A DNA stretch of 64,000 nt from Gnetum montanum (lineage: Eukaryota; Plantae; Gnetophyta). The stretch lies in contig MNCI01002555.1 in assembly GCA_015680685.1 (NCBI GenBank), positions 504,356 to 568,355 on the forward strand, in the 5' to 3' direction. The notes below the pieces were generated by a model that worked only from the letters and a program-made list of their open reading frames with translations, made no database searches and was not told the DNA's origin. The number at the start of each line of letters is the position of its first letter. Position 1 is the stretch's first letter. The translations under genes were made by a program, and so were the position numbers. Below are positions 1 through 64,000 of this stretch, in pieces.

Positions 1-120
1 TTGTACAATTTGGATTCAAGATTGTATGTAACCACCTAAAAAGAGGTTAGGCTTTTACTCATCCACTAGCTTTTTTGGGACAATGCTATTTTGGGATGAG
101 CATTGAGCCTTTGTATCATG
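1..120 (+). mobile_element. SINE family 2, partial copy cut by the window edge
   Basis: Similar to 9610-9730 (aagaggttaggcttttactcatc...gggatgagcattg). Confidence 0.55.
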
Positions 121-197
121 ACTATTAGTTATGCTTTAGGCATTACCATACTTTGCTCAAGTTAACATTTACTTGTTAGCCTAGTGCTAAGCATTTT

Positions 198-337
198 GGG
201 GGGTGTTGGGACTTGAAATAATTGTAATATATATACACCCCAAGATATATGGCTCAATTAGAACTATATAACTCATAATTTTCTACCAGAACTAAACCCA
301 TGACTTGGAGTTTTCAAATCAAGAGTTGTACCTAGTA
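198..337 (-). mobile_element. tRNA-derived SINE family 1 copy
   Basis: Aligns with 2399-2534, and in reverse with 1120-1225 and 3267-3411; minus-strand 3' end reads GTCCCAACACCCCCC. Confidence 0.7.
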
Positions 338-1119
338 CTAAAAAATTATTTATTTATTCAGGAGGGAAAAGACTTGTGTTGGAACCAAAAATAATAATAA
401 TCAACCAATAAAACTTAGAGTATACCACAAACTTAACAAAGTATACATTATCAGAAAAAATATATGGAAAGAAAAAATTTTCTCATGTTAGGATTATCTA
501 CTCAGGTGTACAACCTTACAATTAATACTTTAAAAAAGGATTAAAAAAATTAATTATTAGAAGGGAGAAAGGTCCCAATCCTAACAAAACTTACATCAAT
601 TTTCAATATCCATGTTGAACTTAAAATAGCAAAAGAATTCAAGATAGAGAGTTGTGGCTTAGTATCAATATTCATTTCAAAGTAAGAAAGTGATACTACA
701 CGTGAAATATTTTCATCTCATCCCTTGTTATTATTCATTTGTCAAGAGTCATTATCATCAATTATAATCTGCTAGTTGACTCTAATTTTAATCTTTAAGT
801 TAAGACTAGTTTTGTTAGATATGGTAAGATTTATCCTATGAGCTTTCTATTCAGGTTGCTTAATACTTTCTCTAGTACTAGTAAAACTACACATAGAAGC
901 TTCTATCTTCTCTAGATTATTTATTGCTATTTAATCACTTTTATCATTGATATTAACTTGATTTTTCACATTGCAAGCTTCATTTTATTTTTTTCTGTCT
1001 TCAACATCAGCACATTTGTTTTTCTTTAGAATCTTTTTTTCTTGAGAAAAATGGATAAGAATTTAAAAAATATCCTTCATGATGGAAAAAGTTGTAAGAA
1101 TTAGGAAGATTATAATATG

Positions 1120-1225
1120 TATTAGAGTTAACAATTTTAATTTGGAAGCTCTAAGTTATAGGTTTGATTCTAATAGAAAATGTTAACTTATAACATTCTA
1201 ATTCGACTATATGTCTTTGGGGTTA
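1120..1225 (+). mobile_element. SINE family 1, decayed copy running into (CA)n
   Basis: atttggaagctctaagttataggtttgattcta...ttctaattcgactatatgtctttggggt matches the family. Confidence 0.6.
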
Positions 1226-1228
1226 ATA

Positions 1229-1229
<1 letters not shown>

Positions 1230-1273
<44 letters not shown>
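1230..1273. repeat. (CA)n microsatellite, about 21-22 units
   Basis: Directly visible. Confidence 0.97.
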
Positions 1274-1277
<4 letters not shown>

Positions 1278-1635
1278 TGCTCAAGTTTTATTAAAATATT
1301 ATATTAGCATTCAACTCTATTGATTAGAATATGCAACTTGGGGTTTGTAAGTTATAATACTTTTTGTTATGGGTTAAATCCTAATGGATAATACTAAGTT
1401 ATAAATGTTTTTACTTAAATTTTATGTTGCTTGTATGTATTGAAGGTAAAAAAGCTTAAAAATTCTACCCTTCTAAGTAAATTTACCCTAAAGAATAAGT
1501 CTTCTTGAAATTTTTTATAGCAAAAGAAGGACATTTTTGAAAACTCACCATTATTAGTGAAGGGTATTAATGTTTTTACTATGGTATGAGAAGGGTAAAA
1601 TAACAACAATAATAATTAACATACATTAATGAAAT

Positions 1636-1794
1636 CATCATTATCATCATCCTAGTCTCATCATAACAAAATGTGATTGACTACATGAAAAAGAACTCAT
1701 CCATAAGATTTAACAAGGTTTTACAGTTGGATGCTAATGTGACGCTAACCCTTCTCCTTTCGTATCCAAACTTGGGACTAGAATTAGTTGATTT
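1636..1794 (-). mobile_element. Non-autonomous RTE-derived mini-element (RTE 5' UTR joined to an RTE 3' tail with (GAT)n)
   Basis: 15-bp TSD ATACATTAATG(A/C)AAT at 1621-1635 and 1795-1809. Minus strand reads AGTCCCAAGTTTGGATACGAAAGGAGAAGGGTTAGCGTC...GCATCCAACTGTAAAA, then CATGTAGTCAATCAC...GATGATGATAATGATGAT. Confidence 0.65.
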
Positions 1795-2398
1795 ATACAT
1801 TAATGCAATGTTATGTTGATATGTATGCTTATAAAATTTAGTTCATGATGCTAATCATGTTACCACTAACATTTGGGGTATGGTACTAATATAAAGAAAA
1901 ATTGTATTGATGTGTGTATCATATGATAATAATAGTAATGGTCAAGAATTTTTATTATTGATTTAATTATTGATTTTGTAGTAATTTTTTGAAGTACTTT
2001 TAGCATTACAACCTTGTTATTTATAATTTTGACATAAAGATAATGTCAAATGCATACACTTATTTATAATATACATAAAGTGTATCTTGTATAAGAGGTT
2101 TATTCCTACTTTGCTTAACCTACCTTGATAATTTCTTATATAATTTGCTAAGCTAGCCACCTTCATTCCAAGCCTATATTGAGTGCATTATAGATGTTTT
2201 ACTCAACTACCTATAGCCTATAGAATACAACAAATTATAGTGACAAAAAAAAAACAAAGTGTCAATAGTTTTTATTTACAATTATGAATTTTCTAGTATT
2301 TTGCTACTATTCCTTTTATTTTTTTACATTTCGTGGTATCCTTCATTACAACTTTGTATTTTTCTTTTGAAAAATTATTAATTATTTTTTTATGGATA

Positions 2399-2534
2399 GG
2401 AGGTGTTGGAACCTGTAGTAAGTAAAACATTAGTACACCCCAAGATATAGTCTAATTAGAACTTTATAATTAAGCATTATCCACTAGAATTGAACCCATA
2501 ATTTGGAGCTTCCAAATCAAGAGTTTTACCACTA
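2399..2534 (-). mobile_element. tRNA-derived SINE family 1 copy
   Basis: Minus strand has A-box-like TAGTGGTAA and B-box GGTTCAATTC (2496-2487); 3' end GGTTCCAACACCTCC. Confidence 0.75.
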
Positions 2535-2569
2535 ATTTGTAAGAACTTTTAACCAAGCATCAATAAAGT

Positions 2570-2900
2570 CATTATTGGTGATTAGCTTGCTTTGGAAATA
2601 TCTTTGACCATTTTTTTTGTACTCTATTTGGAAGCTTCAGTGTGTAGTTATTTTCCAGTAGCAAGAGCATAACTATGATCTCTCTTTAGGAGTCAAATAT
2701 CAAATTCTCAAAGATGTTTCTTTTCAACCACAACTTTAGGTAATAAAAACTCCCAATGAAAGATCAAAAATTAATTTATTTTTAATAGTATTAATATCTT
2801 TTTATTTTGGAGGCTCAAGGATGAGAAGCTTTCCAATTTTTTTATTTTTTATTTTTTATTTTTGATTGATGTTTTTAGAGAAAGTTCCTCCTTCTCTTTG
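2570..2900 (+). pseudogene. Decayed 3' fragment of an L1-type LINE ORF2
   Basis: Encodes IWKLQCVVIFQ, resembling IWKFRCNVVFQ near the C-terminus of the full-length LINE. Boundaries approximate. Confidence 0.35.
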
Positions 2901-3266
2901 CAAAAAATACTTTAATAAGAAATAAAAACCTATGAGGATGCTCTTGAATAAAGGCAAGACCAAATCCTTTTCCTACCACAGATAACAAGTTTTTCAAGAT
3001 TAGTTGTAAAGATGAAAATTTAAAAAGGCATTCCCAAAATCATTAGACTTTTTCTTTGATGATTTGATGTACTCTAAATTTTTTTAATATTATTCATTGT
3101 TAGCCCATCATAGATGAAATAAAGATAAATGATGATTGTGATTATTTGTTTTTTTTTCACCTATTTCTTTATGCAGTGGGTTTCATTTGTAAGAGGACTC
3201 TTTTATACGTCTTTTCTAGAGAGTCTATGGATGTAATAAAATTTTAGTTTAATAGTAAGATATTAA

Positions 3267-3411
3267 CCTAGTGGTAAGACTCTTGATTTGGAAGGTTTGG
3301 TTATAGGATGATGGTAGATAATACTAAGTTATAGTGTTCTAAATTGATTATATATCTTTAGGATAAATATTGTTAAAGAAATAAAGTTTTAGGTTCTAAC
3401 ATTTGCTCTCC
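3267..3411 (+). mobile_element. SINE family 1 copy
   Basis: cctagtggtaagactcttgatttggaag...aggttctaaca, the reverse complement of the 2399-2534 copy. Confidence 0.65.
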
Positions 3412-3921
3412 AAATAAAATTTTAGTTTCAATTACACAACAAAGCTCCTTTTAAGGATCTTTAATTAGCTTATCCAAATTTTAGTTTATTATACTTTCTT
3501 TACTTTGAAGACTAAAAAAATATATTCATTACTTAATTCATGCCTTCAAATATAATTTTCATCTTTAGGTATCACTGCACTTTTCACTTTGCCTTAGAAG
3601 GAGGTCCTACATGATTAAAGGGTAAAGCTACAATTTTTCCTTCCAAAAGAAAAAAAATAGAAAAAGAAAAAGGAAGAAAAAAAAAAGAGTAATGGAGACC
3701 CTAAATTTTTATCTTTGTAGGTACATATAGTCGGGGGTGTCGGACCCCAAAAAATAAATTTAATTAATAGAGAAAAAAAGAAAATAGTACACAGGGATAA
3801 AAGAGAGGGTCAAAAAAGATGAAGAGGTCTCAAAGAAGGAGACACTAATAGCTAAAGGGAAAAAGCTCACCTCAAAAGAGGAGAAACTACAAGAAATTAG
3901 GAAAAATGGGAGAGAAAAAAT

Positions 3922-6900
3922 TCAAGAGCTCAACTGCAGCATTAGCTGTTGAACAATGTCCCCTTGAATAGACAAGGAGAGAATATTAGTAGGAGAATCA
4001 CGTTGAAAAACCACATTACAACGAAATTTCCAGATAGCATGGAGAATAAGGGGACGAAGGCGACACTAGATATAAATCAAAGAGCCTTGAAGATGCGGAG
4101 TGTCACCAAAAAGAATCTCATCCAAGCTTGGTCGAAAACCCTGTAAAAACCTGCCACACCAAATCCAAGAGCTATGAGCAAGGGGACAAGAAAAAAAACA
4201 GTGAGTAAATGCATCTTCCCTGTGACAAATAGGACATCGCGGGTCAAGAACCCCCAGATGAGAGCACCAAACACCCACATGAAGACCTTGGTGAATTAGA
4301 TACCACAGAAAATTTTGAATCTTTGAAGAAGTAGGAGTAGTCCAAATAGTCTGAATACATTGCTTCCAAACCTACACATTAAGATTAACTTGCCAAAGAT
4401 GGTTGAATCTAGGCCAAATATTAGTAGTGGAATTAATAAGAGACTAAACAATCTTAGAATGATAGGGAAAAACTTGATGACCAGAAATCCAAGAAAGATC
4501 TAAAAAACCACCAAGGGAGTCTTGAATAACAACACTTTTGTTCAAGCTATCCAAAATCGTACAAAAGGTAGACTTTTGAGCAGCATTAATACCATCAATA
4601 AGGTGACATTCAGTCCAAGTAATCCAATGATTATGAAGGCGAAGAGAGGAGAGGGAGGAGATGCCAAGCTTATCCCAAGTGCTACATAGATGAGGATGCT
4701 TAATGGCCCAAGGTTCATTGTGAATGGGCATCCACCAAGGAGAAAGCTTATCAAGTGTAGAGGAAGAAATAGTGATAGTGTTAAAGTTCCAAAACTGACT
4801 GAGATAACACCATGCCTTCCAAATGTGTTTGATGGCAACAGAACCAGAAATGGTAATACCAGTGGGAAAAAGAATCCAGTTAAGGAAATGAGTATTATTC
4901 CAATAATTACTACCTTTGGGCTTTCCAAGCTGTATGTGTTTAAGGAAAAGAAGCTTCCAAGGTTCAGAGCCAGATAAGCATTTGGCCATCCGTTTGGCAC
5001 ATAACACAATGCCTTGTTTGTAGCAATTAATGAGGCCCAAACCACCATCCTCTTTATGAGAAGTACAAACGTTCCAAGCAACTCGACAAAATCCTTTCTT
5101 AGTATGGCTGCTGTTCCAAAGAAAGTGTTTGACTAGTTGATCAATGCGACGATAAGCAGAGATGCTAGGAGCCCAACAAGAAGAGTAATACACATGGGTA
5201 GCTTGGAGAATATGCTTGCAGACAATAAATTTACCAGCCATAGAAAGCTTCTTTTCCTTCCACTTAATAAGCTTTTGTTCAAGTTTCTTCACAGTGACAT
5301 CCCATAATGTTTTGGATGATCCGCCAAAAGAAAAGGGAATGCCAAGAAGCTTAAAAACTTGATCCTTTCCTAAAAATTGCCAGGACTTAGACAATGCCCA
5401 GGCTTGAACCTCTTTGTTGCAAAAGATAGAAGATTTGAACCAATTAATCTAAGAGCCAGAGAGTCTACAATATTGATCAATGCGATAAAAAAGATGATTA
5501 GCAATAAGAGCATCATTTTTTATCATAAATAATGAGTCATCAGCAAAGTGCATATTCAATAAGGAAGGAACATTATGATCAATGAAAATACCTTGAAGCA
5601 AATTTTGTTCCTTATCCTTATGAATAACATGACATAAAAATTCCACAGCAAGAATGAAGAGGTAAGGAGCAAGAGGACAACCTTGCCTAACAGAGCGCTC
5701 AAGCTTGAAGCAATTAGTTAAGCCAGCGTTAGTAGCCACAAGGGCATTGGCGTCGGCAAAAAGAGTCTCCACCATTTTAATAAAATTAATGTGAAAACCA
5801 TATTTATGAAGGCAAGCAATAACAAATTTCCACTCAATTTTGTCATACGCTTTAGCATAATCAAGCTTAAGAAAAGCAATGTTTTGATTGGAGTCCTCGG
5901 CCCATTGCATACCTTCCCAAGCCGCAACAACATTATCAAGAATATACCTACCCTTAACAAAGCCTGTTTGCATTGGGGTAATGATCTGAGGGATAATTAG
6001 CTTCAGTCTATTAGCAAGACATTTAGCCAAAATCTTGTAAACAGAGTTAAGGAGAGTGATAGGACGCCAGTTACCAATCAATGAAGGATCACCTGTTTTA
6101 GGAATAAGACGGATGACACCTCTATTTAACTCAGGACCGAGAGACTGTTGATTTATGGCTTCTGCAAAAACATAAGAGAGGTCTGAACCCACAATATCCC
6201 AATGATTCTTAAAAAACTCAATGGGGATGCCATCAAAACCAGGGGCTTTATCATTGGCCAGGCTAAACACAGCAGCCTTGATTTCAGAAAGAGAGATATC
6301 TTGAGCGAGAAGATGATTGTGACTGCTATGGACAATACTAGGTAGGTGATCTGAGTTAGTAGCAAACTCATCCTGATCAAACCCATTGGAGACAAAGAGG
6401 CATTGAAAATGTTGTTCAAGAAAACCATTTATAACATGAGGATCGGAGGTAAGTTGGCCATTCACTTCCAAACGTTCTATAGTAGGGAAAGTACCTCTAC
6501 CCTTTTAAAATTTGAAGAACTCTTTACAGGGCTCTCCCTCAATTTTTAACCAGTTGAGACGACTCTTGATGAGAGCACTTCTAGCAGAGTACATATCCCA
6601 TTTTTGTTTAACTGAGCGAACATAAGTGAGCCGTTGTTGAAGAGCAACATTAAAAGGGTTATGTTGAAGTGCAGAGTTAAGTTGTTGCAATTCAGAACTA
6701 ACATTCGCCTCAATAGACCTACGTTTCTTAGCATATTGCTTTCCCAACCAGCGAGCAAAGTTGTGAATACGAGAAGTGGCACGCAACCACCAGTCAATCC
6801 AACCTAAATTGCCTAATGGCCTTCTCTCTGCATTCCAAATAGATGTTAAAATACCTTTACCAGAAGGAGTAAGAAATAAAGAGGCATTCATGTGAAAAAG

Positions 6901-7628
6901 TTGGCGATGTTGAGCTAAAGATTTAGAACCAAAGGTCAAAGTGAGAGAAATTGGAAAGTGGTCTGAGAGGGTAGCATCAAGGTGAACCTTAACATGACCA
7001 TCACAAAACCATAAGGAATAACTAGAGAAATAAAATCAATCAAGTTGCTCACAAATGCGATCAGCACCAATCCTAAGGTTGGACCAAGTGAACCAACCTT
7101 CACGATTCACGTTAGAGCTGGTAGCATCAGAGAGACAAAATTGCTCCTTAACATCACTCGAACTAGAAAGCTCGAGGCTGGTAAGTTGAGAAGAGGCTCC
7201 ACCAACTTTATCATAAGGATGTTTGATCATATTAAAATCACCTCCAAAGAGCCAAGGAATGTTAGGTAGACTGTGAAGGAGAGATTGCCAAACACTGGCC
7301 CTAGTGGTAGGAGTAGTGGGAGCATAAATATTACAAATGCCGAAAGGACCAGAAGCACCTTGAAGAGTAGCCCAAACAAAAGAGGTGTGACTACCATGAG
7401 AGAGAATTTTGTTAGATTAGGATTTATTGATAATAAGGGCTGCACCACCTAGACCAGTAATATGATTTGTGGAAAAAACAATAGAGTCAGGTAGGATGCT
7501 ATTTCCTGCAATAATTGCATCCAAAGTAGAAATTTTAACCTCTTGCATCGAGAGCGAATAAAAGCATCGACCACCCATGTTCAGAGGTGATTGGAGAGCC
7601 CCCAAACATTCCAAGAATAGACTAACAT
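3922..7628 (-). pseudogene. LINE ORF2 (APE endonuclease, reverse transcriptase, C-terminal zinc-binding region) with stops and frameshifts
   Basis: Starts MLVYSWNV(R>W)GL. RT motifs: KAPGFDG, WRPITLLN, KLDYAKAYD, RQGCPLAP, HFADD, LLGIP, GGLGL. C-terminal CPIC...HCFFSC. Confidence 0.92.
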
Positions 7629-8671
7629 CCAGAGAAGGGGGAGGAGGCCCCCGCCCTAGTTGCAGAGTTAACAATGTCTAAAGAAATCATTTCCTGGTTG
7701 TGATCAATGGCAGTAAAGGGATTGTGGGTGAGTAAGAGAGTTTGAGTGGATTGGTTGGACTGAAGTGTAACGTCGTTGGTAAAAGGCATACCCCGACATT
7801 TCCTACTGAGGGGAACTGTTTGAAATCCGTCATCATCAATAGGAGGGTTGTTAGAAGCCATAAAAACGTATGGGTGTTTTCCCTTAGCTAATGAAGAAGC
7901 ATGAGGAGGTGGCTTTTTGGTAACCTTACTTTGAGATCTAGGTGTGGGAGGAGCCTTGTTGCTAATAGAGGAAACCTTAGGATTAGTAGGGGAGGATTGC
8001 TGTGATCGTGCTTGTGCTGCCTTCTTTCGTAACATAAAGGGGCATGAGACAAACATATGACCCTCTTGGTGGCAGTAGTGACAAGAGTTGGGAAGGTTGT
8101 AATAGACCACCTTTTGCATATAGTTAATACCACCTACACACAAAATAAGTTCTCGTTTAAGAGAGTCTAAGTCCACTTCAATCATATATCGAGTCCTGCG
8201 AAGGCCACTAGGTGTACCTACGGATTCAGTGTATTTGATTAATCCAAGCCGAGACACAATATCCCTTTCAACTCTTTTGAAAATCAAGGGGAGATTCGGT
8301 AACTCTACAAAACAAGGGACTTTCCGAAATTCAGGAGAAGTTGGGTTGAGAGAAGGAGTCCACTTGCGAATAATCAATAAAGCATGACGATGGTAAAAGA
8401 CACTAATGCTAAGAGCTTCAGAGACCATCTCTGAGTTAATAAACTCAACAAGTAGAAAAGAATTAGATAAATAACGAACATGTGAAGCTATCAAACCACG
8501 ATCTTTCCAAACAGAGTTGACATGATGCAAAAAGCTAGAAGAGCGGGGAAGGTAGCCTAAAATTTGCACAAAGACATACCTACTAGAAATGTCGTGGGTG
8601 ATAGATTCGAAAAAATCATTAGGAAGCTCATAGAATGGCTTGGAAGAAGTGGAGCCACCATCTGGTGACAT
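7622..8671 (-). CDS. LINE ORF1 (DUF4283-like region plus CCHC zinc knuckle); probable ATG at 8671
   Basis: Open frame with LIIRKWTP, FVELPNLP, YYNLPNSCHYCHQEGHMFVSC; its stop overlaps the ORF2 ATG (ATGTTAG). Confidence 0.85.
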   Translation of the reverse strand: MSPDGGSTSSKPFYELPNDFFESITHDISSRYVFVQILGYLPRSSSFLHHVNSVWKDRGLIASHVRYLSNSFLLVEFINSEMVSEALSISVFYHRHALLIIRKWTPSLNPTSPEFRKVPCFVELPNLPLIFKRVERDIVSRLGLIKYTESVGTPSGLRRTRYMIEVDLDSLKRELILCVGGINYMQKVVYYNLPNSCHYCHQEGHMFVSCPFMLRKKAAQARSQQSSPTNPKVSSISNKAPPTPRSQSKVTKKPPPHASSLAKGKHPYVFMASNNPPIDDDGFQTVPLSRKCRGMPFTNDVTLQSNQSTQTLLLTHNPFTAIDHNQEMISLDIVNSATRAGASSPFSGC

Positions 8672-9565
8672 GGCAACCGAAGGAGCTGATCTAAAACAGG
8701 TAAGAGAGCCTTCTCGTCCATGATCACAAAATAGAATAGGTAGTAAGATCCAATCCGATCTCACAGGCAGCGAGATCTGCCCAAGATCTGCTAGGGCACC
8801 CTGATCCTATCCAATCCAATCTCCGTTCCTCGCTCTGCCTTCGTTTTAGACAAATGTTGTCCGAATCTGCAATTCTGAAAACCCTGTATCACAAGGAATT
8901 CACTATATCTGGAATTGCAATGCTGGGACGCAATTGTAGAGGTTGAGATATCGAGCAGCCGCGTATCAGCTATGAAAAAATAGAATCCCACCGCACAAAA
9001 TTGCAGGCGGAACAAAATTGTGAATAGCCAGCCTTTCACCGCACGCCGGGCTACTAATGCTGGCATTGTTCTCCCAAGCCCAGGCGCAGAACCAAGTGCA
9101 CGTCACTGCCACGAGGTCAAAAAATGGCAGAGAACGGGTCAAAATAACAGATCTTGTAGGTACATATAGTCATCTAAATTTTGATTCCAATCCCCTTTTA
9201 CCATAACTTCCATATCATACTTTTAGTTCCTATGGTTTCTTTTTCTTGCTACTTTATCTTTTATTTTATACAAAAAGCAAGTATATGGATGTGTGTTTAA
9301 CATACATCACCTTCTAAATAAGTCATCAACCATTGATAGGTGGCTCAAGTGGTTAGCTCATTACTCAATAATTCTTTTAATATAACATATTTGCTATATA
9401 TCGTTTTTCTATTATTTATAAGTTTGGAATTTATGGATTTCTTATTATGGAATTAATAACATTAATCTAAAAAATTGATAATTTAGTATAACTATGATAA
9501 AAAATTAATTATTAATCTAGTAGGTAGAAATCCTAAACATATACATAAATTTTTTTGATAACCTA

Positions 9566-9739
9566 AGGGACTATCGTTTGGAGTGATGATAAATGCCTAT
9601 TTCTCAAGTCAAAGACATGAGTTCAAGCCTAGGTGTAGCCACTCAAAGAGATTAGGCTTTGACTCATCTACCAATCCTTTCAAGATCCCACCTAGTGGGA
9701 TGAGCATTGTGGCTCTGGGTGATGATCCTAAGATATTTA
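9566..9739 (+). mobile_element. tRNA-derived SINE family 2 copy
   Basis: B-box-like GAGTTCAAGCC at ~9619; TSD TGATAACCTA at 9556-9565 and 9740-9749. Confidence 0.7.
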
Positions 9740-9951
9740 TGATAACCTAGTAGTATGGGTTTTGGCTTGGTTATATTAGGTCATAGGTTTAATTCTACTA
9801 AGTAGCATTAATTTATAAATTAAAAACAAAAAAATTCTATAAAAGGAAGCATAAAATTGATTCAATAATCTAAGGGATCTTAGTGAATGTACATATAATT
9901 AAAAGAAAGTACATGTATGAATAATGGCTAAAAACAAGATTAGTTATAAAA

Positions 9952-10124
9952 AAGAATCATTAGGTAAAAGCTTAATGCTCATCCTACTAGGGTAAGGTCT
10001 TATGAGGATAGTAGATGAAAAAAATTCTAATCTCTTTTGAGTGGCTCTACTAGGCTTAAACTCAAGTCTTAGGACTTGAGAAATAAGCACCTTACCATCA
10101 CTCCTAAGTAGGGGTCCCTTAAGG
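9952..10124 (-). mobile_element. SINE family 2 copy, inverted relative to 9566-9739
   Basis: Reverse-complement similarity; TSD TTAGTTATAAAA at 9940-9951 and 10125-10136. Confidence 0.7.
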
Positions 10125-13100
10125 TTAGTTATAAAATATTTCAATAATAATGAAGCTCTATTTAGGTGATAAGGATCCTGCTAGTTTTGGAACAATGAGA
10201 TATATCATACAAATTAGAGTATGATCTAGTCATAAGCTTCGATGATTATGTTGAGTGGATTACTAAGATCCCTTGTGTATATCATTACATTCAATAAATA
10301 TAAAAGATATTATAATACATATGATACAAATGGAAATCCATGTTACCATGATGTTAGGTTGAGAAAATATTTATAATTTTATGTTTTATAATTTTTATGG
10401 ATTTTGATCTTTATGAAAAACAAACAAATACAAATAAAATGACTCTTATTCACAACCTTGATGGCCCAACACCATGCCATACAATTGGGTTGGATAAGTT
10501 TGAATCATTGCAGCTTATGAAAACTAGAAATGCATAAATATTTTTATGGTTTTAAGGTTTTTAGATGTTTTTTATATTTTAATATTTAAGGCATCAATGG
10601 TTCCAAAATAAGGGAGATCATAAACTGTATTCACCATACAAACATTACACTCTACATTGACCAAATAGTTCCAGGCTACATAAATATGGTAGCACTCTGA
10701 TAGAGTCTAATTGTACTTGTGGAAGTGATGACTCAAAACACATATAAAATAAGGAAGGAGTTACTTATCCAAGAAAAGGCTCTTCACATGAAACCAAATG
10801 TCAAAATACAAAGGAAAATGCTTGGAATCAAGTTCATTTCATATGGAGCTTATCCTGGGTATTTATAGTTTTGGTAGCATAATGGCAGGGGCTTACTAGT
10901 GCCTAGGTGTCAACAAAGATCTATTGATGTAGCCTAGACTAGCTAGAACACACCCAAGATGGTAGAGGAAGTAATGTACCCAAACTGGGAGACCAAGAGG
11001 GATGCATCAGTGCTCCTAGTTGATGTAATGTGTATGCTAGCACACCAATGCATCCTTGCCATTACACTTCATCCTCTTTCTCTCGGATGAAAGCTAGAAG
11101 GCCTAGGAATCTGTCAAATCCTTTCAAGGATCTTTGAATGAAGTTGGAAACTTTCCAAAAAGTTTGAAACATGCTCTAAACCTACAAGTGTGAATTGGAA
11201 GGCAAGGATGCATGCATGGGAGATAGAAATCTCAACCATGGGTGTGAAAACCATAAACATTGGATGCATGAGACACATCCCAAATACAACGCTTATAATT
11301 AACTTACAAAATGCCACTAGATAACCCACATTAGGTTATGTATAAAATTGATCCATAAAACATAGAAAACATTTCCTTAAAAATACTAAGAAAATTAAGT
11401 TCAAATACTAATGTAAGATTTAAAAATTTCTAGAATTTTTTAAAAAGTATAGTCTTTTTACATAATGATATTCCATTCCAATTGTTAAGATATTCTACAA
11501 GAATTTAATACAACATAAGATAAAATAAAATAATTAGTTACATTTACTTAAATATTTTATAGCTTGTACAAAATTCTATCCTATTGGTGAAACCTATTCT
11601 TTTTTTAAAGTTAGTCTTCATATCATCATCATCATAATTGTAACATTCTATTCCCAAATATCATGGCAAACATCAAATATACATTACATTTAATATTATA
11701 TGTATTGAACATGATAAGGAAAATACTAAAGAAAATGAAAAATAATTGTATTTATAATGAAATTAAGAATGAATAAGTGTATTTGGATCATTCATTGAGG
11801 GTTCCTAGGATTGTCTTTCTTTGACATCTATCCCTTAGAGGTAATCCAATCTTGGCATCATCATTAGGCCTAGACATAACCAAAAGGGGTGATCAAGACT
11901 CTTCTTGTCCTATTTCACTTGTCCATTACTTGCCTTTATTGGATTTGCAACTCCATATTAGAATGACCTTTAAGTTACCAGTAAAAATACCTTAAGTCAA
12001 ACCTATAAAGATCACCTTAAAAGATATGTTCATAATTATAACAATCTCTTTAATTAAGGATATTTTAATAATAATTAAACCTCCTTATTATAGAACAACA
12101 TCATTAGAAAATGAGGACATGATAAACTACCCTTTTAGCTTTTGTTCATCCTTGAATGAGTTTACACAAGGATCATTCTTCATACTTTAATGCTTTGATT
12201 TGTTCTTTTAAATAGGAATTTAATATTTTTTTGCTTAATTTGTAATGAAGATATAAGTGAGAAGAAAATATAAAAAAAATTAAATACACCATATTAATAA
12301 CTAACATCATTTCTTTTAGCAATAATAAGAGTTGAATGAAAGATCTACCAACTATCAATCATAAGTACTAACTAGAGTTACACTATGTATATCTCATGTT
12401 CTATAGTTACCCAAGTGAAGGTAGGGAAAATACCTATTTCCAACTTCTAGTACCCAAAAATATTTTACGTATCTAATTTTTAGAATATAAAATACATATA
12501 GAAATAAAAATAATAAATAAAATAAAGATTATGAAACTCCATGTTCTTTCTAGAAGATCGCATAACATTCCATGCTATGTTTCTACAATAGGCTAGTCCA
12601 TAACAGTATTCATGTTAGTTCAAGAAGGTGGATATGTAGGATGTTGTCTTTTGTTGCATAGAGTCATCTCAAGCACGTTGTATGTTGTGATTTTCAAATA
12701 AAATTTTCTAAGGAAAATAGTCAGGTTGTTTATATTAGTTCTTGTGAAAGAAACTAGACATCAAAAAGTACAATAAGAGAATTATGGGGATAAGAACCCT
12801 TGTTGAAAAAGAAAAAAGGATTATAAATCTTGTTCTAGTGAAAGGGTGATCCAATCATGATCATCCAATCTCTAAAAAATATTTGTAGCCAAAAGAAAAC
12901 CATCCATGATCTTACAATAGCATAGACCCCAAAAATGCTTAAGGTATACATAAGATGCTCAAGAAAAAAAATCCATATAAAAGCAAAAATATTAGTTTTA
13001 ATCAAGAAATATTAATTTTAATCAACAAAATTAGGGGCTTGATCTTACAAATTAGTGGCAAGAGCCTTAGGCCCTCCTAGAAGATGCTACATATGTAAAC

Positions 13101-14449
13101 CTTACATAGAGTTGCTAGCATCCTATCACTCATCATTTTGTAAGGTCACATCAATCCCAAGTAAGTTAGGAATGATTGATGGATCCATTGGGTATTCAAT
13201 AGAAGGAAAAACAATACTTAGTGAGTATAGTGGCTATGTAGACAATGGTGATGGACCATAAGACAATCATTTGGCTTGATAAACTAAGGTATTATTGGCA
13301 TGATTTGTTCCAGCAATTCAAAGAAACTAGCATCAACATCCATCACATAATCAAGGGGTGCATACAAGGTTTAAAAGTCTATTGGTATCCATCATGTGGG
13401 ACCATAAGAGGAGTATTTTGTAAGGTAGTTAGTGATAAATTCATTCCTTCAAGAGTAGAGTCTACAAGGTTCAAGAAAGAATGTCAATTATCCAAGCTAC
13501 TTATTAACAACCAAGAGGAATCTATGTCAGGGATGCTACTAAGGTGCTTCAAGTATAGCGATGGATGGAATGAGGGGAATAAAAGATGTTTGTATGTCCT
13601 AGTAGTGGTGATAACCTCCACATCAAAATAAAACTCTAAAGCTCAAAAGATCAAATGGTGTATAAAGAAGATATTAGGAGTAGGAGAATGAGCTCTTAAG
13701 GATGGTGGGGAAGATGACAATAAGTGGGGGATAGGGTTATGGTTGGGAAAGAAGAGTAGGATAGGAACCTCACTCACTTACATCAGCAATGACATGAAAG
13801 CCAACAAATCCATAAAATACCACATTAGAAATAATGACAATTCTCACATATGCTTGCTGTGCTATGCAAGCAACCTTGAATGTAGAATTTGAGGAATCTA
13901 TGACCCCACCATCATTCAAAGCTTTGAGATAATGACTGATGAAATCCAAATAGGAATATTGATTGTGTTTGAAGCATTTTATGGATTGAAAATACAAAGA
14001 AATCTAAAGTGAAACCTTGTTATTACAGAGACCTTGGCATCATGCTTGAGGTATTAGATGACTTGGTGGATGACTTGGCATTGCTAGATCCTCTTATTAA
14101 TGTGTACCATTGCACCTCATTGGAACGAGGGATATTCTAAAAAATCATTACATCAATAAAAAAATTTTCCAACCTATCTACATAATAGGAAGTCTTTCAT
14201 TAATGATGCTTATGTTAGTGTCCATAAAGTTCAGTGAGACAAGAACTTGGATGCCATAAACAATGACTCTATCATTCTACCATGAGGTTGTAGCTTTCAA
14301 GATCCATCACATGGGGAATGACATAAGTCCAAATAAGTAGCATGCCCAAGCCACATGGCCTAGAAGATGAAGGGAAACATAGGCATGACTCTACAAATAT
14401 CTCACATTAAACATAGCCATGATGTAATAATGCATGTCCTCCCAATACC

Positions 14450-14935
14450 AAAAGTTGGCTAGAACCTTACTAATGATTTTATAGGGGGAGTTTAAGGTAT
14501 CTTTTTTTTAATATTCTCGTGTTACATTTAAGTCATGTATATCATAAAACTTTGGTCCATAATAAAATGTCATGCAGGTGAATTTTCATGATATGAATAG
14601 TAAAGAACAACTTCCAAAATGATGTTATTCAAATCCAATCCACATGTGGAGGATGTGATAGGAAACTCTCACATAATTACACATGACCAAAAAGATGTGC
14701 AGTACACTTTGTATTTTGAAAGAATAAAATAGACTATGAGGCCAATGAAAATTGTCATCTCTAAAGCTTGTCATGCATTAAAACAACCTTGTGTGCTATA
14801 ATCCAAATAAAGAAGTGGAATTTTGAAGGGTAGTGTAGTTTCCATATGTGCTTCTACCCTTCAACTACTACACAAGATCATTTATAAAGGATCAAAATTT
14901 GAAGGATTCAGCTTATTGGAATTTTGATTATAAAG
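14450..14935 (-). pseudogene. Decayed LINE ORF2 C-terminal (zf-RVT-like) fragment
   Basis: Across frameshifts: WK..LPFKI..FIWIIAHK, VLHxFWSC-like and LKCNTRI motifs. Confidence 0.45.
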
Positions 14936-14939
14936 AATC

Positions 14940-15533
14940 TCTAGCCTCTGATAGCTGTGTGCAGTCCTCCTAGCCAAAGTTAATACCCACAAGGGTCTTG
15001 ACTTTGTCTAGGGTGATTCATGTGGGTGGCTCCATTAAAAATGTGGTAGAGGAAACTTCCCTTGAAGGCACAATAATTTGCCTCTTTGGATACCTACTCA
15101 CCACTACATGATGAGTGAATAACTCATAAGCTTGTGTCCTACCAATTGCCTCAAAGAGCATATCATAGTAGTAGCATTTGATGGACTCCTCCTTGTACCA
15201 TTTAAGGTACATGTCTCTCTTGTCCTTGTAGTGGTGCTTGTGGTTCTTCTCTTTCTACCCCCACTGATACACCTTTATGCTATAATCTTTCCAATTTTTA
15301 TTTTTTTGGGCAAGAAATTCCATCTACAACATTTGCTTGATGATCTCTCTGGTGGCCTCGTTCTTACCTTGCATTGTTAACTAGTAACTAGCATAGTTAA
15401 TCTCAACTTTTTGCCAGGTACTGTCCCCTCATGCATGAGCCATAAGGAAGTCATAATGGAATTGCAAGTCCCCCAACTTAGCATCTTGTCTTGCTATCCT
15501 ATCCTAGAGCTTGTGTACCCACTTCCATAGGTA
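14940..15533 (-). pseudogene. Element B antisense gene, distal part of the coiled-coil exon
   Basis: Translates as GDSTWQKVEINY...KVYQWG*KEKNHKHHYK, matching element A GDRSWRTSEVTY...KVRKWGQDEKNHKHYYK. Confidence 0.8.
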
Positions 15534-15538
15534 CTTGT

Positions 15539-16702
15539 TGAAACATCACAAAATTTCGAGCTTGGTACTTCTCTAGCAAGAGGCAGGTCCCTGGGACCCA
15601 CGGACAACCACAGCTACATTTGGTGTCACACAATGCAACTTTGGGGATCAAAATGTTTAATTTTCACTAAGTATGCAGTACCGGCGTATCCGCCCGACGT
15701 CTACACCCAACATCCATAGCGTAGACATCCAACTTACACACCCAATGTACATGTACGCTTGGTAGGTACGGCAAATGTTTACGCCCGGCATGGAATCTCC
15801 AAAGACAGAATGAAAACAGCACCAAAGAGCAAGGATTGAAGTAAGTTGGCAACCATCAGCGTATACACCCGGTGTATACGCCCAACCATCAGCGTATACG
15901 CCCAGCCATTGTCGGCATATACGCTGGTGTATATGCCTAGCGTCCATAGCATCTATGCCCAGCACATCCAGCGTATACGCCCAGCGTGTACGCCCAGAGT
16001 CTACGCCCACCTGATATAACGTATACGCTCAGCAGATGTAATATGTTGAACACTTGTAAATTTTACACCCTTTTTTCACCCAGTAAACGTCCACGTGTCG
16101 CCCAACTCGAGTCTAGCGTAACAACTGGTATAAAAACCCCACTTTTCTACTTGTACAGGGGTTGGTTGGCAAAAATCCTAGAGCATACCAGAGAACATTT
16201 ACGCTGCGCACCAAAGCTAAAAACTCTTTTACGCTGGACAGTCCTGTACGCTGGGCACACAGTCTCTACACTCCGCCTACAGTGCGAACCAGCCGAGTCA
16301 TCCCTGCATCCACCGGGGCTTTTCATCCGCCTTGTGTTCCATCACAACTGCATTAGACCGGTGCACTGTACTTTCATTCTGTAATATCATTGTTTACAGT
16401 TTACGCTAATTTCTTACATGTGTTCTGTTTATGCTCATTTACATTTACGTCCTATTCGCATCTGTTACGCTATTTATGGTCTCGTTTACGCCTGTTATGC
16501 CGTTTACGCATAACCCAACGTATAGCACTTCGGCATACGTTTGGGGAAATCCTTGTCTGATCTATGTGTGGAACACCCAAGGTACTCTACCTTCGTGCAT
16601 TCCAGCTCGCCCTCAGGCGAAGGTATGGTCTTCTATGCATGTCCGGTGATCCCACGGTCTCTGTTTTCTTCCAGTCGAAGACCGATGATTTCGGACAGTA
16701 TA
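15539..16702 (+). repeat. Element A 5' LTR (TG...TA, from CA)
   Basis: Direct repeat of 31947-33130; TATAAAA at 16129-16135; CCACGTGTC G-box-like site at ~16091. Confidence 0.95.
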
Positions 16703-16707
16703 GAAAT

Positions 16708-16724
16708 TGGCACTAGAAGGAGGG
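16708..16724 (+). promoter_or_regulatory. Primer binding site, tRNA-Asn(GUU)
   Basis: TGGCACTAGAAGGAGGG, near-complement of the plant tRNA-Asn 3' end CCCUCCUUCUAGCGCCA (recalled from memory). Confidence 0.8.
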
Positions 16725-17193
16725 CCTTCTAAAAACCTTACTCGCAAACTTCCCAGCTTTTACGTTGTTGAGTGTATATGTTGCCAACCACACGCCGCTT
16801 CCTGCTAAAACCCTCCCAACTTCTACGCAGCTTAGTCTGAAAACTCAGCCTACAAACTGTCCAGTGTCTACGCTGTTCAGTGTTTACACTGTCCCTGTTA
16901 AATCTTAACCAGAAAACCATACACTGCATTCTCTACGTTGTGTCTTGTTTTACGCTGCGCCTCGTTTTACGCTGTACTTTGTTTTACGTTGTGCTCTGTT
17001 TTATGCTCTATCATGTTTTACGCTGCAGCCCGAAGCTGTATACGTTGCACTCCTTATGCTGTATACGCTATCTACGCTGACGTTATACACTGAACATTGA
17101 AGCGTATACGCTGCACTTTGCCACTCAGTTTACGCTGTACTAAGTACACTAATTTCGCTCCTCTACCCCGTGTCATACTCTCAATAGGTCATC

Positions 17194-20100
17194 ATGAACC
17201 CCGTAAACACCACCACTGCAACTGCTCAAGTAACTGACGTAGTGGGCATCATGGCTGTCCAACAGCCTATCGCGTAACACCCGGGAGTACAACCCACAGC
17301 GGGGCCTCACCGGTTCGCCTCTAACATTATAACCTAGGATCAGTATAATTTCATATGTATTAAGATACAAGTTGGCCTGGCTGTAGACCGAGCCGAAATG
17401 GAGGTAAAGAGGCAGTTCGAACTCTTTTACAGGGGGGACGCAAGTTCATCCCTTTCCCGTATGACGTAATCCCTGTTCCGGAGCAGTATTCGGAGCTCAT
17501 CACACGGCTCCTCCTGCAAAGGAGCCACTCATTGGATCAGGCTGTGCTAGAGCCCCAACAAGAGGAAGAGGACGAATTCGCTGCTCAATCTGAATAAGAG
17601 GATTCTTACCACACTCTGAGCCCACAAGCACACACTAACCCCATTTTTCATCCTGATACAGGGGAAATCATGCCCCTCCAGCATCTCAGGTTCACCCGGG
17701 CCTAAGCACCACCGCCAGAAACATCAGCACTAGTGCATATTCGTCCCCCGAGCGACCCCCAACCTAACACCTTCCCTCTCGCAATCATACTCGCTGTAGC
17801 TGCAGGCTCGTCCTCACAAGCACCGCTCCCTCACGACAACATGGGAGTGACATTCCCACCTCGAGTGATAGGGATGCCACACATGATACCAGCCTCCACA
17901 TCCGCCCACTACATCCCTCACATCCAAACGCACGCAGCCCCCTCGACCTCCGTAACCCAACAAGGGGTCCCTACACATAACGCGGCTGGGCAATGGCCAG
18001 CGATGGGTGTGCCGTCACACCAACCCTCTCACCACAATGTGCCATCTCACACATTTCTACATGTTAACATTCCCCAAATACGACCACAATTGCAACAACA
18101 ACAACCCCCCGTATATAATGTATCATCCTTAGTGCCACATGCTGTTCACCTTCCACAAACACAACCGCCGACCGTGCAGCTTTCGACCTTTCAACCCACC
18201 ATCCAACAGTCTAACTTATACAATATACCACAACCACAAGTTGCCTTGTCACCGAGCGCTCAAGACTGGGCAGATGCCAAGAAAATGATGCAAGAATTAA
18301 CTAACGAGGTAAAACGCCTCAAAACGGCTGCCGATGGGGAGTTGAAGGTAGTGGACTTCTACCAAGATGACCCCATCAGCTCTTCTGTCCCACCCTTAAC
18401 CTTGCCCAAAGGCATCTCCTTACCAACACTAACCAAATACAACGGGGAGACAGACCCCAACGCACACTTAATAACATTTAGGTTAGAATGCACGCTACTC
18501 CAGGCATGGCCCCATGCCATTCTTCGAGTGTTCCCCATGTCCCTCGCGGGGAGAGCACTTGATTGGTATCGGGCTCTGCCAAGGAATTCCATCTTCTTCT
18601 TGGAAGACTTATTACACCAGTTTGTGACTAGGTTCAAGTACAACTTGAAACCCGAGGCCACACTGGACAACCTCATACAAGTCAAGCAAGCACTGCTCGA
18701 ACCTGTACAGAAATTTATTCAGAGGTGGAGCGCTGCTCTCAACGAGTTGCACGAGCCGATCTCCCAGACATACTTGCTCACAATTCTAAAGGGAGCTGTT
18801 AATGATTTCTTTAAATCTAAGTTGTACTATGTTAACGTGCATAATCTTAATTAGGCTTTTGTACAAATCAAAAATATAGAAGAGGCGGCTCAAAACAACC
18901 ATGACCCTGCATACTTAGCCTTCAAAAATCAACACACTAAAAAAGATAAAGAGAAGGCTAAGACAACCATAGCAGCAATAGTAGGCGTGCAACAAGCAAA
19001 CATGACATACCAAAATAAACCGCCCATAGCCCCTACTAACTACAATAAACCAATTCCCACAACCGCGCCGGAATCATCATCATCGCAAAACCCAACAACG
19101 AACCGTACGTGAAACTTCGAGAGGAAAGAACCCTCTTAATATAAGCCTTTGCCAATGAAGCCCTCCCAGCTCTTTGATCAACTCTTGAAGGCTGGGTTGA
19201 TGAAACATAAATAGTTATCCCTCGTGGCCATCCAGAGACATGACCAGTTCTATCAACTCGTTTAGAACCCAAGCTTAGCAACGTCCGATGAGCCTCTCGT
19301 ACCCAAAGGCTTCAGAATGGATCGCTTTTGCGACTACCATCAACGAAACGGGCATGGTACGGATTACTATTTTACCTTGAAGCAGGATATTCAGCGGATG
19401 ATCGATGAAGGCCAAATCACTTTTGATGAGGCCAACCCGGTCCAACCATAGAATCAAGCTATGGGGGTGTACAAAGACCCCCTGAACACCAAAGAGGCAC
19501 CGTATGTCATCAATACAATCTACCTTGATGATGATTCCGATACACCCAACATTAACACTGTCTATCCCCAATATAAACAGGAAACACCTAATAGGTCATT
19601 CGTAGTTCAGATTCCTCCCGCTGTGTCCATGCCCACGCCTCAACCACCACGTGCCCCCCAGTAGCCATACGTTGTCCGAGTACCCTCAGCTGTACCCACA
19701 CCTAACACCATGATACACGACAAATCATACGTGGTGCGTGTCCCTCCCGTCATTCCCTCAAATGCATCAACCCCTTCTACTCAGCCTGCCCCTTTCATAG
19801 TCCGAGTACCACCAGCAGTTGCAATGGTGGAGGTCCAACCTTCGCCGAAACCAACCCCATATGTCGTTAGGATACCCGAAAATCCTAATGATTACCAAGC
19901 CTCCACTTCACAAACGCAAGGCAAACCCAGCCCCTACGTTATTAGGGTACCTGGCCAGCCTTCCACTCAACAACATCCGACTGTCCAACCACAACCTTGC
20001 CTGCCTCCATACGTGGTAAGAATCCCAAGGCAGCTCGAAGCTCCAATACCAGTCCCACCTCCATGCCACACACGTGAATGCCTAGAAGATAGCCTTACAC

Positions 20101-21368
20101 GTGAACGTGTGGAGAAGGAACGCCAACGACTAGCCATGGGGCCACCTAAGCCCACTCCGCTTAATGCCATACCCATGACGCCACCTAACAACCAGCCAAA
20201 CGTAGGCAACGAGGGTGAACCATCAAAAAAACATGAACCATCTAAAACAACAGCATCGAGCAAATGTGACAAATCACCGAAACATGAAATAAAACTATTG
20301 GGCCCAATGGACCCAGTCACCGCTGACGCAAATACCCCCAACAGTAGAGACTTGGCAACAGCTCTGACACAAGTCACCCAAGCATTGAAGCAAACGAACA
20401 CTTTGCTGAGCTTGTATGACTTGGTGCTAACATCCCAAACACATCAAGAAGCTCTAGTACGCATGTTAACGTCGATCCCGGTAAGCGAGGACTTGCCCCC
20501 GAACCAACCCGCCATTCATGCGATAATGTACTCGTCTCACGGGACCACTCCTAAACCCTTGAGCTTCCATGATGACAACATTAAGGTGGACAAGAAAATA
20601 GGGGAAATAACAACAGCCCCCATGTTCATAACAATACGCATAAACCAGTTCAAGATACACAGGGTCCATGTAGACGATGGAGCTGCCACAAACGTAGTAT
20701 CGTACCCCATCATTGAACAACTAGGGCTTATTGAATTAATCAAACCAACCGCAACCACATGTTTAAAATCATTCAGTGGGTCACACATAATGGTTAAAGG
20801 CACAGTGACCTTAGACTTCATAGCAGGGGATCAATTTCCCATGTCCGTCGATTTCCTGGTGGTCGACGAAATGCCAGGATTCAACTTAATATTAGGGAGA
20901 CCCTGGTTGGCCCAACTAAAAGCGGTCTCCTCCCCTATACACCAAGAGATCCACCTGCCTTATGAAGGCGGTGAAATCATCATACACAGGGAGGCTACTA
21001 CGCCTATCATTTCCTCACACGTAGACATGGACCAAGGCTCGAAGGTCGAGCTTGAAGAGCCTAAATGAAATGATAAAAATGCGCAACAACTGGTAAACAA
21101 TGAGCCATTAAACATGGAACAAGACCCACCTAAAACAGAAATGCCTGCGTCTGACATTGTACATACAACTTCTCAAGTGGAAACTCACGCAGAAATCATG
21201 CCAACTATCAAAACATTTGAAAACACTAACACGGAAGCCATTCCGTCAGACGTCCCTTGGGCTGAATTACCATTCAATGTGATCAGCGAAGGGGACGCTG
21301 AATACAGAATCATACCCGTTAACACATCACCTAACATTAAAAGGAAGAAAATTAAAAAAGTATTATAA
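17194..21368 (+). pseudogene. Element A gag-protease
   Basis: KYNGETDPNAHL, FPMSLAGRALDWY, Tat-type CDYHQRNGHGTDY knuckle, protease VHVDDGAATNV and LILGRPWL; several stops and frameshifts. Confidence 0.9.
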
Positions 21369-21389
21369 TAATATCAACACGCCTAGTCC

Positions 21390-21650
21390 GAAATGACATT
21401 AAACTATAACATGTCCGAAACGACGTTAAACTACAACTTGTCCGAAATGACACTAAACTACGATAAATTGAAAAACAAAAAAAAAATTATTATTAAACTA
21501 CACTCCCTGTCCGAGATGACACTAAACTATCATGTCTGCAAAGACGTAAAACTAGCCACAATCAGCAATGATCGGCCAACAGAAAAATCCGCCTGTGTCA
21601 TTCGAAATATCCCTCGTTTACGACTGGGGCCCAAAATGGCCTTAAACTAG
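21390..21650 (+). repeat. Degenerate tandem array with (A)TGACnnTAAACT core after the protease
   Basis: gtccgaaatgacattaaactata / gtccgaaacgacgttaaactaca / gtccgaaatgacactaaactacg. Confidence 0.85.
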
Positions 21651-21918
21651 TTCATGCACGTATACTTCGTTTTCCTTTTTGTTCAGCATTTATGATTACA
21701 TCTCTGCATTACATTTAAAACAAAGAGAAAACAAGCCAAAACATTTTACATTGCCGTGTCATGTTTACAATTAGATTCAAAATCAACAAAAAAATTTTCT
21801 TACATGCAATGTTGTACAATTACAAGTGTCAACTATTTTTATCCATCTCAAAATTTTCAAGTTACAACTCCCGTATAAGTTTGAGTCAAAAAACAACAAA
21901 AACCTAGAAATTAAAACG

Positions 21919-24900
21919 CTAAACATCCAGGACGGGAGGGTCATCCCCTTTAAATTCACCAGCATCAGGGACCCCTGCTCCACTAGGGCCAGCTTCTTGG
22001 GCATCATCGCCACCTTCATCCTGCAAATACCAAAAAGAAACAACCAACATAAGAATAAGCGAATGTCAAAATTTTAAACATTATTCAATAAATTAACTTC
22101 ATAAGGATAAAACGCTTACCATCGGAGACCCCCCTAAGCTGAATTCCAGCCGATAAAGGATTTCTTCTTTTGAAACGCTGGCCGAATCTATCCCATCAAG
22201 GCCTAAGTCGACGTCTACCAAAGTCCTTCCTTTGTCGACAACCGACTAGGTAGGACGTTTCAGAGGGAACTCGCCCATCGACACTTCCCCAGAAGTAGTT
22301 GTGATCACCCTTGTAGGCGACTCCATTTCCACAGTTGTATTTTGAGCAAAAGTACCGAAGGAAGAACGAAAACCCAAACCCTCCACAAACATCTCTAGTT
22401 GGCTCTTTTCAATAGACACCTCTTTTAATGACCTCTTGTAGTAATGTTTGTGATTTTTCTCATCCTGACCCCATTTACGAACCTTGGAAGTGAAGGCTTT
22501 TCAATCCTAACATTTAAGGTTCAGGAGATCAATTTGGGCTTTGCGCTCTACCATTCTCCGAGTTAGCGATGCATGACGATTCAGTAGATTCCAATATCTA
22601 GTGTATGTAACCTCGGACGTTCGCCAAGAGCGATCTCCGCTTGGTTTGGCAGCGGTGAACTCGTACTGAGCCTTCAGATCGTCACATTCCACTGAAAATT
22701 CAGAGACTTCCTTTTCTTTTGCCTGAATCTGTAGCCACAACTGCTCAATGGAACACCTACAGGTCCATAATGACTTAGCATTGTGCATAAGGCCTTCTGC
22801 AACTCCATCGTAAACAGGCCTTGGTACCTGTTCCACTTCTGGGGAAAGTGTGGTTAAACTTTCTATGCTAATGCTTTCAGAGGGATCCCATCTCAATTTA
22901 GCACCTACCCACGCGAAAAATACAAATGTTAGGACAATATAAACAAGATGTGAAATTCCAAACCTCTAAATGATTTATACCTATGTCAGGGTGGGTTTCC
23001 TGGATCGGTTTAACAACTTCCTCTGTGATTCCAGCCACAAAATCCATTTTGCTTGGCATTTCAGACCAAGTAAATGGCTCACGGGTACGGAATGAACTAA
23101 CCCTCACGGACCTCTCAGGAGGAAACATTTTCATGGGTACGTCTAGCCGCACCGTCCTGGTCTCGCTGCCTTCATCTGAACAGGATAAAAACACAAAAAT
23201 AAAATACCATAGGAATGACAATTGGTCAAGCAATTCAAAAAGAAATAAAAAGGAAAACATACCATGATCCTTGTCACCCTTTGGGGGGTCGCCCAAGTCC
23301 AGATTTCCCTTAAGGAATCTGCTAAACATTTGGTTGACAGCGTCCTGATCGTCCAACGGTGCGGTTTCAGTGGTATTTTCCTTTAACTCCTCTGTTCCTC
23401 CGCCCTGGCTCTTCTCCATATGTTCCTCGTTATTCTTCTCCGTGTTGGTCTCCTCCTCCTCAGTGATGGTCTCTAAAGCCTACTTTCTCACTTTTTAAAA
23501 ATTAAGCCAAAAATATCAATGACACGTAAGCGATTGAAGTAAAAGTTATAAAAAAAATGAAAATGATAAAGCAATAAGCAGGCGAGGTCCGCTTACTAGG
23601 CATCTTGAAGCATATATGCGCTTCAAGGGTGGCTGGTTCACATCAGAGACTTCCTCAATCGTGCGTTTAGGCCTTTTTAGCTTTGACTTAGCTTGGCCAA
23701 TGGTCTCCTTGATGACCCGTTCTGCCCTTTTAGCAGTGTAGGATACGTCATCTGGCTCCAATCCCAAACTATCATGTGTGTGGATTGAAGCGCCAGATGG
23801 TTCCCCTGTAGTAATAGAAACAGATTCATCAATGCCTTCAGGTGCATCTTGGGATTTTTCTGTCTCAAACAAGTGATTGATCCATGGGCGAGATAGCTGA
23901 CCCTGATCCCGCAGAACAAACTTGTTGTCTACACGGACTACTAGGAACTCGGAAAAATGACGAAGATAACCGGCGAAGAATGCAAAGGTGAAGTGGGATT
24001 GCGCCTCGACATTCGAACGCAACAGCACTATCTCCTTGTGCATGCCTGACAACAAAAATTGTCCCTAGTTATATCGCATGCCCATTTCCAAGACAGTTCG
24101 CATGACACGAACAACCTCAACCCCAAGACACTTCACCTGGGAAAGGGTTTTAGGGAATACCCGTGCCCTGAATAGGGAATATAATTCGTTCACTTCCACA
24201 ACTTTTGCTTTCCCCTGCATCGGGAATCCCTTGGCACCCTTGGCCATGCCTAGCCAATCCTCCAACTCATGAACCATCTGGAGCTCTTTATGAGCTCTGT
24301 CTAATACTATGTTTAAGCCATCTGCCGGTACGCCAAATAAGTTTGAAAAGAACTCGGGTGACAGATGAAAAACTACCTTGACACACTTAATCCGGGTGTT
24401 GTAGTACGAGACAGACTCATTAAAAGAATCCACGATCCCAATCATCTCGCCTATGGATACGTCAGGACTCGAGGTCATAAAGAGCTCCATGGGGCTAACA
24501 TTATCTAGGAAATGAACGATGGATGGTGGAGCTTATCTATGCAACCACTTTTGAGCCTTGGTCACCTCCCCAAACTTCATCGACAAGGTAGTCTCGGTTT
24601 GTCCAGTTGTCACCGGATCCCCACCAAGAGGCGCATCAACTGTAAAAGCAATTTAAAGTGGTCATATCAGCGTAACTCCAAGCAGTTGGATAAACCCACT
24701 AACATATCTAGGAAATGTTATCATTTACTGTTAGTGGTGGATTTAGATGTGCTACCAGAGTCACGAGGGAAGATTGGCCTATTGTCCGACCAATCTTCAT
24801 GAAGCCACCCACGAGCTTTGCACATTGTGAACACTCTGGAGAACTGCTTATGAAAATGGACGATCGCTCCCTTCGTTTGACCCAGTACGATTCCACGAAG

Positions 24901-26350
24901 GGTGTGGCCTATCATGAATGCCTCAAGGGCTGTGCGAGCAAGAGCTAGTCCTTCATCCTTAACGTATGTCCCGTCTGGGTTGGCCTTCGGCCTGTATACA
25001 AATAAATGTCAAAATAAGAAACTAACACCAAACGGCGAAAGGAAACAATAAACTTAAATAGTCCTACCTGTCCACTCGGTACACTGTGCCAGGAGGATTC
25101 TGGAACAATGTGTGCGTGCGGGCAGCTATGAACAGAGTATTGTTGAGGTAGTCTAACCCTCGTGGAAATAGTGCCCACACGCACGTTAATGGGCGTGTTG
25201 ACCTGGGCCCGCGGGTAGAGCCATCCTCGTTAACAAGTGGCCCCTCGTCAATGTCTTCTATGAAGACCATGACACCCTCTATAGCTCTTGGCAACATTGC
25301 CTCAAGCACGCTCCATGTAATCACTTTGCTAAAGTTCGACCAAATGGCCACCTCGAAATTGTCTAACATGAAGGCCAGAAATTCACATGTGCCTTCCCTG
25401 AACGAAACCCCGTTGTTATCCACGGATAGATCCGGGGGAGGCTCCTCAGCCTCAACGGGGCCAACCCATGTCAACATCCCAACAAGCTCAACAACAAGAA
25501 GGAAGTGCTTACTGTCCCTGCAAGCAACCAAGACGCCACGATAAATTAGCCATGCTTCAAAACAGCTCGAAAAGCGAGGGTTTACATCATGAATTGACAC
25601 TTAAAATATAAAAATTCCTAACTACTTACACTCAGCGTATACACCCCATAAACTAGCGTATACGCCGGTGAAACTGTTTACGCTTAGCGTAATACGCTGC
25701 TTAACTCAGCGTATACGTCGACAATGAACTATTTTACGCTCAGCGTATACGCCGAAGAAACCCTCGGCGTATACATCCAAGTTCACTTTTAACGTAAACA
25801 GCCTACGCCGGCACTGAACAAACAAGTTTACACCAGAAAAATAAGTCTATGCTGTAAAGACAACTGCGCACGCATAGCGTATACGCTGAACAAACCCTCA
25901 GCGTGTACACCATCACAATAAACAGAATTTACGCTGATAGAATAAACAAATCACGCTAACAAAACTTCGCGCATAGAGAACTCATGACGTCGTGGCTTAC
26001 GCTGACATAATAGTGCAGGAAAATTGCTTACGCTAATAAAACTGATTATGCCTTGATAGTCCACGCTAATCTGACTTTACGCTATGAAGTTACGCTCGGC
26101 GTATACGCCAAAAACCCTCTACACTGAAAACCCCCCTACGCTCAGCGTATACGCTGAGACTATCTACGCTAAAAAAGAGAAGCAAAGAAATAATAACAGA
26201 GGCAGGGATTAGAGCCTACCTGTGGGATGTCACAGGCCATGACGGGATCCTTGGCCGGGGCAGGCACTGCAGCATGGCTTCAGTCTCCTCCGCAAAGGTC
26301 AAGTCGAGACCCTTCCTCCCCTGGCCTTCCACTTCTTTTCCTTTGCCCAT
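21919..26350 (-). pseudogene. Antisense 8-exon accessory gene: FCP1/NIF-like pseudo-phosphatase, retrotransposon accessory domain and coiled-coil
   Basis: Exons 26350-26220, 25517-25068, 24991-24729, 24639-23597, 23479-23263, 23175-22981, 22904-22120, 22020-21919. All introns are GT-AG, with phases checked compatible through exon 7. A few transition-type stops and probable small frameshifts near the 3' end. Confidence 0.8.
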
Positions 26351-26609
26351 CTCGGCCTCCTTTATGCTGATTGCACAGGTTTACGCTGAAGAAGAGAACT
26401 GTCTACGCTGGCACCTGAAATTCTACACTCCGTGTCTACACTGGGGTTTAGTGTTGGGCGTCTACGCTAATGGTTACTCTTCGGCGTCTACGCTCACGAG
26501 CAAGTTTACGCTAATGCCAGGGCGCGATAGTTTACGCTTACACTTTAACAGTCTACGCTCTGTCGCTTACACTCACGATTCAAAGTAAGAAACAAATGAA
26601 ACCCCCCCA

Positions 26610-26660
26610 TTTTATAGCGCTCCGCTGATGCCGCTGCCGCCGCTTATGCCGCCGTTGCTC
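26610..26660 (-). promoter_or_regulatory. Candidate promoter of the antisense gene
   Basis: TATAAAA on the minus strand at 26616-26610, ~260 bp upstream of ATG 26350, preceded by a GC-rich GCGGC tract. Confidence 0.55.
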
Positions 26661-26774
26661 CCTTTTTGCCATTTTGTGGCTTTTTGCTCATTTTTTGCTA
26701 AAATTTGCCTATGAAAAAAAATAGAAATTACTACGTCCTGGTTCCTTGTGGATCCCATTCTGGATGTTATCACC

Positions 26775-26900
26775 CAGTAAGGCGTTAAACTACCACTGAA
26801 CACTCGGTAAGGCGTTAAACTACCACCTACGGCCCGGTATGGCCTTAAACTGCCATCTTCCAATCCACTTATGGCCCGGTAAGGCCTTAAACTGCCATGC
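26775..26900 (+). repeat. TAAACT-core repeat array before RT
   Basis: gtaaggcgttaaactaccac x2, ggtatggccttaaactgccat, ggtaaggccttaaactgccat. Confidence 0.85.
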
Positions 26901-27008
26901 GTCTCGGTGTGACGATAATCCACCATTATGCATGTACACATAGCTTAAAATCACCAAAAGACACAGAACGATACCCCTTTGCTTATTTAGCCCTCTTTTT
27001 ATTGGCAG

Positions 27009-30000
27009 GAGTAAGCTCAATGGACTGCTAGCATTTAACTGCACCGTTAATCATTGACGGACCATATGGAAAAATTACAAGAGACATTAACATAAACCTC
27101 ATTAACTTAAGTTCACCAACGGACGACGTAGTCATAGCCTCAACACAACAAATAATAGACGACTACAAAGACATGACAAAATTCCTTAACATAGAGGCTG
27201 AGAATATCACTGAAGACTCATTGGCCGAAACTCCCATCGTCATGCCCGATGGGGAAACTAAAATTTTAAAATTAAGCACCTTATTACAACCACCATTAGC
27301 CACAAACATTGAGAACGTGCTTCGGGAAAATATGAAAGCATTCACTTGGTCCTACACAGACATGCCCGGACTAGATCCCCGAATTGTCCAACACAATATT
27401 ATCCTTGACCCGAAGTTGAGACCAGTAAAACAAAAAGCACGAAAGGTTAAACCTGAGGTGGCATTAGCAGTTCGCAATGAGATCACCAAGCTTTATCAAG
27501 CTGGTTTCATTTGGGTTGTCGATTACGCCGAGTGGGTGTCCAACATGGTCATTGTTCTGAAGAAGAACGGAAGCATTCACTTATGCATTGACTTCCGGGA
27601 TTTGAATGTCGCAACCATAAAGGATGACTTTCCTTTACCCAACATTGATCAACTTGTTGAGTCCATTGCTGGGCACGCACTATTATCTTTTATGGACGGC
27701 TTCTCGGGATACAATCAAATACGAATCAACCCGGAGCATCAGCTTCGGACAACCTTTATGACACCATGGGGAACCTTTTGTTACACAATGATGCCCTTCG
27801 GTCTCAAGAACGTCGGGGCCACGTATCAAAGAGTGATGATATTTATCTTTAGTGATTATATATTACACTCACTCAATGACTACGTGGATGACATCGTGGT
27901 TAAGTCAAAAACAGAGGAACAACATGTACAAGATCTCGACTTAGTATTAAAACGTTGTGTGAAGTACGAATTGAGACTCAACCCAAAAAAATGTGTCTTT
28001 GGCGTCAAAACAGGAAAAATGCTTGGATTTATAGCATCAAAAGCAGGGATATGAGTGGACCCCGATAAGGTTAAGGCCATAATGAACCTAAAACCACCAG
28101 GTAATCTTACCGATCTTCGAGGTTTACAAGGCAGATTGCAGTTTATCAGGTGCTTCATAGAAAAATTGACAGATAAACTAAAACCTATGAACCACTTGTT
28201 ACGCAAAAATATCCATTTTGAATGGACTCCGCAGTGTCAACAAGCATTCGATGACATTAAAACGACACTTGCCCGGTTACCTACGGTTTATCTACCTCAA
28301 AACGATAAACCATTCTACATCTACCTCGCTACTTCGGATTCATCCATCGCGTCTATGCTTTGCCAGAAATGAGATGACAGAACCGAAGCCCCTATATATT
28401 ACTTGAGCCACGCATTATTTGCCCACGAGAAAAAGTACAACGACGTGGAGAAGTCATGTTTAGCTTTGGTCTTTTCTTTAAGAAAATGGCGACATTACCT
28501 CTTCCGTAACTAGGTTTACATAATTTGCAAGGACAGTGTACTAAGAGCCATAACAGGGAATATTTATGAAACAAGTCGAATAGCCCAGTGGAAAGCCATG
28601 ATAGCCAAGTTTGACCTGTACTACGTAGTGCAATCATCAGTTAAGGGTCAAGCTATAGCAAATCAAATGGCAACATCACCAACACACGACCAAGCGACTA
28701 TAGACCCAGAGTTCCCAGATGAGAATATAAGCACCATAGACATAGTGCCTAACGACTAGGATGCTATTTTAAAATTTGATGGAGCATCCACCTCTCGAGG
28801 AGGAAGTGCAACTGCTGTCATCACCTATCCCTCCGGAGAGATTCGACCCTGGGCCTATCGTTTCAACTTTCACTATACCAACAACATAGCAGAGTACGAA
28901 GGTCTCCTTAGAGGTCTCATGGCAGCTTTGGCTTTAAACATCACATGGCTTGTAGTCAGAGGAGACTCGCAACTGGTCATAAACCAAGTCACAGACATCT
29001 ATACATGCAAAGCCCAACACTTACAACCATACTGCAACTTGGCAAAACACCTAATGAGGTAATTCGAAAACATTGACATGCAACACATCTCTAGAAATGA
29101 TGACACCATCACAGACGCGTTAGCCACATTAGCGTTAAACATATCACCAAACATGTTCCACATGTTGCCAAGCTCCATAACCAGTTGTGCTGAACCAATC
29201 ACCGACACCCTTGACACGTTGTCGATTGCATCTGTTAGTACAACACATGCGGTAGAATGGTACGATGACATAAAAGAATACCTTTTACATGGTGAAACAC
29301 CACGACATCTAACAAATGCACAGAAAGGCGTAGTGCGGAAACGTTCTAAGCAGTATACCCTGGTAGGGGACACACTGTGTCGTCGATCCTACGAAGGCAT
29401 ATTGCTAACATGCGTTAGTAGTACCAATGCCCAAACTATTATTGAACAGGTATATGAGGGACTATGCAGAGGACACATAGCACCAAAAGCCATGGCAACA
29501 AAGATCAGACGCTTGGGCTATTATTGGCCACACATGGAATACGACTGTCTCTTCAAAGTCAAAACATGTAGTACTTGTCAAAAACATAGCAATATGATAC
29601 ATGTCCCACCAAATGAGTTGCATACAGCGCAAATCACGAGGCCCTTTCAAAAGTGGGGGTTGGACCTCATCAGCCCAATAACACCCCCGTCTTCCGCAGG
29701 CCATAGTTTCATTATAACTGTGATAGAATACTTCATGAAGTGGGTAGAAGCTGCTCCCCTTCGAAAAACCACATCTAAACATGTGTGAAATTTCATTCTT
29801 GAAAATATTGTAACCCGCTTTGGCATTCCCATGACAATCATCACTGACAACGGGCCACAGTTTAGCAGTGCTGAGACCAAAACCTTTTGTGAAAATTTAG
29901 GGATCAAACACTCGTTTTCATCCCCTTACTATCCTCAGAGCAATGGACAAGAAGAAGCAACAAACAAGACGATTATTACAATACTTAAGAAAATGCTTAC

Positions 30001-30496
30001 CCAGAGCAAAAGAAAATGGCACGAGCAATTGACATACGCATTGTGGGCATATCGTACTACGCACCAAACTTCGATAGGTAAGATGCCATACAGTCTTGTT
30101 TACGGTTCAGAAGCTGTTTTACCTTTGGAATTACAGGTACCATCTTTAAGGATCACACTTTCGGGGCTCCTCGATGATGGGCAAAACAATGATCTACGCA
30201 TCCTTGATCTTGACTCGGTGGAGGAAGAACGCGTGCACGCCCTTGATCAGATCGAATGGTATCAAAAATAACAACGGCAACGACATCGGCATGACATCAA
30301 CAAGCGCCCTATGAAAGAGGGTGACCTTGTGCTTAAAGCTGTTCGGGAACACCCGGACAAATTATCAGCCAACTGGGAAGGGCCTTACTTGGTCATTAAA
30401 GCATTTGACAATGGAGCATTCAAGCTAGCCGATATGGAAGGAAACGAATTCACCAATACAACCAATCACTTGTTCTTAAAGCTGTCCTACATTTGA
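27009..30496 (+). pseudogene. Element A pol: RT, RNase H, additional (archaeal-type) RNase H, integrase
   Basis: CIDFRDLN, FMDGFSGYNQI, MPFGLKN, YVDD; YLATSD; FDGAS...TNNIAEYEG...GDSQLV; GYYWP, WGLDLI, TDNGPQF, NWEGPY. Confidence 0.95.
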
Positions 30497-30519
30497 GTAC
30501 AAGCTCAAGTACGTGAAGA

Positions 30520-30920
30520 GTCCTGGAATTACGACTATAAACTGATACCATAGCTCGTCCTGGAATCATGACAATAAATTGATACCACAGCTCGTTCTGG
30601 AATCATGACAATAAACTGATACCACAGAACAGTCTTGGGTTATGACTTAAAATTGACACAACAACTGTCCTGGCATCATGACAATAAATTGATACCCCAC
30701 AGTGTCCGCAATGACGATAAACTAGCACCCGTCCGGCATGATAGTAAACTGCCATCGTCACAACCATCAGAGTCTACTAAGACTATAAACTAGCTTGCCT
30801 CCTCATAGTCCACTAAGACTAAAAAATGGCAATGTAACATCTGCCACGATGCTAAACAGGCAATGTCCAAGGGGTTATGACATAAAACTAACCCATGATA
30901 GTCCACCAAGACTATAAATC
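30520..30920 (+). repeat. TAAACT-core tandem array after the integrase
   Basis: About 11 units such as tcctggaatcatgacaataaactgatacca. Confidence 0.9.
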
Positions 30921-31930
30921 AGCAAGTTCATCTCTGGTTCATCTATCTACTGCCACATTTAAGCTTCATCACTGCATCGCCCGCCATCAGAAGATCCTAC
31001 CAACGTTGCTGCCATTGACATACAATGCTTGAAATCTCTTTCGGCATCTTTGTTCCATCTACCGCTGTGTAAGACTAAGCTCGATTATTCACTCATGGTT
31101 TTCTTGTCTCCTTGGAGTTGTGTTTACAGGATGACACCCAAAGGTTATCGCACAAGAATGCATTTCATCAGAAGCAGTAAGATGGGACGATGTTCACAGC
31201 ACACATGGCGAGACTAAATCAAACCGTTCACTAGTACATTCCCATTCCCGGTATATTCGCTATCTTTTTACCGACATCCGATACACCGAATACATTCAAA
31301 ACTTTGAGCACACTGTTGCACGCGGCAACACGTTAAAGCAGTTGCAACACACGGCATGGCACCTGAGCATGAGTACAAGATCAACACAAAAAAAAAGACC
31401 CTTGGCACCTCCCACATAAGCCATGGGAGGAAAGGTAGTTGTCTCAAAACCAAGTACTCATGTCCAAAAATGGTTAAGAAGCATCCAGTTGCATGGCTTT
31501 GGCTCTCCGCCAACAGGTCCCCCCTAAACATTAAACACGGGCCCTATTCCTCCAAAGAATGTAACACATCCTCCCGTGGCTTTTGTCTTGCCAACAAGTT
31601 CTCTTGAACACTAACCAAGAGCCTTGTTCCACCAAAGGACACACATCGCATGTCTGAACTTTGAGTCTGCTAAACAATGGCTATTGACAAGGACCAGCAT
31701 GCCGCACACCCGAGCATCCCATTTCCCAAGTGCAATCCCTTGGGTAGTGATCAATTCCCACAATCTCTGTTTTCCTACCAGCCACAAACTTTACCTTCCC
31801 AATCTCATGTACTACTGAACATAGTGCGATGATGTCTAGTCAAGTGGCAACGGACAAGATCTCTACCGAGTTACTCGTGGTGTTTTGCACTTCTTTGTCG
31901 ACGCTTCTCAGGTCGATTCTTCCAAGCGTC

Positions 31931-31946
31931 AACAAAGAGGGGCCAA
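31931..31946 (+). promoter_or_regulatory. Polypurine tract of element A
   Basis: AACAAAGAGGGGCCAA directly before the TG of the 3' LTR; nearly the same sequence precedes the LTR of B. Confidence 0.85.
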
Positions 31947-33130
31947 TGAAACACCACAAAATTTCGAGCTTGGTACTTCTCTAGCAAGAGGCAGGTCCTT
32001 GGGACCCACGGACAACCACGACTACATTTGGTGTCACACACTACAACTTTGGGGATCAAAATGTTTAATTTTCACTAAGTATGCAGTACCGGCGTATGCG
32101 CCCAGCGTCTACGCCCGACATCCACAGCGTATATGCCCAGCGTATACACCTAGTGTAGACATCCAACTTACATGCCCGACGTACATGTACGCTCGGCAGG
32201 TATGGCAAATGTTTACGCCCGGCATGGAATCTCCAAAGATATAATGAAAACAGCACCAAAGAGTAAGGATTGAAGCAAGTCGGCAACCATTAGCGTATAC
32301 GCCCAGTGTATATGCCCAGCGTATACGCCCACCCATTGTCAGCATATACGCTCGGTGTATACGCCCAGCGTCCACAGCATCTACGCCCAGCACATCCAGC
32401 GTATACGCCCAGCATGTACGCCCAAAGTCTACGCCCACTTGATACAGCGTATACACTTGGTAGATGTAATATGTTGAACACTTGTAAATTTTATGTCCTT
32501 TTTGCACCCGGTCAACATCCACGTGTCGCCCAACCCGAGTCTAGCATAACAACCGGTATAAAAGCCCCACTTTTCTACTTGTACAGGGGTTGGTTGGAAA
32601 AAATCCCAGAGCATACCAGAGAACATTTACGCTGTGCACTAGAGCTAAAAACCCTTTTATGTTGGATAGTCCTGTACGCTGGGCACACAGTCTCTACGCT
32701 CCGCCTACAGTGCGAACCAACCGAGTCATCCCTACATCCACCAGGGCTTTTCGTCCGCCTTGTGTTCCATCACAACTGCATTAGACCGGTGCACTGTACT
32801 TTCATTCTGTAATATCATTGTTTATAGTTTACACTAATTTCTTACATGTGTTCTGTTTACGCTTGTTTACATTTACGCCCTATTCGCATCTGTTATGCTG
32901 TTTACGGTCTCGTTTACACCCGTTACGCCGTTTACGCATAACCCAGCGTATAGCACTTCGGCATACGTTCAGGGAAATCCTTGTCTGATCTGCATGCGGA
33001 CCACCAAAGGTACTCTACCTTCATGCATTCCAACTCATCCTCAGGCGAAGGTAGGGTCTTCTGTGCATGTCCGGTGATCCCATGGTCTCTATTTTCTTCC
33101 AGCTGGAGACCGACAATTTCGGACAGTACA
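31947..33130 (+). repeat. Element A 3' LTR (TG...CA)
   Basis: Repeat of the 5' LTR, followed by TSD CTTGT. Confidence 0.96.
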
Positions 33131-33135
33131 CTTGT

Positions 33136-36100
33136 TAGTGAGCTTGCAAACCCATAGTGCTTTCACACTTGAAAGTGCTTACTTACTTGCTACCTCATAC
33201 ACGAGATGGGGCACTTGCTTCACCTTAGGTGGAAACTCAGGGATGGTGTCCATCCTAGCCACCTTACTTAGATCCTAGTAAAGCTTAGAACCTGTTGGCA
33301 TACAACAAGCAAAATAGCACTAGCCACAGACTAAGTTTTAAATTGGTAAAGTGAGATAAGCAAAGCAACATTACAACCATATCAAGCTTGGGATCCACTT
33401 GCTATAGGCAGTCCACCATGTCCTCAACCAAACCTTTCACGAAGGTGAACTTGTGAGATGCCTCTACCCATGGCTTCATGCGGTAGCTAGTGGTGGATGC
33501 TAGACCACTAGCAGGTACCTCTACAACTACAATGTAATAATGCATTTAGCAATAGTCAAGAAACCAAAGATGTAGTAGCAGAAAGAGAGCAATGATAGAT
33601 GGTAATGCAGAGCACATACCTAGCAAACCCTTAGGTGTCAAAGTGGGGGGGATCACCTAGTTACACACCATCAAAGAGGCTGTTAAAATCATCTCCATGA
33701 GGGGGGTGGAAGGGGGGAAGTAGTCCCTCATCCTCCAATTGTTGGAGCACCTTTACAACCTCATGTAGCTTCTCCTCTTGTGTTTCTCCCTTCTTAGTCT
33801 GAGGAGTGATCTCCTCTGCTATTGCTTCTACCACTTCTTCAACAACCCTCTTACCTAATTTTCACAATTTACACACATGTCAAAGTTAGCATGTTAGCAC
33901 TTAGCATAAAAACTTACCATAGCATAAAATGAAACATAAAAATATAAATATACAAAATGCAAAAAAAATTCATACAATGACTCATACTAACCTACCACAT
34001 CTATGCGCAATTTACAAAACTTCAAGTGGATCTTCTTACTGCCTACCTTCTCGACCTCTTATGTAGGCTTCTTCGTGGGAGGTGGCCTCTTAATCTTTGT
34101 TTTAGACATTTCCACCATCTTAGTAATGTAACACTCCACCTTGGTCATGTTCATGATACCAACTGGTGGGGGCTCACCTACAGTATCCTGTGAGTAGTGA
34201 GATAGCCCTAAGGGACCTTTTGTCATTACGGAAAATGACTCATCAATTTCATTTGGGGGTCTTGTGCTTGTGTGGTAGCAAATAGATGCTTGATTCATGG
34301 ATTTGAAAGCTATGTGTAATCTTGCACCACCCATCGTTTATCCTCACGAACCACCAAAAACTCCACAAACCTTTGTAGGCATCTTACAAAGAAGGTGAAA
34401 TGCACATGTGACCTCCCCTAGAGGTTGTGGCATAGCTTGACAATCTCAACATGTATGCCATTTGCAAGGTGAGAGGCCCACTTGTACCTTGTGCCCTTCC
34501 CTAGTACATCCCTCATAACTTGAGCCTACTCTACTCCAAGGATTTTCCCTTGGGAGAGAAACTTTAGAAACACATAGGTACAAAAGAGAGGGTAAAGTTC
34601 ATAGACCATTGGCACTTGAATGTTCTTTATGAGTATGCTTTTGCGAGATTGAGAAGTACCTAGCCACTCCTCAATATCACCTTGATGGTCCACCTCCCTA
34701 TTGGTCTTATCAATGACCGATGGGCCATCAGAGGAAAGGCCAAAGAAGTTCACAAAGAAGTCATCAGTAAGGTCTAAGACTACCTTCACACCACGTACCT
34801 ATGTGACAAAGTGGTGAGCATTGTCGTTGAAGGAATTAATAATGGTAACCATTTTGGCCACTAGGATACTTGGGCTAAGGGCTAAGAAAAGGTCCATTAG
34901 CCTAGCCCACATAAGCCTATTGGTCAAATCTATTTGGGCCTTGTGGCATAACTAATGCTACATCCCTTCAACATTCCCATACTTCATAATGAAGGTGGCC
35001 TCAGTGTGGCTCATAGCTACTATGATGACCTCTTCAAAAGTGACTGAAGTTATAATATAGGCAAAGAAAACAACATTAGCATCATGCAAAAAGGGAAAAG
35101 TAGCAAACACATGAGAGCAAAGAAATAAATGACTTAAGCATGAAAAAAGGTGTGCATGATGGTGGTGGTGGTGGTGTTGATGCCTCCTTGATGCTAGGTA
35201 CACCATCCACCTACTTTGCATCCAACTAGCCATGCGTCTAACACCTCTTGTAGGCCTTTAGATATTGATGAGGGCACTCTACCAAGTTAGATCCAATCTA
35301 CCCAATCATCCTTGCATAGAAACTCTTGCAGGTTGAAAATTCTTATAGGGTAGTGTGAGTCAAGTTTAGGGATCCCTCCTCATCATGCAGGCCATGCTCA
35401 CTAATGCTAAACCTGGTAACAAACATGAGTAGTTAGCACCTTCGTATGAGTTGATAGGTAAACGAATAATGCAAAATCATAAGAACACATACCCTCCTAC
35501 ATAGTACATCATCCCAAGTGGGTTCTGGAATAGGGTATGCACACGTTGAATAATAAAGAGAGTGTTGCTCTTACTATAGCAACTAAACTCTAGCATCTTC
35601 TAGATCCTGGATAAAGACCTAATATCCCTAGGGCCTTAGCTTGAACCTCTTACTCTACCATCACTAGTAGTGGGCTCATTGGACATGAACCTTAGAATGC
35701 CTTAGTTTTCCCCAAGCAACAATGTCTCCATGATGACACTAGTAGCTTCTATGACTAAGTGTGACCACATCATCACACTGAAGTATTGGAGCAGGAATTC
35801 CAGGAATTCACATGCTCCTAGTTAGAACCATACTACCTGGTGACCCAACTGTGTGTATGGTGTGGGCATGTTTGGTATGGGCTCACTCATATAGTAGAGG
35901 ATGCCAATGAGCTCTACCATGATGAGGATTGGCTTCAACAATATCCTACAACCACAAAAAGAAACAAAGAAAGCATTAGTATACATTGGATGCACAAAAA
36001 TACATTAACTTACACTTAGCAAAATTAGCAAAGTTAAACATAGAGTAGCATAATTTAGTAGAAAATATGTCCTTAGGGTCCCTTGTGGGCCCCCTGAGCA

Positions 36101-36870
36101 TAGGATGTTGATACATGTATTTAATGCACTTGGTGCTCACTAGGGTACAACACTAATGTAGCATTACCATTTTGCGTTACATTCACATGTTGTGCATTGT
36201 CTTTGTTTGCATATTTTGGTAGTTTGGCATGTTTGGTTTGCAAATTCATCATTTTGGTAAAGCTTTGGTACACATCACATTTTTTTTCATAAGTAATATC
36301 CTATCACTTTTCATTCTTGCACTTAGCATTTTTTTGCATTTGACATTTCATCACTGCATTTGATAAAATTCTTAAATTTTTTCTAACTCTGGGTAGTGTT
36401 ACCGAGGGTGTCCATGAAAAATTCTAACTCTAGGTTATCCCTTCCTAGGAGTGTAACCCAAGAAAAATGATAAAAAAATTCTAACTATTAGCTACACTTC
36501 CTAGGGAGTGTAGCCCCTAAAATCATCAAATTTTTTCTAATTGTCGATTATGCTCCTTAGGGAGCATAGCCCCCAAATCATGAAAGAATCCAAAAAAATA
36601 AAAAAAAAATGGTTGGGAGTATAGCTCTAAAGTGCTCAAAAAAATACAAAAAGAATCTTAACTTCTTCTCCCACTGTCGTGTTGTACCTTCACCTAAGGC
36701 ACCATGCCCCATTCACGTCATCGCCCAGCCCCCTTATACTCTACCATTATGTGTTCAGGTGCTTGTCATGGTCGCATTCTATCATGGCCTCTCCTCCCTA
36801 CCCTTGCCTCCTTGTCATAGCTATCATCACCATAGTTATGCTATTCATCTTGCCCTAGCCTCAGGTCTAA
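33136..36870 (-). pseudogene. Element B antisense spliced gene, homolog of 21919-26350
   Basis: FCP1-like exon at ~35490-35945 (VELIGIL, GACEFLEFLLQYFSVMMWS, NTLFII, HTLFQNP); VKVVLDLTDDFFVNFFG...ELYPLF...LGVE exon; acceptor at 33293-33292 followed by GSKLY*D...KQVP. Confidence 0.8.
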
Positions 36871-37720
36871 AAACATGAAAAATGAAAAAAAATCACCCGC
36901 TGGCACTAAGTGCCATGCAATTCCATTTCTTTTCTCAATTCCATTAGCCCTAGGGCCACCAGCAAACCCCAATTTCTCTACCTCACACATGCCAAGGAAA
37001 AAGGAGAGGAGGGATGAGGGTATCCCATGATCCCCTATGCTCAAGTCACAGTCACCTTGGTTGTGGTCACAAAGCCCTCATATTTTGCCTTATCCCCTTG
37101 CCCTAGCTACAACCCAAGAAAAAAGAAAGCCCTCATTTTTTCTAATTCTCCCATGCCCCACATAGTTCCAAGAATAAAACCCTTGCCCTGTAAGGCCATG
37201 AAACTAATCACCCATGCCCATGCAATGCACACCTAGAAGAAGAAAAAAAAAATGTGCAAGCAAAACCCTTGCCACCACAAATGTGCCCTCCCTTTTTGGC
37301 CATAGTAGCCATCATAGCCACTGCAGTGGTGGTCTCTACCAAGGGTGGCCCACCCAAAATCTCAAATCCCCAATGCAAGTTAAAAGGAGTGAAATCCCAA
37401 AAAGAAAAAGAGATTGCACAAGGGTAGAGTGTAGTAGGGTACTTGGCGGACGGTGGCTCTCTCTATTCCTCCATGTATGCCTGGGATAAACACTGCACTG
37501 CTTCTTTTCCCTCATCCACATTGATGAGTCTAGGGTGTTGAAATTCACTTTGGTGGATCATGCTAGTTGTCATACTTTGACTATCAAGCTCTAGGTGCTA
37601 CACTCTAATTACTATGCTCTGGCTTCACTTCTTATTCCAACTGCCCTACGCTCTATAACTTCTCATTTTCACTTTGGAAAATGATCGTTTGACCTTGATG
37701 AAATATGCATATATATCCTC
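35642..37720 (+). repeat. ~2.08-kb segment repeated directly at 56319-58399
   Basis: Near-identical over its whole length; differences are mostly transitions. Confidence 0.95.
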
Positions 37721-38252
37721 TTGAGGTAATTGAATGTGCTACTTACCAAGACAACATCCCACACTTAGGAAAATTTTCCAAGTTTTTTTTGAACATAGCA
37801 AGGGACCAAGCATAGTGAGGGGTGAGCGTAGCAGCTAGAGTTAGAAAATTTCTAGCAGTCCCTAGACTTGGCGAATTTTCTAAATTTTTCTAATTTCCTA
37901 GAAAACACCTAGCCTAACTACATGTTCCAAGAACTCTTGGCCTTACTTAAACCTACACAGTTTGCATAAACCATGGTCTCCTATGACCTTAAAATAGCAA
38001 ACCATGGTCCACTATGACCTTAAATTGGCAAGCCATGGTTCTCTATGACCTTAAACTGACAAACCATTGTTTGCTATGATCTTAAACTAGCACCCATGGC
38101 TTTTTGAGGCTTGAAATTGGCCCGCATGCTTGCTTCTATAGCCCCACCTTTGCATACTTAGGTGAATTTTCATTGCATTGCTTTTTTTAATTTATGCACT
38201 TTGACTTCATCTAAGACAAGTGTGGCTTGGTATTTTTCTAGTTGTTTTGTAG

Positions 38253-41200
38253 GATACTAGGCAAGATTACAACATGAGCATGTGTAGGCATCTTCCTTCA
38301 CCTCTGGTCCTCACTGAGCCTCATGATGACCTCATGCGATACATCGATACTAAATGCCTAGATCTTGAGCCTAGAGTCTATGATAAACATATAACATCTG
38401 TAGAGGCACCACTAGATTGGCCAGACCATCTAGTCAAAGCTCTAGATCTAGAGGTAGGCAACGTCATTGAGGATCCCCTTATTGAAGTCCCTATAATGAC
38501 ACTTAGTGAAGAGGCAAAAACATTAAAACTTAGTTTCTTGTTAGAGCCTCAACACACCCAGAGCATTGCTAAAGTCTTCAATGACAATATCAAGGCATTT
38601 GCATGGTCTTACAAAGACATGGCAGGCCTAGATCCTCACATAGTGCAACACAATATAATCTTCGATCCTTGCATAAAACTTGTTAAGTAGAAAGCCTACA
38701 AGTTTAGGCCTAAGGTGGCATTAGTAGTCTGCGATGAAATCATCAAGATTTACAAAGTTGGTTTCATCTAGGTCATTAACTACATAGACTAGGCCTCCAA
38801 CATCATGGTTGTGCCCAGAAAAAACTGAAGCATATGCATTTGCATAGACTTTTGGGACTTGAATAAGGTGATCATTAAAGATGACTTCCCATTACCTAGT
38901 ATTGATTAACTAGTTGATACTACGGCTGGCGATGCCTTTTTTTTCTTCATGGACAAGTTCTTTGGTTACAACCAAATTTAGATTCACCTAGAGCATTAGC
39001 TTAGTACTACCTTCATGACCTCTTCAGGTATGTTTTGTTATAGAATGATTCCTTTTAGACTAAAGAACGTAGGAGAAAACTATGAATGTGCTATGATATA
39101 CACCTTTAGCAATTATTTGCTAGATTTTCTTAATGACTACATTGATGACATAGTAGTTAAGTACAAAATGGAACACAACCATGTAAATGACTTAGATCGC
39201 ATACTCAAATGCTGCCGTAGACATGACCTTAGGTTGAATCCTAGGAAGTGTGTCTTCGGTGTTAAAACAAGTTTTATGCTAGGTTTCGTAGTATTAGAAC
39301 CATGCATACACATAGAACCCAATAAGGTTAAGGTTGTTATTAACTTAGCACCACCGGATCATCTTAAGGAGCTACATGGTTTACAAGGCAGACTGCAATT
39401 CATTCATAGGTTTATCACATGGTTGACTAATGAGTTACAACCCATGCAACATCTACTCAAAAAGGGAGTCCAATTTCAGTGGATGTCTCAATGCCAAGAG
39501 GCATTTGACAACCTTAAATGGAAGTTGGCTCAACTTCCAACAGTCTACCCTCCGCAAGGAGATAAACCATTTTACATCTACCTTGCAACCTTTGACATGT
39601 CCATCACCTCTCTACTTTGTCAAAAGTGAGATGATGGCTCAGAGGTCCCTGTATACTACCTAAGCCATGTGTTAGTGGCCCATGAAGCAAAATACAATGA
39701 TGTGAAGTAGAACTACCTTGCCTTAGTCTCTGCACTCAAAAAGTGAAGGCACTATCTTTTCTATAGCTAGGTAAACATCATTTGCAAAAGCAATGTACTC
39801 TGGGAAATCACTGCAAATATTTACAAAAGTAGTTGAATTGCATGGTGGAAAGCAATAATCATAGAGTTTGATGTGTAATACATAGTGCAAGAATTAACCA
39901 AAGGTCAAGCAATAGCCACATAACTTATGGCTTCACCAATAAATGATCAAGCAATGATAGATCCAAAATTTCTGAATGAGCATGTTAGCAGCATAAGGCA
40001 AGTGCCTACTAACTTTGAGGTAATTTTACACTTTGATGGTGCTTCAACCTCTCAATGGGGTAGTGCTACTGCCATAATCACATTTTCCTCTAGGGAGGTC
40101 TAACCCTTCACTTACCACTTTGCATTTCCTTGTACTAATAATGTAGTGGAGTATGAAGGTCTCCTTAGAGGCATCTTAGCAGCCCACGACCTAGGAATTC
40201 AAAACCTAGCGATTTGAGGTAATTCATAGTTAGTCATTAATCAAGTCATAGAGGTTTATGATTGTAAAGCATAATAATTACAACCTTACTATGAATTGGT
40301 AAAGCACTTGCTCAAATGATTTGCAACTGTAGATATCCAATAGATTCTACGTAATGAAAATTCTATTGCCAACGCACTAGCTACATTAGCCTTAAGCATC
40401 ACACCTAACATGTTTCATGCCTTGCCTACCTCAGTAACAGATTACATTGAGCCTATCACACAAAGAACTAACATTTCATCCATAGCCACAACAAGCATGA
40501 CCCACATAGTAGAGTGGTATGATAACATTAAGTCATACCTTCAATGGGGTGAGCCTCCACAACATCTAACCACTACCTAAAAGGATGCAGTGCGAAAATG
40601 GTCATAACAGTACATCCTTGTAGGTGATAATACACTATGTCACAGATCCTATGATGGCATACTACTAACCTATGTTAGAGATAGCGAAGCACAAACAATT
40701 GTTGATCAAGTTCATGAGGGACTGTGCAAAGGTCACATAGCACCTAGGGTAATGGCATTGAAGATCAAATGATTAGGCTACTATTGGCCTTATATGGAGT
40801 GCAATTGCATTTCTAAGGTTAATATGTGTGACATGTATCAATGGCATGATAATTTAATGCATGTGCCACCCACTGAACTACATACCATGTAGATCACATG
40901 GGCATTTCAACATTGGGGGTTGGATATCATAGGACCCATCATGCCTAAGTCTTTCTTAGGACATAGCTTCATCATAATCGTAATTTAATATTTTACCAAG
41001 TGGGTTAAAGCTATTCCCCTTAGGAAGAAAACATTGCAATAGGTTTGCAAGTTCATCCTTAACAACATAGTGATCCAATTTAGTCTACCCATGACTTTAG
41101 TCATAGATAACAGGCCATAGTTTAGCAATATAGAAACCAAACCCTTTTGCAAACACCTTGGCATTAATCATTTTTTTTCATCATCATACTACCTGCAAGC

Positions 41201-41755
41201 GAATGGCCAAGCAAAGACTACAAATAAAGTCATTGTCAACCTTCTAAACAAGATGCTCAGTAGCAACAAATAGTGATGGCACGAGTAGCTAGTTTATGCA
41301 CTATGGGTCTACCACACAACATGTAGAATAGCAACAACCAAGATGTCATATAGCCTTGTGTATGGGTTTGAAGCAATTTTCCTTTTAAATTGCAGGTTCC
41401 ATCACTTTGCATGATCCTCTCAAGCTTCATTAATGAGGCCCAGAATAATAAGTTGAGAATCATTAATCTTAACTCTATAGAGGAGGAGCTTGTGCAAATG
41501 CTTGATCACATTGAATGGTATCAAGAAAAGCAATGGTAGAAGCACCATCACAATCAACATCAATGCCCAATCAAGAAAGGGAACTTAATCCTCAAGGTTG
41601 TTTGTGAACCCATAGACAAATTCTTAGCCAACTGGGAAGGACCTTTCTTGGTCACTAAGGCCTATGACAATGGAGCATTCAAGCTTGCTAATCTAGATGG
41701 CAATGAGTTTGCCAATTCGATCAACCATTCATACCTGAAGCCGTACTATGCCTAG
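38253..41755 (+). pseudogene. Element B pol (RT-RH-aRH-INT), heavily decayed
   Basis: FAWSYKDM, YIDD, FDGAS, GYYWP, WGLDII, NWEGPF; colinear with element A pol. Confidence 0.92.
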
Positions 41756-41799
41756 TGCGTAGCACCACATTAATGATGAAGCAAGGTAAAAAAGCATAT

Positions 41800-42175
41800 A
41801 CTACAATGTTAAATTGGCACATAGCATATGCTACAATGTTAAAATGACACATAGCATCCATTATGACATTAAATTGGCATAGATAGTCTGCTATGACTAT
41901 AAACTGACACAAGAAGTTTTTGGGCCATGACGCTAAAACTGGCATCCATAGCATAGTTCACTATGACTATAAACTGGCATACCTCATCCTTACATCATGA
42001 CATTAAATTGGCACAACATCCACCATCCACTTTGACATTACATTAGCACACGATAGTTTGCTAGGACTATAAACTAGCACATCACAGTATGCCAAGATCT
42101 TAAACTAGGTTTGCGGTCTGATAGGACCTTAAAATAGTACAACATGTGGTCTACCAGGACCTTAAACTGGGTTCG
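41800..42175 (+). repeat. TAAACT/TAAATT-core array after the integrase of B (another array at 37970-38120 before RT)
   Basis: atgactataaactggca-type units. Confidence 0.85.
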
Positions 42176-43844
42176 TAGTTTAGCACACATAGTTCAACAT
42201 GCATAGTTATATGGATAATTTAGTGTAAATATTTCTAATGCTTCATCGTTTTCTCACACCTCACAAGTAGGGTGGGGTAGGGCATTGTAGTTCTAGAATA
42301 GAGTTCACATCATCAAGAAAAAGCCTCTGGAACATTTGCAACATTACTACCCTTGGCATTTTTTTGATCCTTCGAAGATGCCCTTGGGAATTTTGCTAAC
42401 CTTTTGGAGCTATTGCCACCATCACCAATCATACCACCCCTAGGCCATGCCATTAGCATTGTCAACCTTGGGTATTTCATTATTGGCTGGAGCTCTCACT
42501 GTCAGCACCACTCGCTAGAGTCCCAATAGTACTACTACCTAGCCACTGTACTGCCATTCTCTAGCCATCACCATTGCTTGGGCTTGGAAGTGCATCTAGC
42601 AGCATGACTCCCTATTGTTTTGTTGGATTTCCAAGCTCCTATCCTTGGTGTGGAGTCTCGAGCACCTGCATCACCATCACCCTCGATTGCTTTGCCAACC
42701 TCCCTTGGGTGCTTGCTTCTGGTGTGATTGCTAGAGATTTTGTAACCTTCTGGCCTTGGCACCTACACTAGCATTCCTTCTTTGGCATTGTAAGCTCTTA
42801 TAACTGGTCTAGCACTCGTGGCACTTGCAGCACCCTTGTAACTAGCAATTTGCTCTTATCTCACATGTTGTGCGAGTGTTTTCTTATCTTTTCTACGTTG
42901 TTTTTACAGGATGAAGTCTTGAAGGCAGTCATTCAAAGACACATTTCATCATAGTGGTAAGTCATCATATTTCTTTGATGTACCTAGTTAGGCTTGCCAA
43001 GCCACTCAAGAGTCCGCATCCCTATTACCCTACCATAACCTGCTTACATTTACCCCTTTACCTTACATTTCCTAGTGTTCCTTGCAAGATTTTCCAATGC
43101 ACATGACACCTTGCTTTCAGTCAACTATAGAACCCATGATAAAAGTAATGCAACTTGTCCCATGGAAAGCCTCTGTGGACTAGTCAAAGCCCAAGCGAAT
43201 GTAATGAAACCCATCCTAGGGAGGAAAAACTTGTCCTACAGACACGATGCAGTTACCTCTAAGCAAAGAAGTGGCATGTAGTCCACTCAATAATAAGCAA
43301 CTTACAACTAGCATTTCGTAAGTGAAAAAGTGAAAAAGTAAAAGAAAGAAGCATAAAAATTTAAAAAAAATATGAAAGGGGGTAAAACATGCGCCTGACC
43401 AAAATCTAACAAAGCTGCACGTTGACAATTGGTCCAACCTTGAATTTGCATCGACCTTCTCATAAGCACTTCAATGAGAGCCGACATGTCAGGGGTAAGC
43501 CATTTTGGTGCTATAGGAGATGGCTCTCTCACAAGAATTTCGATGAGAGGCCATCATTTTGGTGACAAGCCACCATAGTACCATGATTATGGTCAACTGT
43601 GTTAATCCCATGTCTTGCAACATGATACACCATTTGCATCTCATTCCACCCTTGCTATCCCCAAGCCAATTCCCTACATCCATTACCTTTAGCATACCAT
43701 TACTTTTAGCAGTCTTAGGCCTAGTGAAGCATCTTATAATTGGGTGCTAATGGGTGATGTTGATGTCATGCCTGCTGTGGTGTTTCAAGTTCTTTGTTGA
43801 TGTCTCTTGGGCCACTCCTCCAAACGTCAACAAAGAGGAGCCAA

Positions 43845-45400
43845 TGAAACACCACCAAATTCGGGCAACAACACCTAAATAGCAAATTTTTCTAAGTGTC
43901 AACATAAGGAAAATTTTTCTAAATGCTTGGCCCATGATTCCACGACTGAGACTACATCCCAAAGTGTAGTTAGTGTAGCATGCAACATAGAACCAGATTT
44001 GCAAAATTTTCTATGTGTTAATAGTAGCTGCAAAAAATTTTCTAAGTGTTGTGCTATGCTTACATTCTCCCTGCTATGCTCTAGAGTGTAGCTAGCATAG
44101 CATGCACTTCAGTGGCTAGTTTTGCCTAAGTGTCAAGACAAAATTTATGAGGTTGGCTTAGCATGGAAGAGGCAGTTGGTAGATTTTCTAACTCTTGAAG
44201 CTAGCCTTCCTGCTATTCTCTATAGTGTAGCTAGTGTAGCCTAGATTGAGATTGCAAGTTCTACCAATTTTTTCTAAGTGTTAGTGCTACATTCTCACTC
44301 TTCCTACTATGCTCTAGAGTGTAGCTAGTGTAGCTAGCACTAGACTTTAATTTTTGTAGAATTTACCTAACTATTGGGTTATGCTCTAGAGCGTAGTTGG
44401 CATAGCAATGCAGGGCAGCCTCCAAACGCCTCTAGAGCTTAGCATTGGTCTCCATCTTAACTCCAACGCCTCTCTAGCAAGTAAGATCAGCAATTTGCAT
44501 CTCTTTTACACCCTCTAGGTCCCAAAATTGTACCTACACTTGATCCCACTCAAGAGAGGGGAGAGCATAGTCCCAGAGCGTAGCCTCCAAATTGCACTAT
44601 TTTGTACTATTTGCAGGTACATTGTGGTCTCTTCAGCTTTGGCACATGTAGTCTTGGTAGCATAGTCATAGTTTAGTAGTTTCTTGGGGTCCATTAAAGC
44701 ACACTAGAGCATAGCACCTATTGGTCCAGTGGGAGCGTAGCTATGGTTAGCATAGCCTCAACTACCCCCTTTGCCACGTGGTGTCTGATCTGCACTTCAC
44801 ATTAACCCTAACCCTATGAATACCCCTACATTTCACATTTTAGTGGTTGGCATTTTTGAGGGTTGGAATATTAAAACAGTTGGTTGGTAATTTCATTTTA
44901 GTAATTGGCACTTTGGCACTAGCACCCTTGCACCTAAATTCCCTTAACACCTTGGAAAAACTTTGGGACACTACCTTTGCATACCATAGCATACTGCAGT
45001 CCATAAGACACTATAGTAGCCAACCCAACAAGCTTAGACTTCATGATTGACATCAGTTTCATAGCCTAGACATCCTAGAGACTATGACTATGCTACCTAC
45101 TATGCCCATATGTACACCACATACCTCCTTGCCTCTCTTTTGCAATTGTTATGCTCCCCTATTTGGGGTGGTGCCATTCTTCCTCTCTCAAACTCCTTTA
45201 CATTTTTCAAACATTTTCTTTGGCATTTAGCACCAGACTTGCATTTTTTTTGCTACTATGCATGCATTTGCATGTTTGCACTATAGTTTTCACACTAGAA
45301 AACCCTACTACACTTGGGCTTAGTTAGTCCTGGTACCACTGAAAATACCATGCGAACCCCTAGCACCCATTCATCAAAATAATCTGTAAGTCTTAGTTCG
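43845..45400 (+). repeat. Element B 3' LTR, right boundary uncertain
   Basis: PPT followed by TGAAACACCAC, the same start as the element A LTR; internal TTTTCTAAGTGT and AGTGTAGCTAG repeats. Confidence 0.65.
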
Positions 45401-46078
45401 AATAACATGACTGTTCTAACTGCTCCACCTCCATTTTTTCCCTCTAATGACAACCCTTTAGATGGGGGTGGGGTTAGGGCTATACCATGGTCATGAACCC
45501 CTCAGCATAACTGTTCTAGTTGCTGATGTTTTTGGTTACTACATTTCCTATTCTTGATGCTACATCACCAAGAAAATAGCCCCTCACCCTTCTCTAGGCA
45601 TATTGAGAAGGTTGCATCATTTTTAAAAATTTCAAGGAATTCATATTATCTAGGGATGGACACTGTAACCTCTTAGGCACTTGGATTTGATCTCATGGGC
45701 CAATGCATTCATTGGGTGAAAAACAACAGTGCAGTCTTTTCCAACCAACTTAATATTCTCATGACTTTGTTGAGATGACTTAGCATTGGCTAGTAGACTA
45801 ATGGTTCATCACCACTTGGCTCTCCTTGTTGCTATTGAAAGAATTTTTCATGGAGTTTCCTTATGCATTCTATGGTTGCATGAGCCTTCGATGTTGTCTC
45901 TTTGGTGGGTGGTGGTGGTGGCTACTCCTTCTCAAGCAACTTTGCTAGTGCTTTATCCTTCATCATCCTTCCAAGAGGTTGTAGGAACATGATGGATGAT
46001 ATCATTGGCATAACTAGCTATGCCTTCCCTTCTACAAAGTTTTCTTATCAGGCATAGAAAAGGGAGTGTCTTCCTCCC

Positions 46079-46630
46079 TCACTCATTTTCTATGAAACAC
46101 TTTTCAATATCCAAGAAGATGAGATGAGGGAGGTTGATGGGAGACTTGCTACTTGGAGTAATGCACACATGAGTGAAGAAGGTAATGCCTTTGCTAGACC
46201 TCACCATTAGGTTTAGGTGGTAGGGTACAATCTTGAAATAAAATCTATGTACCTTGGTTAGTACATCATACTCCTTACAACTTACCCCATAGCATTGTTT
46301 AATCCACTTCTTTCTTGCTTCTAGATCTTCTTGCATGGGAATATCTACCAATGTTATGTTAGTGGTAGGTAGTTTGAGGGCCTCTGCAATGGCCTCAACC
46401 AAATAGGACATGCTAATGTTCTTGATCTTGACAGTGGTGTTTACTTGTTAGTTGTTCCAAAATAGATAGGTTTCTCCCATGTACTGCTTCTTGTTGGAAG
46501 TGAGGATGGATCACATGGGGGACCTTTGTAGTTGAGTCTTGACCTCTTTTGGTGCCAAGTCCAAGAAGGTACCACATTTAAGTTTTTGAAGAATAGAACT
46601 TTGGACTTTCTTAGAATGGATTCGTTCAAG
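46079..46630 (-). pseudogene. Remnant of another retrotransposon accessory ORF, distantly like exon 4 of the antisense gene
   Basis: FLDLAPKEVKTQLQRSPM...VKIKNISMSYLVEAIAEALKLP...INLPHLIFLDI parallels APPSIVHFLDNVSPMELF...IKCVKVVFHLSPEFFSNLFGVP. Confidence 0.4.
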
Positions 46631-46730
46631 GTATACCTTAGTTAATGTGACCTTCAGATTTGGCTTAGGGCTTGGCACCTAATCTTGTCCTAACTAGCCT
46701 ATTTTTGCTATGGAGATTTGATGAATATTC

Positions 46731-48599
46731 TGAAAACACCACAAAATTTTGGCCTAGCACTTTCAGACAAGATTCAAGCTAAGTCATGCAGCTACCCAAG
46801 CATGAACATAGCATGACCAGACTTGGAGGCCTCCGAAACAACCCTTGATGGTTCACGATTCAACAGGCAAGGTTCGCCTGGGGCCCACAGGCGATTGCAC
46901 CAACTTCCAGCATCTAGAATCAAGAGTTCCGGGCTTAAGATGCCTAGTTTTGGCTACAGTTTGGTCACACTGGCTTACACTGCATAGCGTAAGGATCAGC
47001 ATGACCAACTTTTGGAGCCCTAAAACTAAGTTCAAACAGGCCAAATTCGAGCACAAGGACCCTCCATGACCTTCACCAAGGCCCCTAGCAACTCCTAGCC
47101 TCCAAAAAATAAAAATTTAGGCCTTAAATAAGGTATTTTCAATTGCTTATGCTAGAGCTACATTTTAATATGCTGCACAGCACATGAACAGTGTGACCAA
47201 GCTAAAACAGCCTAATTCAGGCATCTCAAAGGAAAATTTTGACATGGATTCGACTCCCAGGGACTAGGTAGCAATTGTGTATGATCAGAAGCTCCAAAAA
47301 ATCAAAATTTGGGACTCAAATATGACACTTTTAGTTGCTCATGCTAGGGTCACCTTTTGGTCACGCTGTACAGCGTGACCACAACGTGACCAAACAAAAA
47401 CAGGGCAAAACAAGCAGTTTTAGGAAGCATCTTCGATATTTGGGCAATCCCCAAGGATCAACAGCACTTATACATGTTTGCAAGCATCAAAAATTTATGA
47501 TTTGGGCTTCAAATATGCCATTTAAGCTTGGTCACGTTGGGGCCACACTTTGGTCACGCTGCACAGCGTGACCACAGCATGACCAACCAAAACAAAGCCA
47601 AAATAGCCTCCGAACAAGCTCAAATTTAACAAGCAGCATCCTCTGGACCTTAGGCATCTAGATCCACTCTTGGAATTGGCTTTGGAGATTGAAAATGAGC
47701 TCCAAATTCATCATTTTTATTTCATACATTGGATGTTCACACACAGGATGTTGGACATTGACACCAAGATGCTAGGACATGCCAGACCATAGTTTTAGAA
47801 GGCCAGAGAAAAAAATTTTATTGTAACAAAGCATTATTTTGTAAATTTTCTTTTGTTATTATTTGAGCATGCCAAGCTCTTACGCTCTGGATTGCACACG
47901 CCAGCATAAGATTTGGTCATGTTAGATGCTGTACATTGTAACATTTCGTGCATCCGGTCAATGCACACACTTGTCACCTGATCTAAATTTTTCTCACCCT
48001 GCAACCATTGATCTTCTCCAAGATCCAAATATTATGTCCAAAACCCTATAAATCTCTTGCTCTTCCACTAGATCAAGGTTCACAAAATTTGAATCTTACA
48101 CACTTAGGAGATCTAAGCATCAATCTCATATGCTGGGCTTCATACAGACTTGGACGTTGTACACCTGCAATCCAAAAACCTGCATCTTCCGTTGGGGCTA
48201 AACATCCACCTTGCAACCACTCCACAACTGCATTCTGACCAATGCATATTCTAATTTTTTATCAATACAAATAGTTTGCATTATTGCCCAAATTCTTACA
48301 ATTTACATTATTGTTCCTGTTCACATTTTTGCTATTTTCATTATTTATGATTTAAACAGTTTACATTTGTTTTCATTCATTTACGTTCATTTTGGCATTT
48401 GTTTACATATAACCCAATGCATCGCAATTGCGTACGTTTGGGGAAGTCATTGTTTGATCCATGTGCAGACCATTCAAGGCACTCTGCCTCCGTTGATTTC
48501 CAGCTTGCCCTCAGGCAAAGGCAGGGTCTTATTGTTTCATCTGTAGATCTCTCGGTATCTATTCATTCCAGCCTCTCACTGACGATTTTGGATGGTATA
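46731..48599 (+). repeat. Element C 5' LTR
   Basis: Starts TGAAAACACCACAAAATTT; its 3' part resembles the end of the element A LTR; PBS follows. Confidence 0.85.
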
Positions 48600-49044
48600 G
48601 TAAAATGGTGCTAGAAGGAGGGCCCTTTCTCTATTAGATCCACCTCTTAGCATCCCAGATCTAGCGTTCACACATTGCTGTCAGTGCCAGCATTCCTACT
48701 CTGCCTTGTTCCTAGCATTCAGGTGCTGTGTCCTACTGATAAATCCTATTTTCCAATCCAAACACTGTTTCAGGATTTTCTAGGCATGTTCTTGCTTGAA
48801 TCACAGCATCTTGCACCTTCCCCTCTCAGATCCAAACACTTCCCTCAGCGTCTTGCACTCTCTACCAGTTTTAGACATTGTTTATAGTGTCCCTCATCCT
48901 TATCTCTCTTTTCTGATGCTATTCATAGTGTCCAGATCTAAGTTTTCTTCTCAGATGCTGCATCCAGCACTTAGCTTTCTCACCCAAGCATCCCATCTAG
49001 TGTCTAGATGTTGTGCCTTAGCTTCAAACACCATACCTGGTTTC

Positions 49045-49410
49045 CACACGCTGCAGTTGGTCACGCCATAGTTGGTCATGCTGGAGTTGCTCATGTCATA
49101 GTTGCTCATGCTGCAGTTGCTCACGCTGCAGTTGCTCACACTATATGACACCACTCCTTTGGTGTTCACACCCTATTTTCCTAACATTAGCATCATACGC
49201 TACTCCTCACCCTACCTTATACGCTGTGCACATTAATTATATGATGTGCCTCTTTAAACTCCTTATATGCTGCTTCTGGTGTTCATATGTTGTAGGACAT
49301 TTTTTTTTGTACGATGTTCAAAACTTAGCCATATTTTCTCTCTTCAACACTTAGCCATATTTTCTATTTTCAACACTTAGCCATATTTTCTCTCTCTGAC
49401 ACTTAGCCAT
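49045..49410 (+). repeat. Leader tandem repeats: ~15-bp GTTGCTCACGCTGCA units, and ACACTTAGCCATATTTTCT x4
   Basis: Visible at 49045-49142 and 49322-49410. Confidence 0.85.
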
Positions 49411-49453
49411 CTATTTTATTTCGCTTACGCTGTTACATCTAGACACTTTGACA

Positions 49454-52400
49454 ATGGACCCTGTGCACACCAACACCACCGTCATGCCCGTTACCAACTT
49501 TAGTACTACAATCTCGGGTCCCGTCACCATTGCTAAGTCCATGGTCACCCTTGGTGAGATGAACTTTCAGGGGCCACCTTGCTGGTCACTGAGATTGCAA
49601 GGTAAAGATCCCATGTTCACCATCTTAACGCCTGAACAATATAACTTTATTTGTGTTAAAATCCAAGCTAACCTGGCCGTTGACCAAAATGAACTAGAAG
49701 CAAAGAGACCCTATGAGTTAATTCACAAAGGAGATCATGACTTCATTCCCACCACCTATGATGTCATCCCACTCACTGAATCCCACCATGAACTCCTATC
49801 ACAACTTCTCATGGCAAGGAACCAAAACTCACGCCAACCTATTGTAGAATCTCAAAATGGAGATGAGGAAGATAATTTCACGGCTCAATCCGAACATGGG
49901 GATTCGTATCATAATCTCAGTTCACATACTTACACAAACCCATTATTTCACCCATTCACGGGAGAGGCCATGTCTCTTCATGCAGTTAAAACCACTCAAG
50001 CACATGTGCCCCAATAGGAAGTACCCACTCTTATCCCCACTCTCCCTATGATCGATACTCAATTCAATGTATCCATCCCCACTATTCCTCTAGTCACCAC
50101 ATTATCCCCTCTCCTACAAGTACAACCCCAACAACCCCCCTCTCAAACTAATGTAGGAGTGACTTTCCCATCCCAAGTAATTGGGATGCCATCTGTGATA
50201 CCTGCTTCCACATCTACACACTTCATCCCATGAGTGTAGGTTCATACCACATCCTTGGCTCCTCCAGTACAATACCAGGTACAAAGTTTCTCTTCACAAA
50301 CCATAGTTGGGCAATGGCCCATCCCAGTTGTCCAATCACAACAATCTGTTCCACAACCCACAATTGGCCGATGGCCCGCCTCTGTCGCTCAACAACAACA
50401 ACAACAACAACAACCTGCACCTTACGGTATGCCACCCTTAGTAGTGCCCACTGTAAATATTCCACAAGTGCAACCTCTGACCACTCAACTTTCTTCTTTC
50501 CCACCCATTGCATAGCAGTCTAATTTGTATGGCACTCAAACTAGCCAACCTACTGCTCCACCAAGTGCCCAAGAATGGGCCGAAGCAAAAAAGATGATGC
50601 AAGAGCTCACTGATGAGGTAAAACACCTCAAAATTGCTAACAATGAAGAGCTTAAAGTATTATAATTTTACCAAGATGATCCTATTAGCTCTTCGGTACC
50701 ACCATTAACCTTGCCCAAAGGAGTTTCTTTGCCTCAACTAACAAAATACAACAGGGAAGGAGACCCCAATGCCCATCTAGTCACATTTAGACTAGAATGC
50801 CTATTTCTTTAGGCTTGGCCCCACACAATCTTGCATGTGTTCACCATGTCCCTCACTGGAATAGCATTAGATTGGTACCGAGCCTTGCCTCGTAACTCCA
50901 TATCCTCTTTGGAGGATCTCTTACACCAGTTCGTTACCAGGTTTAAATACAACCTGAAACCTGAAGCAACCTTGGACAGTCTGATACAGGTAAAACAAGC
51001 ACCGCTTGAACCTGTACAAAACTTTATCCAAAGATGGAGTGTCGCGCTCAACGAACTTCATGAGCCAATAAGGAAGCCATGAATGATTTTTTCAAATCAA
51101 AACTATACTATCTAAATGCACGCACTCTAAGCCAAGCTTTTGTACAGATTAAAAACATAGAAGAGGTAGCCCAAAATACCCATGACCTTGCTTACTCAAA
51201 CTTCAAAAATCAACACACTAAAAAAGATAAAGAAAAGGCTAAAGAAATAGTAGCAGCAGTAGCAAAGACTCAACCTACCAACATGGGACAGCAAAGAAGA
51301 CCACCTACTGCTCTCATTAACTACGAGAGAATTGCTCCTGCACACACACCTAAACCATCTACCACGCAAGCTAGCCATGAAGCCTTCCCAGTTGTTAGAT
51401 CAACTTTTGAAGGCTGGGGCCATTAAACATAAGTAGTTGTCTCCAGCAGCAGCCCAGAGACATGCCTGGTTCTGTGAATTGGTCAAAAACCCAAGCTTGG
51501 AAAATCCAAATGAGGCTCCTATTCCAAGAGGCTTTAGACTAGATTGATTTTGCGAGAACCATCAACAGAATGGACATGGTACTGATTATTGTTTCACCCT
51601 CAAAAAAGACATACAACATATGATTGATAGGGGTGAAATAAGATTTGATGATGCCAACCCTGGTAAACTACAGAATCAATATATGGGTGTGTACAAAGAT
51701 CCCGTTAATACTAAGGAAGCTCCTTACATTATTAACATGATCCATATCGAAAATGAGCAAAGAATGCCTAGAAAACCTTTCGTGACTCATGTTCCTCCTA
51801 CAGCATCAACATCATCCCCACAATCTTCGTATCCCACATACAATCCGCCTACACCTCAAAAACCATTTGTCATTCATGTACCCCCTTCCAATGAAACCAA
51901 AAATGTGCAACCACTTACCTGGCCCACTCCCTTTGTGGTTCGGGTGCACCCGCGGTTGCGACCACGGAGGTACAACCACAAAACCGACCAACTCCCTTCA
52001 TAATCAGAGTACCCAAACACCTTGATCTTCAACCTTCTACTCCTCAACCGCAAGCTAAACCGACCCCGTTCATCATCAGGGTGCCTAAACACCCTGACAC
52101 ACAACCACCTCCAATTGTTCAACTGCAACCTTGATCCACTCCATTCGTAATATGGGTCCCAAAAAAACCTGATGTTTAAGCTCCAATGGTTCCCCCACGA
52201 CCTTTGCAAGAACACCTCACTGATAGACTTATGAGGGAATGGTTGGAAAAAGAATGTCGAAGTCTTGAATTGGGGCCATCAAAACCCACTCCCTTAAACG
52301 CTGTACCCATAGCTTCGAAAACTGACAAGCCAAGCACGAGCCACAAAAACAAAAAATTAGGAATGCTAGATACATCACACCCAACCATCACATTAGACCA

Positions 52401-53463
52401 CATGAAAACCATTCCATAAGAGATACAACTATTGGGTCTAATGGACCAAGTCTCAACCAACAATAGAATACCAAAAAGTAAAGACTTGGCCAGTGTCCTA
52501 GCCCAGGTCACACAGGTGCTTAAACAAAAAAACACATCTTTAAGCTTGTATGACGTAATGATGACTTCTCAAGTTCATCGTGAAGCCTTAGTACACATGT
52601 TAACATCGATCCCAGTCAGTGAAGACTTGCCTACAAATGAACCTTCCATTCATGTCGTAATGTTTCCATATGAAGGATCAAGAGCTACATCACTAGGCTT
52701 CAACACGGATAATATAAAAATAGATGAAAAAATAGGAGGAGTCACCACTGCACTCATGTTCATAACTATACAAGTAAATAAATTTAAAATACATAGGATG
52801 CATGTAGATGACGGAGTAGCCACGAATGTAGTACCATACCTCATCATCAAACAGTTAGGGCTAACTGAACAAATCAAACCAACTTCCATGACATTCTTGA
52901 AATCGTTCAGTGGATCATGTGTAGTTGTCAAATGATCACTAACTTTGGATTTCATAGCAGGGGATCGGTTCCCCATGTCAGCTGAATTTGTAGTCATAGA
53001 TGAGATGCCTGGATTTAACTTGATATTAGGACAACCATGGTTAGCCCAATTATAGGCGGTATCCTCACCCATCCACCAAGAGATTCACCTACCTTACAAG
53101 GGCAGTGAAATAATTATACATGGTGATGTGGTTACATCTAACATTCCATCGCACATAGACACAAACCAAGGCTCAGAGGTCGAATTCGGTGACACTACTC
53201 TCGAGCTTAAACAGGATGCCACACCCATTGACAACCAAAATGATAACCAATCTCCAAACCGTGATCCCCCAGAAGATATAGAAACATTACAAAATGTAGA
53301 AACTTCAGAGCATGTTGACATAGGGGTCATTCCCCCAGATGTCTCATGGTCAGAATTACCATTTAACATAATTAGCGAAGGAGACATAGAATATACGATT
53401 ACATCGACATGCCTGACACACCATGTCAATCTTCAAAAATTAAAGAAGCTACTCAACTGTTAA
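49454..53463 (+). pseudogene. Element C gag-protease
   Basis: ALDWYRALP, RFKYNLKPEATLD, HVDDGVATNV, WSELPFN. Confidence 0.9.
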
Positions 53464-54059
53464 AATTACTACATATCTGAAATGACATTAAACTACTACA
53501 CATTTGCAATGACATAAAACTAGCCACAACCAGGAATGGCTGGTTCATTTTAAAACCCACTGAAACAGTTTAAATCTCTCTTTTTTTCTTGTGGCCCGAA
53601 ATGGCCCTAAACTAGAACGCCGTTGTTAAATCCCATCATGACTTTAAATTGATATGCATGGCCCGAAATGGCCTTAAACTAGAACAAGTTACATTTTCAT
53701 TTCTTTAAAATTACATTCTTTGTCTGCATGCATAGTTGCATCCTTTCTTTACAAATTATTATTCCGCTTACATTTCTTCTACACTGTTGTCATTTTAGTT
53801 ACTTTCACATTTACAAACCATTAAAACAACAAAATGAAAAAAAAAATATTTTGTGTTTACACTTGTGTTTATCAAAAGTTTGGACAAATCTTAAAATAAA
53901 AAAAAAACTTGAATAACATAAAAAAAACAAAAAAAATGCATAAATGTATAAATGGATAATATCAAATGTTAACATCATACATTTGCTTTCATACAATCCA
54001 CAAAATTTCAACACAAAAAAAAAAAAACATAACTAAGCTAACAACAATGACAAATTAAA

Positions 54060-54156
54060 TTAAACATCAGCACTAGGAGGGGCTTGATCCCCAAACTCAT
54101 CTGCATCATCGAGTCTTGCTCCACTGGGGCCACCATCATCATCATCATGTCCCTTC
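54060..54156 (-). pseudogene. Element C: terminal exon of the antisense gene
   Basis: After ttctatttttag it reads EGHDDDDGGPSGARLDDADEFGDQAPPSADV*, matching element A DEGGDDAQEAGPSGA...DAGEFKGDDPPVLDV*. Confidence 0.7.
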
Positions 54157-56318
54157 TAAAAATAGAAAGCACAAAACAAAAAACAACTAATTAGCAAATA
54201 TAAAAAAAAGCATTAAATGGAAAAAAACAAAAGCATTAAATGGAAAATGACAAAAACATTCATAGAGTTACAAGACCAAAATACTTATAGATGAAGAAGA
54301 CGTCTTGGAGTTAAGATGATAAAAAAACACCATACCCAACCCACCACTTAAAACATAAATAACACTTACATCCATGCATCATGACAATAAACGGACACCA
54401 CACTTAGTCCTGGAATTATGTATTAAAAGTAATACCAACCCATATTTCAAACACATAAGATAATTCCCCAGTGGACGAGATATACTTGAATGCATATAAA
54501 CGTGTAAATTATTCATAGATAACAGTTTACACTAACACTTAAGTGCATACTTAACACGCTGGACACTTAGACAAATTTTCAGTATTCATACGCTGCCAAC
54601 TTGACACGCTGGACACTTAGAAGAAATTTATACTTACCTTTCACACACCCTCGTAAGCATTGGAGACTTGGTTAGCTAAGGTCTATATTAATTTGATTAA
54701 CCAAAGATGTTAGGCTCCCGAATTTACCAGGTCCTCCGTAATAGCTAGTTTACCATTCGTATCTAAAAAAATTAATACTAGGAGCACCTAAAAATATTTT
54801 ACAAAATGTGTTGGGGAAGGGCTTGGTCCCCAAACTCACCTCACCTACAATGATCGAAAACTTTTCAGACGCTAAAAAATTGGCACTAGTCATGATGAAG
54901 GGGAAAGTAAAAACAGAGCACCATGAGCTTGCACATGGCCATTGGCCATGTGCTGGTGGGATTCATTTCTTTATAAGCAAATAGATTTTAAAATAGTTGA
55001 ACAAGCATTCATCCATCATCATGTTCATGATTCATGACCCATGATGATGACCCTATTTTGTTTTTTCTTTTTTTAGTAGAGATATGAGAAAAAGAGCAAA
55101 AACCAGCAATGAACAATAAACACACATGAATGTGCAAGTCATGGCAGAGCCTCTGATGCTCCCAAAGGCACGCGAATCCATGAAAATGCAATGTTTTCCT
55201 CGCACGCCCCATCCAAAACTTGATTTTCATATGATCCATACTTGCCCCCTTGGCCTTTGGTTACCACAATATTTGTTTATTTATTCGTACTTCCTTGTTT
55301 TCTGTGATCTATCTCATGTCAATGCCACGAATGTTGATTGCTTGCTTGCCACTTAACAATGAAATGAAATTTTTGGTATGATTTAGAACAGGAGAAGATA
55401 TGTAAGATTTTAATGCAAAATGCAAACATCACTAAAAAGGCAAGAACAATACGAGGCAAATCAAGGTGACCATTTCAATGTATAAGTACAAATCCAAAAA
55501 AAAATTCATTGGAAATTATGAAATATGTACCCATTGCAAATTTACTACGCTTCTGTACATTCTCCTGAATTCGACGCGAACAGTTCATGAAATTTTTTTC
55601 TGAAATCGCGAATCTTCAGCGCATAGGGTGGCAGTGACTTACGATAAAATAATCCAAAACTCACACTAAAAATAAAAGGCTCTACTCACACTAAGGGTGC
55701 AGAAACTCACACTGAGTATGAAGAAAAATACTCATGCTGGGTATCAACAACAATACCACCGCTCACTCTACCCAAATTAGAGGCCTAAGTCACACTGATT
55801 TTGGTTCAATAGCCCATGCTGCCAAGTTGAGGCCTAACTCACGCTGACAGAATTTTACAATAGCTTGTGCTATCAATACCCATGGCCATAAAGATGGCTA
55901 CTCACGTTGCAATAGAAAAGAGGGCAACAACTCACGCTGCAATAGAAACGAGGGCAACAACTCACGCTCATGCTGCATACTGAAATCAAGCATGATAAGG
56001 CCAGAATATTTCACTCACACTATTGGGCTAGGGAAAACTCATGCTATTGTGGAAGGCCAAAGCACACTCATGCTGTTAAGCAAGCCCGATTCACTCACGT
56101 GGCGTATGCAAACAAAGCCAAACTAATCATACTTTATGTCAGGCTAGGAAACAACCACATGTTTTTCAAGTCCGTCATCATAATGCACAATGAAATGAAA
56201 GCCCTGAAATAGAAGGCCCCCAGGTGGTAGGAGGCCTAAGTACCAGGCATTGTATTCGCACATGGATACATCCCAGTTCAGTTATGTGTATGCGATTGCA
56301 GGAGGCCTAGATTGGCCA

Positions 56319-58399
56319 TGAACCTCTTACTCTACCATCACTAGTAGTGGGCTCATTGGACATGAACCTTAGAATGCCTTAGTTTTCCCCAGGAAACAAT
56401 GACTCCATGATGACGCTAGTAGCTTCTATGACTAAGTGTGACCACATCATCACACTAAAGTGTTGGAGTAGGAATTCCAGGAATTCACATGCTCCTAGTC
56501 AGAACCATACTACCTGGTGACCCAACTGTGTGTATGGTGTGGGCATGTTTGATATGGGCTCACTCATATAGTAGAGGATGCCAATGAGCTCCACCATGAT
56601 GAGGATTGGCTTCAACAATATCCTACAACCACAAAAAGAAACAAAGAAAGAATTAGTATACATTGGATGCACAGAAATACACTAACTTACACTTAGCAAA
56701 ATTAGCAAAGTTAAACATAGAGTAGCATAATTTAGTAGAAAATATGTCCTTAGGGTCCCTTGTGGGCCCCCTGAGCATAGGATGTTGATACATGCATTTA
56801 ATGCACTTGGTGCTCACTAGGGTACAACACTGATGTAGCATTAGCATTTTGCATTACATTCACATGTTGTGCATTGTCTTTGTTTGCATATTTTGGTAGT
56901 TTGGCATGTTTGGTTTGCAAATTCAGCATTTTGGTAAAGATTTGGTACACATCACATTTTGTTTCATAAGTAACATCCTATCACTTTTCATTCTTGCACT
57001 TAGCATTTTTTCACATTTGACATTTCATCACTGCATTTGATAAAATTCTCAAATTTTTTCTAACTCTGGGTAGTGTAACCCAGGGTGTCCATGAAAAATT
57101 CTAACTCTAGGTTATCCCTTCCTAGGAGTGTAACCCAAGAAAAATGACAAAAAAATTCTAACTATTAGCTACACTTCCTAGGGAGTGTAGCCCCTAAAAT
57201 CATCAATTTTTTTTCCAATTGTCGATTATGCTCCTTAGGGAGCATAGCCCCCAAATCATGAAAGAATCCAAAATAAAAAATAAAAAAAAATGGTTGGGAG
57301 TATAGCTCTAAAGTGCTCAAAAAAATACAAAAAAAATCTTAACTTCTTCTCCCACTGTCGTGTTGTGCCTTCACCTAAGGCACCATGCCCCATTCACGTC
57401 ATTGCCCAGCCCCCTTACACTCTACCACTATGTGTTTAGGTGCTTCTCATGGTCGCATTCTATCATGGCCTCTCCTCCCTACCCTTGCCTCCTTGTCATA
57501 GCTATCATTACCATAGTTATGCTATTCATCTTGCCCTAGCCTTAGGCCTAAAAACATGAAAATGAAAAAAATCACCCCTTGGCACCAAGCACCATGCAAT
57601 CCCATTTCTTTTCTCAATTCCATTAGCCCTAGGGCCACCAGCAAACCCCAATTTCTCTACCTCACACATGCCAAGGAAAAAGGAGAGGAGGGATGAGGGT
57701 ATCCCATGATCCCCTATGCTCAAGTCATAGTCACCTTGGTTGTGGTCACAAAGCCCTCATATTTTGCCTTATCCCCTTGCCCTAGCTACATCCCAAGAAA
57801 AAAGAAAGCCCTCAGTTTTTCTAATTCTTCCATGTCCCACATAGTTCCAAGAACAAAACCCTTGCCCTGTAAGGCCATGAAACTAATCACCCATGTCCAT
57901 GCAATGCACACCTAGAAGAAGAAAAAAAATGTGCAAGCAAAACCCTTGCCACCACAAATGTGCCCTCCCTTTTTGGCCATAGTAGCCATCATAGCCACCA
58001 TGGTGGTGGTCTCTACCAAGCCTGACCCCCCCAAAATCTCAAACCCCCAATGCAAGTCAAAAGGAGTGAAATCCCAAAAAGAAAAAGAGATTGCACAAAG
58101 GTAGAGCGTAGTAGGGTACTTGGTGGATGGTGGCTCTCTCTATTCCTGCATGCATGCCTACGATAAACACTGCACTGCTTATTTTCCCTCATCCACATTG
58201 ATGAGTCCAGGGTGTTGAAATTCACTTTGGTGGATCATGCTAGTTGTCATACTTTGACTATCAAGCTCTAGGTGCTACACTCTAATTGCTATGCTCTGGC
58301 TTCACTTCTTATTCCAATTGCTCTACGCTCTGTAACTTCTCATTTTCACTTTGGAAAATGATTGTTTGACCTTGATGAAATGTGCATATATATCCTCCT
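56319..58399 (+). repeat. Second copy of the element B segment (5' part of the antisense gene), cut off by element D
   Basis: Matches 35642-37720. Confidence 0.95.
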
Positions 58400-61300
58400 T
58401 GAAACACTGTGAAAATTTCGAGGCATCGGCAGTTCAGCAAAAAGCTGGTGACTTAGGAAAAGGAGTCACAACAAGGTGTGGCACAACAAGTTCCTTTTCA
58501 AATTAAAGGCTTGTTCTGCCACGTCGCGTGGCACAACACAAATGAATTCCAGAAGACAGAGCAAAATGATGGGTGCATAGCGGCAAGCTTTTGACTTTGC
58601 AAATTATCTGTGTTTCAAGAACCTTAGCTTTTTTTGGCATATTACGCTGCATTACGCAACATGGCGTAATGCAGCATAATGTTAGAAAGAAATTTGCCAC
58701 AACATCAAGGATGGAAAATGCCCAAAAACTTAACCAACACTTCAATTTTTTGCAAGTGCGCTATTTTATGCTAAGTTAAGCTATGAAGTGTAATCTAGCG
58801 TGGTGCAGCATAATCTAGTATGGTGTAGTGTAATACAGACATAGTGAAGCATTAGCAGTCCATGCGGCACAATACGCTCTCCAGCGTATTATAGCGTAAT
58901 CAAGAAATCACGTATCGACAAAGCTCCAACAAGAGCAGTTTATGCAGCGTTACGCTTTAGAGTGTAAGGTGGTGTAGTTCCACAAGCTTCAACAACCACC
59001 ACTTCAAGTCAACGACACTTTGCAAATTCAAGACACACATAATCTAAACCACATCTTTTGCTTGACCCTAACCTTATAAATGCTCTGGTTGACAAAGACC
59101 ATCGAGAGGCAAAAAATTTCTCCTAAGATTTATTGAATTTTCTTTGTGAGCGATTTTTCCCTTCTATTGATAATCATTGACAACTTTTGACAAGAGAACA
59201 AAGAGAATTAGCAATCGCAAGAATATCGAAGGCAATTGGCAAGAATCTCCAGTCAGGAATAGCAGGTTGACAGACATTCTACTTCAGATTGGCTCCTTTG
59301 TACACCGCTAGAATGAGGTAGATCGACCTTTGCTTGCTTCATCTTTGAACAGTTTCTTGTTATTGGCACGTGCTTTGCCCAGATCGAAGTCTGCTTGTAA
59401 TAGTTATATTCAATATACTTTGTTTCATGAGGTGAATCCCAGATCTTGGGGTTTCCCACATTCTAAATCTGATCTTTTGAGTCTCACCTATACAAACCTT
59501 GCAAATCGTCGTAAATCTACTTCGTCATTTTCGATTGCCCGCTAAGTTAACGATATCATATTTTCCTGTAAAGATCCATCATTTTATTACCCAAATATCA
59601 CAAAATTTTTTATTGATCAAGTAAGTCCTTGTCTGATCGACAAGACTGTTCAGGGCACCTTGGATTCATTTTCTCTCCAACACGGTCCTCGCATGGATCC
59701 AGGGTTAAAATTGTGTACGCGGACTTTCGTTTGATATTTCAAATGACCGATGCTTTCTATCGTTATAGTTTTCTGGTGGTAGAAGGAGGGCCTTCATAGC
59801 CGATCCACATTTTACAGGTAGTCTTGTAAGCTGTCTATACCCATAGTCAATCAACGTAAATGTAATACCTCCAAGGTTGTTTACGAAATTATGTGGTGCA
59901 GATAGGTCACATCAACGATTCCTTTGGAATCCTACAAGATAGAAAGCCCCAATTATTATCTTAGTTTTCCTTCGTCCTTCCCATCTTTACCTTTATCATC
60001 ATTGTTTCCTAATTGTGTGGAAAATGGTTACATCAACCATAGCTATTGTCACTGCCAATCTCAAAAACCCTTAGACTTTGCAAGTTACGCGTCCTGTGGT
60101 CGAGCAACGACTTAGTCTGGTGTGACCACGCCGCTCCCTCAGGCTACAAAACAAGAAGCCTGAGGAACAAGCTCAGCGTAGGGAGCACTACAATTTCCTT
60201 TGTGCTAAATTAGCAGCAAACTTGCCTATGTATTCGCAAGAACTCGAGGAAAAACAAGAGTACGAGTTCATGTACTGCAACGGGAAGGAATTTATTCCTT
60301 TACCTAACACTAATGTACCCTTGATAGACTAGAAAAAGTGGATCATAGATCAAATGCTGATGGTGAAGACATCGCTAGAACAACTAGAGGTTTTGTTCTG
60401 TGATGAAACACTTCATGACGGGCAAGATGATCTAGAATCTCACTCTGAAGGGGGCAGTCATGCTGATTTCACCATGGCCCCTCCCTCTATGACATCCTGC
60501 ATAAATCCATTATTCATGGTTACCACGCCCCTAACACTATCCGATACCAATCGAGTCCCACATTCACCGCACTTACATTTTCTTTCTCTGACTACACTTC
60601 CAGGCGAAGGTCCATCACAGATCATTCCTCAGCAGGCGCAATTACCTAACCTACCTCATCGTGTGCTTGCGCCTATGTCACTGCATGTACATGCAACACC
60701 TATGTCCCAATTACCTACAACACCAACTTTTCTCCCGACTCACACAACAGAGCCTGCTACCATGGCATGGTGGGTTCTCAACATGTCTCTTGTTGTCCAT
60801 CTTGCGTAAAGGCACCACCATTCCCATCATCAAAGTCAAATCCCACAAACGCTAAACCTAGCTACGGGATCTCTATTTGTGCCCCCGGCTACACAAGTAG
60901 CATATCCAATGGCACAGTCGACAGTGGTTGCCCCATCTGCACCAGCTACCAGATGGTGGATGCCACAAGCGGCACCACCTGTAAGGACCGTCCCGATGGC
61001 ACTGACCATCGGCCAAGCTACTGCCTCCATTCTGCCACCCAGTGTGGCTCCTCCTACTGTGCCACAAATAACCTCATCATCTACTAGGCTAGACCAGGCC
61101 TTCCAACTTATTCAAACCCTCACAGAGGAGGTCAAGCATCTCAAGGCTATTGGTTCAGACACAATACAAGTCATGGATTTCTACCATGACAATCCTATTA
61201 GTCTAACAGTCCCAGTCCTATCACTGCCACTGGGGATGCCCCTTCCCCATTTCACAAAATACAATGGGGAAGGTGATCCCAATGCCCACCTAGTCACTTT

Positions 61301-63658
61301 CAGGTCAGAATCCTTATTATTGCAATAATGGACACATACTATAATATGTGTTTTTGCTATGTTCTTAATGGGTAAAGCCCTAGACTAGTATCGAGCCCTC
61401 CCACGTGCTTCCATTTCAACTTTGAAAGAGCTATTAACCCAGTTTGTGACTCGCTTCAAATACAACCTGAAGCCAGAAGTCACACTAGACCAGCTCATGG
61501 GAGTCAAACAAGACCCGCTTGAGTCGGTTCAAAAGTTCATACAACGTTGGAGCGCCACCTTGAACGAGATCTGCGAACCCATCGCGGAGGCCCATCTATT
61601 GGCAATCTTCAAGGGAGCGGTAAACAATTTTATCAAGTCTAAGCTGTATTACCTCGCTCCCTATTCCCTCAGCCAAGCCTTTGCTAAGACTAAGAGCATC
61701 CAAGATGCAGTGGAGGCTAGTAAAGATCCGGCGTATGTAGTCTACAAAAATGCCCACAGGAAAGGTGAGGACAAAGGAAAAACCATAACAACGATAGTTG
61801 CGGCGGTTTTTGAGGGGTTCAAAAAGAAGAACAATAACAAGAAAATTCTTGCAGAGCTTGCTAAGCTAACAACTAGCTCGAATAGTGCTAGCCAAGAAAC
61901 CCCTTCCACCCTTGAAGCACCTTCACAGCTGAGGCCAAAATTTGAGCGTAAGGATCGCTCAAACTATGCAACCTTACCTGTAAAGGCTTCTGAAGTCCTC
62001 AAACAATTACTAGGAACTGGCCATATTTGACACAAAACGATGTTCAAGAAGGCTCTGAAACACCACATATGCCATTGTGAGCTACTCAAGAACCCTTCTT
62101 TGGCCCAACCTAATGAATCGCCAGTTCCTAAAAACTTTAAGTTAGACCGGTTCTGCTACTACCACCAATTGTGTGGCCATGACACAGACTACTGTTGGGC
62201 ATTGAAAGATGACATTCAGCATATGATAGATCAAGGTAACCTGATCCTAGACAACAGTAGCCCGACATGTCTGGAAAACTAGGCCATGCATGTATACCAA
62301 GACCCGTTGAATGCAAATAACATAGGGTACATAATCAACGTGGTAGGGGCAGAGGGTGATAATCAGGTGTAGTAGAAACAACCTTTCATTTTGTGAGTGC
62401 ATCCTCACTCAGCCCAAATAATAGGTCCATTAGTGCTGACAAGTGGCATTCCAAGGCAGCCTTTCATCCTTCGAACTCCATCTCAGAATACTTCTCGATA
62501 GACCCCTATTAATAAAGTCGTGGCCCAACCCACGTCCACATCCAGGGCATCCTTAGTCATCAAGGTGCCAAAACCATCAACTATTCCTCCTGTGTAGGGG
62601 CAATCTTCTAAATCAACCTCTCGTACTATTGACACAACCAAGGACCCTCGTACGCTGGGGTTTCCAAAACCTCAACCCCTCGCTTCTGTACCCTTGGCCC
62701 CACTTACTAAAAATGACAAGGTCATGCGAACGCAACTATCTCCTCTTGGCCAAAGGAAATGCAATCCTTGGCCAAATGTCACTCCTCCCAATGAAATTTT
62801 CCTCTTAGGGCGAATGGAGGAAGAAAAGGGTGACAAACAGCCCGATCGTGGGCGAGATCTCTTTGATGCCCTAGCATAGGTCAAACAGGCTCTAAAACAA
62901 AAACAGACAACATTGAGCCTTTACGACTTGCTCATGATGTCGCAGACACGTCGTGAGGCTATGGTTCGCATGCTAACATCTATACCTGTGGATGAAACCT
63001 TGCCGACGGATGAAGAAGTAATCCATTATATCATGCTTTCCCCCACCACTAAAAAAAATAATCCTACCCCGTTGACCTTTCACAATGAATCCATCAAGGA
63101 CAATCCTGAAGGTCAGGTGACAATGGTGCCTATGTTCATCACCATCTAGGTTAGCCAACATCGAATACGGAGGGTACATGTAGATGATGGGGCGACCACT
63201 AATGTCATCCCTTATCCCATAGTGGATTAATTAGGCTTGATCGATTAGATTAGTCCCACAACGATGTCATGCCTAAAGTCGTTCAACAGGGCATGAGTGT
63301 AGGTCAAAGGGATGGTTCACATCAACTTTGTGGTAGGGGACCAGTTCTCCACAGACGTTACGTTTATCATTGGTGAGGAGATGCCTGGATTCAATTTGAT
63401 CCTTGGGAGGTCTTGGTTAGCCTAACTGAGGGTAGTTTCATCACCCATCCATCAGGAAATCCATTTGCCTTACGCAGGAGGAGAAGTGGTTATCCGCAGT
63501 GACGAAATAACCCCTCAGGCTGTTAATAACATAGAGATAGAACAAGGGTCGAAAATTGAAATGCCTGAGAATCAATCCCCTGTCCAAATACCTGAGCAAG
63601 CCAAGATAGTGGCTGATGATAGCCTAACTTGGGCTGAGCTACTATTCCAAGGAGAAGA
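58400..63658 (+). mobile_element. Element D: 5' part of a Tat-type element (LTR 58400-59767, PBS 59774-59790, gag-PR ~60040-63658)
   Basis: Starts TGAAACAC; PBS TGGTGGTAGAAGGAGGG; KYNGEGDPNAHL, CYYHQLCGHDTDYC, VHVDDGATTNV. Confidence 0.88.
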
Positions 63659-63716
63659 NATCTTTGATGGTGCATAAGGACGGGGAGATTTACAGTCCTT
63701 TTCCTTCGCGTCACCA

Positions 63717-64000
63717 TCTTCTCCTTGGAATAGTAGCTCAGCCCAAGTTAGGCTATCATCAGCCACTATCTTGGCTTGCTCAGGTATTTGGACAGGGGAT
63801 TGATTCTCAGGCATTTCAATTTTCGACCCTTGTTCTATCTCTATGTTATTAACAGCCTGAGGGGTTATTTCGTCACTGCGGATAACCACTTCTCCTCCTG
63901 CGTAAGGCAAATGGATTTCCTGATGGATGGGTGATGAAACTACCCTCAGTTAGGCTAACCAAGACCTCCCAAGGATCAAATTGAATCCAGGCATCTCCTC
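63717..64000 (-). other. Inverted duplicate of 63375-63658 next to an N; probable assembly artefact
   Basis: Apparently exact reverse complement; single N at 63659. Confidence 0.85.

Follow-up and report, generated by a model that had tools for sequence, protein, structure and literature searches.

Elements A and B, two nested Tat-type retrotransposons of different families in Gnetum montanum, carry an intron-rich gene located between protease and RT and oriented antisense to gag-pol. The evidence supports retention of this gene by the elements rather than a recent capture. We put at roughly 45% the probability that its product, which would join a dead phosphatase domain, an accessory domain and a coiled coil, binds a family-specific motif and keeps the element transcribed.

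Nested Tat-type elements

The window, a 64,000-nucleotide stretch of G. montanum DNA, contains several nested Tat-type Ty3/gypsy retrotransposons, in which gag-protease and pol are separated by a spacer of ~6 kb. The main features of A and B are the following:

15539..33130, plus strand: element A, complete Tat-type Ty3/gypsy element, located within exon 7 of the antisense gene of B
15539..16702, plus strand: 5' LTR of A, 13 copies of AGCGTA (0.6 expected)
17706..21365, plus strand: gag-protease region of A, containing stops, with PF03732 and aspartyl protease matches
27032..30490, plus strand: pol of A (RT, RH, additional RNase H, integrase)
31947..33130, plus strand: 3' LTR of A, 13 motif copies
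38253..41755, plus strand: pol of B, 57% amino acid identity to A pol
43845..45350, plus strand: 3' LTR of B, right end not fixed; polypurine tract and LTR start A-like

As expected of a Tat element, A features the domain order gag-PR-RT-RH-INT between LTRs, with a PBS-like site (16708), a polypurine tract and a 5-bp target duplication on both sides. An additional RNase H (PF13456, E=1.3e-12, 28760-29056), also characteristic of Tat elements, is located between RH and integrase, an arrangement corresponding to structure 1 of PMC10508981. The K2P value of the LTR pair is 0.097. The RT of A, the best identities of which range from 45 to 59%, sits on a long branch (1.45) and joins no supported group in a tree built with 22 of 120 fetched RTs and no Athila outgroup. 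The right limit of the gag-protease region (~21365) corresponds to the extent of homology to element C, and the protease-RT spacer spans about 21365 to 27030.

No ORF of 120 residues was found between the 5' LTR and gag of A, which therefore has no Ogre-type sense PMD ORF upstream of gag. Relics of gag, protease and pol of B were sought to the left of 15530, and none were found. On the sense strand, an acceptor-like site precedes pol in both elements; no donor after the protease is common to the two, and no corresponding sense joint occurs among the listed RNA joints.

An eight-exon antisense gene in element A

The spacer of A carries an antisense gene of about 1,060 codons, made of eight exons and seven GT-AG introns:

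25518..26700, minus strand: intron 1 and upstream region, motif array, likely promoter
26220..26350, minus strand: exon 1, ATG at 26350, phase-2 GT donor, in frame with exon 2
25068..25517, minus strand: exon 2, NIF/FCP1-like domain, catalytic aspartates absent
24729..24991, minus strand: exon 3
23597..24639, minus strand: exon 4, best conserved of the domains, two stops in this copy
23263..23479, minus strand: exon 5, acidic, donor at an RNA joint end
22981..23175, minus strand: exon 6, acceptor at an RNA joint end
22120..22904, minus strand: exon 7, long helices predicted, three stops in this copy
21919..22020, minus strand: exon 8, terminal, acidic

Across the seven introns the gene reads as one frame of 1,056 codons, in which 5 stops occur; the two other frames contain 55 and 79. 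Scans for TATA-like sequences gave chance-level results only. Introns survive retrotransposition when the strand that carries them is not the packaged RNA. Those of the antisense gene were presumably retained because they lie on the strand opposite to it.

Copies related to A are spliced in RNA, as evidenced by three poly(A) reads, from one of four runs, in which intron 5 is skipped exactly; the joint, 23175/23263, is bordered by GT-AG on the minus strand. At 22019 and 22124, loose ends of reads are, by eye, compatible with a join of exons 7 and 8. Since nearly all A-matching reads are less than 90% alike, they come from relatives of A. RNA of the B family was not seen; all 117 reads are partial. 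In one run (X1), the excess of minus-strand reads spans gag and RT too, and host read-through could consequently be the source of the spliced reads. Read depth in the bin 24918-25218 is inflated by partial matches of 35 nt.

The same gene in element B

B retains exons 2-7, with 33% amino acid identity to A over 881 codons:

35946..37950, minus strand: intron 1, putative exon 1 and upstream region
35493..35945, minus strand: exon 2, NIF-like, decayed
35120..35412, minus strand: exon 3, 3' end ambiguous
34016..35043, minus strand: exon 4, one frameshift, donor ambiguous
33620..33854, minus strand: exon 5, ambiguous at both ends
33378..33526, minus strand: exon 6, donor not fixed
33131..33291, minus strand: exon 7, 5' part
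14937..15538, minus strand: 3' remainder of exon 7, separated from the 5' part by element A; beyond it, B is cut short

Exon 7 is split in two because A, with its target duplication, inserted into it. The far part, which had been missed in the first reading of the sequence, shares 56 of 191 residues with A (z=40). In exon 2, 50 of 146 residues are identical in a gap-free alignment (z=40, 300 shuffles). The homologous exon 4 reported in the preliminary description is confirmed by 102 of 254 identical residues (z=91), and a further 24 of 77 are found past the frameshift. Homology is weak in exons 3, 5 and 6 (z values of 6.3, 3.0 and 7.6, respectively). The putative exon 1 of B (36870-36694), proposed earlier, has no detectable similarity to exon 1 of A (best z of 3.1, over 6 residues).

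Three splice sites occupy identical positions in A and B, namely the exon 2 donor, the exon 3 acceptor and the exon 7 acceptor. The last (33291) is at the same codon and phase, as originally proposed. The FCP1-like exon had been credited with matching boundaries; its homology and its donor, identical in codon and phase, agree with this, but its acceptor, although in the same phase, is one codon off. The broader claim that exon structure is conserved between the families holds for the three identical sites; it does not extend to exon 1 of B or to several junctions that are not fixed, as neither the donors of introns 3 to 6 nor the acceptors of introns 4 and 5 in B are placed unambiguously. In contrast to the proteins, the DNA has diverged, as had been described: neither introns 1, 2, 5 and 6 nor the LTRs of A and B show DNA similarity above that of shuffles.

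Element C retains the terminal exon, as first reported, and the region next to its spacer motif array contains a second copy (B') of part of B:

54060..54155, minus strand: exon 8 relic of C
55600..56318, strand not assigned: spacer motif array of C, AGCGTGA and deaminated forms, 13 copies versus 0.4 expected
56319..58402, minus strand: B', a 96% copy of the region of B from exon 2 to upstream

The exon 8 relic (54155-54060) follows a good acceptor and is identical to A at 15 of 30 residues; no match to exons 1-7 was found in C. Element C provides weak evidence for conservation, as exon 8 alone is kept and the adjoining non-coding DNA is also A-like. An exon 6 match in the C spacer (z of 4.0, score 39 versus a shuffle maximum of 38, one of 32 comparisons) was attributed to chance. 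B' has the same stops as B and hence provides no independent evidence.

Selection and retention

The similarity of the proteins had been taken to indicate long-term purifying selection, and for the A-B pair this is borne out by three measures. Nucleotide identity at codon positions 1, 2 and 3 is 0.51, 0.62 and 0.31, respectively; pN is 0.44 versus a pS of 0.81, with dS saturated; and amino acid identity in one gap-free block is 50%, versus 23% (maximum 33% in 2000 trials) when the same differences are placed randomly. Four such blocks were examined, and one, which is mis-registered (24/29/26 of 100), was left out. Among 40 listed differences between the RNA reads and A (1,321 more exist), 21 exon differences are distributed 8/9/4 over codon positions 1/2/3. 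This split, which does not favour selection, was set aside, as it is confounded by the decay of A itself and by the filtering of the differences.

At synonymous sites, pol of A and B is equally saturated (pS 0.79). Stops number 5 in 1,056 codons of the antisense gene versus 7 in 1,156 of pol in A, and 29 in 963 versus 32 in 1,156 in B. Because stops per codon match those of each copy's own pol, the gene was very probably still intact at the insertion of either element, having been inherited together with pol. The tracking of pol by stops, the equal saturation of pol and the presence of the gene at the same place and in the same orientation in both families argue for retention by the element, and against recent capture. 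Retention with pol and constraint at the protein level also support, for A and B, the initial proposal that the gene was functional for the element.

Predicted domains of the antisense protein

Exon 2 is likely NIF/FCP1-like, a reading based on three weak but concordant results. The Pfam match to NIF (PF03031; E=0.0064) scores 16.6, below the cut-off of 21.8; in the Atlas comparison (0.92, 194 of 256 features), all 30 matches fall in NIF clusters; and the sole PDB match is UBLCP1, which is weak (E=0.71 and 0.24). NIF/FCP1 phosphatases have the catalytic motif DxDx(T/V). This motif is absent from exon 2, the first strand of which reads E-L-V-G in A and E-L-I-G in B, in a register inferred relative to the motif. 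The second aspartate pair is missing too, as the DD of UBLCP1 is aligned with non-acidic residues. The domain is therefore likely a catalytically dead FCP1-type phosphatase. A single-sequence AlphaFold model built from exon 2 only had a pLDDT of 40 and was thus not informative.

Exon 4 weakly resembles Transposase_32/ATHILA-ORF1. A 90-residue stretch of B exon 4 has Atlas values of 0.91 to PF20167 clusters, where 39% of the members carry that domain, and of 0.90 to one PF03078 cluster, where 77% carry PF03078; with 154 and 151 features, both matches are below the 170-feature mark and rank 14th and 20th, behind unnamed clusters. Exon 4 has no Pfam match. Exon 7 is predicted to form a coiled coil: one of five models reached a pLDDT of 74, and it matched generic helices, none at E<=0.001. 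No Pfam match to TRP28 (PF04195) was obtained in stop-free pieces of exons 2-7, the size of which limits sensitivity. Protein searches revealed no relatives of exon 2 among 257 longer candidates, of a 155-residue piece of exon 4 among 1.84 billion representatives, or of exon 4 with stops read as X among 1,489 candidates.

Motif arrays in LTRs and in the antisense gene

A family-specific motif of 6-7 nt is dense in the LTRs, in the region upstream of the antisense gene and in intron 1, while coding DNA contains hardly any copies. The sharing of a motif array by LTRs and non-coding DNA of the antisense gene is new here. In A, the 13 copies of AGCGTA in each LTR are accompanied by 9 in the 5' leader (to 17200) and 26 in the intron 1/upstream array (19 in intron 1, 7 upstream and none in exon 1), while gag-PR, exons 2-8 and pol contain 0, 1 and 0 copies, respectively. 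Deaminated copies of the motif number 14 in the intron 1/exon 1/upstream region of B (2.4 expected) and 21 in its 3' LTR (3.5 expected); the C spacer motif recurs in the C LTR (46731-48600; 11 versus 0.9 expected), all patterns having been picked after inspection of these same regions. The densest array is the one in intron 1 and upstream of the antisense gene, and is likely the gene's own promoter. The motif variant shifts by family in LTR and array together, around a core that is similar in the LTRs of A, B, C and D.

Two side observations fit a host factor acting on the motif: the motif core is nearly the same in A and B despite a protein identity of just 33%, and an array is present in C, which lacks exons 1-7.

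Possible roles of the antisense gene

In the reading that we prefer, the antisense gene would be transcribed from the motif-bearing promoter and then spliced. The protein would bind the repeats of the family's short motif, both in the LTR and in the likely promoter of its own gene, in an anti-silencing or trans-activating role similar to that of VANC or PMD proteins. The dead phosphatase fold would provide a docking site for transcription or chromatin proteins in their phosphorylated form.

A plausible alternative, which we hold to be rather less than an even bet, is that this is a real accessory gene acting elsewhere, in RNA handling, particle or nuclear import or the steering of integration (for instance, via RNA polymerase II contacts), the arrays being host-factor enhancers. 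All gene-level evidence fits it equally well, as do the similar motif core in the LTRs of four elements and the merely generic helical matches of exon 7; import and regulation are both open options for antisense ORFs in reviews (PMC7264820). It accounts less well for the location of the densest array in the gene's own intron 1/upstream region, for the change of variant with family at both places, and for exon 4, which leads to a transposon accessory family.

It is improbable that the gene is a passenger, either a captured host gene or a nested DNA transposon, with a selection signal that predates capture. Seven introns and a NIF-like domain do look cellular or DNA-transposon-like, PF20167 bears a transposon protein name, and the loss of exons 1-7 in C makes the gene dispensable in at least one copy. 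However, the gene occupies the same site and orientation in two families, the pol genes of which are also saturated at synonymous sites, its stop density tracks pol in both, and its intron 1 contains the LTR motif. Moreover, no convincing terminal inverted repeats surround it, and no close cellular homologue was found, in searched sets that may lack proteins of this host.

We regard as very improbable that the useful product is antisense RNA, tuning silencing through double-stranded RNA, with the protein incidental. This idea, raised in PMC7264820, is in line with the minus-strand RNA that appears dominant across the whole element in run X1, but conservation of codon positions 1 and 2 alongside randomised third positions and introns needs selection at the protein level. 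Chance similarity, or an artefact of an antisense frame in other coding DNA, might be invoked for exons 1 and 5, where similarity is weak or absent, but is refuted by z values of 40-91 for exons 2, 4 and 7 and by the exact RNA splice joint, and disagrees with a spacer that lies outside gag-protease and pol.

Comparison with known systems

What the extra ORFs of plant Tat/Athila elements do, and where they come from, is a long-standing question (PMC4408406, PMC7264820). Surveys considered single ORFs of at least 250 codons outside the polyprotein region (PMC6317226), and an intron-rich gene in the protease-RT spacer would hence escape notice. The closest parallels are the antisense extra ORFs of Retand/Tat elements (Grande gene23, RIRE2 and TRP28 ORFs; PMC7264820, PMC11963269), which are likewise Tat-type, antisense and conserved across families, contain internal tandem repeats and likely have their own promoter. 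They are located between pol and the 3' LTR, whereas the A/B gene lies between protease and RT; they are described as plain ORFs, mostly TRP28, whereas the A gene has seven introns, a NIF-like domain and no PF04195 match. Ogre elements (PMC4408406, PMC6317226) likewise have a gag-protease/RT spacer and an additional RNase H between RH and integrase. Their spacer is described as an intron, in contrast to the ~6 kb spacer with an antisense gene in A, and their PMD-coiled-coil ORF, which is sense and 5' of gag, has no counterpart in A. The RT of A forms no group with the sampled angiosperm RTs.

The gene brtn of fungal Boty Gypsy elements (cited in PMC8365987) is likewise an additional antisense gene in a Gypsy element; it is located 3' of pol (PMC7264820), and its likeness to the A/B gene concerns orientation and element type. 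NIF/FCP1 HAD phosphatases (PF03031; UBLCP1, PDB 3shq) share their sequence pattern over most of exon 2, but in both A and B the aspartates are gone and the domain is fused to transposon-type domains. MAIN/MAIL1/PP7L and MAIL3 (PMC7156037) also combine a transposon-derived domain with a phosphatase domain in transcription control. This is an analogy only, as they are host genes with a PPP-family phosphatase, whereas the exon 2 domain is HAD-like.

Short family-specific motifs, located in introns and at non-coding ends, are bound by VANC (PMC5735166), the structure of which is related to that of MAIN, a PMD protein (PMC13547354). VANDAL elements, like A and B, thus combine an exon-intron accessory gene with such motifs. 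VANDALs are Mutator-like DNA transposons in which binding and demethylation are proven, whereas the likeness of A and B concerns motif layout and gene architecture. That a Tat lineage of a non-flowering plant evolved its own VANC-like anti-silencing circuit, in which a DNA-binding protein fused to a dead CTD-phosphatase would recognise the family-specific motif at both promoters of the element and dock to RNA polymerase II or chromatin factors, is rather unlikely. If true, LTR retrotransposons would join DNA transposons in having sequence-specific anti-silencing, with a possible bearing on the growth of very large plant genomes. The A/B case offers a recognisable captured host-type domain, splicing evidence and a candidate target motif, which make the regulator hypothesis directly testable.

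Organization of the nest

The window contains a nest of Ty3/gypsy elements in plant DNA. Its features are as follows.

4444-8806, minus strand: LINE with a DUF4283 ORF1 and a reverse transcriptase (RT)
15539-33130: complete element A, with an LTR difference of K2P 0.097 and a 5-bp target duplication
21386-21461, 26771-26855, 30520-30696, 37968-38099, 41793-41857 and 53461-53522: short tandem arrays
45400-46730, minus strand: decayed coding relic, with an open stretch of 122 residues at 46079-46447
58400-63658: element D, with a different LTR, inserted in the B' fragment (a copy of part of element B)
63375-64000: perfect 284-nt inverted duplication around one N (a probable assembly artefact)

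The relic matches neither Pfam domains nor A's proteins. The pol domains of A occur in the order RT, RH, additional RNase H and integrase, a Tat structure reported to occur in the majority of land-plant groups and to be the sole one in ferns (PMC10508981). Identity of the RT to the 120 relatives listed does not exceed 59%, and in a tree including 22 of these relatives, A lies on a long branch without support. The host may be a non-flowering plant, for instance a fern.

A spacer separates the end of gag-protease, near 21365, from the start of pol, near 27030, in A. The short tandem arrays, common to elements A, B and C, consist of 27-37 nt units with similar-looking cores, and are located directly after the protease, directly before RT and directly after the integrase. 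On the plus strand, a pyrimidine-rich acceptor-like site precedes the Met at the pol start in both A (27008; 26988-27030) and B (38252; 38230-38290). No donor common to A and B was found after the protease; pol may be translated from its own spliced sense RNA.

The antisense gene and its conservation in element B

The spacer of A features eight minus-strand exons, numbered along that strand, which extend from 26350 to 21919 in one frame throughout. The seven introns are T-rich, have GT-AG ends and measure 76-117 nt, apart from one of 702 nt. The gene frame contains 5 stops in 1,056 codons; the two alternative frames contain 55 and 79.

Element A is inserted in exon 7 of B, which resumes at 15538-14937; to the left of this segment nothing of B is present, with gag, exon 8 and the 5' LTR among the missing parts. 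Exons 2-7 of A and B are 33% identical across 881 codons, and z-scores from 300 shuffles are approximately 41 for exon 2, 6 for exon 3, 91 and 15 for exon 4, 3 for exon 5, 8 for exon 6, and 19 and 40 for exon 7. No homologue of exon 1 of A was detectable in B, and no DNA similarity was found in the four introns and the LTRs tested. The preliminary description had noted such protein similarity amid diverged DNA, and the homology that it reported for exons 2 and 4 is borne out. Codon and phase are identical at the donor and acceptor of intron 2 and at the acceptor of exon 7, as it had proposed for the exon-2 donor and the exon-7 acceptor. The matching exon-2 acceptor that it described is in fact shifted by one codon, as is that of exon 4, with the phase kept in both. 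The remaining splice sites of B are ambiguous in this decayed copy.

Nucleotide identity at codon positions 1, 2 and 3 is 0.51, 0.62 and 0.31. In three gap-free blocks, identical positions number 71, 91 and 47 of 146 codons, 74, 81 and 31 of 120, and 25, 29 and 13 of 49; a fourth block, out of register, is left aside. In one gap-free block, amino-acid identity is 50%, while 23% is expected upon randomisation. pN is 0.44 and pS 0.81 for the gene, compared with 0.24 and 0.79 for pol (57% identity); dS is saturated, and these values yield no dN/dS ratio. The figures indicate that the age of the gene equals that of the pol split, and that its amino-acid sites evolve about twice as fast as those of pol.

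Stops occur in 29 of 963 gene codons and 32 of 1,156 pol codons in B, and in 5 of 1,056 and 7 of 1,156, respectively, in A. Gene decay thus kept step with that of the element's own pol, which implies that the gene was intact when each element inserted. For A and B, the data uphold the earlier proposal of purifying selection on a gene functional for the element.

Elements C, B' and D

The terminal exon is kept in element C, as previously noted, with 15 of 30 residues identical to A and nucleotide identities of 0.70, 0.70 and 0.53 by codon position. The adjoining non-coding DNA is likewise similar to that of A, and C provides weak evidence for gene conservation. The C spacer (54156-56318) has kept exon 8 and a motif array, with no recognisable exons 1-7, and may have arisen by deletion or else represent a gene that was remodelled. 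B' (56319-58402) differs from B by 3.7%. Since both stops in 100 compared codons are common to B, B' likely arose through duplication of an already decayed copy. The gag-protease of D is 54% identical to that of A; its spacer falls outside the window.

Motif arrays

AGCGTA occurs 13 times in the 5' LTR of A, 9 in the leader, 26 in intron 1 and the upstream region of the antisense gene, and 13 in the 3' LTR (0.5-0.9 expected each). Elsewhere in A, a single copy lies in exons 2-8, and none in gag-protease or in pol and the 3' region. Deaminated forms are found at matching places in B (14 vs 2.4 expected and 21 vs 3.5), more weakly in the 3' region (8 vs 3.1). A variant is present in the LTR (11 vs 0.9) and spacer (13 vs 0.4) of C, and AGCGTA occurs 5 times in the D LTR (0.4 expected). 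These patterns were chosen after inspection of the regions; they also rank top in unbiased 7-mer lists for those of A and B. The shared motif ties the B LTR at 43845 to the B gene. CpG observed/expected ratios are 0.14-0.19 in B (33136-41755), strongly depleted relative to A (0.68-0.77), consistent with long methylation.

Transcription

Four RNA runs with the same species label, mapped on A at 80% likeness, gave 1,366, 301, 416 and 256 reads. Because most of these (1,143, 237, 342 and 232) are under 90% alike, they derive from relatives of A. Three reads with three starts from the poly(A) run X4 skip intron 5 exactly (23176-23262), with minus-strand GT-AG ends. As the gene model was completed after the first read mapping, this joint is not a blind prediction. 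It is one of three joints listed on A; the other two fall in tandem repeats. Loose read ends at 22019 (X4, 6 reads) and 22124 (X2, 7; X5, 5) agree, on visual inspection, with a join of exons 7 and 8 (24/29 letters; 19/26 vs 6/26 for the intron). Mean poly(A) depth, which is affected by conservation bias, is 5.9 and 3.8 in exons 8-2, 1.3 in gag-protease, 0.5-0.7 in intron 1 and the upstream region, and 10.7 and 4.0 in RT.

In run X1, first mates on the plus and minus strands average 12.8 and 0.7 in the exons. Judged by the poly(A)-type reads of X3, from the same study, plus-strand first mates suggest minus-strand RNA. Since the bias extends to gag (6.8 vs 1.0) and RT (17.1 vs 9.4), host read-through is a possible source. 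B attracted 117 reads from the four runs, all partial, with no joint among those listed. Poly(A) reads of X4 match short pieces of B exon 4 (34659-34697) and exon 2 (35757-35788) before diverging; on visual inspection, their source may be a third expressed family that is more distant.

Protein domains

Exon 2 bears a weak but consistent likeness to NIF/FCP1: the Pfam match is under the cut-off (E=0.0064), the Atlas score is 0.92 with 30 of 30 matches in NIF clusters, and UBLCP1 is the sole PDB match. Where UBLCP1 has its aspartate pair, the aligned residues are non-acidic. In place of DxDx(T/V), which we take to be the family motif, the first strand carries E-L-(V/I)-G. Because the aspartates are missing in both the A and B copies, the domain is likely a pseudophosphatase. 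For a 90-residue stretch of B exon 4, the Atlas scores are 0.92 to unnamed clusters, 0.91 to clusters of PF20167 and 0.90 to one of PF03078; the two families have been described as related (PMC11728184), and the assignment serves only as a lead. Two long helices are predicted in exon 7. Sequence searches with exons 2 and 4 found no relatives.

Proposed role and comparison with known systems

Antisense genes can retain introns, as packaged sense RNA lacks splicing at them; by this established logic, the introns of A's gene would have been kept. The motif layout of A matches that of VANDAL transposons, in which methylation is removed by VANC, a protein that binds family-specific motifs located in introns and at the non-coding ends (PMC5735166). 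VANC resembles in structure the PMD protein MAIN (PMC13547354), PMD proteins associate with specific motifs and oppose Polycomb silencing (10.1101/2024.09.27.615353), and hosts have a PMD-phosphatase pairing (PMC7156037). From these parallels, we favour, with a probability of roughly 0.45, a self-activating or anti-silencing regulator. Some other accessory role, in which the arrayed motifs are read by the host, comes second and is quite conceivable. Capture as a passenger is improbable, and a role of the RNA alone is less credible still.

The literature covered, in which subscription journals are largely unrepresented, features no intron-rich antisense gene in a protease-RT spacer and no NIF domain in an LTR element. 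No NIF/HAD domain is named in the main text section covered of a screen of 121 angiosperm genomes (PMC9289625). The portion covered of a study on the Tat elements found in plants without seeds (PMC13468544) discusses RNase H position and does not mention antisense genes or introns. ORFs were sought at at least 250 codons in PMC6317226, and the fungal gene brtn has been confirmed (PMC8365987). The gag-protease/pol split of A is shared with Ogre (PMC4408406). In contrast to A's gene, which occupies the protease-RT spacer, the antisense extra ORFs of Tat/Retand elements sit between pol and the 3' LTR (PMC7264820, PMC11963269, PMC4408406). The spacer position, the seven introns, the likely pseudophosphatase and the candidate target motifs are new here.
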